Below, piece after piece: positions 1-64,000 of a DNA stretch of 64,000 nucleotides. The translations under genes and the position numbers were made by a program. Numbering within the stretch: position 1 is the first letter of the stretch; every line of letters starts with the position of its first letter. Source of the stretch: Nakamurella sp. (GTDB lineage Bacteria; Actinomycetota; Actinomycetes; Mycobacteriales; Nakamurellaceae). The notes beneath the pieces are model-generated. The model was not told where the DNA came from and did not search any database. It saw nothing but the letters and a program-made list of their open reading frames with translations. The DNA lies in assembly GCA_044223435.1 (NCBI GenBank), contig JBGALY010000011.1, positions 66,787 to 130,786 of the forward strand, written 5' to 3'.

Positions 1-1021
1 GGAGGTAGAACGGCACGCCGGCCCACCGCCAGTTGTCGATGCCGCACTTGAGGGCGACGAAGGTCTCGGTCTCCGAGTCCGGGGAGACGCCGTCCTCCTG
101 GCGGTAGCCGTTGTACTGGCCGCGGACGACGTCGGCCGGATCGATGGGCAGCATCGAGCGGAAGACCTTGTTCTTCTCCTCGCTGATCGCCCGCGGCTCC
201 AGAGCCGTCGGCGGCTCGATCGCGACGAACGCCATCACCTGGAACAGGTGGGTCACCACCATGTCCTTGTACGCGCCGGTCGACTCGTAGAAGCCGGCCC
301 GCTTGTCCAGGCCCAGGGTCTCGGGCACGTCGATCTGGATGTGGTCGATGAAGTTGCGGTTCCAGATCGGCTCGAACAGGCCATTGGCGAACCGGAAGGC
401 AAGGATGTTCTGCGCCGCCTCCTTGCCCAGGAAGTGATCGATCCGGAAGATCTGGCTCTCGTCGAAGACCTCGTGCAACTGCTGGTTGAGCCGGACCGCG
501 CTCTCCAGGTCGGTTCCGAACGGCTTCTCCATCACCACCCGGGCGCGCTCGACCAGCTTCGCCTCGTCCAGCATCTTCACGACGGCCAGTGCGGCCTTGG
601 GCGGCACACTGAGATAGTGCAGGCGGCAGACCCCCGGGCCGAGGGCAGCCTCGGCTTCGGCCACCGCGCGGGCGAGCGCCTCCGGCCCGGCGCCCTGCGG
701 CACGTAGCGCAGCCGTCCGGCGAACGTGTCCCAGTTCTCGATGTCCTTGGGGCGCGAGCTGAACTCGGCGACGGCCTGCCTGGCGAAGTCGCGGAACTGC
801 TCGGTGTCCATGTCCTCCAGGGAGGTGGCCACCACCTGGATCTCGGGCGTGAGCGCGGACAGCGACAGGTGGGTGAGCCCGGGCAGCAGTTTGCGGCGGG
901 CCAGGTCCCCGGTGGCGCCGAAGAGCACGACCACGTGCGGGACCAGGTGCTCGGCGTCCCGTCGGTAGGGCCGCGAGCCCGGAGCCGGGTATGCGATGGT
1001 CTGCGCATCGGGGGTGGCCAT
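1..1021 (-). CDS. zwf: Glucose-6-phosphate 1-dehydrogenase, N-terminal ~340 aa (3' end runs off the window)
   Basis: Reverse translation from ATG (cat at 1019-1021) gives MATPDAQTIAYPAPGSRPYRRDAEHLVPHVVVLFGATGDLARRKLLPGLTHL, which carries the G6PD GxxGDLA dinucleotide motif. It reaches ...VALKCGIDNWRWAGVPFYL at nt 1. It is absent from the ORF track because it is open at the window edge. Confidence 0.9.
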   Translation of the reverse strand, partial: MATPDAQTIAYPAPGSRPYRRDAEHLVPHVVVLFGATGDLARRKLLPGLTHLSLSALTPEIQVVATSLEDMDTEQFRDFARQAVAEFSSRPKDIENWDTFAGRLRYVPQGAGPEALARAVAEAEAALGPGVCRLHYLSVPPKAALAVVKMLDEAKLVERARVVMEKPFGTDLESAVRLNQQLHEVFDESQIFRIDHFLGKEAAQNILAFRFANGLFEPIWNRNFIDHIQIDVPETLGLDKRAGFYESTGAYKDMVVTHLFQVMAFVAIEPPTALEPRAISEEKNKVFRSMLPIDPADVVRGQYNGYRQEDGVSPDSETETFVALKCGIDNWRWAGVPFYL

Positions 1022-1316
1022 CGGTTGATGATCCCACCCCGGTCGGGCCGGCCCTCATCGGGTGCCGGTCTGGGCGGGCGCGACCGAGACCGGCGAACGC
1101 AGGTCGACGCCACGACAGATTCAGGAACGGGGTGTCCCGTCCTGACCGCCGGTGAAACGCTCTCCCCGGTGGAGTGTTCGGCTCCGGTTCTCCGTCAGCG
1201 CACGGGGACAACGAATCTCGGTGAATTTCCGCCCGGGTGTATCGCGCCGCCACCGCGGATCTCCTGATTCACGTTGCCGGACACAAGGTCCGGAACATCA
1301 TCCAGGAGGTCAAGGA

Positions 1317-1505
1317 ATGTTGGCGATGCCGACTGCCCCCGTCGCGGGCCGGTTCACCCGGACGCACGAGGGATACGTCCACCCCGAGCGGCTCGATCGT
1401 TGGGAGAAGCGGGCTTTCGCCTCGCTACCGCAGATGGCGCGGCCGAAGTGGCCGGGCGGCTCCATCTCCGGCTGCGACGACGGCTGGGACGACTGCGACG
1501 AGTAG
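1317..1505 (+). CDS. Putative ATP-grasp-modified RiPP (graspetide) precursor, 62 aa
   Basis: ATG at 1317 follows AGGAGG (ccAGGAGGtcaaggaATG). Product is MLAMPTAPVAGRFTRTHEGYVHPERLDRWEKRAFASLPQMARPKWPGGSISGCDDGWDDCDE. Third-position GC is about 90% (56/62 codons), typical of real coding sequence in this window. The acidic Ser/Lys/Cys C-terminal core sits directly upstream of the ATP-grasp gene. In frame with track ORF 1152..1505, but the upstream extension lacks an RBS. Confidence 0.75.
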   Translation: MLAMPTAPVAGRFTRTHEGYVHPERLDRWEKRAFASLPQMARPKWPGGSISGCDDGWDDCDE

Positions 1506-1545
1506 ACCGCGGCGAAGCGGTCCGATACAGCACGGCAATACCTCA

Positions 1546-1575
1546 CCGGTGGGGACCCTGCGGGGTCCCCGCCGG
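1546..1575 (+). terminator. Strong GC hairpin between precursor and maturase genes (candidate attenuator or partial terminator)
   Basis: CCGGTGGGGACCC-TGCG-GGGTCCCCGCCGG forms a 13-bp stem (one U.G wobble) with a 4-nt loop, followed by TCTT. It lies 41 nt after the precursor stop codon. A second weaker hairpin (GCGCAC..GTGCGC) lies at about 1583-1601. Confidence 0.4.
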
Positions 1576-1667
1576 TCTTGGTGCGCACCCGAGAGTGCGC
1601 GCCGAGCCTGAAGAACCCCTGAAGCAATCCTGAAATCAGACAATCTCCCGGGCACACCGGTGACCAT

Positions 1668-2639
1668 ATGGATAGGACGGCGGCAATGGCCGACATGGCA
1701 ATCGTGACGTTGGAAGGCGACATCCACGCGTACCTGGTCCGGCAGGCGATGGAGCGGACGCACGGCGTCGACGTCGCCATCGTCGCGGCGGACCGGATCC
1801 CGGCGGCCGGCGGCGTCACCTGGGACAACGAGAACCCCACGATGACCACGCTGCCCACCGAAGACGGTGGCACGGTCGACATCTCCCGGTTGCGCCTGGT
1901 GTGGTGGCGCCGGTGCCACGGCCGGCCCGAGGTGCCGGACTACGTCACCGACCGGGCCATGCGGCAACTCGTCGTCAAGGACAGTCGCGCCGCCACCCGA
2001 GGGGCATTCCTGGCCGCGTTCGGCGGGACCTGGCTCAGCGACCCCTACGCCACCGAACGTGCCCAGAACAAGCTGCTGCAGCTCCGCATCGCCCGGGCCG
2101 TCGGGCTTACCGTCCCGCGCACCCTGGTCAGCAACGACCCGGCCGCGATCCGCGAGTTCACCCGTCAGTTGGGCGGGCGCGTCATCGGCAAGACCCTCAC
2201 CGGACTGCTCGGCACCGGTCTGGAGGCCGGCCGGGTCGGATCGGATTCGCTGGCCGACGAGAACGAGCTGCGCCTGGCGCCGACGATCTACCAGGAGGAG
2301 ATACCGGGTACCGAGCATCTGCGGGTCCAGGTGTTCGGCCCCGACGTGTATGCGGCGAAGATCAGCAGCGCCGCCCTCGACTGGCGGCTGGCCGGCGACA
2401 TGCGGGTCGAGCCGGTCACGCTGCGCACGACCCTGCAGGACGCGTTGCGGTCGGTCGTGGACCGGCTCGGCCTGCGGATGGGGATCTTCGATCTCAAGGT
2501 CCGACCGGACGGTTCCGTGGTGTTCCTGGAGATCAATCCCCAGGGCCAGTTCCTGTTCGTCGAGGGAATGTCGGACATGCCGCTCACCGCGGCGTTCGCG
2601 CGATTCGCGGCCAATGAACTCGCCCTCGTCCCCGCCTGA
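1668..2639 (+). CDS. ATP-grasp ribosomal peptide maturase (RimK/MvdD-like ligase)
   Basis: 323 aa. The ATP-grasp pattern includes NKLLQLRIARAVGLTVPRTLVSND, VIGKTL, YQEEIPG..HLRVQVFG and IFDLKV..DGSVVFLEINPQGQFLF. It sits next to a small acidic-tailed ORF and an ABC exporter. Confidence 0.8.
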   Translation: MDRTAAMADMAIVTLEGDIHAYLVRQAMERTHGVDVAIVAADRIPAAGGVTWDNENPTMTTLPTEDGGTVDISRLRLVWWRRCHGRPEVPDYVTDRAMRQLVVKDSRAATRGAFLAAFGGTWLSDPYATERAQNKLLQLRIARAVGLTVPRTLVSNDPAAIREFTRQLGGRVIGKTLTGLLGTGLEAGRVGSDSLADENELRLAPTIYQEEIPGTEHLRVQVFGPDVYAAKISSAALDWRLAGDMRVEPVTLRTTLQDALRSVVDRLGLRMGIFDLKVRPDGSVVFLEINPQGQFLFVEGMSDMPLTAAFARFAANELALVPA

Positions 2640-4467
2640 ATCGGAACCCGGCGACCAGCGGGCCGGACTGCTCGGCCTGCTCCGGCGCGGTCTCCGGCTC
2701 GCCCGGGCGGGCGCGCCCAGGTTGTTCGTCGCCGTTCTGGCCGTGCAGGTCGTCGAGGCAGTGGCGGTGGTCGGGACCATCGCGGGCCTGCAACTCGTCA
2801 CCGCGGCCCTGCTCGGCGGGTCCGGGTCGGCGGGCCGCCCCGCGCTCGACGCACTGGTGGGGCCAGGGACGTTGCTGATGGCGGCCGTGGCGATCGGTGC
2901 GATCTGCCAGTCCGGACAGCCCGCGTTGGCCACCGTGCTCGGCGAACGGCTGGCCGCCGTGACCACCATCGAGGTGCTTCGGGTCGCCGGCACCATCCCA
3001 CTCGCCGACTTCGACCGCCCGGAGGTGTTGGACCGGCTCAAACGGGTCGAGTCCGGGTCGCTCGTGCGGCCCGCCCAGCTCGCCGTGGGCCTGGGGATCC
3101 TGCTGTCCGGTGCGGTCGGTGCGGCCGCGCTGACCGTTGCCGTGCTGACCGTGCAGCCCTGGTTGGCCGGGGTCGCGGTGGTGGCGGCCGTGCCGCTGTG
3201 GTGGGCCGCGCGCCGGGACGGCGCGCAGACCTACGAGACCGTGCGCGGGTTGTCCCGGCTGGAACGCCGGCGAATGTACCTGGCCGGACTGCTCACCCGG
3301 CGCGAGCGGGCGGCCGAGATCCGGGCCCTGGAGCTGACCCCGGTCCTGCTGGCCCGGTACGGCAGGTTGTCGCAGGAGCGCTGTCGCGAGGTCGCCGGCA
3401 CCTCCTGGGCCAAGGCCCGGCGGCAGCTGCGGGCGCGGGCCGCCGGCGGACTGGTGCTGGCCGCCGGCTTCGCCGCGCTGCTCGTCCTGCTGATCGGCGG
3501 CGACCTGCAGATCCCCGATGCGGTCGCGGCCGCCGCGGCCGGGGCGGCCCTGCGCAGCCGGTTGGCCGACGCCGCCACCGGCATCCGCCAGGTACAGGAA
3601 GCGGCCCAGTTCGTCGACGACCATGCCGCCGTCCTGGCCGCGGCGCCGCCCACCCCGGACGCCCGACCCGACGCCCCGGTCCGCGGCACCGGAGCCCACC
3701 GCGCCCTCGAGATCGCCCTGCACGGCGTGACGCTGACCTATCCGGGCACATCCGCCCCGGCCCTGCGCGACGTCGACCTGCGCCTGCGTACCGGTGAGGT
3801 GGTCGCGGTCGTCGGCGCGAACGGCTCGGGCAAGTCGACGCTGGCCGCCGTCCTGGGCGGGTTGCTGGTGCCGACCGGCGGAAGGGTGCTGTGGGACGGG
3901 ACCGACCGGGCGCACCTCGCCGCCGACCAATGGCGGCCGGACGTCGCCCTCCTGCTGCAGGACGCCGGGCGTTACCAGGAGACGCTGCGGGACAACGTGG
4001 CGTTCGGGGCCGTGCACCGACCCGGCGACGACGGGCGGATCCGCGCCGCCCTGGCCCAGTCCGGCGGCGAGAGCCTCCTGCGCCGGTACCCGGAGGGCCT
4101 GGACACCGACCTGGGCCGCGAACAGGACGGCGGCGCCGAGCTGTCCGGCGGTCAGTGGCAGCGAATCGCGTTGGCCCGCACCTTTTACCGCGGCGGCCGG
4201 CTGCTCGTTCTGGACGAACCGTCCGCGCCCCTGGATCCGGTGGCCGAGCGGGACCTGGTGGACCGGGTCCGGCGATCGTTCACCAACCGGGCGGTGGTGC
4301 TGATGACCCACCGGATGCCCGCGGCGATGGCGGCCGACCACGTCGTCGTCCTCGATCGGGGATCGGTGATCGAGCAGGGCGCTCCGGATGCCTTGCTGGC
4401 TCGGGGTGGCGCTTTCCACACCATGTGCCGGGCGGCCGAACGCCTCTGGGACCGGCAGGCCGCGTGA
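2614..4467 (+). CDS. ABC transporter, fused permease/ATP-binding exporter
   Basis: In-frame ATG at 2614 overlaps the ATP-grasp 3' end by 26 nt. It has an N-terminal TM region, Walker A GANGSGKST, signature LSGGQWQRIALAR and Walker B LLVLDEPSAPLD. The longer track ORF from 1867 is a wrong-frame extension through the ATP-grasp gene. Confidence 0.85.
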   Translation: MNSPSSPPESEPGDQRAGLLGLLRRGLRLARAGAPRLFVAVLAVQVVEAVAVVGTIAGLQLVTAALLGGSGSAGRPALDALVGPGTLLMAAVAIGAICQSGQPALATVLGERLAAVTTIEVLRVAGTIPLADFDRPEVLDRLKRVESGSLVRPAQLAVGLGILLSGAVGAAALTVAVLTVQPWLAGVAVVAAVPLWWAARRDGAQTYETVRGLSRLERRRMYLAGLLTRRERAAEIRALELTPVLLARYGRLSQERCREVAGTSWAKARRQLRARAAGGLVLAAGFAALLVLLIGGDLQIPDAVAAAAAGAALRSRLADAATGIRQVQEAAQFVDDHAAVLAAAPPTPDARPDAPVRGTGAHRALEIALHGVTLTYPGTSAPALRDVDLRLRTGEVVAVVGANGSGKSTLAAVLGGLLVPTGGRVLWDGTDRAHLAADQWRPDVALLLQDAGRYQETLRDNVAFGAVHRPGDDGRIRAALAQSGGESLLRRYPEGLDTDLGREQDGGAELSGGQWQRIALARTFYRGGRLLVLDEPSAPLDPVAERDLVDRVRRSFTNRAVVLMTHRMPAAMAADHVVVLDRGSVIEQGAPDALLARGGAFHTMCRAAERLWDRQAA

Positions 4468-4562
4468 CCGCCTGACGGCCGGCCCGCCGACCGGGCGCGG
4501 GCCGAGCTGTCCCGCTTCGTTCGGGTGCCGGCGGGCGGCGGGCACCTGGCAGACTGCCGGGC

Positions 4563-5495
4563 ATGCCTGAAGGCCATGTGACCCATCGCCTGGCGGCCGG
4601 GCTCACCGACCGGTTCGCGGACCACGCGGTCCGGTCGACCAGTCCGCAGGGGCGTTTCGCCGATGAGGCCGACGAGCTCGACGGTCAGCAGCTGAATTCG
4701 GCCGAGGCGTACGGGAAGAACCTTTTCGTGCACATCGGCGACCGGAGCGTGCATGTGCACCTCGGGTTGCTCGGCAAACTGACCTTTGCCGAGGCCGACC
4801 CCGGCGACCGGCCGATCCTCGGCCAGATCCGCTGGCGGCTGGAGAACGACCGATACTACGCGGACCTGCGCGGGCCGCAGGCCTGTCACCTCATCGATGC
4901 GGCCGGGATCGCCGCCATCACCGACCGGCTGGGCCCCGATCCGCTGCGCGAGGACGCCGACCCGGAGGTGGGCTGGGCCCGGGTGCACACGTCCGGGTCA
5001 CCGATCGGCCTGCTGCTGATGGACCAGCGGGTGGCTGCCGGGGTGGGCAACATCTTCCGCGCCGAGGTGCTCTACCGGCATCGCATCGATCCCGGCATGG
5101 CGGGCCGGTTGCTGCGCCGGGCGGAGTGGGAGTCGATCTGGACGGACCTGGTCGGGCTGATGCACGACGCGGTCGTCCGGGGGCGGGTCGACACCGTCCG
5201 GCCGGAGCACGGCCCGGAGGCCATGGGTCGACCCCCGCGGGTGGACCGGCACGGTGGTGAGGTGTACGTCTACCGGCGCGCCGACCAGCCCTGCCTGGTG
5301 TGCGGCACACCGGTCCGAACGACAGAGTTCGGCGGCCGAAACCTTTTCTGGTGCCCGAAGTGTCAGCGAACCAGTCGCCGAAAGGCACCAATTGCCGGGC
5401 CGCGGACCACCGATCCGGGCGATGCGGGACGAACCCGCGGGCAGCCGCTCACGCCGCGGACGCGCTCGGTCCGTCCGCCGGCACGACAAGGGTGA
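4563..5495 (+). CDS. nei: Fpg/Nei-family DNA glycosylase (endonuclease VIII, Nei2-type)
   Basis: N-terminus is MPEGHVTHRL (catalytic Pro2/Glu3). It has the H2TH segment LLMDQRVAAGVGNIFRAEVLYR and a C-terminal zinc finger CLVCGTPV...WCPKCQ. Confidence 0.9.
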   Translation: MPEGHVTHRLAAGLTDRFADHAVRSTSPQGRFADEADELDGQQLNSAEAYGKNLFVHIGDRSVHVHLGLLGKLTFAEADPGDRPILGQIRWRLENDRYYADLRGPQACHLIDAAGIAAITDRLGPDPLREDADPEVGWARVHTSGSPIGLLLMDQRVAAGVGNIFRAEVLYRHRIDPGMAGRLLRRAEWESIWTDLVGLMHDAVVRGRVDTVRPEHGPEAMGRPPRVDRHGGEVYVYRRADQPCLVCGTPVRTTEFGGRNLFWCPKCQRTSRRKAPIAGPRTTDPGDAGRTRGQPLTPRTRSVRPPARQG

Positions 5496-7848
5496 CCGTC
5501 GTTCCGCGACCCGGTGCGCTGCGCACGGTGAGCGAGCAACCCTCGGCCGCCGCGCGAGCCCGCATGGTCACCAGGCCGAGGCGGTCGGGTGTCGATTCCG
5601 GCCGATCGGCACCCACGCCGTCGTCGGCCACGGTGATCACGACGGACGAGCCGGCGCAGGTGATCGCGAGTTCGACGTTCGCGGCCCGCGCATGCCTTCG
5701 GGCATTGACCAGCGCCTCCCGAAGGATCCGGTAGGCCGTCTGCTTCCGGGCGGTCGTCAAGGCGACATGGTCGGGACCGACACAGTGCACCACCGTCCCG
5801 GTGCCGGTGAAGATGCCGTTCGCGAGCCGGCGCAACGCCGGGCCCAGACCGCCGTCGAGATCGGGCGGGGTGAGCGCGGTGATCAGCGTGCGCAGCCGAT
5901 CGACCGCGGCCTCGAGGCTCTCGATGAGTTCTTCGAAGACATCGTCGGGCTCGCCCAGGCGCAGACCCAGGGTCTCCAACCGCATGGCAACGGCAATGAT
6001 CAACTGCATCGGATCGTCGTGGATGGCCTCGGCGAGCAGAACCCGTTCCCGCTCCTCGACCTCGGCCAGTTGATCCAACAGTTCACGCTGCTCGACGGTC
6101 TGCTGGAGCAGCCGACCCGCGATCGCCGTGCGCTCGCTCCGCTGCTGCTCGGCCCACGCCTCGGCCCGTCCCTCGCTGATCGCGGTGCCGACGCGATCGG
6201 CGAGCACCTGCAGGAGGTCCTCGTCCTCCTGGGCATAGGGTGGTCCCGACCGTCCGCGAAACACGCCGAACACGCCGAGGACCGCGCCGGCGTGCCGGAC
6301 CGGCACCACGACGTCGTCACCGATGACATGGTCCAGGGCCGCGGAGCGCGGGATGAGCTGCCCGCCGACCCACCCGGCCGCGTCGGTACCGACCGGTCGC
6401 CGGGTCGCCCGGATCCCGGGCCCGCCGTGGTCGGTCGAGTCGCGGGCGCCGGCCACCAGCAGTTCGCGGATCGCCGGATCGACGTGGGCGACGGTGCTGC
6501 TCTCCACGCCGTGCCCGTCCGGCCGCATGATCCGCAGCAGGGCACCGTCGCCGAGGCCGGCCGCCGCGACGTCGACGATCCGTTCGAGCTTCTCGGCGAG
6601 CGAATGTCGATCGGTGGCCAGCAGGTCGCTGATCCGGCGCAGCAGGACCGTGCGCTTGCGTGCCGCCGCAGCCCGGGCCGCCTCGGCCGTCCGGCGCGAA
6701 TGGACGGCCTCGGTGATGTCCGCATGCGTGATGACCGCGCGCAGCAGTTCGCCGCCGGGATCGACGACCGCGTCGCAGACCGCGCGGACATGGCGCAGCT
6801 CGCCGCTGCGGCCGTGCCGCAGGCGGTACTCCATGCCGTCGCGGCCGCCTTCTGCGAGCACCCGCGCGAATCGCTCGCGGGTGCGGCCGCGATCCACGGC
6901 GACCACCAGATCGTCGACGCTGCGCAGCGCCTGCTCGTTCGTGTCGACACCCAGCAGATCCAGCAGCTTGCGGTCGAATTCCCAGCCGGTGCCGACCTCG
7001 TAGCGGCAGGTTCCGACGTTGCTCAGCTCCTGGGTCTGTTCGAGTTGGGCCTGGCGCAGCCGTTCCGCCGAGACGTCCTCGGACAGGATGATCCCGCCGA
7101 CGATGCGGCCGTCGGGGGACCGGACCGGGCGTCCTCGGATCCGGTACCGGGCATCGGTCTGTGGGCTGCGGTAGTCGACGTCGCTCGCCCTCCCGAGCAG
7201 TGCCTCCCGGATCGGACCTTCCATCGGGGTCAGCGCGGCGGGCGGAAGCACCTCGGGCAGCGGCCGCCCCCGTACGTCACCGATGTCGTAGCCGAACCGC
7301 CGGATCAGGGCCCCCCCGAGCACCCGGATCCGCAGGTCCTGATCGAACGAGAGCACGGTCGAGTTGGGCAGGTTCTCCACGACGTCGCGGTACATCCGCT
7401 CGCCGGCGACCAGGGCCCGTTCATGTTCCCGGATCTCCGTGACGTCCCGCATCTGCAGCAGGTGGAACTGCCGATTCCCGCGGTCCGTCATGGGATCCGC
7501 CCGGATCTCCACGATCAGCCGGGCGCCGGTGGCGGATACGAGCACACCATCGCGTTCGTTGTGGCTGACCTGGCCCGCCCGCAACCGGGCGGCGTTGCGC
7601 CGGGCCTGCGCCGCCGATTCGGGCGTGTGGAAAGCGGTGAGGTCGCGACCGCGGAGGTCGGCCACCCCCAGCATCCGGTGCGCGGCCAGGTTCGCCACCA
7701 CGATGGTCAGGTCCTCGTCGACGACCAGCATCGGCACGATCGAACGCACGAAAGCCGGCTCGTGCGCCACCTCGAGCCGGCCCGGCGGCACGTCCGCATT
7801 CTCGGGGACCTCCCGACCACCCGGCAGCGCAGACATGATGACCCCCAT
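5449..7848 (-). CDS. Sensor histidine kinase with multiple PAS and GAF domains, HisKA_3 and HATPase (NarL-partner type), no adjacent response regulator
   Basis: HisKA_3 box ERERVLLAEAIHDDPMQLIIAV is present, as is the ATPase end GRGTTVTLVVP. PAS-like segments occur repeatedly (e.g. LVVDEDLTIVVANLAAHRMLG). The chosen start is MGVIMSALPGG at 7848. The track ORF extends to 8256, but that N-terminal extension is low-complexity. Confidence 0.8.
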   Translation of the reverse strand: MGVIMSALPGGREVPENADVPPGRLEVAHEPAFVRSIVPMLVVDEDLTIVVANLAAHRMLGVADLRGRDLTAFHTPESAAQARRNAARLRAGQVSHNERDGVLVSATGARLIVEIRADPMTDRGNRQFHLLQMRDVTEIREHERALVAGERMYRDVVENLPNSTVLSFDQDLRIRVLGGALIRRFGYDIGDVRGRPLPEVLPPAALTPMEGPIREALLGRASDVDYRSPQTDARYRIRGRPVRSPDGRIVGGIILSEDVSAERLRQAQLEQTQELSNVGTCRYEVGTGWEFDRKLLDLLGVDTNEQALRSVDDLVVAVDRGRTRERFARVLAEGGRDGMEYRLRHGRSGELRHVRAVCDAVVDPGGELLRAVITHADITEAVHSRRTAEAARAAAARKRTVLLRRISDLLATDRHSLAEKLERIVDVAAAGLGDGALLRIMRPDGHGVESSTVAHVDPAIRELLVAGARDSTDHGGPGIRATRRPVGTDAAGWVGGQLIPRSAALDHVIGDDVVVPVRHAGAVLGVFGVFRGRSGPPYAQEDEDLLQVLADRVGTAISEGRAEAWAEQQRSERTAIAGRLLQQTVEQRELLDQLAEVEERERVLLAEAIHDDPMQLIIAVAMRLETLGLRLGEPDDVFEELIESLEAAVDRLRTLITALTPPDLDGGLGPALRRLANGIFTGTGTVVHCVGPDHVALTTARKQTAYRILREALVNARRHARAANVELAITCAGSSVVITVADDGVGADRPESTPDRLGLVTMRARAAAEGCSLTVRSAPGRGTTVTLVVPADGPSASAA

Positions 7849-8077
7849 CACCCCGACCCGTGGAACACGCAGCGTAGTCAGTTGATCACAGTATCGACCC
7901 TGGCCGTACGGCGCCCCGGCATCCGGGCGGACGACTGCCGGCTCCACCGATCGGCGGACCCCGGGACCGACCACTGCCTCGGCCGATCGACCGAGGCCGT
8001 GGCCGGGGGTTTCGCCGGACAGTGGAGCCATCGCAATCCGCACGCACGGGCCGACCGGACCGGAGGACTGACCAACC

Positions 8078-8848
8078 ATGACGCTGCCGACCATCACCGC
8101 CGACCCGACCCGGGTCGACGCCGCTCGCGAACCCATGGGCGGCAACCTCGTCGACGGGCCCACCCCACCGGTCCCGGCCGTGTCCACACCCGGGGACCGG
8201 GGCGGCCGGCGATCCGGCCGGTGGACCGCCACCCTGACCTTCGCCGTGCTCGTCACCTTCGGCGTGATCCTCTGGGGTGGCTACACGCGGGGCTGGGCGT
8301 GGACCGGCATCAACGCGAAGGACACGCTCTGGCACTGGCTGCAACTGCTGCTGGTGCCGATCGCCTTCGCGGCCCTGCCGACGTTGTTGCGGCAGCACCG
8401 GGAAATGCGCACGGAACGCAAGCTCCTGATGGCGGGACTGACGGCGGCCTTCGTCGCGTTCGTGATCGTCGGGTATACGGTGCCGCTCACCTGGACGGGA
8501 TTCACCGGAAACACCCTGTGGGACTGGTTGTCGCTGTTGCTGTTGCCCATCGCGATCACCGGCGTGCGGTTCCTGCGCGCCGAGCGGACCATCACCTGGC
8601 TCCACTACGGCGTCGGGGCCCTGCTGCTGGCGGCGTTCGGTCTGCTGATCGCGTGCGGATACCTGGTGCCGTGGGCGTGGACCGGATTCACCGGGAACAC
8701 GTTCGTCGACTGGGTGCAGCTGCTGATCCTGCCCGTGCTGTTCCCGACCATCGTCGTGCCGGCCACCGCCGCCTGGCTGACCGCGACGACCGGACGGCCC
8801 AAGCACGGACGCGGGACGCCCGTCGCGGATCGGGGCGAGTGCCGGTGA
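8078..8848 (+). CDS. Integral membrane protein with three internal repeats (function unknown)
   Basis: 256 aa. A W-rich motif occurs three times: GYTRGWAWTGINAKDTLWHWLQLLLVPIAF, GYTVPLTWTGFTGNTLWDWLSLLLLPIAI and GYLVPWAWTGFTGNTFVDWVQLLILPVLF. Each copy is followed by hydrophobic helices. Confidence 0.7.
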   Translation: MTLPTITADPTRVDAAREPMGGNLVDGPTPPVPAVSTPGDRGGRRSGRWTATLTFAVLVTFGVILWGGYTRGWAWTGINAKDTLWHWLQLLLVPIAFAALPTLLRQHREMRTERKLLMAGLTAAFVAFVIVGYTVPLTWTGFTGNTLWDWLSLLLLPIAITGVRFLRAERTITWLHYGVGALLLAAFGLLIACGYLVPWAWTGFTGNTFVDWVQLLILPVLFPTIVVPATAAWLTATTGRPKHGRGTPVADRGECR

Positions 8849-8880
8849 CGCCGCCGTGAACCGTCCACCCCGGGCAGCGG

Positions 8881-9801
8881 TCAGGCCGCCCGGCGACGGG
8901 TCGCCGCCGACTGGCCGGTCGGCAGCCGCAGGTATCGCTGCGGCGTACCCGCCGCCACCAGCAGGTGGGCGGTCCGCTCGTGCTCATGCTCGACGCTCAA
9001 CGCGGCGATGTAGAAGGGCGCCAGGACGCCCTGCGGACGCCGGCGGCCCAGGCTGAGGTAGCCGAAGCGAAACCAATCGGGCACCACCCGGACGTCGTCG
9101 GCCGCGCCGTCCCGGAACGCTGTGACGAGTTGACCGACGATGTCGCCGGCGGCCTCCGCCGGGGGCCGAACCTTCGCCCGATCCAGCGTCGTACCGGGCT
9201 CGTCGCCGGCCAGCCGGCGAGCCGACACACTCACCGCCGCAAGCCGACCCCCCGCGGCGAGTTCGACGGTCGCGCTGGCCCGGCCGTAGACCGGCAGATC
9301 CCGGGTCACCTGCCGGAAGGCGCCCACGGCCCGGCAGAGGATGGCGGGGGCGACCTGGCCCGTGCGGTCCCCTCCCGCCGCCTTGATGCGCCACAGCCGC
9401 TCGAATTGCAGATCGTCCTCGGACGGGATCAGCTCGGGCAGCCCGAGCGACTCGGCCGACCGGATCACCAGCGCGCCGAGTTCTTTGTCCCCGGGGTCCT
9501 CGCCGACGACGTCGTCGAATGGATCAAGACCGAGCGACACCGTCATCGCTCCCGAGGCGTGAAATCCGACCGCGCGGAGGGCGGCGGGCCCCGACAGGAC
9601 GCTTCGGGCTTTCTGGTTTTGGAGTCTGAGATCGCCCAGCCGAAGGCCGGCCACCTCGGCGACCGACCGGAGAAGCCGGGCGGCCCGCCGCTGCACGGTC
9701 CCCAGGTCCGGCGGCGGGAGCTCGATGACGTCGGCGACGTCCGGGACGGTATCGATCAACGAGACCAGGCGTTCGGTCAGGGTTTCGGCGAACAGTGGCA
9801 T
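8881..9801 (-). CDS. Hypothetical protein (306 aa), partner of the His/Cys protein upstream
   Basis: ATG at 9801 is preceded by GGAGGG (ccGGAGGGccatcATG). Product starts MPLFAETLTERLVSLIDTVPDV... I recognised no family. The track ORF 8881..10308 over-extends through the upstream gene. Confidence 0.6.
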   Translation of the reverse strand: MPLFAETLTERLVSLIDTVPDVADVIELPPPDLGTVQRRAARLLRSVAEVAGLRLGDLRLQNQKARSVLSGPAALRAVGFHASGAMTVSLGLDPFDDVVGEDPGDKELGALVIRSAESLGLPELIPSEDDLQFERLWRIKAAGGDRTGQVAPAILCRAVGAFRQVTRDLPVYGRASATVELAAGGRLAAVSVSARRLAGDEPGTTLDRAKVRPPAEAAGDIVGQLVTAFRDGAADDVRVVPDWFRFGYLSLGRRRPQGVLAPFYIAALSVEHEHERTAHLLVAAGTPQRYLRLPTGQSAATRRRAA

Positions 9802-9869
9802 GATGGCCCTCCGGGGCGTTGCGGTCGGACATGGATCGGGACGGTCGATTGGGGCCGGTTGTCCGGCGG

Positions 9870-10619
9870 TCAGCCCTCGGCCCAGCGCCACAGGAGGCAG
9901 GCCTGCTGGGCCGGCGGTAGATCGGCCACGACGGTGCCCGCTCCCCAGAAATGGTCGCGGTTGTGCGTGCTCTGACTCCAGTTGATGGCGCCGCCGTTCC
10001 AGGCGGCCCCCGTTCCCGGGCCGACGACGATCGGATGATTGTCGACCCACCAGTCGGACACCCCGTCGATCCACGCACTCGTCACGGTGTCGCCATCGGT
10101 CAGGTTGTCGGCCACGTCCTCTCCGCACTCGTCGGTGGTGACCCCGTCGTACATGTTGTCCCAGGCACCGCAATACAGGTGCAGCCCGTCGAAGATGTTC
10201 CACAGGCCGGTCACGGTGGCCAGCGCCGCCGTCTTGCAGGAATAGGCCATGATCCACTCGGCGTTGAAATCCTCGCCCAATTCCCAGGTTCCGGAGAAGG
10301 TGCGCCATTGATCCCGCGGGATGTCGTACAGCAGCCGGGCCTGACCGTCGGACGTATGGTTGCCGTGCGTCTCGATCCAGAAGATGTCGACCTTGTCGAC
10401 CCAGTTCCGGTCGTCACCGCCTGCCCCGGTGTCCTGGATGTCGTTCTCCCAGCAGTCCTGATCCCCGAAATAGAAGGACCGGGTGTGCCCGGCGGACGCC
10501 AGTTCGCTGTTGAAGCCGTTGCTGCGGTTGAACGTGTAGGTCAGATCCTCGGCGGTACTGACTCCGTTCGCGCGGGCGTTCCCGAAGTGCCGTATCGCTT
10601 CGATGCCGTAGGACGCCAT
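9870..10619 (-). CDS. Hypothetical cytoplasmic protein with a caspase-hemoglobinase (clan CD)-like His-Gly / Ser-Cys dyad signature
   Basis: 249 aa, rich in W/D/N/G, with no signal peptide. A hydrophobic block plus HG (VDIFWIETHG, His85) and a hydrophobic block plus C (AEWIMAYSC, Cys128) lie 43 residues apart. Local GC is visibly lower than the flanks. Confidence 0.6.
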   Translation of the reverse strand: MASYGIEAIRHFGNARANGVSTAEDLTYTFNRSNGFNSELASAGHTRSFYFGDQDCWENDIQDTGAGGDDRNWVDKVDIFWIETHGNHTSDGQARLLYDIPRDQWRTFSGTWELGEDFNAEWIMAYSCKTAALATVTGLWNIFDGLHLYCGAWDNMYDGVTTDECGEDVADNLTDGDTVTSAWIDGVSDWWVDNHPIVVGPGTGAAWNGGAINWSQSTHNRDHFWGAGTVVADLPPAQQACLLWRWAEG

Positions 10620-10902
10620 TCATTCCCCCTGTAGGTGATTGCCGCCGAGGCGGCCGTGCGGTCGGGTCGCCGGGGGAGCGGCAGCTTCGCCCGCCGCACG
10701 TCCGGGGAGGTGGTTGGTGCCCTACAGACCGGGGACCACCCATCCTGGATACCTCGCACCGGAAAGATCCCCCGGTTGACCGGTTCGGGTTGCGGCATTG
10801 GGCCGGGCCGACGAGGTGCCCGCCCACGACCCGGTCGCCCGCGGTGGCCAACCAGCGCGACAATCGCTCCGAACCCGGTGGCCGGTGCGGAGAGGACGCG
10901 CG

Positions 10903-11247
10903 ATGAGTGACGAACAGGCAACTCCCGAAACGAAGGGGGTCACGGTGCAACCCCTCGCCGCCGTCGACCTCGGACCGGAGATCGACAACCTGGCGGGCCG
11001 GCAGCTCCGCATGCGCCTGGTCACGATCGAGCCGGGCGGCGTCTTCGGTCCGATCCATGACCACCGGGACCGGCCCGGTCTCGTCTACGTCCTGCAGGGC
11101 ACCATCACCGATCACCGCGACGGCGTCGTGACGGACTACGGGCCCGGACCCGGTTGGCCGGAGGATCGGCAGACCCGGCACTGGCTCGAGAACCGCGGCA
11201 CCGTTCCTGCGGTGGAAATCTCGGTCGACATCGTGCGATCGGAGTAG
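10903..11247 (+). CDS. Cupin domain protein
   Basis: ATG at 10903 follows GGAGAGGA. Product is MSDEQATPETKGVTVQPL...LRMRLVTIEPGGVFGPIHDHRDRPGLVYVLQG...TRHWLENRG, which shows the G-x5-H-x-H and H-x-N cupin motifs. Confidence 0.8.
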   Translation: MSDEQATPETKGVTVQPLAAVDLGPEIDNLAGRQLRMRLVTIEPGGVFGPIHDHRDRPGLVYVLQGTITDHRDGVVTDYGPGPGWPEDRQTRHWLENRGTVPAVEISVDIVRSE

Positions 11248-11290
11248 CCCGCGCTCTGGACGCTTGGGTGAGCGACTGTTAACCTCGGAG

Positions 11291-11320
11291 CGCGTGGGTT
11301 AATACTCATTAACCCACGCG
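11291..11320. promoter_or_regulatory. Perfect 13-nt-arm palindrome (candidate operator) upstream of the acyl-CoA dehydrogenase/carboxylase operon
   Basis: CGCGTGGGTTAAT-ACTC-ATTAACCCACGCG has perfectly complementary arms and ends 45 nt upstream of the ATG at 11365. It is AT-rich relative to the surroundings. Confidence 0.55.
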
Positions 11321-11364
11321 TGGTCCGGTCCGGTTCGGGCGCTGCCGCACACCCAAGGAGCATC

Positions 11365-12555
11365 ATGGTCGAGCTCTCGGAAGAGCATGAGGCGTTCCGC
11401 GCCGCCGTCCGCGACTTCGCCGAGAAGGAGATCGCCCCGCACGTCGCCCAGTGGGATCGGGATCATCACTTCCCGGTCGACGTCGTCCACAAGATGGGCG
11501 AAATGGGCCTGTTCGGCCTGACCGCTCCGGAGGAATTCGGCGGAGCCGGCGACGACGGCGACTTCACCTCGCTGTGTGTGGCCATCGAGGAGCTCGGCCG
11601 GATCGACCAGTCCATCGGCGTCACGCTGGAGGCCGGGGTGGGGCTGGGCATCAACCCGATCCTGACCTACGGGTCGCCGGAGCAGCGCGCTCGGTGGCTA
11701 CCCGACCTGGTCGCCGGGCGGGCCCTCGCCGGGTTCGGCCTGACCGAACCGGGCGCCGGCTCCGATGCGGGCGCCACCCGCACGAAGGCGGAGCTCGTCG
11801 ACGGCGACTGGATCGTCAACGGCGCCAAGCAGTTCATCACCAACTCCGGTTCGTCGATCACCAGCCTGGTGACCGTCACGGCGCGCACCGGCACGCTGGA
11901 CTCGGGGGGACCGGAGATCAGCACCATCGTCGTTCCGTCCGGAACGCCGGGGTTCGTCGTCGAACCCGCTTACCACAAGCTCGGCTGGCACATCTCGGAC
12001 ACCCACCCGCTCACCTTCATCGACTGCCGGGTGCCCGAGGGCAACCTGCTGGGGGCGCGGGGTCGCGGGTACGCCCAGTTCCTGCATACCCTGGACGACG
12101 GCCGGGTGGCCATCGCCGCGCTGGCCGTCGGCCTGCTCCAGGCCTGCCTGGAGGCGTGTGTGCAGTACGCCGTCGACCGGCACACGATGGGCGGCCCGAT
12201 CGGCCGCAAGCAGGGCGTGGCGTTCCAGATCGCCGACCTGGAGGTGATGCTGCAGGCCGCGCGGGCGCTGACCTACCAGGCGGCGGCGATGAAGGACGCC
12301 ATGCTGGCCGGTCATCCCGGGGCGCCCAGCCCGGCCCGGTTCAAGCGGGCGGCCGCCGTGGCCAAGCTCTACAGCTCCGAGTCGGCCGTCACCGCGACCC
12401 GGATCGCGACCCAGGTCTTCGGTGGCTACGGCTTCATGGAGGAATACCCGGTCGCCCGGTTCTACCGGGACGCCAAGATCCTGGAGATCGGCGAGGGCAC
12501 CTCGGAGGTGCAAAGGCTGCTGATCGCCCGCGGTCTGGGCCTGCCGGTGGAGTGA
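11365..12555 (+). CDS. Acyl-CoA dehydrogenase (isovaleryl-CoA dehydrogenase-like)
   Basis: ATG at 11365 follows AAGGAG. Product is MVELSEEHEAFRAAVRDFAEKEIAPHVAQWD..., with GFGLTEPGAGSDA and a C-terminal YRDAKILEIGEGTSEVQRLLIAR. Confidence 0.9.
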   Translation: MVELSEEHEAFRAAVRDFAEKEIAPHVAQWDRDHHFPVDVVHKMGEMGLFGLTAPEEFGGAGDDGDFTSLCVAIEELGRIDQSIGVTLEAGVGLGINPILTYGSPEQRARWLPDLVAGRALAGFGLTEPGAGSDAGATRTKAELVDGDWIVNGAKQFITNSGSSITSLVTVTARTGTLDSGGPEISTIVVPSGTPGFVVEPAYHKLGWHISDTHPLTFIDCRVPEGNLLGARGRGYAQFLHTLDDGRVAIAALAVGLLQACLEACVQYAVDRHTMGGPIGRKQGVAFQIADLEVMLQAARALTYQAAAMKDAMLAGHPGAPSPARFKRAAAVAKLYSSESAVTATRIATQVFGGYGFMEEYPVARFYRDAKILEIGEGTSEVQRLLIARGLGLPVE

Positions 12556-12558
12556 GAC

Positions 12559-14091
12559 ATGGAAACGATGCGTGACCTGGTCGAGGCGCTGCGCGATCGG
12601 CTCGCCACCGTGCGCCGGGGCGGCAGCGAGGCGGCCCGCCGCCGGCACACCGACCGGGGCAAGCTCCTGGTCCGGGACCGGGTCGACCGGCTGCTCGACC
12701 CGGGCAGTCCGTTCCTGGAGCTCGGGGCGCTGGCCGCCTGGGACATGTACGACGGGGCCGTGCCCAGCGCCGGCATCGTGACGGGCATCGGCCGGGTCGC
12801 CGGACGCGAGATCGTCGTGGTCGCCAACGACGCCACCGTCAAGGGCGGCACCTACTACCCGCTGACGGTCAAGAAGCACCTGCGGGCGCAGACCGTCGCG
12901 GCCGAGAACCACCTGCCGTGTATCTATCTGGTCGATTCGGGCGGCGCCTACCTGCCGTTGCAGGACGAGGTGTTCCCGGACCGTGAGCATTTCGGCCGCA
13001 TCTTCTTCAACCAGGCCACCCTGTCGGCCCGCGGCATCCCGCAGATCGCGAGCGTGATGGGGTCGTGCACCGCGGGCGGCGCCTACATGCCGGCGATGTC
13101 CGACGAGACCGTCATCGTGCGCAACCAGGGCACCATCTTCCTCGGCGGGCCGCCGCTGGTGAAGGCGGCGACCGGAGAGGTGGTCACGGCCGAGGACCTC
13201 GGCGGCGGGGACGTGCACGCCCGCACCTCCGGCGTGGCCGACCACCTGGCCCAGGACGACGCGCATGCCCTGGCCATCGTCCGCAGCATCGTCGGCACGC
13301 TGGAACGGCGGCCCGCCGGCGCGGCGTACCGGACGGTGCCGGTCGAGGAGCCGCACGAGGACCCCGGGTCCCTGGGCGACGTGGTGCCCACCGACACCCG
13401 AACCCCGTACGACGTCCGCGAGGTGATCCGCCGGATCGTGGACGGCAGCCGGCTGCACGAGTTCAAGAAGCTGTACGGCGAGACCCTGGTGTGCGGGTTC
13501 GCGCACATCTGGGGGCACCCGGTCGGCATCATCGCCAACAACGGCATCCTGTTCAGCGAGTCCTCGCTCAAGGGAGCGCATTTCATCGAACTGGCCAACC
13601 AGCGGGGCATCCCGCTGGTGTTCCTGCAGAACATCACCGGCTTCATGGTCGGCCGCCGCTACGAGAACGGCGGCATCGCCAAGGACGGCGCCAAGCTGGT
13701 GACCGCGGTCGCCTGTTCCGTCGTGCCCAAGTTCACCGTGGTGATCGGAGGATCGTTCGGCGCCGGCAACTACGGCATGTGCGGCCGCGCCTACGACCCG
13801 CGATTCCTCTGGATGTGGCCCAACGCCAGGATCTCGGTGATGGGCGGCGAGCAGGCGGCCTCGGTACTGGCCACCGTCCGTGGCTTCGACGGCCCGGCGG
13901 AGGAGGAGGCGTTCAAGGCGCCGATCCGCGCGCAATACGAGGCGCAGGGTTCGCCCTACTACTCGACCGCGCGGCTCTGGGACGACGGCATCATCGACCC
14001 GGCCGACACCCGTCGCGTGCTGGGCATGGGCCTGGTCACCGCGGCGAACGCCCCGACCCCGGCGCCGTCCTACGGCGTCTTCCGGATGTGA
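12559..14091 (+). CDS. Acyl-CoA carboxylase carboxyltransferase (beta) subunit, methylcrotonyl-CoA carboxylase-like
   Basis: 510 aa. It has [36 protein letters not shown] and [40 protein letters not shown]. Confidence 0.9.
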
Positions 14092-14095
14092 CGAG

Positions 14096-16012
14096 ATGAC
14101 CACCCCGCTGCGCACCCTGCTGATCGCCAACCGAGGCGAGATCGCCCTGCGCGTCCTGCGTACCGCCCGCCGGATGGGTCTGCGCACCGTCGCGATCTAC
14201 ACCGAGGTGGACCGCTCGGCCCCGCACGTCCGGGCCGCGGACGCGGCCCGCCCGGTGCCCGGCTACCTCGACATCGAGGCGGTGGTGGCCGCGGCGCGGG
14301 CCGCCGGCGCGGACGCGATCCACCCCGGGTACGGCTTCCTGTCCGAGCGGGCGGCCTTCGCCCGGGCCGTCGAGGATGCCGGGCTGATCCTGGTCGGACC
14401 GCCGGCCGCGGTGATCGAGGCCATGGGTCGCAAGGACGCCGCCCGGGAGATCGCCGTCGCGGCCGGCGTTCCGGTGGTGCCGCGCGGCGAGGACGCGGGC
14501 TACCCGGTCCTGGTCAAGGCGGCCGCCGGCGGCGGCGGGAAGGGCATGCGGATCGTCCGCCGGGCGCAGGACCTGGACGAGGCCATGGCCGCGGCCCGCC
14601 GGGAGGCGAGGTCGGCGTTCGGCGACGACACCCTGCTGGTCGAACGGTACGTGGAACGGGGGCGGCACATCGAGGTCCAGATCATGGCCGACGCCCACGG
14701 GACCGTGCTGCACCTGCACGAGCGGGACTGCTCGCCGCAGCGACGCCACCAGAAGGTGCTCGAGGAAGCTCCCGCCCCCACGATCGACCCGGCGGTCCGC
14801 GCCCTGGTCACGTCCGGCGCGGTGGCCCTGGCCACGCACGTCGGGTACCGCAATGCCGGCACCGTCGAGTTTCTCGTCGACGACGACTCCGGTCAGGCCT
14901 ACTTCCTGGAGATGAACACCCGCCTGCAGGTGGAGCACCCGGTCACCGAGGCGATCACCGGGCTGGATCTGGTCGAGCTCCAGCTGCGGGTGGCCGCCGG
15001 CGAGCCGCTGCCGCTGACCCAGGTGGACGTCACGGCGACCGGCCACGCCATCGAGGCCCGGGTCTACGCCGAGGACTCCTTCCACGGCTTCCTGCCTCAG
15101 GCCGGCACCGCGTCGGTCGTCCGGTGGCCGGCCGGCGTCCGGGTCGACCACGCTCTGGAATCCGGACAGGTGGTGGGGACCTCGTTCGACCCCATGCTCG
15201 GCAAGATCATCGCGCACGGACCGGACCGGGAGTCGGCGCGCCGGAGGCTGCTGGACGCGCTGGACGCCACCGTGATCCTGGGTCTGACCACCAACACCGG
15301 CTTCCTGCGGGCACTGGCGGGCGGCCCCGAGTTCCGGGCCGCGGCGATCGACACCGCGTGGCTGGACCGGAATCCGGTGCCCGAGCCGGCGGCCGACGTG
15401 CCGCGGGTCTTCGCCGCCTGGGCGGCGGCCGCGGTCGCCGCGGCAGCCGACGACGGCCCGTTCCGGGCCGACGGCTGGCGCTCGGGCGCGAGCCCGGCGC
15501 CGACCCTCGTCGAGCTGGACCGGACGGTGACGGTGGACCGCGCGGGCGGCCGGGTGGACGGCCGGCCGGTGCGCGAGATCTCCTTCGCCCAGGGCCGGCT
15601 CGAGCTGGAGCTGGACGGCGCGGCGGTGTCGGCCTTCGTCGACGTCCGCGCCGGGGCGACCGAGGTCGCCCATCGGGGCCAGCGGTTCGTGTTCACCCGG
15701 CCCGACGTCTTCGGCGAGCACGTGCCGTCCGCCGGTGATGGCGTGCTCACCGCTCCGATGCCGGGCACGGTGATCGACGTGCGGGTGGCCGACGGCGACC
15801 GCGTCGACGCGGGTCAACCGCTGCTGGTGCTGGAGGCCATGAAGATGGAACTGGCGGTCAAGGCACCGTTCGCCGGCACCGTGGCCGGCCTGACCGTGGC
15901 CGTCGGTACCCGGATCGGGCTGGGTGCCGCGCTCGTGCATGTCGTCCCGGCGGCCGGTCCGGCGGACCGGATCGGCGGGGCCGCGGGCGGGCAGCCGATC
16001 ACGGCAGGGTGA
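14096..16012 (+). CDS. Acyl-CoA carboxylase alpha subunit (biotin carboxylase plus biotin carboxyl carrier domain)
   Basis: ATG at 14096. Product starts MTTPLRTLLIANRGEIALRVLRTARRMG. It has an ATP-grasp core and the C-terminal biotinylation motif LEAMKMEL. Confidence 0.9.
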   Translation: MTTPLRTLLIANRGEIALRVLRTARRMGLRTVAIYTEVDRSAPHVRAADAARPVPGYLDIEAVVAAARAAGADAIHPGYGFLSERAAFARAVEDAGLILVGPPAAVIEAMGRKDAAREIAVAAGVPVVPRGEDAGYPVLVKAAAGGGGKGMRIVRRAQDLDEAMAAARREARSAFGDDTLLVERYVERGRHIEVQIMADAHGTVLHLHERDCSPQRRHQKVLEEAPAPTIDPAVRALVTSGAVALATHVGYRNAGTVEFLVDDDSGQAYFLEMNTRLQVEHPVTEAITGLDLVELQLRVAAGEPLPLTQVDVTATGHAIEARVYAEDSFHGFLPQAGTASVVRWPAGVRVDHALESGQVVGTSFDPMLGKIIAHGPDRESARRRLLDALDATVILGLTTNTGFLRALAGGPEFRAAAIDTAWLDRNPVPEPAADVPRVFAAWAAAAVAAAADDGPFRADGWRSGASPAPTLVELDRTVTVDRAGGRVDGRPVREISFAQGRLELELDGAAVSAFVDVRAGATEVAHRGQRFVFTRPDVFGEHVPSAGDGVLTAPMPGTVIDVRVADGDRVDAGQPLLVLEAMKMELAVKAPFAGTVAGLTVAVGTRIGLGAALVHVVPAAGPADRIGGAAGGQPITAG

Positions 16013-16895
16013 CCGGGAACAGGTCGGTCCGGGCGACCACGCGGTCCCGTTCCGGCGCGAGAGCGGTCCGGCGCGGATCGTGCAGGAAGCCGTCGAGGCC
16101 TTCGTCGGTGGCGAACTCGATGAGCTGCACCTCGTGGGGGTGGCCGTCGTCGCCCGCGCCGGTCGCCCGCAGCCGGACCCGTCCGCCGTGGTCGGCCAGG
16201 ATCGCCAGCACCCGATCCTCGTAGCGGCCGAGCGCGGCGGCCCGACCCTCGTGCGCCCACAGCAGGCAGCACCAGATCCGGGGGTCGGCGGCGGCGTCCA
16301 CGCCGCGATTGTGCCCGACCGACGCCGCACACCGGTCCAGCACGGCCGTCAGGGGCGCGGGTACCCGGTCCGGGTCGAGCGCGGCCACCAGCAGCGCGGC
16401 ATATCGTTCCTTGCGGCCGGCCCGGGAGCCGAAGAACCGCCGCAGGACGGCCTCCCGCGGCCGGCCCCGCTGCGCGGGCATCGCGAGCAGGCGGCGCAGC
16501 GACGGTCCATCGCCGGCCGCCGCGATGACCGTCTCGACCCGATCGACCCCGAGCGCCCGGATCAGTTCCTCCTCCAGATCGCCGTGGCAGCCGTAGAAGC
16601 CGAGCCGGGCCGGCCCGTCCGGCCGGGTCGCGTCCGCGAACCCGGCGGCGGCCAGGCCGCGGCGCAACTGGCGCTCCTGGGCCGCGTCGTACAGCCCGGC
16701 CAGGGTCAGCCCGCGCCCGAGCGGGCCGTAGCGGGTGGCGAACGCCCGCACGTTGGTGATCCCGCCCATGTCGATGATCTGGATGCCGTCGGCGGTGAGG
16801 TCCCGGCCTCGCCGGGCGGCCAGGGTGGCCAGCGCGACCCGGTCGCTGGCGCCCTCGACCAGGACGACGGCCCGGGGCGGCGCGGTGGATGTCAC
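15999..16895 (-). CDS. TOPRIM domain protein fused to a C-terminal ~95-aa ferredoxin-like (DUF1330/Dabb-like) domain
   Basis: 298 aa. The N-terminal OLD-type TOPRIM signature is VVLVEGASDRVALATLA...IIDMGG...GDLEEELI. The C-terminal part WCCLLWAHEGRAAALGRYEDRVLAILADHGGRVRL...VQLIEFATDEGLDGFLHDP resembles small alpha+beta barrel domains. Its 3' end overlaps the carboxylase alpha gene by 14 nt (convergent). Confidence 0.65.
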   Translation of the reverse strand: MTSTAPPRAVVLVEGASDRVALATLAARRGRDLTADGIQIIDMGGITNVRAFATRYGPLGRGLTLAGLYDAAQERQLRRGLAAAGFADATRPDGPARLGFYGCHGDLEEELIRALGVDRVETVIAAAGDGPSLRRLLAMPAQRGRPREAVLRRFFGSRAGRKERYAALLVAALDPDRVPAPLTAVLDRCAASVGHNRGVDAAADPRIWCCLLWAHEGRAAALGRYEDRVLAILADHGGRVRLRATGAGDDGHPHEVQLIEFATDEGLDGFLHDPRRTALAPERDRVVARTDLFPVTLP

Positions 16896-16926
16896 CGGCC
16901 GAGGGTGGGACCCCGCCGGCCCGGCG

Positions 16927-17910
16927 TCAAGGCAATTCCGGCCCGGCCGCGCCGGCGCCGGGCCGGTACCGGTCCGCCAGCGCGGCGGCCGCGGGCGCGT
17001 CGCACCGGTGGCCGGCCAGCACCACCCGGTGCCACAGCGCCCAGGTCGCGCCCGGGGTGAGGGTGAAGGCGGTGTCGAACGCCGGCGACGGGCAGAGCGC
17101 CGGAAACGCGCTGGTCCGGACGAACCAGCGCACCGGGACCGGCGCCGACGACCGGCCGGCGAACATCAGCACGGTCCCGCCGCCGTCGATTTCGTCGTGG
17201 TCACCGGCCACCGCGAGCCACTCGCCGGTCGACCCCATCGCCCCGTCCTCGTCGCCCGGCCCGGCCGGGGTCAGCACGTCGCCACCGGTCCACGCCCGCG
17301 GGCCGCGCCAGAACAGGCCGGTGTACCCGGCCCGCAGCCGGCCGAGGGTTGTCGGGCTGCCGACCACCAGCGGCCGGTCGCGCAGGTTCGTCAACCGGCT
17401 GGCCACGTCCAGCGCCCAGGTGTCGGCGGCCGGATCGACCCCGTGCACCCGCAGCGTCCGCCGCTCGGCCAGCCACGCCCGGCCGCCGGCCGTGAGCCAG
17501 GTCAGCCGCTCCCGGACGATCGCCGCACCCGGCGGCGCCGCGGCGCCACCGGCGATCAGGTCGAAGCCCTCGTGCCGTTGCCGGCCGTTGTTGTCCCGCT
17601 GCACGTACCCGTGCGGCGGGTCGGTCACGGTCGGGTCGAAGGTGGGCCCGCCCCAGAAGTTCTCCCCGGACAGGTGGGACAGTGTCAACTGCAACCCCTT
17701 GTGCCAGCGGTGATCCCACGGCCGGTAGGCGCTCAGCGGCGCGCCGCGCAGCGAGCGCAGCGGGAACATGTACGGCTTGACCGACTCGGTGACGGGCGCG
17801 ACCGGACGGAACACGTACCGCGCGATCTCCACCGCGCCGACGGCGACGGACAGGTGATCGGCGGCGATGGTCACGGCCGGGACCGCCCCGTTTCCGGATG
17901 CCTCAGCCAC
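16927..17910 (-). CDS. PmoA-family (DUF6807-like) protein
   Basis: 327 aa. It has KPYMFPLRSL.G.PL, RPWDHRWHKGLQLTLSHLSGENFWGG and GYTGLFWRGPRAW. It shows the typical pairing with a Gfo/Idh/MocA oxidoreductase. Confidence 0.7.
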   Translation of the reverse strand: MAEASGNGAVPAVTIAADHLSVAVGAVEIARYVFRPVAPVTESVKPYMFPLRSLRGAPLSAYRPWDHRWHKGLQLTLSHLSGENFWGGPTFDPTVTDPPHGYVQRDNNGRQRHEGFDLIAGGAAAPPGAAIVRERLTWLTAGGRAWLAERRTLRVHGVDPAADTWALDVASRLTNLRDRPLVVGSPTTLGRLRAGYTGLFWRGPRAWTGGDVLTPAGPGDEDGAMGSTGEWLAVAGDHDEIDGGGTVLMFAGRSSAPVPVRWFVRTSAFPALCPSPAFDTAFTLTPGATWALWHRVVLAGHRCDAPAAAALADRYRPGAGAAGPELP

Positions 17911-18892
17911 CGGCGGTCCCGGGGGGCCGGCCGTTCATCGACCGGTAGAAGGGGTCGGCCGGCCCGAGGTCGGCCGGGCGGACCGTCGTGTCGGTCAGTG
18001 CGGACCGGTACAGGCCGGCGATCAGCTCCAGTACGCGGCGGCCGTCGGCCCCGCTGGCCGCCGGCCGCACGCCGGCCCGGATTGCGGTGAGGAGATCGCC
18101 CAGCGCCGCGGCGTGCCCGCTGGGTACATCCGGCTCGGGCGGCCAGCCGTCGACGGGCGTCCGGTGCGGCGCCGGGGTCCAGGTCCAGTGGGAGTTGTCG
18201 TACCCGTAGAGATGGGTCAGTTCGACGGTCGCGTCCGTGAAGTCCAGCCGCAGGTGGCTGACCTCGCGCGGCGACAGCAGACTGTTGACCACCGAGACCA
18301 TCGCCCCGCCGGCGAACCGGACGATGGCCATGGAGACGTCCTCGGTCTCCACCGGTCGCTGCAGGGTCGCCATCGACGCCCGGATCTCGGTCCAGTCGCC
18401 CAGCAGCCAGAGCAGCAGGTCCAGCTGATGGATGCCGTGCCCCATGGTCGGACCGCCGCCCTCGGTCGCCCACCGGCCGCGCCAGGGCACCTCGAAGTAC
18501 GCCGGCGGGCGGTACCAGAGGGTCTGGCACAGCCCGACCAGGGCCGGGCCGATGGTGCCGTCGCCGATCCAGCTCCGCAACCGGCGGGCCGCCGCACCGT
18601 ACCGCTGCTGGAACACGTAGGCGACGTAAGGGCCGCCGTCCCGTTCGTGGGCGGCCATCTCGTCGTACTCGGCCAGGGACAGGGCCGGGGGCTTCTCGCA
18701 CCACGCCCAGGCGCCCGCGTCCAGGCAGCTGATCACCGCCGCGCGATGGGCGGCCGGGGGAGTGCAGATCAGCACCAGGTCCGGCCGCTCGGCGGTCAGC
18801 ATCGTCGCGACATCGTCGTACACGGACGGGATCTGCCAGTGCCTTGCCATTGCCCGGGCCCGCTCCCGGTCGACGTCGACGACGGCAACCAC
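17903..18892 (-). CDS. Gfo/Idh/MocA-family oxidoreductase, apparently 5'-truncated (no Rossmann GxGxxG before the first usable start)
   Basis: 329 aa starting from GTG: VAVVDVDRERARAMA...LICTPPAAHRAAVISCLDAGAWAWCEKP (EKP motif). In frame upstream is TGA-PITGPARRPGWWPAHLPAVAAHPDALT, so a relic of the N-terminus is cut by a stop codon at about 18977. Confidence 0.7.
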   Translation of the reverse strand: MVAVVDVDRERARAMARHWQIPSVYDDVATMLTAERPDLVLICTPPAAHRAAVISCLDAGAWAWCEKPPALSLAEYDEMAAHERDGGPYVAYVFQQRYGAAARRLRSWIGDGTIGPALVGLCQTLWYRPPAYFEVPWRGRWATEGGGPTMGHGIHQLDLLLWLLGDWTEIRASMATLQRPVETEDVSMAIVRFAGGAMVSVVNSLLSPREVSHLRLDFTDATVELTHLYGYDNSHWTWTPAPHRTPVDGWPPEPDVPSGHAAALGDLLTAIRAGVRPAASGADGRRVLELIAGLYRSALTDTTVRPADLGPADPFYRSMNGRPPGTAGG

Positions 18893-19066
18893 GGTGAGCG
18901 CGTCCGGGTGCGCGGCGACCGCGGGCAGGTGGGCGGGCCACCAACCTGGCCGGCGAGCTGGTCCGGTGATGGGTCACACGCTGTGGGTCACCCGGACCAG
19001 CGGGATGGTGGCCACCGCGACGACGTTGGCGACCAGGGCCTTGTCCTGCAGTGTCTGACCGCGCGC

Positions 19067-19162
19067 GGCAGTTGGACCGACGCCTACGAGACCGACGTGC
19101 GCACCCGGCTGGCGGACCGGGCCGAGACCCTGCGCGGCGGCCTGTCGCTGGCCTCCAGCGGA
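19067..19162 (+). pseudogene. GH31 glycoside hydrolase fragment (WTxD...ETLRGGLSLASSG segment)
   Basis: The plus-strand translation GSWTDAYETDVRTRLADRAETLRGGLSLASSG resembles the YicI-type segment WGGD......ESLRGGLSIGLSG. There is no start codon and no continuation. Confidence 0.5.
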
Positions 19163-19218
19163 CGATGGCCAGATCGTCCGGGTTCGTCCCCAGCCGGCTG
19201 GTGCTCCGCGGCGAGGGC

Positions 19219-19305
19219 CTGCAGCCGGCTGTGGCCGGACAGCAGGCCGAACGCCAGCCAGCGCTTGAACACCGCCGGGTCCGGGGTGCCCTCGGTGCCA
19301 GCATC
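19219..19305 (-). pseudogene. GH31 glycoside hydrolase fragment (DIGGF-to-HSRL segment), in opposite orientation to the neighbouring fragment
   Basis: The minus-strand translation DAGTEGTPDPAVFKRWLAFGLLSGHSRLQ resembles the YicI segment HDIGGFENTAPAHVYKRWCAFGLLSSHSRLHG. In the intact enzyme these residues follow the segment that is encoded on the plus strand at 19067-19162. Confidence 0.55.
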
Positions 19306-19343
19306 TGTTCGAGCGCAAACGCATTGCCCAGGACCTGCACGAC

Positions 19344-19572
19344 GGCGGGCGGAGCGGCGGCCGTCCGGGCGCTCGCGGCGCCGTTCGTCGGGGTGCAGTT
19401 CATGCCGACCGGTGGGATCGGCCCCGCCAATCTGGCCGACTATCTCGCGCTACCCGCGGTGCGGGCGGTCGGCGGCTCGTGGATGGTTCCCCGCGCCGGG
19501 ATCGATGACGCCCGTGCCGTCGCTCTGCTGGTTCAGCAGGCGGTGCACCTGGCGGCGAGCCTGCGCCCGTGA
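19344..19572 (+). pseudogene. C-terminal fragment (~75 aa) of a second KDPG aldolase gene
   Basis: GGAAAVRALAAPFVGVQFMPTGGIGPANLADYLALPAVRAVGGSWMVPRAGIDD... matches the classical Eda C-terminus (PF..V.F.PTGGI.P.N...YLA...V...GGSW.VP). The N-terminal two thirds are missing. It is divergent from the intact eda at 20572-21219. Confidence 0.65.
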
Positions 19573-19618
19573 CGTCGAGGCCAATGCCCAGCCGACCACG
19601 CGCGAGGTTCCGGCCCGG

Positions 19619-20575
19619 CTACCGGTCGACCGCGTCCGCCGCGGGATCGGCCAGCAGATCGGCTCGGGTCGGCATCGATTCCCAGTCACCGGGTCCGAGG
19701 CAGGCGTGGCCACCGACCTGGGTACCGGTCCGCAGGCGGTCCGGCACAGCCGCGCCCGCGAGGACCTCGCTGAGGTAGCCGGCGACGAAACCGTCACCGG
19801 CGCCGACGGTGTCGACCGGCTGGATGGCCATGGCCGCCTGGTGGTGCACGGCCGGACCCACGCGGGCCAGGGCGCCCTGCTCGCCGAGTTTGATCACTGC
19901 CTCGGCCGGTCCGAGTCCGGCGAGTGCGGCGGCGAGCGCGGCCGGGTCCTGGACGTCCGGGAACAGGATGCGGGCCTCGTCGTCGCCGGCGAAGACGATA
20001 TCGGTGAGCGGCAGGATCTGCCGGTAGGTCATGGCGGCCCGCGCCCGATCCCACAAGGTGGCCCGGTAGTTCAGGTCGAAGGAGACCAGCGTCCCGACCT
20101 CGCGTGCGCGTGCGGCCAGGTCGACGACCGCCTGGCCGGCGGTCGGCGAGATCGCAGCGGTGATCCCGGTGAGATGGAGCACCGCGGCGGTCTCGAGCTG
20201 CTCGCGGGTGACGTCCGTCCCGGTCAGCCGGGTGGCCGCACTGGTCGACCGGTAGTAGCGAACCCGGCTGCGACCCAACGGCCGCCGCTGTTTGACCATG
20301 AGCCCGGTGGGGTCGGTCTCGCTGCGCGTCACCCGCAGGGTGACGCCCTCGGCCCGCAGTTCCCGTTCGATGAGGTCGCCGAACGGGTCCATGCCCAGCC
20401 GCCCGACCCAGGTGACCGGGACGCCGAGCCGGCTCAGTGCGATGGCGACGTTCGACTCGGCCCCGCCGAATCCGACCCGGGTGCGCTGCTCGTGCAGGGG
20501 CCCGTCGGTGACGACCAGACCGAGGCTCTCGCCGACGGTCAGCACTCCGCCCCGGGGCTTTGCCGCCCCGTTCAT
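19619..20575 (-). CDS. kdgK: 2-dehydro-3-deoxygluconokinase (PfkB family sugar kinase)
   Basis: The start MNGAAKPRGGVLTVGESLGLVV at 20575 has an ATGA overlap with the eda stop codon. It has GGAESNVAIALSRLG and the PfkB motif VDTVGAGDGFVAGYL. Confidence 0.85.
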   Translation of the reverse strand: MNGAAKPRGGVLTVGESLGLVVTDGPLHEQRTRVGFGGAESNVAIALSRLGVPVTWVGRLGMDPFGDLIERELRAEGVTLRVTRSETDPTGLMVKQRRPLGRSRVRYYRSTSAATRLTGTDVTREQLETAAVLHLTGITAAISPTAGQAVVDLAARAREVGTLVSFDLNYRATLWDRARAAMTYRQILPLTDIVFAGDDEARILFPDVQDPAALAAALAGLGPAEAVIKLGEQGALARVGPAVHHQAAMAIQPVDTVGAGDGFVAGYLSEVLAGAAVPDRLRTGTQVGGHACLGPGDWESMPTRADLLADPAADAVDR

Positions 20576-21219
20576 GACCGGGCCCGGTGGACCGCGCCGA
20601 CCGCGTCGCGGCAGCGCCCGGCCAGGTCGGTCAGGCTGCCGCCGCGCAGGGCGTCGCCGATCAACGACGAACCCATGCTGACGGCCACCGCGCCGGCGGC
20701 GATCCAGTCCGGGATCTCGGCAACGCCGAAACCGCCGGACGGCAGCACCGGGATCTCGGGGAACGGTCCGTGCAGGTGCCCCAGGTAGGAGGGGCCGACC
20801 GTGGCGGCCGGAAACAGCTTGACGGCAGTGGCCCCGGCCTGCCACCCGGTCAGCACCTCGGTGGGCGTGAGGGCCCCCGGGTAGACCGGGATGCCGGCGT
20901 CGACGGCGACGCTGATGACGTCGGGGTCGGTGGTCGGCGTGACGATGAACTCGGCGCCCAGATCAATGACCTTCCTGGCCGTTTCCGGGTCGGTGACGGT
21001 ACCCACCCCCAGCGCGGCGGCGCTGCCGGCAATCCGGTCGCGGAGCGCGGCGACGGCGTCCGCGGTTCCGCGCGTACTCATGGTGAGTTCGATGGCGTGC
21101 ACGCCGTTCTCGGCAAGAACGTCGACGACGGGACCGTACCGATCGGCGTCGTCGGCGCGGAGCACGGCAACGACCCCGGACGCGCGCACGGCGGGTGGAA
21201 GGTCCAGGCGGGTGGGCAT
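20572..21219 (-). CDS. eda: 2-dehydro-3-deoxyphosphogluconate (KDPG/KHG) aldolase
   Basis: 215 aa. It has VVAVLRADDA...ENGVHAIELTMST, GVGTV, FIVTP, and VKLFPA (Schiff-base Lys context) followed by LPSGG. Confidence 0.85.
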   Translation of the reverse strand: MPTRLDLPPAVRASGVVAVLRADDADRYGPVVDVLAENGVHAIELTMSTRGTADAVAALRDRIAGSAAALGVGTVTDPETARKVIDLGAEFIVTPTTDPDVISVAVDAGIPVYPGALTPTEVLTGWQAGATAVKLFPAATVGPSYLGHLHGPFPEIPVLPSGGFGVAEIPDWIAAGAVAVSMGSSLIGDALRGGSLTDLAGRCRDAVGAVHRARS

Positions 21220-21277
21220 GTGAGGTGTCCTCGGTGGGTGTGGGGGAGGTCGGTCGGGGAAGGGCCGGACGGCGGGA

Positions 21278-22777
21278 TCAGATCACCGCGAACAGGGTGC
21301 CGGCGACGGCGAAACTGACTACGGAGAGCACGGTCTCGAGCACGGTCCAGGTTTGCAGGGTCTGCTTCACGGTCATGTTGAAGTACTTGGCGATGATCCA
21401 GAAGCCACCGTCGTTCACGTGGCTGCAGATGATCGAGCCGGCGGCGATGGCCATCGCGATCAGCGCGAGCTGGATCTGCGAGTAGCCGGCGGTGGCGACC
21501 AGCGGCCCGACGATTCCGCCGGTGGTCACGATGGCCACGGTGGCCGAGCCCTGGGCGATCCGCAGGCCGCAGCTGATGACGTAGGCGAGCACGATGACCG
21601 GCAAACCCCAGGCGGACAGGGTGTCGGCCAGGGCGGCGCCGATGCCGGTCGCAGAGATCACCTTGCCGAAGAAGGCGCCTGCACCGACGACCAGCAGGAT
21701 CATGCCGATCGGTCGGAGCGACTCACCGGTCAGCTTGCCCAGCGCCGCCACCGACATACCGCGCCGTACCCCGAGAAAGTAGAACGAGAGCAGCACGGCG
21801 ATGAGCAGGGCCACCGCCGGATTGCCGAAGAAGGTGAGCCACGGCAGCAGGCCGCTTTCGGCCGGCAGCAACATCGTGCCGAAGGTCGCGCCCAGGATCA
21901 ACACCAGGGGAGCGGCGATGACGAACGCCACCAGTGGCATCCTGGGCGCATCCACGCCCAGCTCGACCTTCGGGCCGGCCATGGTCCGCGCCGGGGCACC
22001 GCCGCCGGTCGGCGTCGGGCCCGAGCCGCCGGTGCCGCCGGACTCGTCGTCGGACCGGTCGGCCAGCTCGTGCTCCGTCTCGCCGACGATGAAGTCGGCC
22101 GGGACCTCGACCATGACCCGCTTGCCGATCCAGGTGCCCCAGACCAGGCCGGCGGCGACGAAACCGGGTAGGCCGCAGATCAGCCCCATCATGATCAGGT
22201 AGCCCAGGTCGACCCCGAGCAGTCCGGCCAGCGCGACCGGACCGGGGTGTGGCGGCAGGAACGCATGGGTCATCGACAGACCGGCCAGCATCGGCAGCGC
22301 GTAGAGGACCAGGGACCGGCGGCCGCGCAGGGCAGTGACGTACACCAAGGGTGCCAGGACGAAGATGCCGATGTCGAAGAACACCGGGATGCCGACGATC
22401 AGGCCGAGCAGCCCCATCGCGATCGGCGCCCGCTTCTCGCCGAACAACCGCATCAGAACGTTGGTCAGCGTGTCGGCACCTCCGGAGCGTTCCAGAATGG
22501 CGCCCAGCACGGTGCCCAACCCGATGATCACCGCGATGTGTCCGAGGATCCCGCCGAAGCCGGTCTCGAGCAGGGAGTCCCCGGACTTGAGCGCCGTACC
22601 GACGAGCTCGGTGACGGACAGGCCCGCGGCCAGGCCCAGGCCGAGGCCGACCAGGACCAGGGCGATGAACGGTTCGAGTTTGACTTTGATGATCAGGAGC
22701 AGGAGTACGGCCACGGCGATGGCGCAGAGGGTGAGCAGGCCCCCGGTGGTTTCCTGGAACCAGGAGACGACGGTCAT
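21278..22777 (-). CDS. GntP-family (gluconate/sugar-acid:H+) permease
   Basis: Start MTVVSWFQETTGGLL at 22777. The product is a multi-TM protein with GntP-type C-terminal motif CSHVNDGGFWIIAKYF. The track ORF continues upstream in frame through the next gene. Confidence 0.85.
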   Translation of the reverse strand: MTVVSWFQETTGGLLTLCAIAVAVLLLLIIKVKLEPFIALVLVGLGLGLAAGLSVTELVGTALKSGDSLLETGFGGILGHIAVIIGLGTVLGAILERSGGADTLTNVLMRLFGEKRAPIAMGLLGLIVGIPVFFDIGIFVLAPLVYVTALRGRRSLVLYALPMLAGLSMTHAFLPPHPGPVALAGLLGVDLGYLIMMGLICGLPGFVAAGLVWGTWIGKRVMVEVPADFIVGETEHELADRSDDESGGTGGSGPTPTGGGAPARTMAGPKVELGVDAPRMPLVAFVIAAPLVLILGATFGTMLLPAESGLLPWLTFFGNPAVALLIAVLLSFYFLGVRRGMSVAALGKLTGESLRPIGMILLVVGAGAFFGKVISATGIGAALADTLSAWGLPVIVLAYVISCGLRIAQGSATVAIVTTGGIVGPLVATAGYSQIQLALIAMAIAAGSIICSHVNDGGFWIIAKYFNMTVKQTLQTWTVLETVLSVVSFAVAGTLFAVI

Positions 22778-22823
22778 TGTCGGTCCAATCGGATCGGTGG
22801 GACGGTGGTGGGTCAGGGGTGGG

Positions 22824-24458
22824 TCAGCGGACCGCGCGGTCGTCCCGGCGCCGCAGCGCCCGGCCGGCCCGGTGTCCGGTCGGGCGGCCGCGGTCGACGG
22901 CGAGGACGCCGTTGACCAGGACGTACGGAATGCCCGCGGCCGGCTGCCGGGGCTCGGTGAAGGTCGCCGTGTCGGCGACGGTCGTGGGGTCGAACAGCAC
23001 CAGGTCGGCGGCGTAGCCCTCGCGGACAAACCCGCGATCGGCCAGCCGCAGCCGAGTGGCGGGTCGGCCGGTGAGGTGGGCGACGCACTCCTCCAGGCCG
23101 AGCAGGCCGAGCTCCCGGCTGTAGTGCGCAAGGTAGCGGGGGAAGGTGCCCCAGGCCCGGGGATGCGGCCGGTCACCGACGAGAATGCCGTCGCTGCCGC
23201 CCATGTGCGTGCGATGCTGCATGATCGCCCGGACGTTGTCCTCGTGGCCGACGTGTTGCAGGATCGTGGTGGCGAGTTCGTCCCGGCGCAGCAGATCGAA
23301 GAACACGTCGGTGCCGGAACGCCCTTCCCGAGAAGCGATCTCGGCGATAGTGGACCCGACGAGACCGGCCAGGTCGGCGTTTGCGACCCCGCTGATCTGG
23401 ATGGTGTCCCATTCCACGACGACGCCGTGGCAGCCGTCGGAACCGGTCTCCTCGACATCGACCCGGATCCGCTCCCGAGCCGCCGGGTCCGCCAGCCGGG
23501 CCAGCAGTGCGTCCGGGCCGCCCGCGGCGGCCCAGCTGGGCAGCAGCGCGACCAGCGTGGTGCAACCCGGCAGGTAGGGGTAGGTGTCCAGGCTGATGTC
23601 GCACCCGTCGGCGAGCGCGGCGTCCACCAGGGCGAGGAACTCGCCGGCCCGGCCGGCGTTCTCGGCGAAGTTCATCGTGGCGTGGGTCAGGTGCACCGGG
23701 CATCCGGTCGACCGGGCGAGGTCCAGCATCTCGGTGTAGGCGGCCAGGGCACCGGCGCCGTAGGAGCGGGTGTGCGGGCAGTAGTAGCCGCCGTGGGCGG
23801 CGACCACCTCGCAGAGCGCGGCCAGCTCACCGGTGTCGGCATACATGCCCGGGGTGTAGGTCAGCCCGCTGGACAGGCCGACCGCCCCCGCCCGCAGGCT
23901 CTCACCGAGAATCTCCTGCATGCCGGCGATCTCGTCGACGGTGGCCGGCCGATCGTCCGGGCCGACGACGAGCAGCCGGAGGGTGCCCTGCGGTACCAGA
24001 TAGGCGGCGTTGGTGGCGATGCCCTGGTCCAGCCGGTCCAGGAACTGCGCGACGGTGCGCCAGGAGAAGTCGAAGCCCGCGGGATTGCCGTTCCACCCGG
24101 CGATCTGCCGGCGCACCTGGGCCAGCACCGCGTCGTCGACCGGGGCGTAGGACAGGCCGTCCTGGCCGAGTACCTCGGTGGTGACGCCCTGGCTGATCTT
24201 GGCGATGTGGTCCGGGTTGAGCAGGATCTGCAGATCGGAATGGGCGTGCATGTCGATGAAGCCGGGCGCGACGATCAGGCCGGTGGCGTCGACGACGCGC
24301 GTCGTCGATGGATCGGTGAGCAGGTCGGCGCAGTCACCGATCCGGGCGACGGTCGATCCGCTGATCGCGACGTCGGCCCGGTAGCGCGGCTCGCCGGTGC
24401 CGTCGACGACGGTGCCGCCGGCCAGCACGATGTCGACCGGGTGTGCGGGCATGGTCAT
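22824..24458 (-). CDS. N-acyl-D-amino-acid deacylase (D-aminoacylase) family amidohydrolase
   Basis: 544 aa. It has DIVLAGGTVVDGTG.PRYRADVAISGSTVARIG and the metal-binding motif APGFIDMHAHSD. Length is typical of the D-aminoacylase family. Confidence 0.85.
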   Translation of the reverse strand: MTMPAHPVDIVLAGGTVVDGTGEPRYRADVAISGSTVARIGDCADLLTDPSTTRVVDATGLIVAPGFIDMHAHSDLQILLNPDHIAKISQGVTTEVLGQDGLSYAPVDDAVLAQVRRQIAGWNGNPAGFDFSWRTVAQFLDRLDQGIATNAAYLVPQGTLRLLVVGPDDRPATVDEIAGMQEILGESLRAGAVGLSSGLTYTPGMYADTGELAALCEVVAAHGGYYCPHTRSYGAGALAAYTEMLDLARSTGCPVHLTHATMNFAENAGRAGEFLALVDAALADGCDISLDTYPYLPGCTTLVALLPSWAAAGGPDALLARLADPAARERIRVDVEETGSDGCHGVVVEWDTIQISGVANADLAGLVGSTIAEIASREGRSGTDVFFDLLRRDELATTILQHVGHEDNVRAIMQHRTHMGGSDGILVGDRPHPRAWGTFPRYLAHYSRELGLLGLEECVAHLTGRPATRLRLADRGFVREGYAADLVLFDPTTVADTATFTEPRQPAAGIPYVLVNGVLAVDRGRPTGHRAGRALRRRDDRAVR

Positions 24459-24486
24459 GGTGTCCTTCGGTTCCGGAAAACGGGGA

Positions 24487-25800
24487 TCAGAAGTAGGTGG
24501 GGATCAGGTCGACCACGGTGGGATCGGAGCTGGTGTGGTCGTCGATGAGCGGGATCAGCCGCCACTTGTCGAAGGCCGTGCAGGGGTGGGACAGCCCCAG
24601 TCGCAGGACGGTGCCGACCGCGAGCTCGTCGGCGACCTCCGCCGGGAAGCGCAGAAAGCCGTGCTGGTCGTTGAGCGCACTGACCCGGACGTCGGCCAGG
24701 ACGCGGGCACTGTCCTGGTCCGATCGACCCCGGATGGCCTGGGCCGTCGGCAGCCCCTCGTCGAACGGCAGGTCGCGCTTTCCGGCGTCGAACAGGGCCA
24801 GGCCAGGCTCGGGGGTCGAGACAATGGTGACCCACCCGTGCATCGCGGATTCGAGATGGTCCGGTTCGCCGCGGGCGGCGCCGTCCAGCGGTGAGATCGA
24901 CCGGTAGAAGCCGTCGTCGTGGATCGGGTAGGCACCGGAACGCAGCACCACCCGCGTTGCGATACCGCGGGCTCCGTCGATGTCCACGAGGCCGCCGAGC
25001 TCGTCGGCCACCAGGTCGAAGTACGCGCTGCCGCCGGCGGTGACCACGACCGACGCGGACTCATAGAGACCGTCGGCGTGCAGCCGACGGTGCAGGTCGG
25101 CGACCGCGCGCAGGTACCCGCGGACCGCGGCCAGCCCGTCGGGGGACCGGTCGTGGGCCAGCGCCCCCTCGTACCCGCCGGTCCCGACGAGGCGCAGCTC
25201 GGGCGCCGCGGCCACGTCACGGGCCACCTGAAGGGCCTGGTCGATGCTGCGGGCGCCGGTCCGACCGCCTGGCCCGCCGAGTTCGACGACCACGTCCAGC
25301 GGCCGGGTGGCGCCGCGGGCGGCCAGCGACTCGCGCAGGATGCGCACCGCGGGACGGCTGTCGACCCAGCTGCTGAACTCGAACGATGGGTGGGCGTCGA
25401 GCTCCGCGGAGATCCAGTCGATGCCGCCGGCCGAGGCCAGCGTGTTGGCCAGCATGATGTTCTGCACGCCGAACGATCGGGCCACCTGGACCTGCCACGG
25501 CGTCGCCAGGGTCAGTGCCGTGGCTCCGTGGTCGAACAGCCGCGCCCACAGGGCCGGCGCCATGGTGGTCTTGCCGTGCGGCGCGAGGTCCAGGTGACGG
25601 GTCGCCGTCCACCGCTGCATGGCGGCCAGATTCGCCTCGAGCACTCGCCGGTCGACGGTCAGCAGGGGGGTGGCGAAGTCGGCCAGCGGCGGGGCTCCGG
25701 CGACCGCCCGCTCGACCGTCCTGCCCCACAGGGCGGTGGGCATCGACTTGTGCCAAGGGCCGATCACCAGGTCCCGGTGGACCGAACTGGGGATGGGCAT
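24487..25800 (-). CDS. PLP-dependent alanine-racemase-N-fold enzyme (D-serine dehydratase/D-threonine aldolase-like amino-acid deaminase)
   Basis: 437 aa. It has LLTVDRRVLEANLAAM, a PLP-lysine context LAPHGKTTMAP, and a C-terminal HPCTAFDKW. Confidence 0.7.
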   Translation of the reverse strand: MPIPSSVHRDLVIGPWHKSMPTALWGRTVERAVAGAPPLADFATPLLTVDRRVLEANLAAMQRWTATRHLDLAPHGKTTMAPALWARLFDHGATALTLATPWQVQVARSFGVQNIMLANTLASAGGIDWISAELDAHPSFEFSSWVDSRPAVRILRESLAARGATRPLDVVVELGGPGGRTGARSIDQALQVARDVAAAPELRLVGTGGYEGALAHDRSPDGLAAVRGYLRAVADLHRRLHADGLYESASVVVTAGGSAYFDLVADELGGLVDIDGARGIATRVVLRSGAYPIHDDGFYRSISPLDGAARGEPDHLESAMHGWVTIVSTPEPGLALFDAGKRDLPFDEGLPTAQAIRGRSDQDSARVLADVRVSALNDQHGFLRFPAEVADELAVGTVLRLGLSHPCTAFDKWRLIPLIDDHTSSDPTVVDLIPTYF

Positions 25801-25857
25801 GGGGGCTCCTCTGTGGTGGCTCGGATCGGATCGGACGTGGCGGGATCGGGCTGCCGG

Positions 25858-26235
25858 TCAGCCGGCCGCGAGGATCGCGTCGATCTCGATCTCGAATCCG
25901 GGCAGGTCGACCGGGATCGTGGTGCGCACCGGCGGCTGCGCACCCATGTACTGCCCGAACAGTTCGTTCATCGCCGCAAAGTTGGCCCAGTCACGCAGGT
26001 AGACAGTGACTTTCAAGGCGTTCGACAGGTCGGTGTCGGCGGCCCGGGCCAGGGCCTGCAGATTGTCGAACGCGCGCCGGGCCTGCTTGTCGAAGCCACC
26101 GTCCACGAGTTCACCGGAGCCGGGGGTGTGCGGGGTGGAGCCGGCCAGGTAGACCAGGCCGTCGTGGATCACGATCTGCGAGTAGGGGCCACCGGGCGGG
26201 GAGGACAGGTCACTGGAAAGGCACACCTTGGGCAT
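25858..26235 (-). CDS. ridA: RidA/YjgF-family enamine/imine deaminase
   Basis: Start MPKVCLSSDLSSPPGGPYSQIVIHDGLVYLAGS at 26235. The product ends ...VRTTIPVDLPGFEIEIDAILAAG. Confidence 0.85.
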   Translation of the reverse strand: MPKVCLSSDLSSPPGGPYSQIVIHDGLVYLAGSTPHTPGSGELVDGGFDKQARRAFDNLQALARAADTDLSNALKVTVYLRDWANFAAMNELFGQYMGAQPPVRTTIPVDLPGFEIEIDAILAAG

Positions 26236-26412
26236 CTGATTGAACCAATCTTCTAAGGGACAGCGCTTCGCTGGGTCACAGCGGCCGGGACGGGGCGGGG
26301 TCGGTGGCCAGTCGATCTCGGACCATCCGAACAGACCGTCTACCGCTGAACAAAGAGTAAGGCACCTCGGACCATCTGTCCATACCCAAGACAAATTGTT
26401 AAGCTCGGCGGA

Positions 26413-27147
26413 GTGACCGGCCCGGGAGGAGCGAGGATGGCGAGTCAGAGTGTGCGAGCGACGGGCGGTGATGCCGCCGTCCCGGGCACGGTGGAAACCA
26501 TCGAGGAACTCCAGGCGCTGCTGGCCCCGGTGATGCGGGCCATCGCCACGGCCGTGGGGCCGCATTGCGAGGTCGTCCTGCATGACCTGTCCAGCCGGCA
26601 CGTCGATCTGCGGCACACCATCCGCGCCATCGAGAACCCCCAGGTGACCGGGCGATCCGTCGGGGGCCCGTCGACGAACCTCGGCCTGCAGGTCCTGCGG
26701 GACGAGGCGGCCGACCACAACGCCTTCGGCTATCGCGGCCAGACCGAGGACGGCCGGCAGCTGCACTGTTCATCGGTGTACTACCGCAACGCGGCCGGCC
26801 ACGTCATCGGCGCGCTCTGCGTCAACGTCGACATCACCCCGCTGCAGCACGCCCAGGCACTGATCGGTTCGCTGCTGCCCGCGACGGGGGCGGATACCCG
26901 GGCCAAGGAGACCCACGCCCCGGACATCGCGACCGTTTTCGACGCACTGTTCGAATCTGCGGTCGATGCGGTCGGCAAACCGGTCTCGATGATGGACCGG
27001 GCCGACCGGATGGACGTCCTTGCCACCCTGGATCAGCAGGGTGCCTTCGAGATTCGCCGGTCGGTCGAGCTCGTCTCGCGCCGCCTGGGCATCTCCAAGG
27101 TGACGGCCTACGCCTACCTCGACGAGCTGCGCAAAGCGGCTTCCTGA
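26413..27147 (+). CDS. YheO/DauR-like transcriptional regulator (PAS-like sensor plus C-terminal HTH)
   Basis: It has HCEVVLHDL...IRAIENPQVTGRSVG.P.TNLGLQVL and a C-terminal HTH VSRRLGISKVTAYAYLDEL. It is divergent from the RidA-to-kdgK operon. The start could be 26413 (GTG) or 26437 (ATG). Confidence 0.75.
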   Translation: MTGPGGARMASQSVRATGGDAAVPGTVETIEELQALLAPVMRAIATAVGPHCEVVLHDLSSRHVDLRHTIRAIENPQVTGRSVGGPSTNLGLQVLRDEAADHNAFGYRGQTEDGRQLHCSSVYYRNAAGHVIGALCVNVDITPLQHAQALIGSLLPATGADTRAKETHAPDIATVFDALFESAVDAVGKPVSMMDRADRMDVLATLDQQGAFEIRRSVELVSRRLGISKVTAYAYLDELRKAAS

Positions 27148-27290
27148 CGGGGCCCGCCGGCGCACCGGTCCCGGCCAGTTCGCGCCGGCCGGCGGATGCA
27201 CCATTTCTGCCCGAGCGTGCGTGTATCAGGTGGATAGGTCCGTTCATCCAATACGTCGACCGCGCCGGCAACAATCATTCAGGGGGTTCC

Positions 27291-27680
27291 ATGACGGTGT
27301 TCCGCTCCAAGGATCAGGCGCAGGACCTGTTCGCCGAGCTGTTCCGGATCCTGCTCGACGATCCGGACTTCCGCACCCGGCTCCGGGAAAATCACCTCAC
27401 CGTCCAGATCATCCATACCAAGCCCGACTTCATCCTTCATCTCGATCCGGACGGGGTACGCATCGACGACGTCCCGGAAAAGCCCGTGATCAGCATCAAG
27501 ATGTCCTGCGACACCGCGCACGCCTTGTGGTCGGGAACCCTGCTCATGCCCCTCGCCGTCGCGACCGGCAAGCTACGGGTCCGCGGCAGCATGGCGAAGG
27601 TCCTTGAGTTCGCGCCCATGCTGCGACCGGCGTTCGACCAGTACCACCAGCTCGCCGCGGCCGCCGGCGTGCCCGGCTGA
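27291..27680 (+). CDS. SCP2 (sterol carrier protein 2-like) lipid-binding domain protein
   Basis: 129 aa: MTVFRSKDQAQDLFAELFRILLDDPDF...ISIKMSCDTAHALWSGTLLMPLAVATGKLRVRGSMAKVLEF. The C-terminal G.l...G segment is typical of SCP2. Confidence 0.75.
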   Translation: MTVFRSKDQAQDLFAELFRILLDDPDFRTRLRENHLTVQIIHTKPDFILHLDPDGVRIDDVPEKPVISIKMSCDTAHALWSGTLLMPLAVATGKLRVRGSMAKVLEFAPMLRPAFDQYHQLAAAAGVPG

Positions 27681-27969
27681 GGAGCCGTCGCTCGCCACGG
27701 TCGACCCGATCGGCCAAATCCGCGGCATGCCCGCGCTTGCCGTGCTCGGCGACCCGATCGATGTCCGTACCGGGGCCATCCCACCGTCCACCTGACTCCC
27801 GTTGCCGGAACGTCGGCCGGAACCGGTGCACCGTCGATCGGTGAACGCGCCCGGAGCGCGCGCCACCCGCGGATCGTGGTCGCCGCACTGCCGCTCACCA
27901 CCTTCACCACCGGACTTCCCGGTCCCGCCCGCTGCCCCGATCGACGCACCGTCGAAGGAGTTCACCCCG

Positions 27970-29196
27970 ATGACCACCGACCTCGCCCCGCTCGAACCGC
28001 TTCAACCGATCATCAGCCAGCCCGAGGACATCGAGGACCTGCGCCGGCTGGCCCGTGAGTTCGCCGTGACCCACGTGCGCCCCCGCGCGCTGGGCAACGA
28101 CGCCGCCCCGGCCGACCACTTCGACTGGGAGCTGGTCCGCATGGGACACGATCTGGGGTTGATGCGGGTGGTCATCCCTCGTGAGTACGGCGGTCTCGGC
28201 TTGGGCGAACTCGGCGTCGCCGTCGCGCTGGAGGAAATCGCCGCCGAATGTGCCGGCACGGCACTGATCTTCGGCGCCGCAATGTTGGGCCAGGCGCCGA
28301 TCCTGCTGTCGGCCGATCCGCAGCTGCAGGCCCGGTTCCTGCCGTTGTTCTCGGGCGACGAACCCGTGCTGGCCTGCAACGCGATCACCGAGGCCGACGC
28401 GGGGTGCGATCTGCTGATCCCGGAGAACGCGGAGCTCGCCCAGAACGTCATGACCGCCCGGCACGACGGGGACCATTACCTGCTCACCGGTGAGAAACGG
28501 TTCATCACCAACGGCAAGGTCGCCCACTATGCGACCGTCTTCGCCAACATCGAGGGCCGGCCCGGGGCAACCGGTTTGACCTGCTTCGTGGTACCGCTGG
28601 ACAGCCCGGGGGTGGAGCGTGGCGACGTCGCCGACAAGATGGGGTACCGGGCGTGCCTGGGCACCGAGCTGCGCTTCACGCAGGTGCGGGTGCCGGAGGA
28701 GAACATGATCGGCGGTGAGGGCGGCGGCGTGTACATCAACATCGCCCAGATGAACATGGCCCGCGCGGCCGTGGCCGCGATCTCGACCGGAATCGCCCGC
28801 AGTGCCTTGGATCTGGCCGTGCAATGGTGCGGGACCCGGATTCAGGGCGGCAAGAAGCTGCACGAACACCAGTTCACCGCGCGCAAGCTGGCCGAGATGT
28901 CGGCGAAGGTCGAGGCGTCCAGACTGCTGTACCTGCGGGCGGCGCATCTGGCCGACAACGAATTACCGGTGCCGGCCTTCGAACCCGCGGTGGCGAAGAT
29001 GTTCGCCGACCGGGCCGCCATCGAGGTGGCCGAGGAGGCGATGTCGCTGATGGGCGCGCGCGGCTACGTGAAGGAGTTCCGGCTGGAGAAGATCATGCGC
29101 GACGCCCTGGGTACCCGGATCTATGAGGGCACCCCGGAAGTGCTCGCCCTGGCCATCACCGACTCGATCTACCAGCCGGACGACGAGGGCTGGTAA
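27970..29196 (+). CDS. Acyl-CoA dehydrogenase family protein
   Basis: ATG at 27970 follows GAAGGAG. It has CNAITEADAGCD, GEKRFITNG and a C-terminal RDALGTRIYEGTPEVLALAI (catalytic Glu context). Confidence 0.85.
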   Translation: MTTDLAPLEPLQPIISQPEDIEDLRRLAREFAVTHVRPRALGNDAAPADHFDWELVRMGHDLGLMRVVIPREYGGLGLGELGVAVALEEIAAECAGTALIFGAAMLGQAPILLSADPQLQARFLPLFSGDEPVLACNAITEADAGCDLLIPENAELAQNVMTARHDGDHYLLTGEKRFITNGKVAHYATVFANIEGRPGATGLTCFVVPLDSPGVERGDVADKMGYRACLGTELRFTQVRVPEENMIGGEGGGVYINIAQMNMARAAVAAISTGIARSALDLAVQWCGTRIQGGKKLHEHQFTARKLAEMSAKVEASRLLYLRAAHLADNELPVPAFEPAVAKMFADRAAIEVAEEAMSLMGARGYVKEFRLEKIMRDALGTRIYEGTPEVLALAITDSIYQPDDEGW

Positions 29197-29232
29197 GGGG
29201 ACCGGGCACAAACCGGCGGAGGGGGAGAGCAC

Positions 29233-30135
29233 ATGTGTGAAGGTGAGACACGGGCCAGTACGGCCCGGTACGCACGCGACATTCTGGCCCTGCAGGACGG
29301 CCTGAACTTCCGCAGCCTGCTGGCGGTACCGCGCCACGACGTTGCCTACTACGCCCGGCGGCCCGGCGGACTGGTCACCCTGGGCCTGCGCACCGACCAG
29401 ATGTCCAAGCGATACCTGTTGGGTCTGCAGGGTTTCCGCCTGGCCCAGTATCTCCAGCTGGGCTGGGTCTGCCAGGACACGATCGCCGCCCGCGGATTGT
29501 TCTGTGAGCCCGTCCACGGCCTTCGAAATTCGGATCTGCACCTGGTCACCGTCTCGCCCGGCGGCGAGATCCTGGGATATCTCGGGCTTGTCGGCTCGTC
29601 CGACGAGGTACCCCGGTTGCTCCAGGACCCGGACCGGGCCCGGTTCCCGGTGGAGACGGCCCACGGAATCAACCTGTTCGATGTCGTTCCTCGGGACCGG
29701 GTGACCCGGACCGACCAGGTCGGGGAGCTCAAGAGATTCGTGCATCGCCGATCGATGTCGGACCGGATGCTGCGGTTACGCGTCACCCTCGAACTGCTCC
29801 TGGCCGCCGGCAGTCTCGTGCTCGGTCAGTCCGGCCTGCGCTTGGTGGTCGGCGATGTCGAGGAGCACGTCGCGCTGCGGCACCTGATGCTGGTGGGGCT
29901 GCAGGTCCGGCTGATCGAGGGCACCACGCCACAGCTCCGGTCCGGCGATTACCTGCACCTGGCCTACGTTCGGCGCGGTGCGGTCAAGCCGTTCATCGCG
30001 CAGGTGCCGGCGCATGAGGAGCTCGCGGCGCGGATGCGCCGGCTCGATCGCGTCCTGTCCGCCGAGGATCTGGGACTCGCGGTCCGCGATCTGATCGGCC
30101 GCGGGGACGGCACGATCAGCCGGGTGGCGGCATGA
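29233..30135 (+). CDS. Hypothetical acyltransferase, LuxI / N-acyl amino acid synthase-like (GNAT-fold) by motif resemblance
   Basis: ATG follows GGAGGGGGAG. 300 aa. FRLAQYLQLGW, CEPVHGLRNSDLHLVTVSPGGEILGYLGLV, ARFPVE and VGELKRFVHRRSM parallel the LuxI/NAS pattern (RLR..VF...LGW; E.D..D..S.H.L; lP.E; E.SRf.V). This is a motif-level call only. Confidence 0.4.
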   Translation: MCEGETRASTARYARDILALQDGLNFRSLLAVPRHDVAYYARRPGGLVTLGLRTDQMSKRYLLGLQGFRLAQYLQLGWVCQDTIAARGLFCEPVHGLRNSDLHLVTVSPGGEILGYLGLVGSSDEVPRLLQDPDRARFPVETAHGINLFDVVPRDRVTRTDQVGELKRFVHRRSMSDRMLRLRVTLELLLAAGSLVLGQSGLRLVVGDVEEHVALRHLMLVGLQVRLIEGTTPQLRSGDYLHLAYVRRGAVKPFIAQVPAHEELAARMRRLDRVLSAEDLGLAVRDLIGRGDGTISRVAA

Positions 30136-30989
30136 CGACGGCACCGACCGATTTCTACTCCGAGCTGACGGCGCGCAATACGGGTTTCATCTCGCCCCGC
30201 GCGCAGGGCCGGGTACGGGAGGCCACCGTGCTCGTCGCCGGGTGCGGGTCGACGGGGGGAGCCGCGGTCGAGCCCCTCGCCCGGGTGGGGGTGCAGCGGT
30301 TCATCCTCGCCGACAACGGCGACTACGAGCTGAACAATCTCAATCGCCAGCAGGCCGGAATCGCCGACATCGGACGCAACAAGGCCCTCGTGAATGCCGA
30401 ACGGGTCCGCTCGATCAATCCGCACGCCCGGGTGGACGTGCGAGTGGACGGGATCGCTCCGGGGACGGTGGACGATCTCGTCGGCCGCGCCGACGTGGTC
30501 GTCGACGGGGTCGATGTGACCGAGATGGCCGGGATGGCCGCCAAGTTCGCCCTGCACGAGAGCGCGGCCCGGCTGCGGGTGCCGGTGATCAGCGGGTACG
30601 ACATGGCCGGTCTGCAGTTCGTCCGCTGCTATGACTACCGCGCGGCGATGGCTCCGTTGGCGGGCGCCGTCGACCGGCGCCGCATCGAGCGGTCGACCCC
30701 CTGGGAATTGCTGGCCCGGCTCATCCCGAAGCGGGTGGTCCCGGTGGAGATGATCCGGTCCCTGCGGGGCGCTTCGGCCGACCCGGACTTCCACGTCTCC
30801 CAACTGGTCTACACGTCGATGCTGTTCGGCGCCATCACCACCCGGATGACCGTCGAGCTGCTCGCCGGGGTGCCGGTGCGGCGGAGCGTCCGGATCGACG
30901 TGCATCAGGCCGTGCGGCGTCCGTTGGCGAACCTCCGGTTGTCGGTGACCAAGCCGGTCGAGCTGATCCGGACGTTGAGGAGCCTGTAG
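30132..30989 (+). CDS. ThiF/MoeB/HesA-family E1-like adenylyltransferase (adenylation domain only)
   Basis: It has an ATGA overlap with the upstream gene. 285 aa. Nucleotide loop is VLVAGCGSTGGAAVEPLARVGV, followed by LADNGDYELNNLNRQ. There is no rhodanese or Cys-rich C-terminal domain. Confidence 0.8.
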   Translation: MTTAPTDFYSELTARNTGFISPRAQGRVREATVLVAGCGSTGGAAVEPLARVGVQRFILADNGDYELNNLNRQQAGIADIGRNKALVNAERVRSINPHARVDVRVDGIAPGTVDDLVGRADVVVDGVDVTEMAGMAAKFALHESAARLRVPVISGYDMAGLQFVRCYDYRAAMAPLAGAVDRRRIERSTPWELLARLIPKRVVPVEMIRSLRGASADPDFHVSQLVYTSMLFGAITTRMTVELLAGVPVRRSVRIDVHQAVRRPLANLRLSVTKPVELIRTLRSL

Positions 30990-30993
30990 GACG

Positions 30994-33405
30994 ATGGGTC
31001 GCCACCTGCGAAAGGTCACCGCTGCCGATCGGATGGTCGGCGTCCCACCGCGTAGCCGACGGCTGATCCTGGTCGGCTGGCTCGTCGTGGCCGCCCTGGC
31101 CGGGCTGTTCGCCCGCGGGCTGCCCGATCAGCTCAGCGGGGGTGGCTGGTCGGTGCCCGGATCGGAGTCCGAACGGGCGGCGGCCCTTGCGGCCGACGGG
31201 TTCGCCGGCCGCGGCGCGTCCACGGTGACGCTGGTCGTCACGGACACGACGGCCGAGCCCGGTTCGGCCGACTTCGACAGCCGGGTCGGTGCGGCCATCG
31301 CCACGGTCGCCGGCGACCCGACCCTCGACGTCCGGTCGCAATACGGTTGGGGCACCCTGTCGGCCGCCGCCCGGGCACCGTTCGTCGGATCGGACGGCCG
31401 AACGGTGATCGAGTATCTCGCGCTGGGCTTGGACGACGGGGACGCCCGGCGCGAGCTACCCGCCATCCAGTCGGAGCTGACCACCCGCTTCGCACCCAAC
31501 GGGCTGGAGGTCATCCTCGTCGGCACCGCCGCGTTCTGGGCCGAGGTCAATGCGCTGAGCGAGTCCGGCCTGGTCCGGGCCGAACTCATCACCCTGCCGC
31601 TGCTGATGATCATTCTCGTGCTGCTGTACGGCGGCGTGGTGGCGGCCGTCGTTTCGCTGGTGGTCGCCGGGTCCTCGATCGTGTTCACGTCGGCGTTGCT
31701 GTCCGTGGTAGCCGCCCAGGTCGAGTTGTCGGTGTTCGTGCAGAACACCGCGACGATGCTGGGCCTGGGCATCGGGGTCGACTACTCGCTGTTCATGATC
31801 AGCCGGTACCGCGAGGAGCTCCGCGCCGGGCGGGATGTCGACGCGGCGGTCGCGGCCGCCATCCGGACGTCCGGGCGCACGGTGTTCGCGTCGGGCGCGA
31901 CCGTCGTCCTCGCGCTGGCCAGCCTGTTCTTCATCCCGCTGAACGTCATCGCGTCGATCGCGCTCGGTGGGATCGTGGTGGTCGCCTTCTCGGTCTTCGT
32001 GACGACCGTGTTGCTCCCGCAACTGCTGCGGACGCTCGGTCGCCGGATCGACGCCGGCCGGCCTCCGTTCGTGCCCCGACCGTCGGATCGGCCGGCGGTC
32101 CGCTGGCAGCGCTTCGCGCTGCGCATCATGCGCCGGCCGGTGGTGTTCCTGCTCATCAGCGCGGCCGCATTGGCGGCAGCCGCGGCGCCGTCGGCCCAGC
32201 TGCGCACCTTCACGCCCGACGCCCGGATCGTGCCCACGGACTCGATCGTCCGGATGGGGTACGAGCGGGTGGCCGACGGGTTCGGACCCGGGGCGACCGC
32301 ACCGGTGCTGCTGGTGCTCGACTCGACCGACCCGCTGACCGTGGACGCGGCTGGCGGTCCGCTCGTGCAGTTGCGGGCGGCCCTGGCCGCGCTGCCCGGG
32401 GTGACGGCGGTCCGCTCCGTTCTGGACGTCGGCGACGCGGTGAACCCGGAGGCACCGGCGGTGGTGCTCGACCGGAGCGTGGCTGGGGCCATCGGGCCGG
32501 ACGGGCAGGCGACGATCGCGCACTACCTGTCCTCCGACGGGCGGCGAACCGTGCTCGAGGTCGTCGGAACCGACTACGCCGCGAGCGAGGCCTCGGTGCG
32601 ATTGCTCACGGACGTCCGGGCGACGGTCGACCGCATCGATGGCCCCTGGCGATCCTCGATCGGCGGGGAGACGGCGGAAGGTACCGACAGCAACCGGGTC
32701 ATCGACGACCACATGATTCAGGTCGTGGCGGTCATGTTGCTGGTGGTGTACCTGTTGCTGCTCATCACCTTCCGGTCGGTGATCCTGCCATTGAAGGCGA
32801 TCCTGATGAACCTGCTGTCGTTGGGTGCCACCTACGGCGTGCTGGTGCTGGTCTTCCAGCACGGCTGGGGCGGCGACTGGCTCGGCGGCGGTGCCCAGCA
32901 GGTGCAGAACTTCGTCCCGGTGCTGCTGCTGGCCCTGCTGTTCAGTCTGAGCACGGACTATGAGGTCTTCCTGCTCGAACGGGTGCGCGAGGAGTACCGG
33001 ACGACCGGGGACAACGAGCGCAGCGTGGCCGAGGCGCTGGCCCGGACGGCGCCACTGATCTCCGGCGCGGCCGTGCTGATGATCGCGGTGTTCGGCGCCT
33101 TCGCCTTCGCCGCGATCATGCCGATGAAGCAGCTCGGGCTCGGCATGGCGGTCGCGATCGCCATCGACGCCACCTTGATCCGGCTCGTCGTGGTACCCGC
33201 CTCGATGCGGCTGCTCGGCCGGTGGAACTGGTGGCCGGGCATCCGGCCGCCGCGGCGGCCGCGGCCCCCGGCACCGACCCGGCGGGCCACCGTGCGGACC
33301 CCGGTGGCCGGCACCGGGTCGGGCACCACCGAGGATGCCCGCCACTGCGACGACGACCCGGCAACGCCCGTCGGCCGGCACGCCCGGGTGACCGTCGGCG
33401 GCTGA
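30994..33405 (+). CDS. MMPL-family (RND superfamily) membrane transporter
   Basis: 803 aa with a duplicated 6-TM plus periplasmic-loop architecture. It has GVDYSLFMISRYREEL and STDYEVFLLERVREEY (paired MMPL motifs). The start could be 30994 or 31033. Confidence 0.9.
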   Translation: MGRHLRKVTAADRMVGVPPRSRRLILVGWLVVAALAGLFARGLPDQLSGGGWSVPGSESERAAALAADGFAGRGASTVTLVVTDTTAEPGSADFDSRVGAAIATVAGDPTLDVRSQYGWGTLSAAARAPFVGSDGRTVIEYLALGLDDGDARRELPAIQSELTTRFAPNGLEVILVGTAAFWAEVNALSESGLVRAELITLPLLMIILVLLYGGVVAAVVSLVVAGSSIVFTSALLSVVAAQVELSVFVQNTATMLGLGIGVDYSLFMISRYREELRAGRDVDAAVAAAIRTSGRTVFASGATVVLALASLFFIPLNVIASIALGGIVVVAFSVFVTTVLLPQLLRTLGRRIDAGRPPFVPRPSDRPAVRWQRFALRIMRRPVVFLLISAAALAAAAAPSAQLRTFTPDARIVPTDSIVRMGYERVADGFGPGATAPVLLVLDSTDPLTVDAAGGPLVQLRAALAALPGVTAVRSVLDVGDAVNPEAPAVVLDRSVAGAIGPDGQATIAHYLSSDGRRTVLEVVGTDYAASEASVRLLTDVRATVDRIDGPWRSSIGGETAEGTDSNRVIDDHMIQVVAVMLLVVYLLLLITFRSVILPLKAILMNLLSLGATYGVLVLVFQHGWGGDWLGGGAQQVQNFVPVLLLALLFSLSTDYEVFLLERVREEYRTTGDNERSVAEALARTAPLISGAAVLMIAVFGAFAFAAIMPMKQLGLGMAVAIAIDATLIRLVVVPASMRLLGRWNWWPGIRPPRRPRPPAPTRRATVRTPVAGTGSGTTEDARHCDDDPATPVGRHARVTVGG

Positions 33406-33429
33406 CTCCACCCACTCGAAAGGTGGCCC

Positions 33430-34050
33430 GTGATGACCATTTCCATCGCCATTCCCCGGTTCGCCCGGGCGACCGAGGGCGACCCCACCTGGGGCGTCTC
33501 CGCACCGTTGCAGGCTCACGAGCGGGCCAATCTGGCCGCCGTGACCACGGTCGCGGCGTTGTGGAACGAACGCGCCGTCGACGGCATCCTCGAGCACTAC
33601 GTGGACGGGATCGTCTGGCGCAACGTCGCGACCGGGGAAGTCCTGCGCGGCAAGACGCAGGTGGGGCAGTACCTGCACGAGTTGTTCAGCGCCGTGCCGG
33701 ACCTGTCGATGACGATCACCAGCCGGATCGCCCGGGGGCGGTTCGTCGCGGAGCAGTACGTCATCGCCGGGACCCATCTGGGCACCCTGTTCGGCATTCC
33801 GGCCACCGGGCAACCACTTCGATTGCCGGCGGCCAGCTTCGTCGAGATGCGCGACGGCAAGTTCCAGGAGGACCACTTCTATCTGGACGTCAACAGCCTG
33901 CTCGGTCAGATGGGCCTGATGCCGCCGGCGACCTTCACCCGCACCCGGCCGGGCCGGATCGGCATGGCCGTCGCGGTCTTCCTGCGATACCCGTGGCGCT
34001 CGCTGACCGGATCGCACCGGCGCCCGGCCCGGCCGCGGCCGGTCGACTGA
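33430..34050 (+). CDS. SnoaL-like / ester cyclase (NTF2-fold) protein
   Basis: It has AVTTVAALWNERAVDGILEHYVDGIVWRN, HLGTLFGIPATGQPLRLPAASFVEMRDGKFQEDHFYLD (ester-cyclase type). A hydrophobic, basic C-terminal tail follows. Confidence 0.7.
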   Translation: MMTISIAIPRFARATEGDPTWGVSAPLQAHERANLAAVTTVAALWNERAVDGILEHYVDGIVWRNVATGEVLRGKTQVGQYLHELFSAVPDLSMTITSRIARGRFVAEQYVIAGTHLGTLFGIPATGQPLRLPAASFVEMRDGKFQEDHFYLDVNSLLGQMGLMPPATFTRTRPGRIGMAVAVFLRYPWRSLTGSHRRPARPRPVD

Positions 34051-34111
34051 CCAGGTCGGGCGGCCGGGCCGCACCGAGACCCACCCACACGTGAAAGGGC
34101 GACACCGAAAC

Positions 34112-35761
34112 ATGGTTCAGAACAACGCCTCCGGCTATGACGTGATCGTCTACGGGACCGGCATCGGCGGTACCACCTGCGCGCTCACCCTGGCCCAGCA
34201 GGGCGCCCGCACCTTGCTGATGGAGAAGAACGAGTGGACCGGCGGGTACGCCCACGGCTCCGGCAGCCACGGGTTCTACTGGGACCACGGTGGGCACATC
34301 GTGCTCGCCTACGGTCTCGGCATGCCCACCCGGCAGATCTTCGAGCGGCTCGGGATCCCGGAGCGGATCGATATGATCCCCGAACGGATGGATTTCCGCT
34401 GCGTGTTCCCAGGCGAAGGGCTCGAACTGCCGGCGGATGTCACCGTGGCGGCCGAGCAGTTGGGCCGGCGGTTTCCCGCCGAACGGGACAGCATCGTGAC
34501 GATCTTTCAAACGATGCAGCAGGTCATCGACGACTTCCTCAGGTTGGTTCCCTCGTTCCGCGCGCCGCGGCGGCCGGACGAACGCCGGCCCTTCGACACG
34601 CTGCTCGAGCAGTTCCAGCGGCCCTGGCTCGGCGACGCGATCGCCCCGCTGGCCGGGTTGGTCCACTTCCCGGGGCACACCCTGTTGCGCTACCAGAACC
34701 GGACCCTGCAACAGCTGCTGGACGAGCATCTGACCGACCCGGAGGCCAAGGCCTATCTGTCGCAGATGTGTGTGGGGGTCGGCACCCCGCCCGACGAGCT
34801 GTCGGTGATGATGGCCAGCCTGTTCATGATTCACGCGATGCAGACGATGTGGCTGCCCCGCGGCGGTTTCGGCGCGCTGATCGACACCATGCTGCAAATG
34901 TTCAAGGAGGCGGGTGGGCAACTCGTGACCGGCGCCGAGGTGGACCGGGTGTGCCTGACCGACGGCCGGGCCACCGGTGTGCAGACCGTCGACGGCCGGC
35001 GCTTCGAGGCCAAGGCGGTGGTCTGCGCCTCGGACGCCCGCCGGCTGTTCGACCGGCAGCTTCCCGCCCGCGTCGTCCCGCGCCGGATGCGGCGCCGCCT
35101 CGCGACCGCGCCGACCACCCCGTCGTTCTTCCAGGTGCAGTTGGGTGTCGACCTCGATCTGAACCGGTACCGGGACACGCTCAAGCGCCTCAACTTCGTC
35201 TACCCGTCGTTCGACGTCAACACCGGCTGCCGGAACTTCGCCGCGGGCAACGTCGAGGAGGCCGCGTACTACCTCTACGTCGCCACCTTCCACCAACCGG
35301 ACATGGCACCGCCCGGAATGCACTCGATCAAACTCGAATGCCCGACCAACCTGGTCAGCACGGGCATCGACTGGGAGCGGGACAAGGAAGCGATTGCCGA
35401 CACCTTCATCCGGCGGTCCGAGGCGCTGATCCCCGATCTGCGCCAGCACATCGTGGTCCGCCGGGTGTTCACCCCGCTGGACATGGCCGGCACCACCAGG
35501 AATGCCGACGGGGCCTTCGCCGGGTGGGCCTTCGGGCCGGAGATGTTGAGTCGCCGACGCCCGGCCCAGCGGACCCCGGTGCCCGGACTGTATCTGGCCG
35601 GTCAGTGGACCCGACCCGCGGCGGGGCTGCCGGGCACGAGCGTCTCCGGGTACAACACGGCGGGCATGGTGCTGGCCGACGTCCTGGGCCGTACGGACTG
35701 GTTGGCGCCCGGCTCGTCCGCGATCGCCGACGGCGCGTCGGCGGACCCGGCCCGCCGGTAG
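34112..35761 (+). CDS. Phytoene desaturase-family (CrtI-like) NAD(P)/FAD-dependent oxidoreductase
   Basis: It starts MVQNNASGYDVIVYGTGIGGTTCALTLAQQGARTLLMEKNEWTGG (dinucleotide fold) and has C-terminal GLYLAGQWT.P.AGLPG. A GTG at 34091 is an alternative start. Confidence 0.8.
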   Translation: MVQNNASGYDVIVYGTGIGGTTCALTLAQQGARTLLMEKNEWTGGYAHGSGSHGFYWDHGGHIVLAYGLGMPTRQIFERLGIPERIDMIPERMDFRCVFPGEGLELPADVTVAAEQLGRRFPAERDSIVTIFQTMQQVIDDFLRLVPSFRAPRRPDERRPFDTLLEQFQRPWLGDAIAPLAGLVHFPGHTLLRYQNRTLQQLLDEHLTDPEAKAYLSQMCVGVGTPPDELSVMMASLFMIHAMQTMWLPRGGFGALIDTMLQMFKEAGGQLVTGAEVDRVCLTDGRATGVQTVDGRRFEAKAVVCASDARRLFDRQLPARVVPRRMRRRLATAPTTPSFFQVQLGVDLDLNRYRDTLKRLNFVYPSFDVNTGCRNFAAGNVEEAAYYLYVATFHQPDMAPPGMHSIKLECPTNLVSTGIDWERDKEAIADTFIRRSEALIPDLRQHIVVRRVFTPLDMAGTTRNADGAFAGWAFGPEMLSRRRPAQRTPVPGLYLAGQWTRPAAGLPGTSVSGYNTAGMVLADVLGRTDWLAPGSSAIADGASADPARR

Positions 35762-35781
35762 GACAGCCCTATCCTGCAAGC

Positions 35782-36159
35782 ATGCACCGGATCTTCACCA
35801 CGAGCGTCGCGTCGGTCTATCCGCTGTATCTGTCGAAGGTGGAGCGCAAGGGCCGCACGAAGGACGAGCTCGACGAGGTCATCGGCTGGCTCACCGGATT
35901 CGGTGACGCCGAGCTCCGCCGCCACCTCGACCGGGAGAGCACCTTCGAGGAGTTCTTTGCCGCCGCCCGGCTCAATCCGCACGCGGCCCTGATCACCGGT
36001 TCCGTTTGCGGGGTGCGGGTCCAGGACGTCGAGGATCCCCTGATGCGCCGGATCCGCTACCTGGACAAGCTGGTCGACGAACTCGCCAAGGGTCGGCCCC
36101 TGGCCAAGATCCTCCGTGGCGACCCCGCTTCGGGGCGGCCGGCCGCCACCCCCGGCTGA
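35782..36159 (+). CDS. DUF2200-family protein
   Basis: It starts [40 protein letters not shown] and has [28 protein letters not shown]. Confidence 0.75.
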
Positions 36160-36232
36160 GTACGCCCGGGCGGGGGCCCGACACGCCTCGCCCGCTCCCG
36201 TGCCCGTCGATCCGGGTTCGTCGGGCAGGATC

Positions 36233-36904
36233 GTGGTCGTGGACGAGCAGCGGATCCGGGTGTGGTCGGACGGAGCCTGCCGGGGCAATCCCGGCCCGGG
36301 CGGTTGGGGTGCGCTGATCCGCGCGGCCGGACGGCCGGACGTCGAACTGTCCGGCGGCGAGGCGGCCACCACCAACAACCGGATGGAGTTGCGCGCGGTC
36401 GTGGAGGCACTGCGCAGTCTGCCCGATGGCACCGTGGTCACCGTGCACGCCGACTCCACCTATGTGCTCAACGGCATCACCAAGTGGCTGGTCGGGTGGC
36501 GTCGCAACGGTTGGTTGACCGGCAGCAAGCAGCCGGTCAAGAACGTCGACCTGTGGCAGGAACTGGACGAGCAAGCGAACCGGCACACGGTCGAGTGGCA
36601 GTGGGTGAAGGGCCATGCGGGCGACCCAGGAAACGAACGGGCAGACGCGCTGGCCAACGCGGGGGTGCCCGGCGGCATGGGCGAGGGTCCGGCCGGCGAC
36701 GGGCGTCCGGGCCGGCGCCGGCCCGCTCGCGGCCCGAGCACGTCGGGCACGTCGAGCACGTCGGGCAGCGCGGGCGGGTCCGGCGGGATGGCGGCCAGGT
36801 TCCCTGGCACCTGCCCGCAGTGCGCCGGCCGGATTGCCGTGGGGGATCGGATCCGCAAGGCCGGGCAGCAATGGGTATGTCTGGAATGCGACACGGCAGC
36901 ATGA
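36233..36904 (+). CDS. rnhA: Ribonuclease HI with low-complexity linker and C-terminal CxxC...CxxC zinc-ribbon tail
   Basis: It has [40 protein letters not shown] and [17 protein letters not shown]. The tail is [30 protein letters not shown]. The start is uncertain: GTG at 36233 is chosen, and the track ORF starts at 36116. Confidence 0.8.
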
Positions 36905-36953
36905 CCGGTGTCGAGCCCGGACGCGATCAGCACGCACAAGGGGGAGGGGACGG

Positions 36954-37841
36954 ATGACCGATTCATGGCCCGAACTGCCGGTCGCCGGCTGGGCGGACAC
37001 CCGGGACACCGTGCAGCTGTGGACCCAGATCGTCGGCAAGGTGCGGCTGGCTCTGGCCCCGCCGGAGAACCACTGGTGGCAGGTCCCGCTGTACGTGAAT
37101 GCCTCCGGCCTGACCACCTCCCTGATGCCGTACCGGGACGGCGGTGTGGAGGTGGAGTTCGACTTCGTCGGCCACGAGCTGATCGTGCGCACGACGCACG
37201 GCGAGACTGCATCCTTCCCGCTGGCCCCGATGGCGGTCGCGGACTTCTACCACAGGTTCCGGCGGGTGCTCGAGGAGCTGGATGTCGATGTGACGATCGT
37301 GCCGCGACCGGTCGAGCTGCCGGTGGCGATCCCGTTCGCCGAGGACCGTACGCATCACAGCTACGACCCGGACGCGATGCACCGGTTCTGGATCTCGCTG
37401 GTGAGCGCCCAGCGAGTGTTCAGTCGCTTCCGGGGCGAGTACTCGGGCAAGTGCAGCCCCGTCCACTTCTTCTGGGGGGCATTCGATCTCGCCGTTACCC
37501 GGTTCTCCGGCCGAGGTGCGCCGACCCACCCGGGCGGCGTTCCCAACTGCCCCGACCGGGTCATGCATCTGGCCTACGACCGGGAACTGGCGTCCTGCGG
37601 TTACTGGCCCGGCGGTGCAGCCGAGGGCGCGTTCTATGCCTACGCCTACCCGGAGCCTCCCGGCTACCGGGAGTACCCCATCCGGCCTCGGGACGCATCG
37701 TTCGACCCCACGCTGGGCGAGTTCCTGCTCCCGTATACCGCCGTGCGTACAGCGGCCGACCCGGATGCCTACCTGTTGGAGTTCCTGCAGTCGGCGTTCA
37801 CCGCCTCGGTCGAACTCGCGCGGTGGCCGGCGATCGAGTGA
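36954..37841 (+). CDS. DUF5996-family protein
   Basis: ATG at 36954 follows GGGGGAGGGGA. Product starts MTDSWPELPVAGWADTRDTVQLWTQIVGKVRLALAPPENHWWQVPLYV and includes HFFWGAFDLAVTRFSGR. Confidence 0.7.
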   Translation: MTDSWPELPVAGWADTRDTVQLWTQIVGKVRLALAPPENHWWQVPLYVNASGLTTSLMPYRDGGVEVEFDFVGHELIVRTTHGETASFPLAPMAVADFYHRFRRVLEELDVDVTIVPRPVELPVAIPFAEDRTHHSYDPDAMHRFWISLVSAQRVFSRFRGEYSGKCSPVHFFWGAFDLAVTRFSGRGAPTHPGGVPNCPDRVMHLAYDRELASCGYWPGGAAEGAFYAYAYPEPPGYREYPIRPRDASFDPTLGEFLLPYTAVRTAADPDAYLLEFLQSAFTASVELARWPAIE

Positions 37842-37857
37842 TCGTGGCCGCGGGGCG

Positions 37858-38565
37858 GTGGCCGCCGTGCTGACCGTCGAGGGAGTGGGACCCGACCTGG
37901 TCGTCATCCTGCCCGGTTTCATGATCGCGCCGACGGCCTACTCGACGGTCGCTCGGACGCTGGCCAGTTCCGGGCCAACGGTGCTGGTGCCCCAGCTGTA
38001 CCGCCGCGGCATCGGCGCACTCGCCGGGCGGGTCGACGTCGCCGATGAGGCCGGCCGGGCCGCGGATCTCGTGCAGGCGACGGCGGCTCGGCACCCGGGA
38101 TCGCGGGTCCACCTCGCTGGCCACTCACGCGGCGGGCAGGCCGCGTGGCGGGCGGCGTCGATACTGCCCGCTGACCATCTACCGGCCTCGCTGATGGTGC
38201 TCGACCCCGTCGACGGCGCGGGGCGGGCTCCGACGGAGCGGACGAGCACGGCGGCTCCCGTGACCTGGACGGCGCCGGCCCTGGTCGTGGGCGCGGGCGT
38301 CGAGGGCCGGTGCGCGCCCGGCCCGGTCAACCACCGGCAGTTCGCGGGGGCCAACCGTGCGGCGCGGCATGTAGTGGTCGACGGGCTCGGGCACGCCGAT
38401 CTGCTCGACGGTCGGGCGCGGGCGATCGGCCGGCGGCTCTGCGGCGGCGGCGCCGATCCGGACGGCGCTCGGGCCGTCCTGATCGCCCTGCTGATTGCCT
38501 GGATCACCGCGATCGACGCGGCCGCCGTGCTCCCCCCGGTCGCCGGAACCACCGTGCTGCGCTGA
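37858..38565 (+). CDS. Alpha/beta hydrolase (chlorophyllase/dienelactone-hydrolase-like)
   Basis: It has the nucleophile elbow HLAGHSRGG and, later, VVDGLGHADLLD (His). The GTG start at 37858 is tentative. Confidence 0.65.
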   Translation: MAAVLTVEGVGPDLVVILPGFMIAPTAYSTVARTLASSGPTVLVPQLYRRGIGALAGRVDVADEAGRAADLVQATAARHPGSRVHLAGHSRGGQAAWRAASILPADHLPASLMVLDPVDGAGRAPTERTSTAAPVTWTAPALVVGAGVEGRCAPGPVNHRQFAGANRAARHVVVDGLGHADLLDGRARAIGRRLCGGGADPDGARAVLIALLIAWITAIDAAAVLPPVAGTTVLR

Positions 38566-38626
38566 GCGGCCGGAGCCCCGGGCGACCACCGGGACTCAGG
38601 GACCGGACCGGCAACGTCAGCATTTG

Positions 38627-38655
38627 TTGACGAACGTTCGACGTCAGCTTATGCT
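38627..38655 (+). promoter_or_regulatory. Sigma-70-like promoter positioned for a leaderless transcript, embedded in nested repeats
   Basis: TTGACG (38627-38632), a 17-nt spacer and TATGCT (38650-38655) place the ATG at 38662, 7 nt after the -10 box, with no room for an SD sequence. The spacer contains the perfect palindrome CGAACGTTCG (38631-38640). It is flanked by the inverted repeat GTCAGCAT/ATGCTGAC (38616-38623 / 38651-38658) and the direct repeat ACGTCAGC (38614, 38641). Confidence 0.5.
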
Positions 38656-38661
38656 GACACC

Positions 38662-38889
38662 ATGACAGAGACCGACACCGACACCGCGACCGACCTGGCC
38701 GGCGCCCTCGACAGCTCAGACCCGGCGGTCGGACTGCGGGCCGTCGCGTCCCTGCGCGTTCTGCTGGAACGACTGGAAGCCCTGCACGTGGCCGGGGCCC
38801 GCGCTCGCGGCTGGTCCTGGCAGGAGATCGCCGACCGGCTCGGGGTCACCAAGCAGACCGTCCATCGCAAGCACCATCGGAGGATCTGA
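38662..38889 (+). CDS. Small helix-turn-helix protein (75 aa)
   Basis: The C-terminal HTH is GWSWQEIADRLGVTKQTVHRKHHRR. The stop codon is 2 nt before the next ATG. Confidence 0.7.
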   Translation: MTETDTDTATDLAGALDSSDPAVGLRAVASLRVLLERLEALHVAGARARGWSWQEIADRLGVTKQTVHRKHHRRI

Positions 38890-38891
38890 TC

Positions 38892-39461
38892 ATGTTCGAG
38901 CGATTCACCCGGGACGCCCGCGCCGTCGTGGTGACGGCTCAGGAGGCCGCGCGGAGCACCGGCGACCGAAAGATCCGAGCGGTTCACCTGTTGATCGGGC
39001 TGTCCGATCCCGACCGCCCCACCGCAGACCTGCTGGCCGAACGGCACCTCGATCGAGAATCGTTGCGGCAGTGGGCGGCCGAGCATCATCGGGGCGGCCT
39101 GGACGCATCGGCCCTGTCCACGCTGGGCATCGATCTGGGCGCGATCCGGACGACAGTGGAATCGACCTTCGGGCGAGGCGCGTTGGACGAGGACCCGCCG
39201 CCCGCTCGTCGGTGGCCGCTGCGCCGGCACCGCCGGTCGGACGGCCGCCACGTGCCGTTCACCGATGGGGCCAGGAAGTCGCTCGAGCTCTCGCTGCGCG
39301 AGACCATCCGCCTCGGCCAAGGTTCGATCGGCGCCGAGTCCGTCCTGCTCGGCGTGCTCCGCTCCGACGACCGTGAGATGCTCGAGGCAATGGCGCATTT
39401 CGACATCAATCTCACGGCACTGCGCCGCGCCACCGAGGCCCGGCTCCGCCGGGCCGCCTGA
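38892..39461 (+). CDS. Clp_N (Clp R) repeat domain protein without an ATPase module
   Basis: It starts MFERFTRDARAVVVTAQEAARSTGDRKIRAVHLLIGL. The second repeat is FTDGARKSLELSLRETIRLGQGSIGAESVLLGVL. An Arg-rich insert (PPPARRWPLRRHRRSDGRH) separates the two repeats. Confidence 0.8.
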   Translation: MFERFTRDARAVVVTAQEAARSTGDRKIRAVHLLIGLSDPDRPTADLLAERHLDRESLRQWAAEHHRGGLDASALSTLGIDLGAIRTTVESTFGRGALDEDPPPARRWPLRRHRRSDGRHVPFTDGARKSLELSLRETIRLGQGSIGAESVLLGVLRSDDREMLEAMAHFDINLTALRRATEARLRRAA

Positions 39462-39539
39462 TGGTGGAACCCGGCGCCGGGCCACCCGGTTGGCGGCGGG
39501 CAACGCCGGGTCGTCCCCGACGGGGCGCAGTTCGGCCGG

Positions 39540-40535
39540 TTGATGCCGGTGCCCGCCGGGTACCGGCATCGGGTGAGCACAGCGTCCCCGGCCACGGCCG
39601 ATCTCGACCGTTCGGTCCGCCGACCCGACCCGGTCGATGTCGCCGCCGACCCCGAGATCGGCCGCCAGGTGCACGATCTGCTGGCGCCGGCGTTTGCCGG
39701 TGATCGCCCCGGCCGGTCGCCGGTCGAGGTCGTCGACATCGGCGCCAATCCGATCGACGGCGATCCGCCGTACCGCCCGCTGCTGGACGCCGGATGCTGC
39801 CGGGTCACCGGTTTCGAGCCCCAGGCACCGGCGCTGGCCGATCTGCGGGAGCGGGCCGGCCCGGCCGAGCGATACCTGCCCTACGCGGTCGGCGACGGCG
39901 GTCGACACATCTTGCACCTGTGTGCCACATCGGGTTTCGCCAGCCTGCTGGAGCCGGATGCGGCGCAGCTCGACCTGCTGATCGACTTTCCGCAGCTGGC
40001 CCGGGTCACCGGCCGGGAGCCGGTGCAGACCCACCGCCTGGACGCGATCGCCGAGATCGCCGAGATCGACTACCTCAAGATCGATATCCAGGGCGGCGAA
40101 CTGCCGGTGCTGGCCGCCGGCCGGGGCCGGCTCGGCGGGGCCGTGGCCGTCCAGACCGAGGTCGGATTCCACCGGCTGTATCGCGACCAACCCACGTTCG
40201 CCGATGTCGACCTGGAACTGCGCAGCCAGGGCTTCGTCCCGCACCGGTTCGTGACGACGCGGACCTGGCCGATCGCTCCGGTGGTCTGGGCCGACCCGCT
40301 GGAGCGGTACGCCCGTCAGCTCGTCGAGGCCGACCTGCTGTACGTCCGTGACCCGGTCCACCTGGACGAGTACACCGACGCCCAACTCGGCCGGCTCGCC
40401 CTGATCGCCGACATCGCCTACGGCAGCTTCGGACTGGCATTGCGGTGCGTGGTGGCGTTGATCGACCGGGGCGTGCTCGACCGGACGGCCCAGGACCGGT
40501 ACCGCCGGTTGGCGGCCGGCCGTCTGCCCGGCTGA
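39540..40535 (+). CDS. FkbM-family methyltransferase
   Basis: It has VVDIGANPIDG, GFEPQ and IDYLKIDIQGGELPVL, which are typical FkbM motifs. Confidence 0.75.
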   Translation: MMPVPAGYRHRVSTASPATADLDRSVRRPDPVDVAADPEIGRQVHDLLAPAFAGDRPGRSPVEVVDIGANPIDGDPPYRPLLDAGCCRVTGFEPQAPALADLRERAGPAERYLPYAVGDGGRHILHLCATSGFASLLEPDAAQLDLLIDFPQLARVTGREPVQTHRLDAIAEIAEIDYLKIDIQGGELPVLAAGRGRLGGAVAVQTEVGFHRLYRDQPTFADVDLELRSQGFVPHRFVTTRTWPIAPVVWADPLERYARQLVEADLLYVRDPVHLDEYTDAQLGRLALIADIAYGSFGLALRCVVALIDRGVLDRTAQDRYRRLAAGRLPG

Positions 40536-40562
40536 GGACCGACCGAACCGGTCCTGGACCAC

Positions 40563-41864
40563 CTACCATCCGGCCCACCACCGCTCCAGGGACACCCCAC
40601 CGGGGATGGGACTGATCGGCGGCACCGACCAACCAGGACCGACCGGGACCCCGGTCGGTGCCGGTTCGTCACGGTTCAGCGCCCGGGTGCGCCGGATCTG
40701 CAGCCATCCCGGCTGGTCCCACTCACCGGCCGCGCAGCATTGGTCGAGCGGAGCGGCCAGCTGCAGCGGACGGTGCACCGTCACCAGATGACGGGCCCGT
40801 CGACCGATCTCGACCGGCACGTCGCCGGCGTGCACCCGGGGATCGCCGGACAGCAACGGCGGCAGTCCGGAACCCGAGGATCGGCCGGAACGGGCGGCCG
40901 ATCCGTCGTGGCCACACCGCGGGAACCACACGGCGGCATCGACATTGGCCAGCAGACCGGCGACGCAGGCGACCACGTCCGCGTCGGCTTCGGTTCCCGT
41001 GGTGGGGCCGGTGTACCGCACCACGATGTCCGGCTGGTCCAGCACGAGCCCGGATCCGCGCACCGACGGCAACGGCACGGTCCGGGCCAGCCGCAGGCTC
41101 TCGGCGTTCTTGACCGTCGGGTCGGTGCCCCGGCCGGCCGCATCGGGCCCGTCGTGCCACGCGACGGCGTGCGGTTCGTGGGCCATTCGGGCGCCGGCGA
41201 GCCACGACCGCCACCCGAGATCCCAGTCCTCGCCGCCGTAGCCGACGAAGCTGCCGTCGAATCCGCCGGTCGCCTGCCAGAGCCGGCGGTCCAGGCCCAG
41301 CACCGCGGAGATCACGAGCCGGAAGTCCTCCTCCCCGGCCGAGTCGAGGTTGTCGGTGCGCGCGTACCCGCGGCGCAGCCACGCGGGATCGTCCAGGATC
41401 GGCAACCCGGCCGGCCCGTCCGGGCCGGCGGTTGCCGGGTCCTGGCGCAGGAAACGCAGCACCTGCGCCCGTCCGATCGTTCGAAGATCCGCGTGTCGCC
41501 GCCGGCCAACGACCAGGCTTCCGTGCCCGTCGTCGATCGCCCGGAGCCGGTCCACCATCGACCGCAGGTACCCGGCGGTGGGCAGGGTGTCGCCGTCGAG
41601 GAAGAGCAGCAGATCGGCCCGCGCCCGGGTCACGCCGAGGTTCCGCGCCGCCGCGGCCCGGAAGCCGGTGTCCGGCTGCCGGACGACGCGGCAGTCGAAT
41701 CCGAGGTCGCCCGGGACCGTCGGCTGGACCGGAGATCCGTCGTCGGCGATCACCACCTCGAACCGCACCCCACCCCGCTGCTGGGCGAGTGCCGCCATCA
41801 GCAGCGTCAACCGGGTCTGGTCGTCGTAGTACGGCACGACCACCGAGGCGTCGAGGCGGGTCAC
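40563..41864 (-). CDS. Glycosyltransferase family 2 with ~170-aa C-terminal extension of unknown function
   Basis: It has SVVVPYYDD, VVIADDGS, ARNLG, LLFLDGDTLP and GYGGEDWDLGWR. Confidence 0.8.
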   Translation of the reverse strand: MTRLDASVVVPYYDDQTRLTLLMAALAQQRGGVRFEVVIADDGSPVQPTVPGDLGFDCRVVRQPDTGFRAAAARNLGVTRARADLLLFLDGDTLPTAGYLRSMVDRLRAIDDGHGSLVVGRRRHADLRTIGRAQVLRFLRQDPATAGPDGPAGLPILDDPAWLRRGYARTDNLDSAGEEDFRLVISAVLGLDRRLWQATGGFDGSFVGYGGEDWDLGWRSWLAGARMAHEPHAVAWHDGPDAAGRGTDPTVKNAESLRLARTVPLPSVRGSGLVLDQPDIVVRYTGPTTGTEADADVVACVAGLLANVDAAVWFPRCGHDGSAARSGRSSGSGLPPLLSGDPRVHAGDVPVEIGRRARHLVTVHRPLQLAAPLDQCCAAGEWDQPGWLQIRRTRALNRDEPAPTGVPVGPGWSVPPISPIPGGVSLERWWAGW

Positions 41865-42733
41865 GATGCGGCCACCGACGCTTCGTCCGCGGCCGCGGCG
41901 TCGATCACGGTCCAGGTGTCGCGATCCGGGTCGTACCGGGCCAGACCGAGGTCGGCGAAGGCCGTCAACCAGCCCTGCATGGGCCAGAATCCCCAGCGCC
42001 GACGAAAGACCGTCGCGTTGCGGACGATGTCGACCAGATGGGGCGTCGGGGGCGAGGGCGAGTCGTGATACTGGTGGAACGCGTCAGCGTCGCCCCACCA
42101 CCGCAGGTCGATGCCGAGCCGGAACGCGTGGTAGCCCAGATCGGTGTCCTCGCCGCCGTAGCCGTAGTACCGCTCGCAGAACCCGCCCAGCCGCCGCCAG
42201 GTGCGGGCCGAAACCGCGAAGGACAACGACCAGAACAGTTGCCAGTCCGCCGACGGGATCGACTGTCCCGGGTCCGGTCGGGGGCGGGCAGGGTGCGGCC
42301 GTCCGCGCAGGGCACCCGGATCGCTGCCGGCCGCGTCGGTCCCTTCGGCCAGGTACTGCACCACCCCGCAGTGCAGGGCCGGCCGCGTCTCCTGCCGGAC
42401 GGCTGTGGTGTAGGTCTGCACCAGCGACGGGCCGGGCACGCAGTCCACGTCCAGGAAAACCAGGACGTCGGCCCCCGCGGCCAGCGCGGCCGCGGCGCCG
42501 GCATTGCGCGCGGCGGCGAGCGGAAGTGCCCCGTCACCGGGGATGTCATGCAGCAGCAGGGTGCAGCCGGAGCCGGCCAGCGGTCCCGTGCGGGTCGCGG
42601 CGGTGGCGATCGGATCGCCCATGCCGACCACGACGTAAAGGTCGGGCCGGCGGTGACCCAGGCGCAACCCGCGCTGCTGCGCGTGCAGGTGCTCGTGCCG
42701 CCCACGGACGATGGTCACGACCGCGGTGGTCAT
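41861..42733 (-). CDS. Glycosyltransferase family 2-like (galactosyltransferase-related) protein
   Basis: It has VVTIVRGRHEHL, ARNAGA, LVFLDVDCVP and GYGGEDTDLGYH. It overlaps both neighbours by 4 nt. Confidence 0.75.
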   Translation of the reverse strand: MTTAVVTIVRGRHEHLHAQQRGLRLGHRRPDLYVVVGMGDPIATAATRTGPLAGSGCTLLLHDIPGDGALPLAAARNAGAAAALAAGADVLVFLDVDCVPGPSLVQTYTTAVRQETRPALHCGVVQYLAEGTDAAGSDPGALRGRPHPARPRPDPGQSIPSADWQLFWSLSFAVSARTWRRLGGFCERYYGYGGEDTDLGYHAFRLGIDLRWWGDADAFHQYHDSPSPPTPHLVDIVRNATVFRRRWGFWPMQGWLTAFADLGLARYDPDRDTWTVIDAAAADEASVAAS

Positions 42734-43740
42734 GCGGTCGGCTCGATGACGCCGTGCCGGACCTCATCGGCGGTGGCCCGGAGGAACCCGGCGGCTCGCC
42801 GGGCGGCGTCCGGTGGCGCCCACCGGCTCCACCCGTCGCCGCCGAGCGCGACCGCCCGGCCCAGCAGGTCGGGCCAGCGGGCGGCGTCGGGGAACGCGTC
42901 CAGGCCGACCGCCAGACCGGACCGAGCGAGGGTGGCGACCGTCGCCGCCTGCTCGCCGTGCGGGCGCTGCTGGGCGATGACGACGGCCGGCCGGCGGGCG
43001 GCGGCCACTTCGGCGACCGCGTTCTGGCCACCGTGCGTGACGACGACGTCCGACCAGCACAGCAGGTCCCAGACCGAACGCCCCGCGTCGGGGCCGACAC
43101 CGGCCTGCCGCCACCGGCAGTGCGGTGTCGCTCGCACCGCCGCATCCACAAAGCCCGCGGGACAGTCGTTCCCACCCTTGCCCCACAACACCAGCACGCG
43201 GATGGGACCGTCATGGCCGCCCGCGGCGGCGGGCCGTCGAGCGGCGAAGCGGGAGATGGCACCGGCATGAAAAGTCTTGTCGGGCCAGCGGTCCGACCAC
43301 TGGCTGGCGCTGAAATCGGCCGCCCAGGGGGCGAGTATGGCGTGGGCGGAGTCGTAGGCGGACCGGTGGGCCCGATCCGAACGATCTCCCGGCATCGCCA
43401 TGAGCACCGTGGGCACGCCCATCAGCCGGCACATGACGGCGACCTCGACGGACACGTCGACCACCATGAGGTCCGGGTCGGTGGCGTCGATCCAGTCGGC
43501 GAGCATCGCCATGCGGCGCCGAAGGCCTCGATCATGCCGCGGCACCCAGTGCAGGGTTCCGTGAGCGGTGTGGTCCACCGGGCGGGAGAGGTTGTCCAGG
43601 GGCAGCCGGACCCAGGACATGCCGGGGTCGGGAGCGGGCAGCGAGCTGAGCAGGGTCGCCGCGCCGCCCAGGTACTCCAGGATCGAGCGGGCCCGCTGCA
43701 GATGGCCCAGTCCCTGGTGGTGGACGTAGTAGCCGATCAT
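42730..43740 (-). CDS. Glycosyltransferase, MurG/GT28 C-terminal-domain-like
   Basis: Start MIGYYVHHQGLGHLQRA at 43740. It has VVTHGGQNAVAEVAAARRPAVVI. The track ORF start at 43836 adds an unlikely extension. Confidence 0.65.
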   Translation of the reverse strand: MIGYYVHHQGLGHLQRARSILEYLGGAATLLSSLPAPDPGMSWVRLPLDNLSRPVDHTAHGTLHWVPRHDRGLRRRMAMLADWIDATDPDLMVVDVSVEVAVMCRLMGVPTVLMAMPGDRSDRAHRSAYDSAHAILAPWAADFSASQWSDRWPDKTFHAGAISRFAARRPAAAGGHDGPIRVLVLWGKGGNDCPAGFVDAAVRATPHCRWRQAGVGPDAGRSVWDLLCWSDVVVTHGGQNAVAEVAAARRPAVVIAQQRPHGEQAATVATLARSGLAVGLDAFPDAARWPDLLGRAVALGGDGWSRWAPPDAARRAAGFLRATADEVRHGVIEPTA

Positions 43741-43783
43741 GTGCGCTTCCCCGGGCCGCCCGGTTGGATCGGGGCGCGACTTC

Positions 43784-44947
43784 TCACGACGGATTCCATC
43801 GCCGGACCGCGTCCGCGTACACCGCTTCGTAGCCACGGATCATCGCGGACCGGCCGAGCCGGCCGACGGCCCGGCGACGGATGACCCGCCGGTCGAGCCC
43901 GGCCGCTTCGGTCAGCGCGGCGACCGCGGCGTCCAGGCGTTCGCGGCTGAAGCCGGCGGCCGGCACCGGTGCGATCAACCGTCCGGCCGGCGCGTCGAGG
44001 ATCTCCGGCAGGCCGCCCCGCGCGAACGCCACCACGGGCGTACCGCAGGCCATCGCTTCGGCCGCGACCAGGCCGAACGGCTCGTTCCAGACCGGGGTGA
44101 CGAGCGCGACCGCGCTGCGGCCCACGAGCTCGGCCAAGTCGGTCTGGTCCAGATGGCCGGCGTAGTGCACCTCCGGTCCCAACCGCGGAGCGACGGCCGT
44201 AGCGAAATAGTCCTCATCGATCAGCGGACCGGCAATGGTCAGATCGAAGCCCGCCGTACGGGCCAGGTCGATGGCCAGGTGCGGGGCCTTCTCCGGCACG
44301 ATCCGCCCGAACCAGACGGCTCCCGGCCCGCCGGGGCCGGCTCGCCAGACGGTGGTGTCGACCCCGTTGCGCACGACCCGGGCGTTGACCAGGGGCCGCC
44401 ACAGGGCGGCGGTGGCCCGGCTGACCGCGACGAAATGCCGATCGCGTCCCGGGGTCCGGCCGACGACGCCGCCGTCGGATGGCCCGTCGAGCACTTCTTC
44501 GGCCCACGGCAGTCGCGGAGTGTGCAGGGTGGTGACCAACGGGCTGGGCAACGAGGCCGCCCGCTGCACCGGGAGCGGATGCAGCGAGTTGTTGTGGATC
44601 ACGTCGAACGACCCGAGCATGCCGTCCCGGAGCTGGTCCATCAGCGCGGCGTAGGCCGACTGTTCGGCCCGGCGGACGAGTGGATGTTCGGTCGTATCCG
44701 GCCGATCCCCGGCATCGCCCACGGGGAGCGCACCAAATTCGTAACCGACCACGGACGGATCACTTCCGGCGGCCCCGGCCACCATGACCAAGTGCCCGCG
44801 GGCCCGCAGCCCACGGGCCAGTGACCAGGTGTGGGCCTCCAGCCCGCCGGCGAATGGTTGGGCGATCGGATACCGCAGCGACGCGACGATGAGGATCTTG
44901 AAGCTCTCACCTGTCGCGCCGGCCCGTCCGGACGACTGGTGTACCAA
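43784..44947 (-). CDS. Glycosyltransferase family 4 (GT-B fold)
   Basis: It has FKILIVASLRYPIAQPFAGGLEAHTWSLARGL and the EX7E-type region PVWNEPFGLVAAEAMACGTPVVAFARGGLPEIL. The likely TTG start at 44947 or 44950 directly follows GGAGGTGGG. Confidence 0.8.
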   Translation of the reverse strand: MVHQSSGRAGATGESFKILIVASLRYPIAQPFAGGLEAHTWSLARGLRARGHLVMVAGAAGSDPSVVGYEFGALPVGDAGDRPDTTEHPLVRRAEQSAYAALMDQLRDGMLGSFDVIHNNSLHPLPVQRAASLPSPLVTTLHTPRLPWAEEVLDGPSDGGVVGRTPGRDRHFVAVSRATAALWRPLVNARVVRNGVDTTVWRAGPGGPGAVWFGRIVPEKAPHLAIDLARTAGFDLTIAGPLIDEDYFATAVAPRLGPEVHYAGHLDQTDLAELVGRSAVALVTPVWNEPFGLVAAEAMACGTPVVAFARGGLPEILDAPAGRLIAPVPAAGFSRERLDAAVAALTEAAGLDRRVIRRRAVGRLGRSAMIRGYEAVYADAVRRWNPS

Positions 44948-45067
44948 CAACCCACCTCCATCTGCTCGGAGCGAGCACCTCGCCCCGGCCGGTGGTCGAT
45001 GCTGCTGCTCTCGCACAGGTACCCGGAACGCCCTGGGGCCAACCGTGTGCAACGGGTGACTGAACGC

Positions 45068-46141
45068 TCACCGGCCCGTCAACGCACTCCGGTAGATCCG
45101 CTCGTGGGCGTCGGCGATCCGGCGCCGCTGGGCCCGCCGATCCGGCTTGGGCGGCGTGGCCAGGTCGGGCTCCCGCCGGACCCGGCCGAGCACGTCGGCG
45201 AACCGGGCGGGGTCCACCGCGCCGTCGGCCGCCCGGGGGAAGGCGGGATGTCCGTGTTGCTCGGCGTAGTGGCCCAGGTCCGGGACCAGCACACCGCTGC
45301 CGACGTCGACACAGGCCTCGAGCCAACCCGAGTGGGTGCCGAACGCGTAGGGCAGCACGGAAAGGTCGAGCGAGTGCAGGTGCTCCCACAGCTGCTCGTC
45401 GGTGAGCCGCGGATGCGTCCACACCGACCAGCGGTCGTCGCCCTGCCGGGCGTCGAGGAACTTCCGGACACCCGCCGCGCGCTCGTCGTCCCGGGACAGG
45501 ATCCCCGGGTGCACGTCGACCTGGACCCGGGTGCCGGGCAGGCCGGGGAGTGCCGCGGCCAGCGCCCGCAACACGGGCAACGGATCGACGTTGGCCCGCA
45601 GGTCCTTGATGCTGACCCCGACGACGAACTCGGGGCCCGGGCCGGCGGGCGCCGGCGGGGCGGTCCAGTCGAGCGCGACGATGTGCGGATGCGGGATCAC
45701 GGTGGCCCGCCGACCCCACCGGCGGTGGATGACGGCCGCGGCCCCCGGCGTCAGGGTGATCAACCGATCGGCGCGGGGGATCACCACGTCCAACAATGCG
45801 AGGTGGGGCCGTTGATCGGACAGATGCGGGTTGACCAGGTCGTGCACGGTGACGACCAGCGGCCGGCCGGCGCCGGCCAGGTCGGCGCACCAGCCGGCCA
45901 GGGTCACCGGATCGGCCGACTCGAAGCCGAAATGCAGGTGCATCAGGTCGAACTCGTGGTGATGCCGCCCGATCCACGCCCGGTCCAACATCACCGGCGG
46001 CCACCATTGACCGGGGACCGGGTCGGCGACCGCCGGAACCGGGTCCGGCAGCCGGACCACCCGGTCGGAACCATCGAACGGGGCGAGGTGCTGGACGTAA
46101 GGATGCCCGGCCGGGATTGAAGCGACGCGCACACCGGCCAT
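45068..46141 (-). CDS. Glycosyltransferase-like protein (GT-B-like, family unclear)
   Basis: ATG at 46141 follows ACGGAGG. Product starts MAGVRVASIPAGHPYVQHL and has DLMHLHFGFE and LVVTVHDL. It is the first gene of the minus-strand glycosyltransferase operon. Confidence 0.55.
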   Translation of the reverse strand: MAGVRVASIPAGHPYVQHLAPFDGSDRVVRLPDPVPAVADPVPGQWWPPVMLDRAWIGRHHHEFDLMHLHFGFESADPVTLAGWCADLAGAGRPLVVTVHDLVNPHLSDQRPHLALLDVVIPRADRLITLTPGAAAVIHRRWGRRATVIPHPHIVALDWTAPPAPAGPGPEFVVGVSIKDLRANVDPLPVLRALAAALPGLPGTRVQVDVHPGILSRDDERAAGVRKFLDARQGDDRWSVWTHPRLTDEQLWEHLHSLDLSVLPYAFGTHSGWLEACVDVGSGVLVPDLGHYAEQHGHPAFPRAADGAVDPARFADVLGRVRREPDLATPPKPDRRAQRRRIADAHERIYRSALTGR

Positions 46142-46255
46142 GGCCGCCTCCGTCGTCGATCGTCCAACCTGTCGCAGACCCAGGTACCCGGCGCGGACCG
46201 GACCACACGGTGACGAAGACGGCCGTGCGAGGCCCGCGCGGCGGGGTACAGGCAC

Positions 46256-47326
46256 ATGATGGCCGGCCTGCAGCACGTTCCCGACGACCGCATCGCTCTG
46301 GGCATCTGCGGGCCGGACGGCCACGGGGTGTCCGGGCTGGCCCGGCGGATCGCCACCGCGGCCGGCGATCTCGGCTTTGCCGGGACGGTGCTCGACGAGC
46401 CGGATCCGGCGCGCCTGGCCGACCTGGCGGGCCGCCTCCCGGCGCCGGTGCGGCTGCTGCACCTGCACGTCAGCGACTGGTTGATCGCCGATGCGGGGGC
46501 CGAACCAGACCGGGTGCTGGCCGCGCTGGTGCAGGCCCTCGGGACCCGTGGGGTGCGCCTGGCCATCACCCTGCACGACGTGCCCCAGGTCTGCGACGGA
46601 CCCGAACTGGTCCGCCGACGGGCGCGCACCTACGGCGCCCTCGTGTCCGCGTCGGTGGGGGTAGCCGTCTGCAGTGCGCACGAGCGCTCCCTGCTGCGCG
46701 AAGTCGTCGGCATCGCTGAGGACTCGGTCGCGGTCGTTCCGCTGCCGATCGATCCGACCCCGGGTGGCCCGCCGCCGCGCACCACGAACCCGGCCGGCCC
46801 GCCGACCGTGGCCGTGCTCGGCTACCTGTACCCGGGCAAGGGGCACCGCGAGCTGCTGGACGATCTGGCCGGCATCGACCCCCCGGTCGGCGTCCTGGCC
46901 ATCGGCCGACCGTCGGAACGCCACCAGGACCTGCCCGCCGAACTGTCCGCGGTGGCCGCCCGGCACGGAATCTCGTTCCGCACCACCGGATTTGTGCCGG
47001 ACGACCAACTGCTCGCGCAGCTCCGGGCACCGGTCATCCCGGTCGCCCCGCAGACCAAGATCTCAGCGTCGGCCTCCATCAACACCTGGATCGGCGCGGG
47101 ACGCCGCCCGCTGGTGCAGGCCGGCCGCTACGCGGAGGAGCTGGCCGGACGGCTGCCCGGAGCGGTGCGGATCTATCGTCCAGGACGCCTTCGCGCCGAG
47201 GTGGACCGCGCACGCGCGGATCCGACCCTTACCTGGCTGCCGGACCGACTGCGGGTCGGTCCGACGACCCCGGACGTGGCCGGGATGCATCTCGCCTGGC
47301 TACGCGACAGGCTGCTGGCGACCTGA
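46256..47326 (+). CDS. Glycosyltransferase-like protein (GT-B-like), divergent from the minus-strand glycosyltransferase operon
   Basis: 356 aa. It has LLHLHVSDW, RLAITLHDV and VLGYLYPGKGH. The layout is similar to the 45068-46141 product. Confidence 0.5.
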   Translation: MMAGLQHVPDDRIALGICGPDGHGVSGLARRIATAAGDLGFAGTVLDEPDPARLADLAGRLPAPVRLLHLHVSDWLIADAGAEPDRVLAALVQALGTRGVRLAITLHDVPQVCDGPELVRRRARTYGALVSASVGVAVCSAHERSLLREVVGIAEDSVAVVPLPIDPTPGGPPPRTTNPAGPPTVAVLGYLYPGKGHRELLDDLAGIDPPVGVLAIGRPSERHQDLPAELSAVAARHGISFRTTGFVPDDQLLAQLRAPVIPVAPQTKISASASINTWIGAGRRPLVQAGRYAEELAGRLPGAVRIYRPGRLRAEVDRARADPTLTWLPDRLRVGPTTPDVAGMHLAWLRDRLLAT

Positions 47327-47424
47327 CGGCAGCGCCTTCGACCAGGATGTGAAGCCTTCGCTTGACAGTTTGATCGCTTACCAGCAGTATCTGAAGTATT
47401 CGCTTCAGAAAGGCGGGGACACCC

Positions 47425-48018
47425 ATGCCATCCCCCGACGGAACGATCCCGCCGCGCGTGGTGGTCGGGGCGCAGGCCCTGGCCGCCCTGGCCGTGCCCG
47501 CCCGTTACGCCCTGATGAGTCACCTGCTCGCCGCGGGTCCCCGCACGGCCAGTCAGTGCGCGGAGGTGATCGGGGAGACCGCGTCCAACTGCTCCTGGCA
47601 CTTGCGAGCCCTGGCCAAGGTGGGCCTGGTCGAGCCGGCACCGCCGCCCGCCAACGACGCGCGAAGCCGACCGTGGCGGGCGACAGCCTCAGGCTTCGAC
47701 TTCTCCGGCGGCCCCGATCCGGCCGGGACCCTCGTCCAGACAGCCCTTGCGGCGATCTCGGCCCAGCACGATAATGCCTTGCATCAAAGCTATCTCGCGC
47801 GTCGGGAGCTACTCCCGGCGGAATGGGCGGCCGCCGGGGCGGACAACCGGTACAGCCTCGCGCTCACCCCCGACGAGTTGCATGATCTCCTGGCCGCCGT
47901 CGACGCGTTGATCCGTCCCTACGTCCGGCTGCTGCGATCGGACGCCGCACCCGAGGCCCGCACCGTGCAGCTGTCGCTCCGGGCGTTCCTCAATCCGGAC
48001 GTGGCGGAATCGCCGTGA
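47425..48018 (+). CDS. ArsR-like winged-helix transcriptional regulator
   Basis: It has PARYALMSHLLAAGPRTASQCAEVIGETASNCSWHLRALAKVGLVE. It overlaps the downstream MFS gene by 4 nt. Confidence 0.75.
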   Translation: MPSPDGTIPPRVVVGAQALAALAVPARYALMSHLLAAGPRTASQCAEVIGETASNCSWHLRALAKVGLVEPAPPPANDARSRPWRATASGFDFSGGPDPAGTLVQTALAAISAQHDNALHQSYLARRELLPAEWAAAGADNRYSLALTPDELHDLLAAVDALIRPYVRLLRSDAAPEARTVQLSLRAFLNPDVAESP

Positions 48019-49256
48019 CCACGCTCGCGGTGCTCCGGCGGCCCGGGATCGGCCGCCTGGGCGCCGCGGGTCTGCTGTCCGAGATCGGCGACTGGATGCT
48101 GCTGATCGCACTTCCGCTGTACGTCCTGCAGATGAGCGGCTCGGCCCTGGTCACCGCGACCGTGTTCGCCCTGGAACTGGTCCCCACGGTGGTGTGCGCG
48201 CCGTTCGTCGGCGTGCTCATCGACGCGACCGACCCCTGGCGGCTGATGAAGGCGATCGCGATCGTGCAGGCCGCCGCGCTGCTGCCGCTGCTCTGGGCGG
48301 ACTCGGCCGACGATCTCTGGATCGTCTACGCGGTGGCCGTCGCGCAGTCGGTGCTGGGCACCGTCATCGAACCGAGCCGAGCGGTGACCGCGGCGGCGAT
48401 CGTCCCGCCGAGCGAGCTGCTGACCCTCAACCAGTCGCTCGGCGTGCTGTCCAGCCTGGCCCGGCTGATCGGCGGGCCGTTGGGTGGCATCACCGTCGGG
48501 TGGGGTGGCATCACCGCGGTCGTCCTGGCCGATGCCGCGACGTTCCTGCTCACGGCGTTGATCCTGCAGACCGGTCGACCGCGGCAACCGCGGCCGAGTC
48601 GCCGATCGGCCGGGTCCGGTCCCGTGCGGCGGCCCATCACCGCGGGTCGGCGTCGAGCCGGTGCGCCAGCCGGTTGGCGGGCGGGGCTGCTGGTCATCGC
48701 TCGCACCCCGGCGTTGCGCCGGGTGCTGACCGTCTGCGTCCTGGCGGCCCTGGCTCAAGGCGGCTTCGTCGTCCTCTTCGTGCTTTTCGTCATCCGCGAT
48801 CTGCACGGCACGGAGGCCGACGTCGGCCTGCTGCGCGGTGTCCAGGCCGTGGGGGCGATCGTCGGTGGCGTCGCCCTCGGCGCGGTGGCTCACCGATTCC
48901 GCGCCGGCCGGCTGGTGGCGGGATCCCTGGCCGTCTTCGGCCTGCTGACCCTGGCGATCTGGAACGCACCCCTGTTCACCACCTCCTTCGGTCTCTACGT
49001 CGCCCTGTTCATCGTCGTCGGCCTGCCCGGACTCCTGCTGACCACCGGGATGCTCACCATCGTGCAGTCCAGCGCCGTGCCGGACGTCCGCGGCCGGGTC
49101 CTGAGCACCTTCTATGCCGTCGGTGGGGCGGCGCAGGCCGCCGGCATGCTCTTGGCCGGTCTCGTCGGAACCGGCGGGGGACTCACCGTCGCGCTCCAGG
49201 TGCAGGGCGTGCTGTACCTGATCGCCGCCGGGCTGGCGCTGCGGCTGCCGGCGTGA
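48015..49256 (+). CDS. MFS transporter (EntS/MFS_3-like)
   Basis: 413 aa with about 12 TM segments. The N-terminus RLGAAGLLSEIGDWMLLIALPLYVLQMSGSA is typical of this MFS subgroup. Confidence 0.85.
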   Translation: MTTLAVLRRPGIGRLGAAGLLSEIGDWMLLIALPLYVLQMSGSALVTATVFALELVPTVVCAPFVGVLIDATDPWRLMKAIAIVQAAALLPLLWADSADDLWIVYAVAVAQSVLGTVIEPSRAVTAAAIVPPSELLTLNQSLGVLSSLARLIGGPLGGITVGWGGITAVVLADAATFLLTALILQTGRPRQPRPSRRSAGSGPVRRPITAGRRRAGAPAGWRAGLLVIARTPALRRVLTVCVLAALAQGGFVVLFVLFVIRDLHGTEADVGLLRGVQAVGAIVGGVALGAVAHRFRAGRLVAGSLAVFGLLTLAIWNAPLFTTSFGLYVALFIVVGLPGLLLTTGMLTIVQSSAVPDVRGRVLSTFYAVGGAAQAAGMLLAGLVGTGGGLTVALQVQGVLYLIAAGLALRLPA

Positions 49257-49410
49257 TCAGGGACTTCCTGCCCTGCCCCGGACGACCGGGCACGCGGGAG
49301 GGTATCTCTCATCGCCGTCCCCGAGGAGGTGGGCAGCCGTGTCGGCACCCGAACGGCCCCGATGTGGATGCCCGAAGACCGTCCCGCGGCCGACTCGAGC
49401 CCAGTGAACC

Positions 49411-50979
49411 ATGATCGACCTTCTCGCGGCCAGCCCCTTGCTGACGCTCATGGTGGTGGTGGCCCTGGGCACCCTGCTCGGGATCGTGCCGTTCGGTGCG
49501 GTCAAGCTCGGGCCGGCGGGGGCCCTGTTCGTCGGCCTGGCCTTCGGAGCGATCGACCCGCGGCTGGGCGAGGGCCTGGATCTGGTCCGCACCCTCGGCC
49601 TGGCCCTGTTCGTGTACACGGTCGGCCTGGCCTCCGGGTCGGCCTTCTTCCACTCGGTCCGGCGCCAACTCCCCATGATGCTCAGCGCGCTCGGCGTCCT
49701 GGCGATCTCGACCGTCCTGGTCATCGAGGTCGGGGGTGCGTTCGGCCTGAACTCGGCGGTCCGGGGTGGCGCCTTTGCCGGTTCGTTGACCAGCACTCCG
49801 GCCCTGGCCTCGGCCACCGCGCGGGCGGCCAGCAACGAACCCGCGGTGGGATACGCACTGACCTATCCGTTCGGCGTGGTGCTGACCATCGTGGCCATGT
49901 CGGTCATCCTGAACCGGAAGTGGGCGTGCCCGAAGGATCAACCGCCGCTCGCCGCGCAGGCGCTGGTCGACTTCACCATCGAGGTCCAGCGATCGGCCCG
50001 GCTGTCGGACGTGCCCGGATTCGCCGAGCACCTCATCCGCTTCTCCTACCTGCGCCGCGGTGCGGTCACCCGGGTGGTCCGGGACGACGAGGAGCTGAGC
50101 CCGGGAGACCGGGTGGTGATCATCGGACCCGCCGGCCCGGCGGCCGCAGCCTGCGAGTTCCTGGGCCGCCGGGCCAAACGCCATCTGGCCCATGACCGCT
50201 CCGAGGTCGACTACCGCCGGATCCTGATCTCGAGCCCGATGATTGCCGGGCGAACGGTCGGCAGCCTGGACATCCCCCACCGGTTCGACGGGATCATCAC
50301 CCGGGTACGCCGCGGTGACACCGAACTGCTCGCCCGGGACGACCTGGTCGTCGAACTCGGCGACCGGCTCCGCGTGGTCGTACCGCGCCGGTGGATGGGC
50401 GACGTCGGCCACTACCTCGGCGATTCGGAGCGCAAGATCAGCGAGGTCGACGCGCTGAGCCTGAGCATCGGACTGGCCGCGGGCCTGCTGGTCGGTCTGA
50501 TCAAGGTGCCCATCCCCGGCGGTATCAGCCTCAGTCTCGGTGCTTCGGCCGGGCCGCTGGTCGTCGGCATGATCCTGGGCCGGCAGGAGCGGACCGGGCG
50601 GATCGTCTGGGGCCTGCCGAACTCGGCCAACCTGACCATCCGCCAGCTTGGACTGCTGCTGTTTCTGGCCGCCACCGGACTGGCGTCCGGGCAGGCGTTC
50701 GCCTCCCAGGCATTCACCGGCGCGGGACTGCGGATCGTGATCACCGGCATCATCGTGGTCGCGATCACCGATGTCACCCTCGCCGTGGTGGCCAGGATGT
50801 TCGGCACCAGCCCGGTACGCGCCGCCGGCCTCCTCGCCGGGCTGATCAGCCAGCCGGCCATCCTGGCCTACGGCAACTCCAAGGTCGACGACGAACGTCT
50901 GGGCGCCGGATTCACCGCCCTGTTCGCCGTCGGCATGATCGCCAAAGTGATGCTGGTGCAGCTGATCGTCGCGATGTAG
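49411..50979 (+). CDS. AAE-family transporter (YidE/YbjL-type, two membrane halves flanking two TrkA-C/RCK_C domains)
   Basis: 522 aa. N- and C-terminal hydrophobic halves have repeated G...lGl.LF....Gl.sG motifs. The central soluble region has DRVVIIG and GDRLRVV (RCK_C-like). Confidence 0.8.
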   Translation: MIDLLAASPLLTLMVVVALGTLLGIVPFGAVKLGPAGALFVGLAFGAIDPRLGEGLDLVRTLGLALFVYTVGLASGSAFFHSVRRQLPMMLSALGVLAISTVLVIEVGGAFGLNSAVRGGAFAGSLTSTPALASATARAASNEPAVGYALTYPFGVVLTIVAMSVILNRKWACPKDQPPLAAQALVDFTIEVQRSARLSDVPGFAEHLIRFSYLRRGAVTRVVRDDEELSPGDRVVIIGPAGPAAAACEFLGRRAKRHLAHDRSEVDYRRILISSPMIAGRTVGSLDIPHRFDGIITRVRRGDTELLARDDLVVELGDRLRVVVPRRWMGDVGHYLGDSERKISEVDALSLSIGLAAGLLVGLIKVPIPGGISLSLGASAGPLVVGMILGRQERTGRIVWGLPNSANLTIRQLGLLLFLAATGLASGQAFASQAFTGAGLRIVITGIIVVAITDVTLAVVARMFGTSPVRAAGLLAGLISQPAILAYGNSKVDDERLGAGFTALFAVGMIAKVMLVQLIVAM

Positions 50980-51085
50980 GACGGCGCAAGCTCGGCCGCC
51001 GGGGGAACCGTCCTGACCGGGCCGGAGGCGCGGGCTGTCGCCGGTTCGGGCGACGCGGCGGCGCAGGACCGTACCCTGGGACAGG

Positions 51086-51589
51086 ATGAGCGATCAGGAC
51101 CCGGCGTGGGTGACGTTGCGCGACGGCCGGCGGGTGCTGATCCGCCCGATCCGCGCCGGTGACGGGGCCGCGCTCGTGGACGCCTTCCAGCAGCTCTCGG
51201 CGAACTCCAAGCGGCTCCGGTTCGGCTCGGCACCGCGGAACCTCAGTGCCGCCGCGCTCCGGCATCTGGTCGACTCGGTCGACGGGGTCGACCACGTGGC
51301 CTTCGCCGCCTTCGACGATGCCGCACGGCTGGTCGGGGTCGCCCGGATCCTGCGCTACCCGGACGACCGGGACATCCTGGACGTCGGGATGGCGGTCGCC
51401 GACGACTACCAGGGCGCCGGCCTGGGCCACGTCCTGGGGCATCTGCTCGCCGCCAACCGGCCCCGCCCCGCGAAGCGGATCGAGACGACGGTGGCCGTCG
51501 AGAACGAGGCGGTGATGACCCTGTTCCGGGCATTCGGTGCGAGCCCGACCCGCCAGGGCACCGGCGTCGTGATCGAACTGCCGAACTGA
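51086..51589 (+). CDS. GNAT-family N-acetyltransferase
   Basis: 167 aa. It has IRPIRAGDGAAL and the acetyl-CoA loop VADDYQGAGLGHVL. Confidence 0.75.
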   Translation: MSDQDPAWVTLRDGRRVLIRPIRAGDGAALVDAFQQLSANSKRLRFGSAPRNLSAAALRHLVDSVDGVDHVAFAAFDDAARLVGVARILRYPDDRDILDVGMAVADDYQGAGLGHVLGHLLAANRPRPAKRIETTVAVENEAVMTLFRAFGASPTRQGTGVVIELPN

Positions 51590-51657
51590 CGAGATCTCGC
51601 TCGACCGAGCCCACGAAGATCAGCCGGAGCAGAGAAGGCCCGGCCTACGGTGGTTCG

Positions 51658-52353
51658 GTGCGACAGACAACGGCCCGAGCCCGCCCGTCCGGGTCGCCGC
51701 GACGGCGACTGATCGGCCCAGATCGGGCAACGATCGCGAGCAAACCCGCTGCCGCGGCTGGATTCTGCCTGGACCGGCTGGTCCGCCGGAACCTGCGAGG
51801 GGTCTGGGTGCGCGGCGAACTACCGGCCGGGTCAGCGATCTGGGTGGCCAATCACCACAGCTGGTGGGACTACTTCGTCGCCCTCTCGGCCCTGCGGACG
51901 GCCGGTCGGGGCGACATCGGCGTCCTGATGGATCCGGCCAACATCGCGTCCCGGACGGTGTTCGGCTGGGCCGGCGCGGTGGGCTCGGATCGGCTGCGCG
52001 CGGCCGCCGAGCTGGCGCTGTCGGGTGGGGTGCTCGTCATCTTCCCGGAGGGTGAGCTGCGGCCGCCCGGCCCGCTGGGCCCGGTGCGACCGGGCGCGGC
52101 CTGGCTCGCCCGGCGCACGGGGGCGACGCCGCTGGCGGTCGCGACGCGGATCGTGCTCCGTGGACATCAGGCCCCGGAGGCCTACCTCGACGTCGTTCCC
52201 GTGCCCGCCGCGACCGGGCTGCCGGCAATCCTGGCGGATCGGCTCGCGGCTCTCGACGACGCCCTGGCCGCCGCGGATCCAGCGCATCCGTTGCCGGGGT
52301 ACCGGCAGGTAGTACGGGGTGTGCGCAGTTGGTCCGAGCGGATTTCCCGGTGA
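51658..52353 (+). CDS. 1-acyl-sn-glycerol-3-phosphate acyltransferase (PlsC)-family acyltransferase, CruD-like by context
   Basis: It has the HX4D motif VANHHSWWDY and the FPEGE motif VIFPEGEL. It is the first gene of the plus-strand carotenoid-modification operon. The start is uncertain. Confidence 0.7.
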   Translation: MRQTTARARPSGSPRRRLIGPDRATIASKPAAAAGFCLDRLVRRNLRGVWVRGELPAGSAIWVANHHSWWDYFVALSALRTAGRGDIGVLMDPANIASRTVFGWAGAVGSDRLRAAAELALSGGVLVIFPEGELRPPGPLGPVRPGAAWLARRTGATPLAVATRIVLRGHQAPEAYLDVVPVPAATGLPAILADRLAALDDALAAADPAHPLPGYRQVVRGVRSWSERISR

Positions 52354-53486
52354 CGATCCCGCGGCGGTCGGGGCCGATCGGCGGGCGCGCGATCGAACTG
52401 GCCGCGGTGCCGGTGCTCGCCTTCCTCTCGGTCAAGCTGGCCGTGCTGGTCGCCAACCTGTGGTGGTTCCCCACCCTGCCCCGGCATCCTCCGGCGAGGC
52501 GGTCGAACCACCGGGATTCGGCCCTGCTCGTCCCGCTGCGCGACGAGGCAGAGCGGATCCCGCTGACGCTGCCGGGCATGCTGACGGCCGGGTTCGGCGA
52601 GGTGCTGCTGCTCGACGACGGGTCCACCGACGGCACCGCGGCCGTCGTGCGACGGATGCTGCAGGGCGCGCCAGCGCAGACCCGGGTCCGTCTGCTCAGC
52701 GGCCGTCCGCGACCGCCCGGTTGGGCCGGCAAGACGTGGGCCTGCACGCAGCTCGCGCAGGCCAGCGACGCCGGGACGCTGGTGTTCTGCGATGCCGACG
52801 TGCTGCTGGCGCCCGGGGCCGCCCACGCGATCCTGGGCGAAATGGAACGCCAGGAGGCACAGGTTTTCTCTGTGTTCCCGCGGCATCGCACCGGGACCTG
52901 GAGCGAACGCCTGCTGGCTCCGCTGATCGTCGACGTGCTGCTGTGCTGGCTCCCGTTCGGCCTGTTGCGGACGCCGGTCAGGTCGGCCGCCGCGGCCCAC
53001 GGGGCGCTGTTCGTGTTCCGCCGCGACGCGTACTCGGCGGTGGGTGGTTTCGGCGCGGTCCGCGCCGCGGTCGTGGAGGATGTCGCCTTGACCCGGGCCG
53101 TCCGGGCGCGCGGGCTGCGGCTGGGCCTGGCCCTCGGCGGCGCCACCGCGCAGGTGCGGATGTACCGGAACCGGCGCGAGGTCGCAGCGGGCCTGGGTCG
53201 GGGACTGCTGCCCATGGCGGGCGGCCGCCGCTGGCTGGTGCTGGCGGCCTGGTTCTGGCATGTGCTGGCCTACACCGCGCCGCCGCTGCTGGGGATCGGC
53301 CGGCCGCGGTGGCGGCTGGCCGCTGCGCTCGGCCTGGCCGAGCGCACCCTGCTGGAGCTCAAGACCGGTGGCCGCGACTGGGCGGCCGCCCTGGCGGTCC
53401 CCGCCTCGCCGATCGCCGCGATTCCCGTCATCGGGCAGGGCCTGCGCCGGCGGCAGGTCTGGCGAGGCCGGAGTTACCCCACGTGA
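52329..53486 (+). CDS. Glycosyltransferase family 2 (carotenoid glycosyltransferase CrtX/CruC-like by context)
   Basis: It has LLVPLRDEAERI, LLLDDGSTDGT, LVFCDADVLL and VVEDVAL, with C-terminal TM helices. The alternative GTG start at 52350 gives a GTGA overlap with the upstream stop codon. Confidence 0.75.
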   Translation: MVRADFPVTIPRRSGPIGGRAIELAAVPVLAFLSVKLAVLVANLWWFPTLPRHPPARRSNHRDSALLVPLRDEAERIPLTLPGMLTAGFGEVLLLDDGSTDGTAAVVRRMLQGAPAQTRVRLLSGRPRPPGWAGKTWACTQLAQASDAGTLVFCDADVLLAPGAAHAILGEMERQEAQVFSVFPRHRTGTWSERLLAPLIVDVLLCWLPFGLLRTPVRSAAAAHGALFVFRRDAYSAVGGFGAVRAAVVEDVALTRAVRARGLRLGLALGGATAQVRMYRNRREVAAGLGRGLLPMAGGRRWLVLAAWFWHVLAYTAPPLLGIGRPRWRLAAALGLAERTLLELKTGGRDWAAALAVPASPIAAIPVIGQGLRRRQVWRGRSYPT

Positions 53487-54685
53487 GCCGCTCGCGCTTG
53501 TCCCCGCACGTCCCGCCGCAGTCCGCCGATCAGTCCGACCCCGCGCCGGGGTCGCCCTTCCCGAGCCCGGCCGGCGCCCGGCTCAGCGGTCACCTGCCCC
53601 GCTGGGGGCGCGACGCGATCGCCCTGCTGGAGGAGGGCGCCCGGCTGGGACCGGTGTTCCGGGTGCGGCTCTGGCGTAGCGCGCTCGTCGGCTTCCGGCC
53701 GGAGTGGAACCGGATGATCCTGAGCGACCTGGAGACGTTCCGCAGCCGGGGCAGCATGAGCCAGCTGTCGCCGTACCTGCGCGGCGGCGTCATCGCACTG
53801 GAGACCCCCGGGCACCGCCGCCGGCGCAGCCGGCTCAACCCCTCGTTCCACCGCCGCGCCGTCACCCCGTTGTTCTCCGGCCGGTTCGACGACGTCGTGG
53901 ATCGATGCCTGCCCACCGGCGTCTTCGACGCGGTGTCCTGGGCCTCGGCGGTCGTCCGCCGGATGCTGGCCGACGCCTTCTTCGGTCCCGGCGACCCACC
54001 GGTCGACCTTGGCCGGTTCCTGGCCCCACTGGACCGGGCGCTGCCCGCGCCGCTGCTCCCGCGTCCGGTCCGGATCGGGCGGATGACCACCGTCCTGCAG
54101 GACGCGATGGCCGATCCACCACCGGCGACGCTGATCGCGGCGTTCGCCGGTCTGCCCGGGCCGGTCGCGGCCGAGGAGGCCCGGGTCGCGCTGGCCGCCG
54201 GCTATGACACGACCGCTCACACGTTGGCCTTCACGCTGTGGGAGGTGGCCGGACGGTCCGACCTGAACGACGCGGATCGCACCGAGGTCGTCGTTCGGGA
54301 GGCGCTGCGGCTGTATCCGGCCGGGTGGATCGGCAGTCGCGTCGCGACCCGGGCCGTCGAGATCGACGGCCGGCCAATCCGGGCCGGGCAGCTGGTCCTG
54401 TACAGCCCGTACCTGACCCACCGGGACCCGCAGATGTGGGCGCAGCCCACCGAGTTTCGTCCCGAACGTTTCGACCAGCCGATGCCGGCCTGGGGGTACC
54501 TGCCGTTCGGAGCGGGGGAGCGCAGCTGCCTGGGAGCCGCACTGGCCATCGCGATGGTGGCGGCGGCGACGCGCGCCTTCGCCCGGGGCACGCTGCGCCG
54601 GGTCGCCGGCGACCCGCGGCCGGCCGGTGTCCTGACGCTGACCCCCCGGGGGCCGCTGATACTGGAACACCGGCCCCGCTCGTGA
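53483..54685 (+). CDS. Cytochrome P450
   Basis: The GTG start has a GTGA overlap with the GT2 stop codon. It has I-helix AGYDTTAH, EXXR in VVREALRLYP, and the heme loop FGAGERSCLG. Confidence 0.85.
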   Translation: MSRSRLSPHVPPQSADQSDPAPGSPFPSPAGARLSGHLPRWGRDAIALLEEGARLGPVFRVRLWRSALVGFRPEWNRMILSDLETFRSRGSMSQLSPYLRGGVIALETPGHRRRRSRLNPSFHRRAVTPLFSGRFDDVVDRCLPTGVFDAVSWASAVVRRMLADAFFGPGDPPVDLGRFLAPLDRALPAPLLPRPVRIGRMTTVLQDAMADPPPATLIAAFAGLPGPVAAEEARVALAAGYDTTAHTLAFTLWEVAGRSDLNDADRTEVVVREALRLYPAGWIGSRVATRAVEIDGRPIRAGQLVLYSPYLTHRDPQMWAQPTEFRPERFDQPMPAWGYLPFGAGERSCLGAALAIAMVAAATRAFARGTLRRVAGDPRPAGVLTLTPRGPLILEHRPRS

Positions 54686-54704
54686 CCGATTCGGAGGTAT
54701 CCCG

Positions 54705-55052
54705 GTGCAGCACCTGACGTACCTGGCGGTCCTGCTGGCCTGCCTGGTCCTGACGGCCCCGCTCGAATTCGTCATCGGAGCCCGGGTGTACCGGCAGTGG
54801 CGGCGGGCCGCGGCGGCGATCCTGCCGGTCGCCACGGCGTTCGTGCTCTGGGACTATCTGGCCACCCACGCCGGCTGGTGGTGGTTCGACGAGCAGTACC
54901 TGACGGGCCTGTTCGTCGGCGCCCTGCCCTGGGAGGAGCTGATGTTCTTCCTCGTCGTTCCGATCTGTGCCCTCCTGACGTTCGAGGCGGTGCGCCGGCT
55001 CAAGCCGCGCTGGGCCGGCGTCGCCGCGAACGACCTGGAGGACCGGCGATGA
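54705..55052 (+). CDS. crtYc: Lycopene cyclase domain protein (heterodimeric lycopene beta-cyclase subunit)
   Basis: 115 aa, three TM helices, with LPWEELMFFLVVP (the PxEE motif of CrtYc/Yd cyclases). Confidence 0.8.
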   Translation: MQHLTYLAVLLACLVLTAPLEFVIGARVYRQWRRAAAAILPVATAFVLWDYLATHAGWWWFDEQYLTGLFVGALPWEELMFFLVVPICALLTFEAVRRLKPRWAGVAANDLEDRR

Positions 55053-55384
55053 TGGGTGCCTACACTGCCGCGGCGCTCGTGGCGATCGCGGTGGCCGTGC
55101 TGCTGGACCTGGTGGTGCTGCGCACGATGTTGCTGCGCACCCGGCTGTTCTGGGCGAGCTACGCGATCGTCGTGTTCTTCCAGTTGATCGTCAACGGCAT
55201 CCTGACCGGGCTGGGGATCGTGCAGTACGACCCGGAGGTGATCCTGGGGATCCGGCTCGTGTGGGCGCCCGTGGAGGATCTCGGATTCGGTTTCGGCCTG
55301 GTGACCCTGACCCTGGTGGCCTGGACCTGGCTGGGCCGGCGCGCGGCCGTGCGGCCCGTCGATCGGGAAGGGGCGGCATCATGA
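55049..55384 (+). CDS. crtYd: Lycopene cyclase domain protein (second subunit)
   Basis: It has an ATGA overlap upstream. 111 aa, hydrophobic, with WAPVEDLGFGFGLV (PxE(E/D) motif). Confidence 0.8.
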   Translation: MMGAYTAAALVAIAVAVLLDLVVLRTMLLRTRLFWASYAIVVFFQLIVNGILTGLGIVQYDPEVILGIRLVWAPVEDLGFGFGLVTLTLVAWTWLGRRAAVRPVDREGAAS

Positions 55385-56916
55385 GCGCGCAGTGGCGGCC
55401 GGGACGGGACAAGAAGGCGGTCCTGCACCCGGCTGCCGGTGGCGGGCTGCGGGCGGCGGCGCCGTCGCCTCGGGTGCTGGTGGTGGGCGGCGGGATCGCC
55501 GGGATCGCGGCGGCCGTCGGGCTTGTCGAACGTGGGATCCGGGTCGTCGTCGCCGAGCGCGAAGCGCAGTTGGGCGGCCGGGTCCGGTCGTGGCCGGTGT
55601 CGCACGGCGGCGACCAGGTCACCATGAGCCGTGGCTTCCACGCGTTCTTCCGCCAGTACTACAACCTGCGGGCCTTGCTGCGGCGGGTCGACCCGGCCCT
55701 GACCGGCCTGGTGCCGGTGCCCGACTACCCCGTCGTCATGGCCGACGGAGCGGCCGATTCGTTCGCCCGGGTGCCCCGGACCCCGCCGGCCAACCTGTTC
55801 TGGTATGCGCTGCGGAGCCCGAATTTCGGGCCACGCGCGCTGTTCCGGGCCGACATCGCGGCCTCGTCGAGCATGCTCGACCTGGACTTCCCGAGGTCCT
55901 TCGACGACTTCGATGCGGTCAGTGCCGGCACCTTCCTGGATGAGCTCAACTTCCCGCCGGCCGTCCGCCACCTGGCGCTCGAGGTGTTCACCCGCAGCTT
56001 CTTCGCCGACCCCGCCGAGTACGCCGCCGGGGAGCTGCTGGCGATGTTCCACCTCTACTTCGTCGGCTCGTCCGAGGGATTGCTGTTCGACGTCGCGGCC
56101 GACGACTTCGGCACGGTGTTCTGGAACCCGCTGCAGCATCACTTGATCGGATCCGGAGCGGAGGTCCTGACCGGGACCGTGGTGGAGGATCTGCGGTTCT
56201 GCGCGGACGGCCCGGTGCGGGCGCGAGCCGGGAATCGGGACATCGAGGTGGATGCCGTCGTGCTGGCCGCCGACCCCCGCAGCACCCGCCGGCTCGTCGC
56301 CGACGCCACCGGGTTGCCGGCGCAGGGATGGCGGGAGTCGCTGGCCAGGACGGGCAACGCGCCCCGCTTCGTCGTATGGCGGCTGTGGCTCGACACACCG
56401 CTCCGGGCGGACCGGCCGGCGTTCCTGGGCACCGGCGGTTTCGAACTGCTGGACAACGTGTCGGTGCTCCAGCGGTACGAGGCGGGGGCCCGGCGCTGGG
56501 CGTCGACGCACGGGGGATCGGTCGTGGAGGTGCACGCCTATGCGATCGACGACCGGTGGTCCGAACCGGCATTGCGCTCGGCTCTTCGGGCGGAGCTGGC
56601 CGCCGTCTACCCGGAGACTCGTTCGGCCGGCGTGCTGGCCGACGAGTGGCTCGTCTCGGACGACTGCCCATCGTTCCGGCCGGGGGAGCGGCGGCACCGG
56701 CCCGGGGTCCGCACCGACGACGCCCGGTTGGTGCTGGCCGGGGACGGTGTGCGCTGTGATCTGCCGGTCGCGCTGATGGAACGGGCGGCCACCACCGGTT
56801 GGCAGGCCGCGAACGGGTTGCTGGCCGGTTGGGGCCTGCGTGGGCACGACCTGTGGTCGGTCCCGCTGTCGTCGCGGGTGCCGGCGATCCGCGCGTTGCG
56901 CCGGCTCGCGGTGTGA
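55381..56916 (+). CDS. FAD-dependent amine-oxidase-fold carotenoid desaturase, CrtU (isorenieratene synthase)-like; assignment tentative
   Basis: It has an ATGA overlap upstream. 511 aa. It has VLVVGGGIAGIAAAVGLVERGIRVVVAEREAQLGGR and a C-terminal LAGDG. It sits directly after crtYc/crtYd. Confidence 0.65.
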   Translation: MSAQWRPGRDKKAVLHPAAGGGLRAAAPSPRVLVVGGGIAGIAAAVGLVERGIRVVVAEREAQLGGRVRSWPVSHGGDQVTMSRGFHAFFRQYYNLRALLRRVDPALTGLVPVPDYPVVMADGAADSFARVPRTPPANLFWYALRSPNFGPRALFRADIAASSSMLDLDFPRSFDDFDAVSAGTFLDELNFPPAVRHLALEVFTRSFFADPAEYAAGELLAMFHLYFVGSSEGLLFDVAADDFGTVFWNPLQHHLIGSGAEVLTGTVVEDLRFCADGPVRARAGNRDIEVDAVVLAADPRSTRRLVADATGLPAQGWRESLARTGNAPRFVVWRLWLDTPLRADRPAFLGTGGFELLDNVSVLQRYEAGARRWASTHGGSVVEVHAYAIDDRWSEPALRSALRAELAAVYPETRSAGVLADEWLVSDDCPSFRPGERRHRPGVRTDDARLVLAGDGVRCDLPVALMERAATTGWQAANGLLAGWGLRGHDLWSVPLSSRVPAIRALRRLAV

Positions 56917-56955
56917 CGAGGTGTCCCGCGCGCCGCTCTGCTCAGCGACCCGCGG

Positions 56956-57837
56956 TCAGGGACCGGTGACCAGGATCCGGGCCGCGGTGCCGGCCTTGCG
57001 CCAGGTGGGCACCCGCGCCCGGACCCGGAAGACGTCGTAGTCGGCGGCCTCGATGCGATCCAGGATCCGGGAGTAGAGCACCCGGGCCGTGGCCACGCAG
57101 CGGGCCGAACGCGGCGGGAGCCAGGGCAAGCCGCCGTCCGCCACCCGGTACAGGCCGCGCGCGCGTTCGATCTCATGAGCCAGGAAGTCACGCCACTGGG
57201 GGGTCACCCGGCGGCGTCCCAGGTCCACCGGCCGGACGCCGAAGCGGCGCAACTCCTGCTGCGGCAGGTAGACGCGCCCACGGTCGAGATCCTCGGCGAC
57301 ATCGCGCAGGAAGTTGGTGTACTGGAAGGCGAATCCCAGGGCCCGCGCGGGCTCGATCGCCTCGGGGCCCAGCGGTTGCAGGACCGGCAGCATCATCTCG
57401 CCGATCACCGCGGCCGACCCCTCCATGTAGCCGAGCAGGTCCTCCCACGTCTCGTACCGCGTGATGGTCAGATCCATGGCCATGGCCCCGAAGAAGCGAT
57501 CGAAGCATTCCTGCGGGATGCCGACGGTGCGGACCGTGTGCGCGACCGCGGCCAGTACCGGATCGGTCGAATCGGACGGCTCGGCGCTGCGGAACCGGTC
57601 GGCGAAGCCGAACAGTTCGGCCCGGATCTCGGCCGGGTCGCGACCCGCGGTGGTCGCCGGATCGTCGACGATGTCGTCGGCCCGGCGGCACAGGGCGTAG
57701 ACCGCGTGAACGTGACGGCGCCGTTCCCGCGGCAGCAGTTGGGTACCCCAGTAGTACGTGGTGCCGTGCCGCCGGGTGATCTCGGCGCACTGCCGATACC
57801 CGGTCTGCAGCAGGTGCTCGTCGACCGCCAGCGTCAT
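56956..57837 (-). CDS. crtB: Phytoene synthase
   Basis: Start MTLAVDEHLLQTGYRQCAEITRRHGTTYYWGTQLLP at 57837 has an ATGA overlap with the crtI stop codon. It has YALCRRADDIVDD and YTNFLRDVAEDLDRGRVYLP. Confidence 0.9.
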   Translation of the reverse strand: MTLAVDEHLLQTGYRQCAEITRRHGTTYYWGTQLLPRERRRHVHAVYALCRRADDIVDDPATTAGRDPAEIRAELFGFADRFRSAEPSDSTDPVLAAVAHTVRTVGIPQECFDRFFGAMAMDLTITRYETWEDLLGYMEGSAAVIGEMMLPVLQPLGPEAIEPARALGFAFQYTNFLRDVAEDLDRGRVYLPQQELRRFGVRPVDLGRRRVTPQWRDFLAHEIERARGLYRVADGGLPWLPPRSARCVATARVLYSRILDRIEAADYDVFRVRARVPTWRKAGTAARILVTGP

Positions 57838-59318
57838 CGCGCACCTGCTCCCACGAAACGGTCGATCCGGTCGGCCGCCAATTTCCCGGAGATCAACACC
57901 ATCGGGACGCCGACGCCCGGGACCGTCCCGGAACCGGCGAAGAAGACGCCGGGCACCCGCTTCTCGATGTTCGACGGCCGGAAGGGGCCGGTCTGCCGGA
58001 ATGTGTGCGCGAGCGAGAAGGGCGTGCCCAGGTGCATTCCGCCCCGCTCCCAGTCCAGCGGGGTGACGAGCTGCTCGACGACGATATCGGTCGGGTACCC
58101 GGCGTCGGCCAGGAAGGCCAACAGTCGCTCGCGCAGGGGACCGGCCTGCACGGTCCAGTCCAGGTCGGCCGTCAGGTTGGGCACGGGTTCGAGCACGAAC
58201 AGGGTGCTGCATCCGGCGGGCGCGGCTCCCGGGTCGGTCCGGCTCGGCACCGTCACGAGCCGGGACGGGTCGGGCATCAGCCGGCCGTCGCGCAGCAGCG
58301 CGGTGAACGCGCCCGCCCACTCGTGACCGAAATGGATGTTGTGGTGTGCGGTGTCGTCATCCGGTCGGCCGCGCACGCCCAGGTGCCAGACGACAGCCGA
58401 TGGCGAGTAGGTCCCTGATCGGACGACTCCGGGCGGGCGCAGATCCGGCAGCAGCCGGCGGTAGGCCACCGGTAGGTCAGGGGTGAGAACCACCGCGTCC
58501 GCGCGTTCGGCTTCCCCGTCCGCGAACCGCACTCCGGCGACGCCCCCGGTGTCGCTGCGGCGCAGGATCTCGGTGACCTCCGCTCCGTAGCGGATCCGGC
58601 CGCCCGCCTTCTCGCACGCGGTGGCCAGCGCGGCCGGTATCGCGTGCATGCCGCCGTCCGGGTACCAGACGCCCTGGACCGTATCCATGTAGGTGATCAC
58701 CGCGTAGAGGGCCAGGGCGTCGTCCGGGGACAGGCCGGCATACAGGGCCTGGAAGCTGAAGAGCCGGTGCAGTCGCGGGTCGGCGAAGCGCCGCCGGACG
58801 GCCGGGCCGAGCCGGCCGAAGGCTCCGAGCCGCAGCAGCCGGGCCGCCGCGCGCGGCGAGGACACCAGGTCGAGCGAGGTGGCGAAGTTGCGATCGATGA
58901 ACCGGGACCACTCGGCGTCGTAGAGCTCCGCGAGCCAGTCGGTGAACCGGTCGTACGCCGCGGCGTCGACCGGCCCGCTCGCCGCGTCGATCTCGGCGCG
59001 CATGGCGGCGTGCTCGGCGCGCACGCGCAGGGTGCTGCCGTCCGCGTAGACGGCCCGGTACGCCGGATCGAGCCGGCGCAGGGTCAGCACGTCGGTCATT
59101 CGCACGCCGGCGGCCCCCAGCGTGTCGGCGATGAGTTGCGGCATCGTCAGCACCGATGGGCCGGTGTCGAAGAGGAAACCGGCGGACGCCTGCCGGCCGG
59201 ATCGGCCACCGGGGATGGATTCCCGTTCGGTGATCAGCACGTCGTGACCGCGCCCGGCCAGGTGACAGCCGGCGGCGAGGCCGGCCAGTCCGGCCCCGAC
59301 GACGACGATCCGGCTCAT
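57834..59318 (-). CDS. crtI: Phytoene desaturase
   Basis: It starts MSRIVVVGAGLAGLAAGCHLAGRGHDVLITERESIPGGRSG and has FDTGPSVLTMP and a C-terminal FFAGSGTVPGVGVPMVLISG. Confidence 0.9.
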   Translation of the reverse strand: MSRIVVVGAGLAGLAAGCHLAGRGHDVLITERESIPGGRSGRQASAGFLFDTGPSVLTMPQLIADTLGAAGVRMTDVLTLRRLDPAYRAVYADGSTLRVRAEHAAMRAEIDAASGPVDAAAYDRFTDWLAELYDAEWSRFIDRNFATSLDLVSSPRAAARLLRLGAFGRLGPAVRRRFADPRLHRLFSFQALYAGLSPDDALALYAVITYMDTVQGVWYPDGGMHAIPAALATACEKAGGRIRYGAEVTEILRRSDTGGVAGVRFADGEAERADAVVLTPDLPVAYRRLLPDLRPPGVVRSGTYSPSAVVWHLGVRGRPDDDTAHHNIHFGHEWAGAFTALLRDGRLMPDPSRLVTVPSRTDPGAAPAGCSTLFVLEPVPNLTADLDWTVQAGPLRERLLAFLADAGYPTDIVVEQLVTPLDWERGGMHLGTPFSLAHTFRQTGPFRPSNIEKRVPGVFFAGSGTVPGVGVPMVLISGKLAADRIDRFVGAGAR

Positions 59319-60460
59319 CGCTCGCGCCAGGCGATGGTGTGCGCGAGACGCCGGAGTTCGTCGGCGGCGTCCGGGTCGAGCGACGGGTCGTCGAGGGCGT
59401 CCAGGGCGGCGTCCACCGCGTCGCCGATCATCCGCTCGACGGCCGACCGGGTTCCGTTGCTGACCAGTTCGTCCAGCAGCAGCGCCAGATCCACCCCGTC
59501 GAACGCGGGTGTGCCCACCCGGTCCAGCGCCCGCCGGCCGGCGCCAGATCTGGTCCGGTCGTGGGCGATGGACAGCAGCACCGTTGGTTTTCCGGTGATC
59601 AGGTCATCGCCCGCCGGCTTGCCGGTGCGGTCCGGGTCGCCCCAGATCCCCAGGATGTCGTCACGCAGGGCGAACGCCTCCCCGAGGGTCTGGCCGTACC
59701 GCCGGAGCCGGTGCGCAATCGCCTCCGGCGCGGCGGCCGCGGCCGCGCCCAGCTCGAGCGGACGCTGCACCGTGTAGCACCCCGACTTGAGGCTGGCCAC
59801 GGTGCGGGCGAAGGTCAGGTCGCGGCGGCGGGCGGCCGTGCCGGTCAGGTCCTGACGCTGGCCGACGACGAGTTCGACGACGAGGTGCCGCCAGAGCCGG
59901 CGGATACCGGGCGTCGTCTCGGCGATCAGCCCTTCCGCCTCGGCCAGCGCCAGGTCCCCGGCCAGGATCGCGATGCTGGTGCCGAACAGGCCGGGGTCGC
60001 CGGCGGAGCCCGCCGAGATGTGGCGAAGACCGGCCTGGCGGTGGATGGTCGGCACCCCGCGACGGGAGTCCGACTCGTCCATGACGTCGTCGTGCACGAG
60101 GGCGAACAGATGCAGCAGTTCGAGCGCGGCACTCACGGTCACGATGATGTGGCGATCGTCGGCGCGGTCCGGGCCACCGGCCGCTGCCCAGCCCAGGCAG
60201 GTCATCGTCGGGCGGATCCGCTTGCCGCCGCTGCGCAGCAGCGTGGTGAGCATCTGCGGCAGATCGGCGCTGCCGAGCACGTCCGCCGGCCGGCCGCCGA
60301 CCAGTTCGGCCCACTGCTCGGACAGCGCGGCCATGGTCCGGTCCAGGAGTCCGTCGACGGCGGTGAGGTGGTCCTGGACGCGTGTTCCGTCGTCGGGCAG
60401 GGCACGAAGCCGGGCCGTCGCGGTCGGTTCCGTTGGCATCAATTCGATCGGCTGGGTCAC
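59315..60460 (-). CDS. crtE: Polyprenyl (geranylgeranyl) diphosphate synthase
   Basis: The first DDxxD motif is LFALVHDDVMDESDSRRG. The second is in GEAFALRDDILGIWGD. Its stop codon overlaps the crtI start (ATGA). Confidence 0.85.
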   Translation of the reverse strand: MTQPIELMPTEPTATARLRALPDDGTRVQDHLTAVDGLLDRTMAALSEQWAELVGGRPADVLGSADLPQMLTTLLRSGGKRIRPTMTCLGWAAAGGPDRADDRHIIVTVSAALELLHLFALVHDDVMDESDSRRGVPTIHRQAGLRHISAGSAGDPGLFGTSIAILAGDLALAEAEGLIAETTPGIRRLWRHLVVELVVGQRQDLTGTAARRRDLTFARTVASLKSGCYTVQRPLELGAAAAAAPEAIAHRLRRYGQTLGEAFALRDDILGIWGDPDRTGKPAGDDLITGKPTVLLSIAHDRTRSGAGRRALDRVGTPAFDGVDLALLLDELVSNGTRSAVERMIGDAVDAALDALDDPSLDPDAADELRRLAHTIAWRER

Positions 60461-60524
60461 GTCACTTCCGGCGGTGCGTCCGGTGGGTTGTCGCTTCCGG
60501 TACCTCGTGAACGACGGCTTTGGA

Positions 60525-60558
60525 GGCGGCCGCCGCGATTTTTCCTGCTGCGGCCGCC
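60525..60558. repeat. Perfect 9-bp GC inverted repeat with a 16-nt T/A-rich loop
   Basis: GGCGGCCGC-cgcgatttttcctgct-GCGGCCGCC lies between the candidate sORF (60593-60730) and the crtE start. No U-tract follows on either strand. Confidence 0.5.
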
Positions 60559-60592
60559 GGCAAGGCCCGAGTCGATCAGGTGAGTCGGCTGG

Positions 60593-60730
60593 TCAGGCCT
60601 CGGATGACGGACCGAGCCGGCGGGTCTGCCCGGCGGCCCGATTGAGCGCCACTGCATTGGCCAGGGTTCCGCCAGAACCAGGCCGCCAGGCCGAGGTCTG
60701 CAGCGATCGCGAGACGGTATTGAGGGCCAT
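60593..60730 (-). CDS. Candidate small ORF (45 aa), unknown function, low confidence
   Basis: GAAGGAGttagATG gives MALNTVSRSLQTSAWRPGSGGTLANAVALNRAAGQTRRLGPSSEA. Third-position GC is only about 76%, below the roughly 90% of the one clear coding region counted here (the 1317-1505 precursor). It is followed by the 60525-60558 hairpin. Confidence 0.25.
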   Translation of the reverse strand: MALNTVSRSLQTSAWRPGSGGTLANAVALNRAAGQTRRLGPSSEA

Positions 60731-60924
60731 CTAACTCCTTCGAACGACGTCGACTGTCATGCGTTGACGCCATGTCAGTCCCCGTTCGCCGGCCGGCTTC
60801 ACGGCCCGGCGGGGTCTTGTTCGCCCGCTGCCCAGTGACGAACGTCCGCCACGCTCGCGCATCCGATCGGCGCGGGGGCGCAGTACCCGCGCCGCCGCGG
60901 GCGCTGGCTGTGGGCAGGGTTGAG

Positions 60925-62292
60925 TTAGCGGTCCGGCGGGCTGCTGGGGGAGACCGGCCGGCCGAACTTCTGGGTGGGCCAGTCGATCTCGATCTGCAGT
61001 GCCCGCCGGCCGGTGCCGGCGGGACGGTGGATCCGGGGCCTGGTTGCCCACGGCGCGGATTCGGGTGGTTGCGGTGGCCGGCCGTGGTGGGTGTGTCCGG
61101 TGGGGGTGGTGGTGGTGATGACTCCGGTGTCGTCGACGCGGGTGGTCCACCCGTCCAGGTCCTTGACCAGGTTGCAGGCGGTGCACCGGCCGTTGCCGTT
61201 TCGCAGGTCGGTGGACCCGCCCCGACTGACGGCCAGGGCGTGGTCGGCCTCGCGGATCGGCGCACCGGCGGGAGTGCACGGCGCGATCCGCCTCCTTCGT
61301 CGCCGAATCCGCTTGACCCTCCCTCAGCGTCGGATGGCGGCCTCGCAAGCTCGGCCGACCGACGGGAGTGCGGCAGATCTGGTCGCGGGCAACGAGGAAC
61401 TGGCGGGCGGCGGCTGGGAAGTCGCGGCGGCGGGCATCGGTGGCCAGCAGGTCAACGGTGGTGGGGTCGGTGAACAGTCGCCGCACCCATACCCGGGTGT
61501 GCTGGTCCGCGGTGAGCAGGTCACGGGCGATGGGGGCGGGGACGGGTCCCTGACCGATCAGGTGGGCGGGTTCGGAATCCTGGTCGGCCAGGGCCCGGTC
61601 GGTCATGATCAGGTGCAGTTCGACGGCGGGCGGTTCGGGTTCCCCGTCATCGCGGCCCGGTGCAGCACCCCGTAGACGCCGACGCCTTCTTTCATCGGGA
61701 GGAGCGCGGTGAGGTAGGTCATGCAGTCGGGGGCGGGTCGGATGGTGACCCGCCGGTCGGTGACGGCCTGGCGGGCGCGGTCGGCCGCGCCCTGCGGGTC
61801 GAGGCGGTGCGCCCAGCCGCGGGCCCGCTGCGCGGTGTGCCGATCGCTCCACCCGGCCAGGTGGGGAGCAAGGGCGGCGTCGATCCGGGCGTGGTCCTCC
61901 ACGCTCAGGTGGGCGGTTTCCCGGGCGATCAGGGTGGCCCGCCATTCGCTGCCCTGGCCGCGTTCCAGCACCTGCAGGACCTGCGGCATCTCGTGGACCA
62001 GGGTGTGGGCCAGGCCGACGTGCCGGTTGCCCTTGTGCGGGCCGTCCCGGCGGGCCAGCGCGATCTGCGCGCACACGGAGCGGCGGGCGTCGACCGGTTT
62101 GACGCCGGCCTGGATCAGTTCCGCGCGGTGGGATACCGCGAACGCGTCGGTGAGGCGGGCCTGCCGGGCGCTGATCGCAGCCTTGAGTTGTTCCAGGGCG
62201 GTGATCTCGTCGATCCGTTCGGCGTCGCTGCCCGGGATGTCGAGCGCGGCCAGCAGCACGCGGAACGCGACGGCCTGTTCGGTGCCCGACAT
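60925..62292 (-). pseudogene. DUF222 / HNH endonuclease (REP13E12-like family) gene broken into three reading frames
   Basis: Frame A starts at ATG 62292: MSGTEQAVAFRVLLAALDI...GVYGVLHRAA. Frame B (shift near 61650) reads DDGEPEPPAVELHLIMTDRAL...FLVARDQICRTP. Frame C reads CTPAGAPIREADHALAVSRGGSTDLRNGNGRCTACNLVKD... to TAA at 60925-60927. The B-to-C shift coincides with a 94-nt insert flanked by direct repeats. Confidence 0.7.
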
Positions 62293-62369
62293 GTGTTCGA
62301 TAGTACCAACATTCGCAGCCACGATCAATGCTGTAGGAACTGTTCGGAGTATCTTTATCGAACACAGTG

Positions 62370-63107
62370 TTGGCCGGTCTCGATCAGGAATTTGCGGAAG
62401 TCGATGGTGCGGTGCGGTCGGCAAGCAGGCTGAAGGTTACGGTGCAATCGCTGGTGTCGATTGCGGCGAACAGGCTGGTGGTGCCGTAGCGGACGCGGTC
62501 GTGGGTGCGTTCCTCGGCAAGGCCGGGCATCATCGGGAACGCCCGGTTGTGACCTGGCCAGTTGCCTGGGCCTAAGCTAAGATCTTCCACGCTCAGCACG
62601 ACCGCGGCCTCGGGCCGCGCCAGGTACGGGCCGATGATGTCGTAGACCTCGTCCACGAACACCGGGACCGGCGAGAGGTTTGAACCGCTCCACGCGGTGC
62701 GGGTTGTGTTCGAACGCCTTCCACGATCCGACCGACTGTGACGCCGAGACGCCCGCCCGAGTGGCCATCTTCCGCCGCGACCAGCGCGTGATGCTCGGGG
62801 TTGGACTCCTGTGCGTCGACCACGACTTGTGACACCTGGCCCACGGGGATCGACGCGGGACGCTCAGGTCGCGGATCGTCGGACAGGCCGTCCAGTCGCA
62901 GGTCCACGAACCGCTTGGGCCAGTTCCCGACGGACTGCTGGGTGACGCGTTCCCGGTCGGCAACTTCTCTGTTGGTCAGCCCCTTGGCGCAACCCAGCAC
63001 GATCCGGGGACCGCAACGCCAGCGCTTGCGCCGACGACGCGCGCCGCGACCACCGAACCAGCTGCTACCGCTCCTGGGAAATCAACTCCAGCAACGCTTC
63101 TGGTCAT
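62370..63107 (-). mobile_element. IS630-family transposase remnant (N-terminal HTH plus partial DDE; in-frame stop, several frameshifts, 3' truncation)
   Basis: The pieces read ...PEALLELISQER*QLVRWSRRASSAQALALR, then IVLGCAKGLTNREVADRERVTQQSVGNWPKRFVDLRLDGLSDDPRPERP, then HWSRRKMATRAGVSASQSVGSWKAFEHNPHRVERFK, then VFVDEVYDIIGPYLARPEAAVVLSVED...PMMPGLAEERTHDRVRYGTTSLFAAID, then HRTIDFRKFL. The order matches intact IS630 transposases, but the sequence stops about two thirds of the way through. Confidence 0.75.
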
Positions 63108-63164
63108 CCAGCTGGTGCCGTCCGCCAAATATGCTGTTATTGTGCGGATCTCAGGCGACTGCGA

Positions 63165-63821
63165 CTAGCTGAGGCGGAAGGGCGGGTAGCGGTCGGTCAG
63201 CAGCAGGGTTGCGTAGGCGCTGACCCGCAGCGACCACCGGGCGACACCGACCACATAGTCGAACAGGCCGCGCGGGTAGCGCCCGGTGAACAGGATGGCG
63301 AACCAGGCGATGACCACCGCGAAGAAGGCGCCCAGGAACAGGAACGCGAGCACGATGAGGTGCGGGATCACCAGGAACCACTTGACCAGCGGGAGCCAAC
63401 GATTCAGATCGCGCTCCGCATCCGGGTAGTCGAGGTCCAGGTGGATCGACTGTTCCTCGACGGTCGACGGGTACCGGTCGGTCAGCAGGGCTCCGTATGC
63501 CGCGACCCGAGCGCCGAACCGGTTGAACTGTAGGGCGAAGTCGAACCACCATCGTGGATAGCGTCGCCGGAACAGGATCATCAGCAGCGTCGCCGCGAAC
63601 AACCCGCCGGCGATGCCACCGCCGGTTCGGCTGGCCTGGGTCACGATCTGACCGGTATCGGTGATGACGGTGACGCTGGAGGTCGCGGCGGCGGACAACA
63701 CGCCGAGCACGATCGCGATCGGGATGATCCAGATGAACCGGAACGCGGTACTGACCCGGTCCAGGCGCTCGGGGTAGTCGATGTCGAGCCGGGCAGCGTA
63801 CGGCTGGGTCGGCGCGGTCAT
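63165..63821 (-). CDS. DUF4389-family membrane protein (internal duplication)
   Basis: 218 aa. It has LDIDYPERLDRVSTAFRFIWIIPIAIVL and LDLDYPDAERDLNRWLPLVKWFLVIPHLIVL. The motif RYP.W.FDF/LFDY...R...Y..LLTDRYP occurs twice. Confidence 0.75.
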   Translation of the reverse strand: MTAPTQPYAARLDIDYPERLDRVSTAFRFIWIIPIAIVLGVLSAAATSSVTVITDTGQIVTQASRTGGGIAGGLFAATLLMILFRRRYPRWWFDFALQFNRFGARVAAYGALLTDRYPSTVEEQSIHLDLDYPDAERDLNRWLPLVKWFLVIPHLIVLAFLFLGAFFAVVIAWFAILFTGRYPRGLFDYVVGVARWSLRVSAYATLLLTDRYPPFRLS

Positions 63822-64000
63822 GGCGGTTGCTCCTTCGGTTCGGTTCGGACGAGCTGCGACGCCGGAAGTGCCCGTCGCCCGGGCGGGTGCCGGCGCCGCT
63901 GTGCCGCTCGTCGGTGAGGTGACCGCGGGGCCCAGGAAGGATTGACGGCCGCGGCCGGCCCGAAAACGATCCTTCCGGGAGGAATTCAGGAATTGGCCGC

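Follow-up and report, generated by a model that had tools for sequence, protein, structure and literature searches.

Three consecutive genes at positions 1317-4467 of the window, the whole 64-kb stretch of DNA analyzed here, probably form a graspetide (omega-ester RiPP) cluster of an already catalogued family in an actinobacterium close to Nakamurella, with a product that would be processed by the mechanism proposed below. On the forward strand, a 62-aa precursor is followed by an ATP-grasp ligase with the predicted fold of a graspetide macrocyclase and by a fused ABC exporter; the precursor-ligase pair is conserved among relatives, and the locus is transcribed. The ligase is MvdC/MvdD-like, and the small ORF next to it is co-conserved and carries a core rich in donor and acceptor residues. 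Among the observations that count against this explanation, the ligase scores below the cutoffs of the family models, and most relatives lack a linked exporter. A search of the 64-kb window for further copies of the three genes found none.

The precursor gene and its transcript

The 62-aa small ORF (1317-1505, + strand; MLAMPTAPVAGRFTRTHEGYVHPERLDRWEKRAFASLPQMARPKWPGGSISGCDDGWDDCDE) is preceded by the ribosome-binding site AGGAGG at 1304-1309, 7 nt upstream of its ATG. Its GC3 is 0.90, compared with a GC of 0.65 in the intergenic stretch, and the ligase and ABC genes have a GC3 of 0.91. The strong ribosome binding site and coding-like codon bias that the preliminary description gave to this ORF are both borne out, as is its tally of the last 20 residues (5 Asp, 1 Glu, 2 Ser, 1 Lys and 2 Cys). 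The gene differs from its orthologue in relative L003 at 22 nucleotides, of which 20 occupy third codon positions; 18 of the codon changes are synonymous and 2 non-synonymous. The final 16 codons contain 4 synonymous changes and no non-synonymous one. By these measures the ORF looks like a real gene on which strong purifying selection acts.

The predicted peptide divides into a leader region (aa 1-48; 1317-1460, +), supported by an alignment of relatives (A1), and a core region, SISGCDDGWDDCDE (aa 49-62; 1461-1505 with the stop codon, +), supported by conservation across 36 loci and published sequences. Two leader motifs are conserved, P-V-A-G-R-F (aa 8-13) and L-D-x-W-E (aa 26-30). Residues R12, F13, R15, Y20, P23, L26, W29, E30, P46, G47 and G48 are invariant in A1, the last three directly preceding the core. 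Pfam and NCBIfam searches with the 62-aa peptide gave no match at E<=0.1, TIGR04186 included.

In the X11 biofilm metatranscriptome, a contig over 1288-1534 was assembled at a depth of 902 and its flanking contigs at 40 and 68, which places the short precursor transcript ~13-20 times above its flanks in this one metatranscriptome; contig depth in assembled metatranscriptomes reflects expression poorly, and of the four RNA runs, three are flat. The deep contig begins at 1288, precisely where an adapter-joined contig ends, making this position a candidate 5' end of the transcript and 1288-1316 (+) a putative 5' untranslated leader that includes the AGGAGG. Downstream, no X11 contig covers 1535-1617, and depth falls from 902 to 68. 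Within the precursor-ligase gap lie two strong G+C-rich hairpins (1545-1576 and 1578-1605, together 1545-1605, +), with a predicted folding energy of -79.4 kcal/mol for the region (z = -4.4). The first of these (GGTGGGGAnCC-N4-GGGGTCCCCACC) is kept 3' of the precursor stop codon in L001-L003, and in L003 a T-rich tract follows it. RNA fold, conservation and the drop in X11 depth indicate that the hairpins are probably an attenuator or an mRNA-stabilizing 3' structure. Neither a promoter nor a terminator emerged from a simple scan of 900-4800, and an Rfam scan of 900-4700 gave no match at E<=1.

The ATP-grasp ligase

The longest ATP-grasp ORF extends over 1668-2639. ATG1668 is absent from the closest relative, L001, which has ATATCG in its place, and the homologues are 317 aa long; the true start is therefore probably ATG1686 (MADMAIV...), downstream of GATAGGACGG, giving a 317-aa enzyme encoded at 1686-2639 (+).

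By sequence and predicted fold, this enzyme is a graspetide macrocyclase. It matched the NCBIfam models TIGR04187 (2e-48), MvdC (5e-44) and MvdD (2e-40) over their full length, and its bit score stays under the curated cutoff of every NCBIfam graspetide model (165 against 350, 151 against 425 and 139 against 475, respectively); its Pfam match to the MvdD pre-ATP-grasp domain was also under the gathering score. The search against the TIGR04186/TIGR04187 models suggested in the preliminary description gave a match of the ligase to TIGR04187 at a score below its cutoff and no match of the precursor to TIGR04186. In the PDB, the sequence matched MdnB (1.7e-36) and MdnC (1e-29) as well as AMdnB, PruB, CdnC and PsnB, and every chain matched at E<=0.01 was a graspetide macrocyclase. 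An AlphaFold2 model (pLDDT 92) searched with Foldseek aligned to MdnC with a TM-score of 0.86, and the best 32 matches were all graspetide ligases.

Conservation of the precursor-ligase pair

The precursor lies directly upstream of the ligase in all 24 of the genome loci that cover that flank. The pair recurs in 10 further loci with ligases of 42-48% identity, in which the adjoining precursors also contain PVVFxF / L.xWE motifs, and the loci with a conserved small ORF beside the ligase include two from Pseudomonadota. All-against-all clustering of six-frame ORFs showed the precursor and ligase to be the only genes conserved across loci. Conservation of the small ORF beside homologous ATP-grasp genes, on which the preliminary description had made its claim depend, thus holds at every locus with an upstream flank. 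An exhaustive profile search with the precursor alignment yielded just 12 representatives, since small ORFs are seldom called, and so gives no size for the family.

Within the core, S51 and D59 are present in all sequences (36 loci and the published sequences), and Ser/Thr49, Ser/Cys53, Asp58 and Asp61 are near-universal; the loop from position 53 to the aromatic residue is 2 to 7 residues long. In L026, Ser/Thr49 is replaced by Gly and Asp61 by Ile, a joint loss of positions 49 and 61 seen in this one sequence. Three sequences (P0146, L032 and L035) have Arg at position 61 and an Asp two residues further on. Most relatives, from Actinomycetota to Pseudomonadota, have Ser at position 53; 11 close loci, P0145 and L036 have Cys, L035 has Arg and the Paenibacillus sonchi precursor has Asn. 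Position 60 is a small-residue site occupied by Cys, Ser or Ala (the last in L033). Among 28 close loci, the residues at 53/60 are C/C in 11, S/C in ~12, S/S in 5 and C/S in none. The first DD (54-55) is GN, GS, ND, NE, NG or WD elsewhere, and Lys44 is not conserved in A1. After WDD[SC]D, the C-terminus varies freely, continuing with E, K, I, YW, YMP or AG or ending right after DD.

The ABC exporter

The third gene (2614-4467, +) encodes a fused TMD-NBD ABC exporter of 617 aa, as judged from Pfam, NCBIfam and a scan for transmembrane segments and Walker motifs. It has ~6 predicted transmembrane segments, with the Walker A, LSGGQ and Walker B motifs at residues 401, 510 and 530, respectively, and it matched Pfam ABC_tran (8.6e-26) and many NCBIfam exporter models. 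Its first ATG, at 2614, gives a 26-nt overlap with the 3' end of the ligase gene, to which its translation is probably coupled. No peptidase match was found on the exporter, setting it apart from the C39-domain PCATs of double-glycine leaders; the first transmembrane segment begins near residue 32 and therefore leaves no room for a peptidase domain of ~130 aa.

Orthologues of the exporter lie directly 3' of the ligase in L001-L003, L006, L016 and L020, and it is linked in 7 of the 26 loci of the window's clade. Both of the group-28-type loci examined (see below) carry a different ABC exporter, so that unrelated exporters, at 31% identity, are found directly 3' of the ligase in two separate clades. 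Of the precursor, maturase and exporter layout that the preliminary description regarded as canonical, the graspetide-type locus stands, but an exporter is linked to it in some clades only.

Proposed biosynthesis and role of the cysteines

By analogy with MdnC, PsnB and CdnC, we propose that the abundant short transcript yields the 62-aa precursor, whose leader would be bound by the ATP-grasp ligase via PVAGRF and LDxWE. The ligase would phosphorylate Asp residues in the W-D-D-x-D strand at the C-terminus, and Ser side chains of the S-I-S-G-S/C strand would attack the phosphorylated Asp side chains. The resulting two or three side-chain macrolactones, nested within one another, would staple a small hairpin whose loop is variable. 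The modified peptide would be exported by the co-translated ABC transporter, and the leader would be cut off, possibly after the invariant PGG, by a protease encoded outside the locus. The locus contains no protease gene and the exporter no peptidase domain, a point against the explanation.

Conservation of the core points to two or three ester rings from Ser to Asp that would span the hairpin, the number and connectivity of which we infer from the residue pattern. The candidate donors are S49, S51 and C53 and the candidate acceptors D58, D59 and D61; the likeliest pairings would link S51 and S49 to D59 and D61, and position 53 to D58. Other residues were considered and rejected. Lys, listed in the preliminary description as a possible nucleophile, is unlikely to form an amide ring because Lys44 is not conserved. 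D54-D55 were dismissed as acceptors since they are not conserved outside the close clade, and Cys60 as a nucleophile since L033 has Ala at that position.

The two cysteines admit other readings. In the preliminary description, paired CDD/CDE boxes were taken to suggest a disulfide on top of ester or amide rings. The boxes turned out not to be conserved, with C/C in only 11 of 28 close loci, and we think it rather unlikely that a Cys53-Cys60 disulfide is a designed second cross-link of the mature peptide; an amide ring as part of such a product is itself unlikely in view of Lys44. Those 11 loci do have both cysteines, Cys53 is never paired with Ser60 in the close clade, the ABC transporter probably delivers the peptide into an oxidizing environment, and Cys pairs flank the core in the distant relatives L032, P0146, L035 and Intrasporangium oryzae; in C/C variants a disulfide could stand in for the innermost ester ring. 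However, ~12 of the 28 close loci are S53/C60 and 5 are S/S, Terrabacter sp. 2RAF25 is C/C but the near-identical Terrabacter sp. 28 is S/C, L033 has Ala60, and L036 has Cys53 but stops short of position 60. With such variation at 53/60, most family members would be unable to form the bond. The missing C/S combination is not significant, as Cys60 occurs in ~22 of 25 loci (p ~0.25). Alternatively, Cys53 may replace Ser as a ring-forming nucleophile, giving a natural side-chain thioester (omega-thioester) macrocycle. The occurrence of Ser53 in most relatives and Cys53 in the 11 close loci, P0145 and L036 is the pattern expected were OH and SH interchangeable, and a published report states that graspetide ligases that form esters tolerate substituted nucleophiles and produce thioesters efficiently (PMC12291112). 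Thioesters are labile, however, and Arg53 in L035 and Asn53 in the Paenibacillus sonchi precursor indicate that position 53 may not be a ring donor. Our search of the literature on graspetides and thioesters found engineered thioesters only and no report of a natural thioester graspetide, and we regard this reading as quite improbable. Taken as one claim, a natural thioester at Cys53 or a Cys53-Cys60 disulfide in place of the innermost ester ring is unlikely; if true, either would be a type of cross-link so far unreported for native graspetides.

A further reading concerns the enzyme rather than the core: a RimK-like ligase could add amino acids to the acidic C-terminus of a small protein. The acidic tail (DDCDE) is reminiscent of the RimK substrate S6, the ligase adjoins rpsF in L032, and RimK models match it weakly (2.5e-8). 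Yet the graspetide models match better by 35-40 orders of magnitude, the enzyme scores 33.6 bits against the rimK_fam cutoff of 143.4, RimK structures rank 33rd and lower against its model (TM-score 0.69, versus 0.86 for MdnC), and the freely varying C-terminus of the precursors misfits a C-terminal acceptor site. Neither the family model nor the closest structure is that expected of a RimK-type alpha-L-glutamate ligase, and we consider this role highly implausible.

With the ester-ring graspetide as the preferred reading, the alternation of Ser and Cys at two core positions is a natural experiment on the nucleophile tolerance of a graspetide ligase, and the close S53 and C53 variants of Terrabacter sp. 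28 and Terrabacter sp. 2RAF25 offer a ready comparison. Otherwise, the locus is another RiPP cluster of a well-understood class.

Comparison with known graspetide systems

The precursor family is already listed in two published genome surveys, and its core, as a sequence, is not new. The preliminary description was right that the core is unlike those of microviridin, plesiocin and thuringinin; its novelty was lost to an identical core in one survey and a matching motif in the other. Makarova et al. 2022 (Biol Direct, PMC8939145) predicted a precursor, 'cluster5178', in Intrasporangiaceae bacterium URHB0013. Its core, WPGGSISGCDDGWDDCDE, is identical to that of the window, and the leader motifs are common to both (ARFTRSHEGY.HP..LDAWE). 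The ligase of the corresponding locus (L008) and that of the window are 68% identical. The genus is a different one, the precursors are ~64% identical overall, and L008, unlike the window, lacks an adjacent ABC exporter. Cluster5178 is a bioinformatic listing with no known product.

Carter, Ramesh, Saad, Mubarik and Mitchell 2026 (ACS Chem Biol, PMC13097080) defined group 28 (n=120 precursors), represented by Thermomonospora amylolytica, with the motif ISG[SC]xxxWDD[CS]D (their Fig. S5), and presented it as ligase and precursor only, uncharacterized. The group 28 core ETISGSGDGWDDCDYMP and the window's GSISGCDDGWDDCDE have the motif in common and also the L.xWE leader motif: the window combines its core with LDRWE and the representative with LAQWE, which places the precursor in this family. 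The pair of leader motifs is likewise present in published group-28-type precursors, and two loci of this type (L030 and L031) have the order precursor, ligase and ABC exporter. The window's peptide is 62 aa long, compared with 68-74 in group 28, stops directly after the core and carries Cys53. Because its ligase is only 42% identical to a group-28-type ligase (L030; 235 bits, estimated alignment score ~66), it may belong to a separate cluster of their similarity network, which uses an alignment score of 70; the score to L028 is estimated at ~73 (260 bits), and a link through intermediates is possible.

Literature searches on graspetides together with Thermomonospora, Actinomadura, Microbispora, Intrasporangium or Actinospica brought up no characterized family member, and for group 28 or cluster5178 the searchable literature describes no structure, ring topology or activity of any member. 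The locus is a compact candidate for characterizing the family, combining one ligase and a linked exporter with a short precursor that stops at the core, and the high precursor transcription indicated by contig depth in wastewater-type biofilms adds to its value.

Among solved graspetide ligases, MdnC and MdnB (5ig9, 5ig8), AMdnB (7m4s), PruB (9bou), CdnC (7mgv) and PsnB (7drm) have the fold and enzyme class predicted for the window's ligase, with TM-scores of 0.74-0.86 and E-values of 1e-16 to 1e-36 at only 23-29% sequence identity. The leader-dependent ATP-grasp logic would be common to the window and MdnC/MdnB-type systems, and PVAGRF recalls the microviridin leader motif PFFARFL. The window's core, in contrast, contains neither TxKYPSD, TTxxxxEE nor any other characterized motif, and its locus has one ligase and no acetyltransferase. 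It falls outside the microviridins (group 1), having no TxKxPSD-type core and a ligase under the MvdC and MvdD cutoffs.

Fuscimiditide and amycolimiditide, the group 13 graspimiditides, are stem-loop, hairpin-stapled graspetides. Judging from the residue pattern, the architecture proposed here would resemble theirs, with S-x-S-x-S donors, Asp acceptors on the opposite strand and a loop. Group 13 differs in its O-methyltransferase gene, absent from the window's locus; 1-9000 contains no methyltransferase gene of any kind, the PIMT type often adjacent in groups 11/13 included, and neither the precursor nor the ligase qualifies for the SAV_5884 / TIGR04186-TIGR04187 family of these groups. The Streptomyces aureofaciens-type precursors (PMC8939145) and group 25 (Carter 2026) have a leader architecture in common with the window's (P.V...QP ... 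PEEL..WE) and, like it, C-terminal cores rich in Ser, Cys and Asp. Those cores are far richer in Cys (SCSCGCSDDCCVDC) and lack the ISGS...WDD motif, and group 25 clusters carry extra unknown proteins (PMC13097080). One precursor, that of L015 (GTISCSSCGCDDCDE), seems intermediate between the window-type and the Cys-rich precursors.

Identity of the ligase and structure of the locus

The predicted ATP-grasp ligase gave full-length matches to the NCBIfam models of RiPP ATP-grasp maturases, TIGR04187 (2e-48), MvdC (5e-44), MvdD (2e-40) and RimK (2.5e-8), and since all four lay under the curated cutoffs, it falls in none of those named subfamilies. The only solved structures matched by its sequence (E<=0.01) were graspetide macrocyclases, led by MdnB (1.7e-36) and MdnC (1e-29) and followed by AMdnB, PruB, CdnC and PsnB. 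An AlphaFold2 model of the ligase (pLDDT 92, pTM 0.89) matched precursor-bound MdnC with a TM-score of 0.86 in Foldseek; the best 32 matches were all graspetide ligases, with RimK next at 0.69. These sequence and fold matches bear out the main interpretation of the preliminary description, which had taken the genes for a graspetide locus.

The 62-aa precursor ORF lies at 1317-1505 on the plus strand, with AGGAGG 7 nt before its ATG and a GC3 of 0.90, compared to 0.91 in neighbouring genes; the intergenic stretch has a GC of 0.65 overall. The ORF itself matches the preliminary description exactly. Its orthologue in locus L003, from the Nakamurella clade, differs at 22 nucleotides, 20 of them at third codon positions; 18 codon changes are synonymous and 2 non-synonymous, and the last 16 codons hold no amino-acid change. 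Because its GC3 is like that of its neighbours and the differences are mostly synonymous, the ORF behaves, by these sequence measures, like a gene.

The ligase ORF spans 1668-2639. ATG1668 is absent from the closest relative, L001 (ATATCG there), and ligase homologues are 317 aa long, so translation likely starts at ATG1686 (MADMAIV...), which has GATAGGACGG before it. The ABC exporter gene (2614-4467) begins at its first in-frame ATG and shares 26 nt with the 3' part of the ligase gene. Its product contains about six hydrophobic segments within residues 30-310, and its Walker A, LSGGQ and Walker B motifs lie at residues 401, 510 and 530; it lacks an N-terminal peptidase domain. Housekeeping genes flank the locus: glucose-6-phosphate dehydrogenase (2-1021, minus strand), an Fpg/Nei DNA glycosylase (4563-5495) and a PAS/GAF histidine kinase (5449-8256, minus strand). 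No second copy of any of the three cluster genes occurs within the 64-kb window. Positions 1-9000 hold many long overlapping ORFs in all six frames (e.g., 5254-8859 on the plus strand and 2584-4545 on the minus strand), which are shadows typical of 72% G+C DNA and not genes.

Conservation of the precursor-ligase pair

Relatives of the ligase, sought in one genome per species, were found at 25 loci, among them loci of Nakamurella MAGs (ligase identity 87-92%), Jatrophihabitans, Lapillicoccus, Terrabacter, Humibacillus, Propionibacteriales and Micrococcales MAGs, and two Pseudomonadota. The high identity to the Nakamurella MAGs makes Nakamurella or a close relative the probable source of the window. 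At each locus spanning the flank ahead of the ligase, tblastn detected the small ORF directly next to it, and only precursor and ligase were common to all loci in all-against-all clustering of six-frame ORFs. Ligases with 42-48% identity from metagenomes and genomes (loci L026-L028 and L030-L036) each have an upstream precursor with core and leader motifs as in the window.

The precursor-ligase pairs of L022 (Rhizobacter MAG) and L024 (Pseudomonadota MAG), at ~3770-3913, have ligases 46-47% identical and cores of the form C-x4-C-GSISGSG[NS]GWDDSDQ, with an extra Cys pair upstream; these proteobacterial pairs point to transfer across phyla. In L032 (569-3061), the graspetide-type ligase lies directly upstream of rpsF-ssb-rpsR-rplI, a curious coincidence given that ribosomal protein S6 is the substrate of RimK, which is distantly related within the ATP-grasp enzymes.

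The exporter had been described as part of a canonical layout. It is present here, overlapping the ligase, but is accessory in the family: besides the window, just L001-L003, L020, L006 and L016 have it after the ligase (7 of 26 loci, window counted). Precursor, ligase and ABC exporter also occur in the window's gene order in L030 (Actinomadura macrotermitis) and L031 (Nonomuraea), whose exporters share 31% identity with the window's; as this is a generic level, the exporters were probably recruited separately. Because the genes overlap and exporters recur independently in two clades, we infer export of the peptide by the ABC transporter. The invariant PGG ahead of the core resembles a double-glycine site, but the locus lacks a C39 peptidase. 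In L020 (4083-6444, long-read MAG) the ligase and ABC genes are each split over three reading frames, reflecting either pseudogenes or assembly indel errors, and the precursor is intact, with S53 and ending CDK.

Transcription of the precursor

Four biofilm metatranscriptome runs contain the locus, as do metagenomes from activated sludge, bioreactors, biofilm and freshwater. By contig depth, a weak measure in which flat background may hold DNA carry-over, run X11 had a separate 247-nt contig over 1288-1534 at a word depth of 902, flanked by a contig ending at 1317 (depth 40) and another from 1618 (depth 68). A contig joined to adapter sequence shows the end at 1288 to be sharp; no sigma-70-like promoter was found upstream of it. 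No X11 contig spans 1535-1617, and this gap contains two strong hairpins (1545-1576 and 1578-1605; fold z-score -4.4). The first, GGTGGGGAnCC-N4-GGGGTCCCCACC, is kept directly after the precursor stop in L001-L003 and is followed by a T-rich tract in L003; though missed by a simple terminator scan, it probably serves as an attenuator or terminator. Run X12 showed a 2-5-fold bump within the precursor ORF, and X2 and X14 were flat because each gave a single long contig for which mean depth alone is reported. The pattern fits the usual RiPP arrangement, in which the precursor message is abundant and transcription is attenuated ahead of the enzyme genes. Compared with the window, each of the four metatranscriptome assemblies is 15 bases shorter at 4485, in the ABC-fpg intergenic stretch; the population is polymorphic for this small indel.

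Conserved residues and proposed ring formation

In the close clade, R12, F13, R15, Y20, P23, L26, W29 and E30 of the leader are invariant, as are P46, G47, G48, S49, I50, S51, G52, G56, W57, D58, D59, C60 and D61. The leader motifs P-V-[VA]-x-x-F and L-x-x-W-E are kept to the most distant relatives. Across all collected sequences the core reads [S/T]-[I/M]-S-G-[S/C]-loop-[W/Y]-D-D-[C/S/A]-D, with 2 to 7 residues from position 53 to the aromatic residue. S51 and D59 occur in every sequence; S/T49 is absent from L026 only. D58 is Gly in one of two Nonomuraea copies. D61 is Ile in L026, missing from L036, whose peptide stops at DD, and Arg, with Asp two residues on, in L032, L035 and protein P0146. 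Most sequences have Ser at position 53; 11 close loci, P0145 and L036 have Cys there, L035 has Arg and Paenibacillus sonchi has Asn. At position 60 the residue is Cys, Ser or Ala. Neither Lys44 nor the first Asp pair (54-55) is conserved.

If it works as MdnC, PsnB and CdnC do, the ligase would bind the leader and use ATP to phosphorylate Asp carboxylates, which would then be attacked by Ser hydroxyls; the ABC transporter would export the modified peptide. The conserved donors, at i, i+2 and i+4 (S49, S51 and S/C53), and acceptors (D58, D59 and D61) lie on either side of the variable-length loop, which suggests a hairpin that two or three nested macrolactones would staple. A 49-61 ring would predict the joint loss of donor 49 and acceptor 61 seen in L026, one example only.

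The two Nonomuraea precursors of L031 are divergently oriented (3267-3476, minus strand; 4001-4210, plus strand), and the copy with Asp58 changed to Gly (WGDCD) could be a natural test of Asp usage. The distant precursors of L032 (250-558), L035 (806-1120) and P0146, of the same family, start with an apparent Sec signal peptide, and Cys residues bracket their core (RC-ETISGSANGWDDSRLD-C); these features suggest a disulfide-closed subtype routed through Sec.

The preliminary description had proposed a disulfide from the paired Cys53 and Cys60, which is not a conserved feature. Among 28 close loci, positions 53/60 are C/C in 11, S/C in ~12, S/S in 5 and C/S in none, and position 53 varies between Terrabacter strains that are near-identical. 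Judged from these alignments, the two residues therefore lack the covariation expected of a disulfide pair, and most relatives would be unable to form the bridge. In this particular peptide the disulfide could still form, and other Cys pairs flank the core in some distant relatives. The Ser/Cys alternation at position 53 also raises the possibility that a thiol can take the place of the ring-donor hydroxyl; tolerance of such substitutions has been reported for ester-forming graspetide ligases (PMC12291112), and we found no natural example in the graspetide literature. The one point of special interest in the locus is the chemistry at Cys53.

Relation to catalogued graspetides

Makarova et al. 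2022 include cluster5178 in their supplement (PMC8939145); its one predicted precursor comes from Intrasporangiaceae bacterium URHB0013 (our L008) and has the core WPGGSISGCDDGWDDCDE, identical to the window's. Precursors of Actinomadura, Actinospica, Intrasporangium and Microbispora given there have ETISGSGDGWDDCD-type cores. The core of L015 (~3805-3972), GTISCSSCGCDDCDE, appears to bridge the ISGS..WDD family and the Cys-rich Streptomyces cores (group 25). Both groups, the latter represented by published Streptomyces aureofaciens precursors (PMC8939145 supplement), have the leader pattern P.V...QP...PEEL..WE, a hint that they form one superfamily.

Graspetide group 28 of Carter et al. 2026 (PMC13097080) comprises 120 precursors, and its Thermomonospora amylolytica representative ends ETISGSGDGWDDCDYMP; groups 27, 28 and 35 are stated there to consist of synthetase and precursor only, and group 28 is left uncharacterised. 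L030 and L031 have group-28-type precursors and ligases 42% identical to the window's (235 bits). Against the published similarity-network threshold of 70, scores estimated here from bits place the window ligase slightly below it to L030 (~66; 235 bits) and over it to L028 (~73; 260 bits). The window ligase is therefore a possible formal member of group 28, and the window peptide clearly falls in the same precursor family. The core had been thought unfamiliar; its family is already catalogued, and the locus is an addition to a known, uncharacterised graspetide family.

Follow-up and report, generated by a model that had tools for sequence, protein, structure and literature searches.

A conserved SCP2, acyl-CoA dehydrogenase, LuxI-fold and ThiF core in a Nakamurella gene cluster that probably makes and exports a lipoamino acid

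A cluster of co-directional genes at positions 27291–35761 of a 64 000-nucleotide stretch of Nakamurella sp. DNA (hereafter the window) probably directs the synthesis and export of a lipoamino acid (N-acyl amino acid) or an oxazolone-derived form of it. The conserved unit consists of only four genes, encoding an SCP2-like protein, an acyl-CoA dehydrogenase (ACAD), a LuxI-fold protein (here GNAT) and a ThiF-like enzyme, which were found in the same order in all of the 68 loci with complete flanks, taken from other actinobacterial species, that underlie our synteny counts. The other three, encoding an MMPL transporter, a SnoaL-like protein and a CrtI-like oxidoreductase, were present in 20, 15 and 6 of the 68 loci, respectively, and are accessory, so that the original prediction of seven genes forming one co-conserved block does not hold.

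All seven open reading frames (ORFs) lie on the plus strand and show a coding-type GC3 of 0.84–0.92. Pfam backs six of the seven domain assignments, the exception being the 300-aa protein. The features are as follows (Lit names refer to the lipothrenin cluster described below):

27291..27680, + strand: SCP2-fold small protein, 129 aa, LitI counterpart (Pfam SCP2 and AF2/Foldseek)
27681..27969, no strand: 289-nt spacer separating the SCP2 gene from the dehydrogenase gene (no element found)
27970..29196, + strand: acyl-CoA dehydrogenase, 408 aa, LitJ counterpart (all ACAD domains)
29233..30135, + strand: LuxI/NAS-fold GNAT, 300 aa, LitL counterpart (AF2, Foldseek and hhalign)
30132..30989, + strand: ThiF/E1-like adenylating enzyme, 285 aa, LitM counterpart (Pfam ThiF)
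30994..33405, + strand: MMPL-family RND transporter, 803 aa, accessory (Pfam MMPL)
33430..34050, + strand: SnoaL-like NTF2-fold protein, 206 aa, accessory (Pfam SnoaL)
34091 or 34113..35761, + strand: CrtI-family FAD oxidoreductase, 556 aa (549 aa from ATG 34113), accessory (Amino_oxidase/crtI_fam)

The predicted coordinates and the short or coupled junctions were confirmed. Downstream of the spacer, 36 nt separate the ACAD and GNAT genes, the GNAT and ThiF genes overlap in an ATGA (30132–30135), 4 nt lie between ThiF and MMPL and 24 nt between MMPL and SnoaL, and the junction from SnoaL to the CrtI-like gene measures 40 nt to the CrtI-like start at 34091 and 62 nt to that at 34113. No terminator-like site was detected at any junction of the window cluster. 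The count of seven genes needs correction, as an eighth co-directional gene, DUF2200 (35782–36159), begins 20 nt past the CrtI-like stop; this gene was absent from every related locus.

The closest system is the lipothrenin (lit) cluster of Streptomyces aureus LU18118 (GenBank ON169987), whose products are N-hexadecanedioyl-threonines (PMC10616846). Its core order, litI-litJ-litL-litM, is the same (SCP2-like, ACAD, LuxI-fold and ThiF), litI and litL encoding hypothetical proteins of 124 aa (SCP2-like) and 311 aa (LuxI-fold). The earlier statement that no characterised pathway has this gene set is therefore outdated, while the prediction of a pathway that builds an N-acyl amide and exports it was largely correct, N-acyl-threonines being the products of the homologous lit cluster (PMC10616846). 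Identities between the window and a lit-type locus (L007) were 68% for the ACAD, 55% for ThiF, 39% for the GNAT and 33% for the SCP2-like protein. This locus corresponds in every gene to the published lit cluster, its products being one residue shorter than those listed for 14 of the 15 genes (Table 5 of PMC10616846), and its LitL protein cluster includes a Streptomyces aureus member. Deletion of litL abolished all N-acyl-Thr products, and deletion of litM, encoding the ThiF protein, left only the L-Thr form, the D-allo-Thr and Dhb forms being dependent on LitM (PMC10616846). Acyltransferase activity of LitL was, in its authors' words, a 'vague hypothesis'; for LitM they proposed dehydration-rehydration, and the lipothrenins that they reported include no oxazolone (PMC10616846). 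Unlike the lit cluster, the window lacks litB-H (KAS III, FAAL, R2-like protein, ACP, GDSL and GMC), the AurF-like N-oxygenase litN, DUF4873, DLH, the SARP and TetR regulators and litK; it has an MMPL gene where lit has an MFS gene, and adds the SnoaL-like and CrtI-like genes. Given these differences, a hydroxamate product is not expected.

The first core protein scored just above the SCP2 threshold (PF02036, 21.6 bits; cut-off 21.3). Its AF2 model (pLDDT 92.4) best matched sterol carrier proteins in Foldseek (TM 0.65–0.7), an SCP2 protein in complex with a C16 fatty acid being among the matches, and we presume it to be a lipid or acyl-CoA binding partner. The spacer that follows (27681–27969) gave no Rfam match and contained neither a promoter- nor a terminator-like site; its 289 nt are retained in metagenome copies of this organism, whereas the corresponding spacer in other genera spans only about 40–60 nt. 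The ACAD, which carries all three Pfam domains, is the most conserved gene in the cassette (58–77% identity across loci, with a single outlier at 47%, L047). The catalytic Glu386 of its YEG motif is conserved in 82 orthologues and its nearest solved relatives are SCAD/MCAD (E 3e-61). An alternative TTG start at 27802 was rejected; the ATG at 27970 sits behind GAAGGAG, and 408-aa gene calls in metagenomes agree with it. That this enzyme might explain an unsaturated acyl chain, as originally predicted, is unproven, deletion of the dehydrogenase gene litJ having had only minor effects and left the chain unchanged (PMC10616846).

Among the accessory genes, MMPL (Pfam MMPL, 280 bits) follows ThiF in its 20 loci, an MFS transporter takes its place in Streptomyces-type loci, and one or other exporter stands after ThiF in most loci; the window transporter is presumed to be an exporter. 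The SnoaL-like protein (Pfam SnoaL, 72 bits) is related in the PDB to ester and polyketide cyclases; its gene may lie before or after the core and in either orientation. The CrtI-like protein scored 103 bits with Amino_oxidase and 159 bits with crtI_fam, the latter under the 238-bit cut-off, and is closest in the PDB to CrtI (4dgk, 1e-33); its gene occurs in three different arrangements, with 58–77% identity. The patchy presence of these three genes beside the core would suit two or more unrelated units, i.e. a four-gene cassette, possibly fatty-acid-catabolic through its SCP2 and ACAD, and an independent unit of MMPL, SnoaL and CrtI-like genes. SCP2 and ACAD are also classical β-oxidation partners, the ACAD being closest to SCAD/MCAD, and the effect of deleting litJ was minor. 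We nevertheless consider such a division unlikely. Three or more arrangements place the SnoaL and CrtI-like genes next to the core, on both strands and with 44–77% identity, a recurrence that speaks for functional linkage and against chance. An exporter follows ThiF in most loci, the window junctions at issue are of 4–62 nt with a terminator-like site at none of them, and the core itself sits within a proven biosynthetic cluster (lit).

The GNAT (29233–30135) had no Pfam or NCBIfam match, Autoind_synth (PF00765) and Acetyltransf_5 (PF13444) included. Its AF2 model (pLDDT 90) best matched the AHL synthases TofI, LasI, BjaI and MesI in Foldseek, together with EsaI and, lower down, FeeM, and hhalign placed the family against the LuxI profile with 70% probability, aligning ELKRF with WELSRF. 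In this profile–profile alignment the invariant E165-x-K-R168-F corresponds to E101-x-S-R104-F of LuxI. LuxI/FeeM synthases share this E-x-[SK]-R-[FL] motif, located on the equivalent strand, as well as an R-x3-[FY]-x4-5-W motif in the N-terminal helix. The assignment as a LuxI/NAS-like GNAT, which a non-GNAT fold would have overturned, is thereby upheld. An AHL (quorum-signal) synthase system, using SAM and enoyl-CoA from the dehydrogenase and exporting the signal through MMPL, would account for these matches, which include the CoA-dependent BjaI and MesI, and for the LuxI resemblance of the E-x-x-R-F and R..Y....W motifs. This is very improbable, however. Three residues of the LuxI SAM site (D44, D47 and R70), which do not vary across the LuxI alignment, lack a conserved counterpart in the GNAT family, and the Autoind_synth HMM found none of 45 family members at E values up to 10. 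The SAM route requires no ATP-dependent carboxylate activator, whereas the GNAT type always has a ThiF partner (68/68 loci), sometimes fused to it, and the products of the homologous lit cluster are N-acyl-threonines and not lactones. The window GNAT is also 100 residues longer than LuxI/FeeM synthases, with N- and C-terminal extensions. TyzA of Mycobacterium tuberculosis, which has the same fold matches, acylates free amino acids (PMC10404671), and the window protein is presumed to be an amino acid N-acyltransferase. Since it is only 39% identical to LitL (cluster P0094), the amino acid and acyl specificities are not transferable.

The ThiF-like enzyme (Pfam ThiF, 102 bits) conserves the GxGxxG, NNLNRQ and DxxD motifs, and its family alignment lacks a CxxC or Zn motif and any conserved Cys beyond the G-loop. 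It is fused to a GNAT domain in Bermanella, and one ThiF–GNAT fusion adjoins ACAD and MMPL genes in a gammaproteobacterium. The closest solved sequence is TcdA (6e-12), the tRNA t6A dehydratase, which performs an ATP-dependent cyclisation of the N-carbamoyl-threonine carboxylate (PMC12596934, PMC5389693), chemically parallel to azlactone formation. TcdA differs in acting on a tRNA nucleoside, and the alignment is confined to the N-terminal 150 residues, the window protein having a family-specific C-terminal half. Kinship with TcdA without a catalytic Cys or Zn motif fits direct cyclisation of the adenylate, and we presume the protein to be an N-acyl-amino-acid carboxylate activator and cyclase. 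We give hardly any credence to a protein-modification system in which ThiF would be a true E1 acting on the C-terminus of the small or another protein and the GNAT-like protein a protein acyltransferase: ThiF does belong to the E1 superfamily, and distant GNAT relatives carry fused cNMP-binding domains in the manner of Rv0998, a cAMP-regulated protein lysine acetyltransferase also among the Foldseek matches, but the small protein has an SCP2 and not a β-grasp fold, its C-terminus is not conserved and lacks GG (endings include VPG, VPAAS, LPV and VDG), ThiF has no conserved catalytic Cys, no Ubl, E2 or JAMM gene is conserved near the cluster loci, and lit genetics gave small-molecule phenotypes. 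The predicted lack of a ubiquitin-like or sulfur-carrier partner agrees with these observations.

Characterised NAS and ThiF pathways are OxzAB of Pseudoalteromonas rubra and, in M. tuberculosis, TyzACB (Rv2336–Rv2338c) and TrzAS (Rv1356c–Rv1355c), biochemically proven to combine a LuxI/FeeM-fold N-acyltransferase, a ThiF cyclase and a flavin desaturase (PMC10404671, PMC12856293). TyzA/TrzA and TyzB/TrzS carry the activities proposed here (PMC10404671, PMC12856293), contrary to the earlier view that LuxI/NAS-type enzymes are essentially undescribed in Actinobacteria. With TrzS, cyclisation precedes desaturation (PMC12856293), and tyz adjoins mmpL9 (PMC10404671). The window shares its logic with these pathways, which combine an N-acyltransferase of about 300 aa annotated as hypothetical, whose closest structural relatives are FeeM and BjaI, with an ATP-dependent ThiF-like cyclase and a flavoenzyme. 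In contrast, its flavoenzyme is an acyl-CoA dehydrogenase (theirs is a nitroreductase-superfamily oxidase), an SCP2-fold protein is always present as a fourth member, and the LitL/LitM type has no known oxazolone product.

We infer the substrates and, for the LitL/LitM-type family, an oxazolone intermediate as follows. With acyl-CoA or acyl-ACP as donor, the GNAT would attach a fatty acyl group to the α-amine of a free amino acid. The ThiF-like enzyme, which is translationally coupled to the GNAT, would adenylate the free α-carboxylate of the N-acyl amino acid, and the amide oxygen would then close a 5(4H)-oxazolone (azlactone). This could persist, reopen after Cα epimerisation to give the D-form or, alternatively, lose its β-substituent to give a dehydro-amino acid, and the MMPL pump would export the product. 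Less certainly, the SCP2-fold protein probably serves to bind the lipid chain or acyl-CoA; the ACAD may desaturate the acyl thioester before transfer or, standing in for the nitroreductase-type flavin desaturase of Tyz/Trz, may instead do so to the oxazolone; and the SnoaL-like and CrtI-like proteins may be lineage-specific tailoring enzymes. The cluster is most likely an uncharacterised variant of the recently discovered lipoamino-acid pathways, with a lit-like core and an acyl-oxazolone-like logic.

All seven plus-strand open reading frames of the original prediction were found in the window, whose DNA (~71% GC) is actinobacterial, and all showed coding-type GC3 (0.84–0.92). Pfam and NCBIfam upheld six of the seven assigned labels, the exception being the 300-aa protein, which matched no model in either collection:

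27291–27680, plus strand, SCP2-like protein (PF02036, 21.6 bits, barely over the 21.3-bit cut-off)
27970–29196, plus strand, complete acyl-CoA dehydrogenase (ACAD; Pfam/NCBIfam)
29233–30135, plus strand, 300-aa protein modelled as a LuxI-fold GNAT (no Pfam/NCBIfam match)
30132–30989, plus strand, ThiF (Pfam, 102 bits)
30994–33405, plus strand, MMPL (Pfam, 280 bits)
33430–34050, plus strand, SnoaL-like protein (Pfam, 72 bits)
34091 or 34113 to 35761, plus strand, CrtI-family flavoprotein (159 bits, under the 238-bit family cut-off)

The junctions also agreed with those described originally, i.e. an ATGA overlap at 30132–30135 and gaps of 4, 24, 36 and 40 or 62 nt. The ACAD gene starts at ATG 27970, preceded by a GAAGGAG ribosome-binding site, and since a 408-aa product was also called independently in metagenome copies, the 289-nt spacer separating it from the SCP2-like gene is real. 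This spacer contained no Rfam family and no promoter-like or terminator-like site; likewise, no terminator-like site was found at any junction of the cluster, nor any Rfam element. Relatives in the PDB were ester and polyketide cyclases for the SnoaL-like protein and CrtI for the CrtI-like protein, which fails the TIGR02734 cut-off and is a family relative, not an orthologue, of the phytoene desaturase CrtI. Of the contig index, 97 blocks contained the exact SCP2-like protein of the window, the examined contigs being mostly metagenome assemblies; the source organism is uncultured.

A locus scan with one genome per GTDB species yielded 80 loci, 68 of them with full 10-kb flanks. The GNAT gene was accompanied by SCP2-like, ACAD and ThiF genes in 68/68 of the full-flank loci, as against 20/68 with MMPL, 15/68 with SnoaL and 6/68 with CrtI-like genes, and the co-conserved unit thus shrinks from the seven genes originally proposed to these four. 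In the window, in the lipothrenin-type locus L007 and in the loci with examined gene tables, the core genes lie on one strand in the same order (SCP2-like, ACAD, LitL-like GNAT, ThiF). Among these, ACAD shows the strongest conservation (58–77% identity, save for the outlier L047 at 47%), the GNAT showing 35–66%. At least 80 actinobacterial species carry the cassette, and three genomic architectures can be told apart:

Type A, non-Streptomyces loci including the window: core plus MMPL, with variable SBP-VWA (before ThiF), SnoaL, CrtI-like and AurF-like genes
Type B, 18 loci of Streptomyces, Kitasatospora and Nocardia: long clusters with FAAL, R2-like, ACP, GDSL, GMC, AurF-like, DUF4873, DLH, TetR and SARP genes
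Type C, 27 Streptomyces loci: core plus MFS, LuxR-type response regulator, ketosynthase and reductase-hydrolase genes

SnoaL and CrtI-like genes were found repeatedly beside the core (44–77% identity), on either strand and in no fewer than three arrangements, which speaks for a genuine link, though one confined to certain lineages. A 569-aa SBP_bac_11 plus VWA protein lies between the GNAT and ThiF in L006 (10911–12620) and 11 other type-A loci, an insertion found in Intrasporangiaceae-like genomes; Geodermatophilus carries a DivIVA-like 274-aa ORF at this position, and the window has neither.

Outside the actinobacteria, a 584-aa ThiF-GNAT fusion is encoded on a 38% GC contig of the marine gammaproteobacterium Bermanella (L088, 2190–7735), directly upstream of ACAD and MMPL-type (MMPL/RND) genes, its ThiF part sharing 42% identity with the window ThiF. 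Given the ThiF-GNAT fusions, that of Bermanella included, the GNAT–ThiF partnership is therefore ancient and obligatory, and the combination with ACAD and MMPL therefore places the logic of the cassette beyond Actinomycetota.

The family of the 300-aa protein comprises ~100 clusters (90% identity), each annotated as 'hypothetical' or unnamed, and all organism-labelled members are actinobacterial; an exhaustive profile search gave 296 representatives. An AlphaFold model built from a 45-sequence alignment of the family (A1) had a mean pLDDT of 90 and a pTM of 0.90, and its first six Foldseek matches in the PDB included the acyl-homoserine lactone (AHL) synthases TofI, LasI, BjaI and MesI. EsaI ranked lower, as did FeeM, an N-acyl amino acid synthase, both amid generic GNATs; the five AHL synthases, EsaI included, span E 1e-6 to 4e-4 and target TM 0.56–0.66. 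As modelled, the protein thus has a GNAT-derived AHL-synthase fold, and the LuxI/NAS-like GNAT assignment of the original prediction, which a non-GNAT model would have overturned, survives. A di-iron or heme-oxygenase-like reading of its conserved Glu and His residues was dropped in view of this fold. In hhalign, A1 matched a small LuxI reference alignment (its LasI sequence checked against 1ro5) with 70% probability (E 4e-5), placing the invariant E165-L-K-R168-F opposite W-E101-L-S-R104-F of LasI, with K167 in place of S103; F-R69-x3-Y73-x4-W78 fell opposite R23-x3-F27-x5-W33 in a relaxed alignment, as a low-confidence extension only.

An AHL-synthase reading of the cluster could draw on this fold and motif; on the other side, nothing conserved in A1 corresponds to the LuxI residues D44, D47 and R70, and the Autoind_synth (PF00765) and NAS Pfam models matched none of 45 family members, even at E up to 10. 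This reading is unlikely, and by sequence the protein is placed outside the LuxI family. Other Pfam/NCBIfam searches with the protein and 44 relatives (E up to 10) gave scattered chance matches only, and a profile search of solved-structure sequences a chance lectin repeat only. The formerly 'hypothetical' LitL family thereby acquires a modelled fold and a probable activity. Remote GNAT-domain relatives are fused to ThiF or to cyclic-nucleotide-binding domains; many (P0136–P0164 and P0199; locus L089) have one or two of the latter at the C-terminus, and some add an FAD_binding_4 or leucine-carboxyl-methyltransferase domain, which suggests putative cNMP-regulated acyltransferases. No named Mycobacterium tuberculosis member (TyzA) was found among the remote matches by cluster look-up.

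The closest characterized relative is the lipothrenin (lit) cluster of Streptomyces aureus LU18118 (ON169987), compared here through its published Table 5 and the proxy locus L007 (GNAT cluster P0094). L007, of type B, matches litD–litS in gene functions and gene order, 14 of 15 products being one residue shorter, and the 90% cluster P0094 that holds its GNAT includes a protein labelled Streptomyces aureus. The 300-aa protein matched P0094 with 39% identity over 97% coverage (E 1.3e-48), and the window shares with lit the same four-gene core in order and sequence; by synteny and sequence its cluster belongs to the LitI/J/L/M-type cassette. FAAL, ACP, GMC, AurF-like N-oxygenase and DUF4873 genes, present in the 18 lit-type loci, are all lacking beside the window core, and because FAAL, ACP and N-oxygenase are missing, this is not a lipothrenin cluster proper.

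Lipothrenins are N-hexadecanedioyl-Thr lipoamino acids from a cluster that, according to its authors, antiSMASH labels only as 'fatty acid' (PMC10616846). Deletion of litL, encoding a 311-aa 'hypothetical protein', abolished every product, although amide-bond formation by LitL was only a 'vague hypothesis' to the authors. Deletion of litM (ThiF) left the L-Thr compound alone, with loss of the D-allo-Thr, N-hydroxy, N-acetylcysteine and Dhb forms, and a dehydration mechanism was proposed for LitM; without litJ (ACAD), changes were minor and the chain stayed as it was (PMC10616846).

A second precedent is provided by the acyl-oxazolone pathways. In Pseudoalteromonas rubra, OxzA (an N-acyltransferase) and OxzB (a ThiF-nitroreductase) make tyrazolones (PMC10404671, PMC12856293). 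In M. tuberculosis, TyzA (Rv2336; a 322-aa 'hypothetical' protein with FeeM and BjaI as nearest structures) acylates L-Tyr or L-Phe from lauroyl-CoA, TyzB (ThiF) performs ATP-dependent cyclization and TyzC (a flavin oxidase) desaturation, the tyz genes adjoining mmpL9 (PMC10404671); in TrzAS the order is obligatory, desaturation following only after cyclization (PMC12856293). Compared by fold and description, the window shares with these systems a LuxI/FeeM-like-fold N-acyltransferase adjoining ThiF (here with the ATGA overlap), but whereas they have a nitroreductase-superfamily flavin oxidase fused or adjacent to ThiF, the seven window genes include none and carry an ACAD instead. By analogy, the window cluster would work like Oxz/Tyz/Trz minus their defining nitroreductase-type oxidase. 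In ~12 type-C Streptomyces loci only (L004/L005, 6492–7670, minus strand), the cassette is directly preceded by a divergent nitroreductase-family gene that neighbours conserved glycolysis genes; it could be a TyzC-type counterpart or mere core-genome synteny. A literature search for ThiF and ACAD together with SCP2 or MMPL found nothing relevant.

These precedents, published in 2021–2025, remove the novelty originally claimed for the cluster, whereas the proposal that a LuxI/NAS-like enzyme makes an N-acyl amide for export holds well in the light of them and of the modelled fold. By analogy, the window product is most likely an N-acyl amino acid. In the most likely scheme, the GNAT would join an acyl thioester to an amino acid, ThiF would adenylate the carboxylate of the resulting N-acyl amino acid and then close an oxazolone, and MMPL would export the product. 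Azlactones racemize readily at C-alpha, and one derived from Thr can form Dhb by loss of water. With Oxz/Tyz/Trz as precedent and general peptide chemistry as a guide, we infer that such an intermediate may account for the LitM phenotype, D-allo-Thr arising from L-Thr because the azlactone racemizes and Dhb because it loses water; ThiF would in this way tie lipothrenin genetics to oxazolone chemistry.

The ThiF sequences are compatible with such a role: the GxGxxG loop, NNLNRQ motif and DxxD magnesium site are conserved across 82 orthologues, and the nearest solved sequence is TcdA, an ATP-dependent t6A cyclodehydratase (PMC12596934, PMC5389693). No conserved Cys beyond that of the G-loop and no CxxC pairs were found in the 82 orthologues. 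A thioester-forming acyl activator is disfavoured, the catalytic Cys not being conserved. A protein-modifying E1/Ubl or sulfur-carrier system, for which a beta-grasp partner with GG and a catalytic Cys or CxxC zinc site were sought in vain, is rejected, the partner having an SCP2 fold with a variable C-terminus and the sole conserved Cys lying in the G-loop. The alpha/beta SCP2 fold was confirmed by a model (pLDDT 92) whose best Foldseek matches were yeast, insect and human SCP2 and UbiJ-SCP2 (TM 0.65–0.7), PF02036 being detected in many orthologues too; because its C-terminus varies and has no GG, this protein was rejected as an E1 substrate. Among the weaker matches of the SCP2 model (ranks 47–50) was the C-terminal SCP2-like domain of mycobacterial Eis acetyltransferases, a precedent for a GNAT paired with an SCP2-fold module.

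For the universal ACAD–SCP2 pair of the cassette, two readings stand side by side. The ACAD keeps the Y-E386-G catalytic base and is nearest to short- and medium-chain acyl-CoA dehydrogenases. On a conservative reading, it would desaturate the acyl-CoA at the 2,3-position while SCP2 presents the lipid; on a bolder one, it would replace the nitroreductase-type desaturase and act on the oxazolone. The weak litJ deletion phenotype speaks against an essential ACAD role, at least in that host.

The genes flanking the cluster are as follows:

22824–25800, minus strand, Amidohydro_3 metallohydrolase (PRK09061 subfamily) and D-Ser-dehydratase/D-Thr-aldolase-like gene (weak BhcC match), directly upstream and divergent
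26413–27147, plus strand, YheO-type PAS+HTH regulator, 143 nt before the SCP2-like gene
35782–36159, plus strand, DUF2200 gene, 20 nt past the CrtI-like stop
about 36116–36904, RNase H gene, after DUF2200
36615–37841, DUF5996 gene, after RNase H

The three upstream genes could form a route deacylating and degrading N-acyl-D-hydroxy-amino acids, in keeping with the D-allo-Thr chemistry of lit. None of them has a homologue in any of 87 related loci, and the amidohydrolase and D-Thr-aldolase-like genes were rejected as a conserved partner module (0/87). Downstream, the same-strand run does not end with the CrtI-like gene as originally drawn, continuing into DUF2200, which could be co-transcribed with the cluster; neither DUF2200 nor RNase H occurs in related loci and, with DUF5996, they are probably unrelated housekeeping genes. 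A few kb further on (39462–42083), an FkbM-type methyltransferase (plus strand) and a family-2 glycosyltransferase (minus strand) look like cell-envelope polysaccharide genes.

In a joint reading that we regard as rather doubtful, the cassette would add a third way in which actinobacteria make oxazolone-derived lipoamino acids, and the most widespread one; a classical ACAD, helped by an SCP2 lipid chaperone, would have been recruited onto the ThiF-made azlactone (an activated carbonyl and thioester mimic), displacing the Tyz/Trz nitroreductase-type desaturase. ThiF would also serve as an ATP-driven epimerase/dehydratase of N-acyl amino acids, and the lipid exported by the MMPL/SnoaL/CrtI variant in the window would be a new one, serving the envelope or signalling in an uncultured actinobacterium that is abundant in soil.

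Only recently have the N-acyl amino acids and acyl-oxazolones of bacteria been recognized as a lipid class, those of M. tuberculosis being tied to oxidative-stress resistance and survival in macrophages. If true, the proposed mechanism would open an ATP-dependent way to lipoamino acids of the D- and dehydro-types, might add a new class of substrate to those of ACADs, and would give a search handle for many unannotated clusters.

Follow-up and report, generated by a model that had tools for sequence, protein, structure and literature searches.

Introduction

Published acyl-oxazolone pathways consist of a synthase and a ThiF-type cyclase, as in OxzAB, TyzACB, and TrzAS. OxzA and OxzB of Pseudoalteromonas rubra form an oxazolone synthetase (bioRxiv 10.1101/2020.06.11.147165). 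TyzA, TyzB, and TyzC of Mycobacterium tuberculosis (Rv2336, Rv2338c, and Rv2337c, respectively) make up the N-acyl-tyrazolone pathway (PMC10404671), and TrzA and TrzS, the Rv1356c/Rv1355c family, make up the N-acyl-tryptazolone pathway (PMC12856293). Acyl-oxazolones came to light as a lipid class only in 2020–2025.

The gene cluster described here lies in a 64,000-nt stretch of the genome of Nakamurella sp. (assembly GCA_044223435.1, contig JBGALY010000011.1, positions 66,787 to 130,786 of the forward strand; hereafter the window). It is a variant of the published acyl-oxazolone pathway without a nitroreductase-type desaturase, which contains instead genes for an acyl-CoA dehydrogenase (ACAD), an SCP2-family protein, an MMPL transporter, a SnoaL-like protein, and a CrtI-like protein. 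The central gene, hereafter X, encodes a putative N-acyl amino acid synthase, an acyltransferase of the LuxI/FeeM fold.

Identification and Conservation of the X Gene

X is located at 29233..30135 on the forward strand and encodes 300 aa from an ATG start, with a GGAGG Shine-Dalgarno sequence approximately 10 nt upstream. The codon-position GC values (GC1 0.76, GC2 0.45, and GC3 0.84) are those of a real high-GC gene. The first-pass annotation had placed the sequence in a high-GC actinobacterium, which agrees with the regional GC of 0.64–0.75 and with the actinobacterial origin of the named homologues.

The five motifs quoted in that annotation were all located in the translation: FRLAQYLQLGW (residues 68–78), CEPVHGLRNSDLHLV (residues 91–105), GEILGYLGLV (residues 111–120), ARFPVE (residues 136–141), and VGELKRFVH (residues 163–171). 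A narrower alignment of 43 homologues with 36–71% identity to X contained 19 invariant positions, 10 of which fell within the motifs (F68, R69, Y73, E92, H103, G111, E141, E165, and R168) or right after one (H144). Judged from the alignment, the resemblance of the five motifs exceeds chance. When the alignment was widened to 48 sequences, down to 21–55% identity, H103, G111, E141, and P253 were invariant, and R69, R135, E165, G207, and F254 were at least 90% conserved.

The X family is present in the genomes of at least 84 actinobacterial species, and fused forms occur in soil metagenomes and in a gammaproteobacterium. A phylum-wide genome search returned 0 of 400 with five first-look candidates scored per genome, and is a soft negative.

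Fold and Family Assignment of X

Structure comparison supported the LuxI/N-acyl amino acid synthase-like fold that had been proposed for this gene. X has the LuxI-type variant of the GNAT fold, with the FeeM-like, three-layer arrangement of LuxI/FeeM enzymes, and its top four structural matches are AHL synthases. The profile match that the first-pass annotation had called for was not obtained. None of the Pfam models Autoind_synth, FeeM, and Acetyltransf_5 and no NCBIfam model, a set that would include TIGR03694, matched X even at E 1–10. With an E limit of 1, PF00765, PF21926, and PF13444 gave 0 matches among the 43 homologues. A scan of the whole genome with PF00765 gave no match, and the same model scored 287 bits on the control, TraI of pTiC58. 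Genome-wide scans with PF21926 and PF13444 (E up to 10) did not pick X; a separate, canonical Acetyltransf_5 protein is encoded elsewhere in the genome. Searches of PDB sequences with X (phmmer and two profile searches) returned only lectin, BBS1, and similar entries at E of at least 0.02.

Profile comparison by hhalign of the X family against the TraI family gave an E of 0.086 and a probability of 0.66%. The TraI alignment was narrow (68–81% identity) because it was drawn from the best 120 homologues, and this test is therefore weak. The 989-aa NCBIfam model PRK14852 was also considered, with its first 300 residues as a possible X domain, and this candidate was dropped since X does not match the model. 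Based on its predicted structure, X is assigned to the LuxI/FeeM branch of the GNAT fold as an enzyme without family annotation.

The top four structural matches would suit a true AHL synthase, which would combine an acyl donor with S-adenosylmethionine (SAM), release methylthioadenosine, and produce an actinobacterial LuxI-type signal. R69, Y73, and W78 are similar to the R...F...W pattern of LuxI, E165-x-x-R168-F is similar to E-x-S-R-F, and hhalign paired E165/R168/F169 with TraI E101/R104/F105, although not significantly. However, Autoind_synth remained unmatched at lax thresholds as well, and residues with a role in SAM and substrate binding in LuxI enzymes, namely the N-terminal acidic pair after the first Glu and the Arg of the core strand, appear not to be conserved in register. 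TraI D46 (nearly invariant) and D49 (invariant) seem to lack a conserved in-register counterpart in X, and R70 of TraI, the Arg in question, is matched to G118, which is not conserved. This register, in an alignment that is not significant and was made by eye in its N-terminal part, pairs X H103 with TraI Y55 and puts D46/D49 on the variable X positions 94/97.

Compared to the LuxI-type AHL synthases (LasI, TofI, RpaI, MesI, BjaI, and TraI; PF00765), X also carries N- and C-terminal extensions of approximately 45 residues each and has a ThiF partner in place of LuxR. A conserved ThiF partner is typical of N-acyl amino acid synthases and not of LuxI enzymes. No LuxR-type autoinducer receptor was found among the window neighbors of X (YheO-type PAS/HTH, SCP2, ACAD, ThiF, MMPL, SnoaL, and CrtI-like). 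X is probably not an AHL synthase, and the chance that it makes a LuxI-type signal appears very slight. The first-pass annotation had anticipated a substrate or chemistry different from classical AHL synthesis, which fits an enzyme whose gene adjoins that of a ThiF-type enzyme, in some cases as a fusion, and has no LuxR-type receptor adjacent. X also differs from FeeM and related N-acyl amino acid synthases (PF21926 and PF13444) in having no match to their profiles.

Gene Organization and Likely Transcription of the Locus

All genes of the cluster are on the forward strand, and the order SCP2, ACAD, X, and ThiF-like forms a conserved block. The first gene (27291..27680) encodes a 129-aa SCP2-family lipid-binding protein, whose Pfam SCP2 match (2.8e-4) is just over the cut-off; an SCP2 homologue was found 5' of the ACAD gene in 67 of 80 related genome loci. 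The ACAD gene (27967..29196) is open from 27802, with the ATG at 27967 as the likely start. Its product contains three ACAD Pfam domains (1e-39, 3e-20, and 5e-19) and the YEG motif, in which the catalytic Glu of ACADs lies. Among solved structures, the best matches are acyl-CoA dehydrogenases of the short- and medium-chain types (3e-61). An ACAD gene with 47–77% identity was located directly 5' of X in 78/80 related loci.

The ThiF gene (30132..30989), whose start overlaps the X stop by 4 nt, encodes a 285-aa ThiF/E1-like adenylating enzyme, a putative ATP-dependent cyclase. A ThiF gene adjoins X in 78 of the 80 loci as well. The four misses in all (two ThiF and two ACAD) are each at a contig end (L009, L018, L029, and L079).

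Three further genes follow. The first encodes an 803-aa MMPL-family RND transporter (30994..33405; Pfam MMPL 3e-83), a putative exporter of the lipid product, and is present in 25/80 related loci. The second encodes a 206-aa SnoaL-like/NTF2-fold protein (33430..34050; Pfam SnoaL 5e-20), present in 20/80. The third (34091..35761), present in 7/80, encodes a 556-aa CrtI-family, phytoene-desaturase-like flavin oxidoreductase that matched Pfam Amino_oxidase at 4e-29, NCBIfam crtI_fam at 1.8e-46 (under the model cut-off), and the phytoene dehydrogenase structure 4dgk at 1.4e-33.

Some related loci contained AurF-like (25/80) and DUF4873 (24/80) genes. In the Streptomyces/Nocardia form of the locus, a TetR regulator is present and a dienelactone hydrolase gene follows (19/80), which would be in keeping with a five-membered, unsaturated ring of a lactone-like kind. 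Some Streptomyces loci encode LuxR-family proteins, which have receiver domains and belong to the response regulators.

RNA-library (metatranscriptome) contigs spanned 27.3–36.7 kb of the window at a depth of 55–289. These contigs started at 27297–27305, near the start of the SCP2 gene, and the operon is likely transcribed. The upstream gene (26413..27147, forward strand) encodes a YheO-like PAS and HTH regulator (Pfam PAS_6 6e-33 and HTH_22 9e-19). It had a low, but not absent, depth of 0–7 in three of the four runs covering the operon, and it was found beside X in 0/80 related genome loci. Its membership in the operon is doubtful.

The ThiF Partner, Fusions, and Distant Homologues

Fusions between X and ThiF were found in both orders, as ThiF-X in P0172 (Bermanella sp.) and P0206 and as X-ThiF in P0230. 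Across 30 sequences of the ThiF partner, G37-C-G-S-x-G43, N71-R-Q73, and D125-G-V-D128 were invariant, and this Gly-rich loop and the N-R-Q and Asp motifs aligned with the ATP-site motifs of TcdA. The top structural match of the partner was AclA (9egb). Among the paralogues of the same genome, the ThiF domain of TrzS (38% identity over 130 aa, E 1e-13) was nearer to the window ThiF than the MoeZ-like ThiF (29%, E 4e-11). The window ThiF matched the Rv1355c-family model at 2.9e-20, which is below the cut-off because the half corresponding to the nitroreductase-type flavin desaturase (FDO) is absent.

Distant homologues were collected by a metagenome scan with an alignment of eight sequences as the query. 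One or two C-terminal cNMP-binding domains were present in 12 of the 18 long or unusual X homologues scanned, and these domains match the Pat model NF058543. In the soil-metagenome form, X, ThiF, and a patatin lipase each occur as fusions with cNMP-binding domains.

Genes for ThiF, Acg-type nitroreductase, MMPL, SnoaL, and CrtI-like proteins adjoin the cNMP-fused homologues. The SnoaL-like and CrtI-like neighbors are homologues of the window proteins with 44–50% and 53–61% identity, respectively. A nitroreductase-superfamily FDO was found beside 4/80 of the cNMP-fused homologues (L125, L126, L131, and L142). Among the 30 longest metagenome loci, MMPL was present in 11 and ThiF in just five; thus, X can work without an adjacent ThiF gene.

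The cNMP-binding domains, which resemble those of mycobacterial Pat, suggest another function, in which X would be a protein or peptide acyltransferase acting with an E1-like enzyme, either as a Pat-like, cyclic-nucleotide-regulated lysine acyltransferase or as a part of ubiquitin-like conjugation. A Foldseek match of X to Rv0998 (4avb) at E 2.9e-4 points in the same direction. Furthermore, proteins, peptides, or tRNA are the substrates of most ThiF/E1 enzymes, as stated in a published source (PMC12596934). We consider a protein or peptide substrate improbable.

Comparison with the Known Oxazolone Pathways

The X cluster resembles the Tyz pathway in three respects. X and TyzA are both 'hypothetical' acyltransferases of approximately 300 aa, and the nearest structures of X, as described for TyzA (PMC10404671), are those of FeeM and CoA-dependent LuxI-type synthases; X is likened to TyzA by this description. 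Both clusters also have a stand-alone ThiF-like enzyme of approximately 300 aa and an adjoining MMPL transporter gene. In contrast to the Tyz pathway, a TyzC-type nitroreductase is missing from the X cluster: an FDO was found within approximately 8 kb in 0 of 81 sequences (the 80 genome loci and the window). Strictly or mostly co-conserved ACAD and SCP2 genes and the SnoaL-like and CrtI-like genes are further differences.

A trzAS pair is also present in this genome, on a different contig. As in this pair, the acyltransferase gene in the window is directly 5' of a ThiF-type cyclase, whose closest relative among the genome's paralogues is, as noted, the ThiF domain of TrzS. However, ThiF and FDO are fused in TrzS, the window ThiF is a stand-alone protein, and X is approximately 50 residues longer than TrzA. 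Comparison of X with TrzA of the same genome gave a blastp E of 2.8, and the HMMs of neither family found the other in this genome. hhalign of the two families gave an E of 0.024 and a probability of 2%, with a colinear alignment over 154 columns in which E165 of X fell on E139, an invariant residue of TrzA. The TrzA family is likewise without a Pfam match (0/10 members). No sequence-level link of X to characterized enzymes was found in comparisons with Pfam, NCBIfam, PDB sequences, TrzA, and TraI. Because the genome already has the trzAS pair, the X cluster should make something different. With respect to OxzB, which fuses ThiF to a nitroreductase, the X-family fusions differ in joining ThiF to the acyltransferase.

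The mycobactin enzymes MbtN and MbtK are an ACAD-family acyl-thioester dehydrogenase and a GNAT-fold N-acyltransferase that moves a 2-enoyl chain onto an amine. The X cluster similarly pairs an ACAD-family enzyme with a GNAT-fold acyltransferase, and the MbtN model matches the window ACAD weakly (1.3e-12). Unlike the Mbt system, the X cluster has no carrier protein or fatty-acyl-AMP ligase, and its ACAD is nearer to ordinary acyl-CoA dehydrogenases.

Proposed Function

We favor, with moderate confidence, the interpretation that X acts as an N-acyl amino acid synthase and makes, together with the ThiF-type neighbor, a fatty-acyl amino acid lipid akin to bacterial oxazolones. The substrates, the product, and each chemical step are inferred as follows. 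X would acylate an amino acid at its alpha-amino group, with an acyl-CoA (or acyl-ACP) thioester as the donor of the fatty acyl chain and the invariant Glu165 on the central strand as the candidate base. Desaturation, if any, would be performed by the strictly co-conserved ACAD or by the CrtI-like flavoprotein. The target of the ACAD may be the acyl-CoA donor, which would yield a 2-enoyl chain, or the activated ring. The SCP2 protein may hold the greasy acyl-CoA or an intermediate, and the MMPL transporter would export the product or deliver it to the envelope. Since the window ACAD is of the canonical SCAD/MCAD-like type, action on an oxazolone ring would be without precedent, and the enzyme may have no part in ring chemistry.

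The ThiF partner could also act on the product of X without forming an oxazolone. X would then be an N-acyltransferase for an N-acyl amino acid or aminolipid, and ThiF would activate the carboxylate for a side-chain lactone or lactam, for an ester or amide with a second block, or for hydrolysis that gives back a dehydro-N-acyl amino acid. A synthase, ThiF, and a nitroreductase are combined in the clusters for stieleriacine, kyonggic acid, and thalassotalic acid, and according to the source on them no oxazolone has been seen and the role of ThiF is called "enigmatic" (PMC12479983). Another source describes diverse chemistry after adenylation across ThiF-family enzymes (PMC12596934). The accessory genes (ACAD, SCP2, CrtI-like, SnoaL, AurF-like, DUF4873, and dienelactone hydrolase) are also unlike those of the known pathway. 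However, the sole small-molecule ThiF enzymes characterized in the cited sources (OxzB, TyzB, and TrzS) are oxazolone cyclases, and the proximity of the window ThiF to TrzS argues in the same sense. A route that ends without an oxazolone is rather unlikely in our assessment.

Significance of the X Family

X represents a third acyltransferase family that is undetectable by sequence and paired with a ThiF cyclase. Since the X family is without the flavin desaturase used to recognize such clusters, mining by ThiF-nitroreductase pairs or by Pfam acyltransferases would miss it. The accessory genes provide handles on the purpose of the lipid, namely the exporter, the TetR regulator, the dienelactone hydrolase, and the cNMP domains. 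InterPro-based surveys gave the picture of 'no LuxI in actinobacteria' (PMC5539150), and this picture omits LuxI-fold enzymes that are invisible to profiles, as X shows.

More speculatively, the SCP2-ACAD-X-ThiF block may be a nitroreductase-independent route to new heterocyclic or dehydro lipids derived from acyl amino acids, in which an ACAD-fold flavoenzyme and a lipid carrier replace the FDO, with MMPL to export the products or TetR and cNMP domains to sense them. We put this forward as a tentative and, on balance, doubtful proposal. If true, the products of SCP2-ACAD-X-ThiF would be diffusible or envelope signal lipids of actinobacteria, made on a LuxI-like scaffold and chemically distinct from AHLs.

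A conserved family of actinobacterial proteins

The 300-aa ORF at 29233–30135 of the forward strand (X, a putative N-acyl amino acid synthase) starts with ATG and carries a GGAGG ribosome-binding site about 10 nt upstream. Its codon-position GC (GC3 0.84, GC2 0.45) follows the pattern of a genuine gene where the genome is rich in GC. Among 5.8 billion proteins searched, 99 relatives reached E ≤ 1e-3, nearly all about 300 aa long. The named relatives, from Geodermatophilus, Marmoricola, Humibacillus, Lapillicoccus, Streptomyces, and related actinobacteria, were all labeled hypothetical protein. The five motifs by which the first-pass annotation had likened X to LuxI-type synthases were present (residues 68–78, 91–105, 111–120, 136–141, and 163–171). 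An alignment of 43 relatives contained 19 invariant positions, 10 of which lay within or adjoined these motifs (F68, R69, Y73, E92, H103, G111, E141, H144, E165, and R168). The observation was confirmed, and the motifs form the conserved core of a genuine protein family.

Fold of X

X had no match in NCBIfam, and its sole Pfam match was a sub-threshold one to TetR_C_6. The Pfam profiles that had been named for recognizing the proposed fold, Autoind_synth and Acetyltransf_5, matched neither X nor any of 43 homologues at E ≤ 1, and FeeM likewise matched none of the homologues. When X was searched against the PDB, by sequence as well as by profile, only chance matches came back.

An AlphaFold2 model based on the 43-sequence alignment was confident (mean pLDDT 89.5, pTM 0.89). 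When it was compared with 48,161 PDB representatives, EsaI scored 11.3, in a list filled by ordinary GNAT acetyltransferases at about 10–12. LuxI-type synthases occupied seven of the top ten Foldseek rows; the remaining three were a SAGA HAT chain and two AAC(2')-Ia chains. In a language-model search, performed without alignment or structure, the annotated families closest to X were the Autoind_synth and FeeM/Acetyltransf_5 clusters (0.91–0.92). The first-pass assignment of X to the LuxI/FeeM-type fold, made from the sequence alone, was therefore right. An hhalign comparison with a narrow TraI-family profile was below significance (E 0.086), and its alignment coincided with the one drawn in the first-pass annotation. 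It paired H103, G111, G115, E165, R168, and F169 of X with Y55, G63, G67, E101, R104, and F105 of TraI, and the non-conserved G118 with R70, the core-strand Arg.

Elsewhere in the genome (G000 contig C31:24691–25011, locus L083), a canonical Acetyltransf_5 protein of about 267 aa (PF13444, 105 bits) may be an OlsB/FeeM-type N-acyltransferase.

Gene neighborhood

Eight genes run on the same strand here, seven of them tightly spaced, and X is the fourth. The order is a YheO-type regulator, which was not conserved in other loci, SCP2, an acyl-CoA dehydrogenase (ACAD), X, a ThiF/E1-like enzyme (start overlapping the X stop by 4 nt), an MMPL transporter, a SnoaL-like protein, and a CrtI-family flavoprotein. 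In 80 related loci, taken from species-representative genomes and then searched with the window's proteins, X homologues were accompanied by ACAD in 78, ThiF in 78, and SCP2 in 67. MMPL (25/80), SnoaL (20/80), and CrtI-like (7/80) genes were less frequent. The loci that missed ACAD (L029 and L079) or ThiF (L009 and L018) were all cut at a contig end. These counts therefore define SCP2-ACAD-X-ThiF as the conserved core.

At least three architectures surrounded this core. The window's type added MMPL, alone or together with SnoaL and CrtI-like genes, and often placed an SBP-VWA protein of about 560 aa between X and ThiF. This insert, seen in 16/80 loci (L005:8911–10620, L015:10223–11902, and 14 others), combines an SBP_bac_11 solute-binding domain and a von Willebrand A domain. 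The second type, from Streptomyces, Nocardia, and Kitasatospora, contained an AurF-like di-iron protein (25 loci), DUF4873 (24), a dienelactone hydrolase (19), and TetR (16). These genes, the regulator being of the TetR_C_41 type, followed the core (L036:9754–11886, L051:9573–11731, and about 20 others). This architecture has no exporter and may lead to a different end product. The third, in Streptomyces, was the core alone. Near the cluster in the window were also two large proteins with the domains of unknown function DUF5996 (427 bits) and DUF6807 (231 bits), at 36615–37841 and 16927–17910.

Comparison with acyl-oxazolone pathways

OxzA of Pseudoalteromonas rubra N-acylates tyrosine from acyl-CoA, and OxzB, a ThiF-nitroreductase fusion, uses ATP to cyclize and desaturate the N-acyl tyrosine (bioRxiv 10.1101/2020.06.11.147165). 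C12-tyrazolone of M. tuberculosis is described as made by three enzymes, among them the stand-alone ThiF homologue TyzB and the nitroreductase-family oxidase TyzC, with mmpL9 adjoining the genes (PMC10404671). Tryptazolones are products of TrzA and the fusion of ThiF with a flavin desaturase, TrzS (PMC12856293), and genes for a synthase, a ThiF, and a nitroreductase likewise occur as a trio in the clusters for stieleriacine, kyonggic acid, and thalassotalic acid (PMC12479983). X and its ThiF partner resemble these pathways in fold, absent annotation, pairing, and the kind of adjoining transporter. Among the three ThiF-family genes of the genome, the window's ThiF was nearest to the ThiF domain of a TrzS homologue (38% over 130 aa, E 1e-13); its match to the MoeZ-like gene was 29% (E 4e-11). 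The first-pass annotation had cautioned that the chemistry probably departs from AHL synthesis, and the pairing of X with a ThiF-type enzyme, as in acyl-oxazolone pathways, supports that caution. Even with LuxI-type synthases among its structural neighbors, X is very improbable as a true AHL synthase.

The genome also encodes a canonical trzAS pair, on a different contig (G000 contig C2:39206–42126; locus L180:1474–4412). There, a gene for a TrzS-type ThiF-nitroreductase fusion (918 bits on the Rv1355c-family model) is immediately preceded by one for a TrzA-like acyltransferase of 254 aa; a GGDEF/EAL-like gene adjoins the pair. X compared with this TrzA gave E 2.8 in blastp, the two families gave E 0.024 and 2% probability in hhalign, and neither family's HMM detected the other among the genome's 22,915 ORFs. 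Therefore, X represents a separate sequence family sharing the fold. Despite the 2% probability, the hhalign alignment was colinear over 154 columns and placed E165 of X on the invariant E139 of TrzA.

The known oxazolone pathway is defined by a nitroreductase-type desaturase, whereas the X cluster contains ACAD instead (78/80 loci), and no such desaturase was found within about 8 kb in the window or any of the 80 actinobacterial loci. The window's ACAD is a canonical short/medium-chain enzyme (3e-61 to solved SCADs) with the YEG motif of the catalytic Glu. Our literature search found no paper on ThiF, acyl-CoA dehydrogenase, and SCP2 together in Streptomyces, or on a nitroreductase-less variant. 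Supplements aside, the accessible text of PMC12856293 does not contain the terms acyl-CoA dehydrogenase, Streptomyces, or SCP2, nor that of PMC12479983 the term acyl-CoA dehydrogenase.

Proposed chemistry

On balance, we lean toward a mechanism of synthase plus ThiF. In its most economical form, unsaturation would come from a flavoenzyme other than the nitroreductase type. One option is that the ACAD would act on the acyl-CoA donor, as happens with MbtN/MbtK, the ACAD/GNAT pair of mycobactin assembly. Another option is that the ACAD or the CrtI-like enzyme would act on the amino-acid part. SCP2 proteins bind fatty acyl-CoA, as established for the mammalian protein, and SCP2 would fit as a carrier. 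In the Streptomyces form, the dienelactone hydrolase would be suited to hydrolyzing an unsaturated five-membered lactone-like ring. A different fate after ThiF adenylation is unlikely.

Distribution and transcription

The X family is rare and patchy. At E ≤ 1e-10, X was found in none of 400 evenly sampled other genomes of the phylum, a soft negative because only five candidates were scored per genome. Within the genus, 1 of 24 other genomes in a first sample (G412) had X, split over two frames (contig C11:139742–140633; model positions 7–188 and 183–308); the split marks either a frameshifted pseudogene or a mistake in the assembly. A second sample, across the order, added G444 of the same genus, G557, and, more distantly, G468. 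G553 gave a weaker match (E 1.4e-4) that lies within a 1608-aa frame and looks spurious; counting it and the window's own genome, the order-level total was 5 of 201 genomes.

Sludge, bioreactor, and biofilm data sets contained the 3.7-kb core. Contigs from four metatranscriptome libraries, all from one study, began at 27297–27305, the SCP2 gene start, and reached 34704 or 36701 at a depth of 55–289. The upstream stretch 26367–27100 had a depth of 0–7 in three libraries and 22–36 in the fourth. Depth of contigs gives only a rough measure, and carry-over of DNA is possible; the contrast at the SCP2 start nevertheless argues that the operon is transcribed.

Wider family and domain fusions

A profile search of 1.84 billion representatives returned 296 X relatives, some of them longer. 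Among 18 long or unusual forms scanned, 12 carried one or two C-terminal cyclic-nucleotide-binding (cNMP) domains, one of these also with FAD_binding_4 and another with a methyltransferase domain. ThiF fusions occurred in three of the 18 in both orders, as ThiF-X in P0172, from a Bermanella species (gammaproteobacterium), and P0206, and as X-ThiF in P0230.

In 80 metagenome loci with cNMP-fused X homologues, the window's partner types recurred, considerably diverged: MMPL (32–35% identity), SnoaL (44–50%), CrtI-like (53–61%), and ThiF (45–48%, once fused to a cNMP domain). Further partners were a cNMP-patatin lipase and, in four loci, an Acg-type nitroreductase accompanied by an MFS transporter; ACAD and SCP2 were not found in these 80 loci. 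Beside cNMP-fused X, the cyclic-nucleotide-binding domain was also observed on a ThiF enzyme (L141) and a patatin-like phospholipase (L113 and L109), and GAF, subtilase, and NHL-cupredoxin genes lay alongside. The entire lipid module of the cNMP-fused loci seems to be wired to cyclic nucleotide.

Our best description of X is a new family of N-acyl amino acid synthases with the LuxI/FeeM fold, invisible to profiles, which partners a cyclase of the ThiF type in a variant of the acyl-oxazolone pathway that contains ACAD and SCP2 but no nitroreductase.
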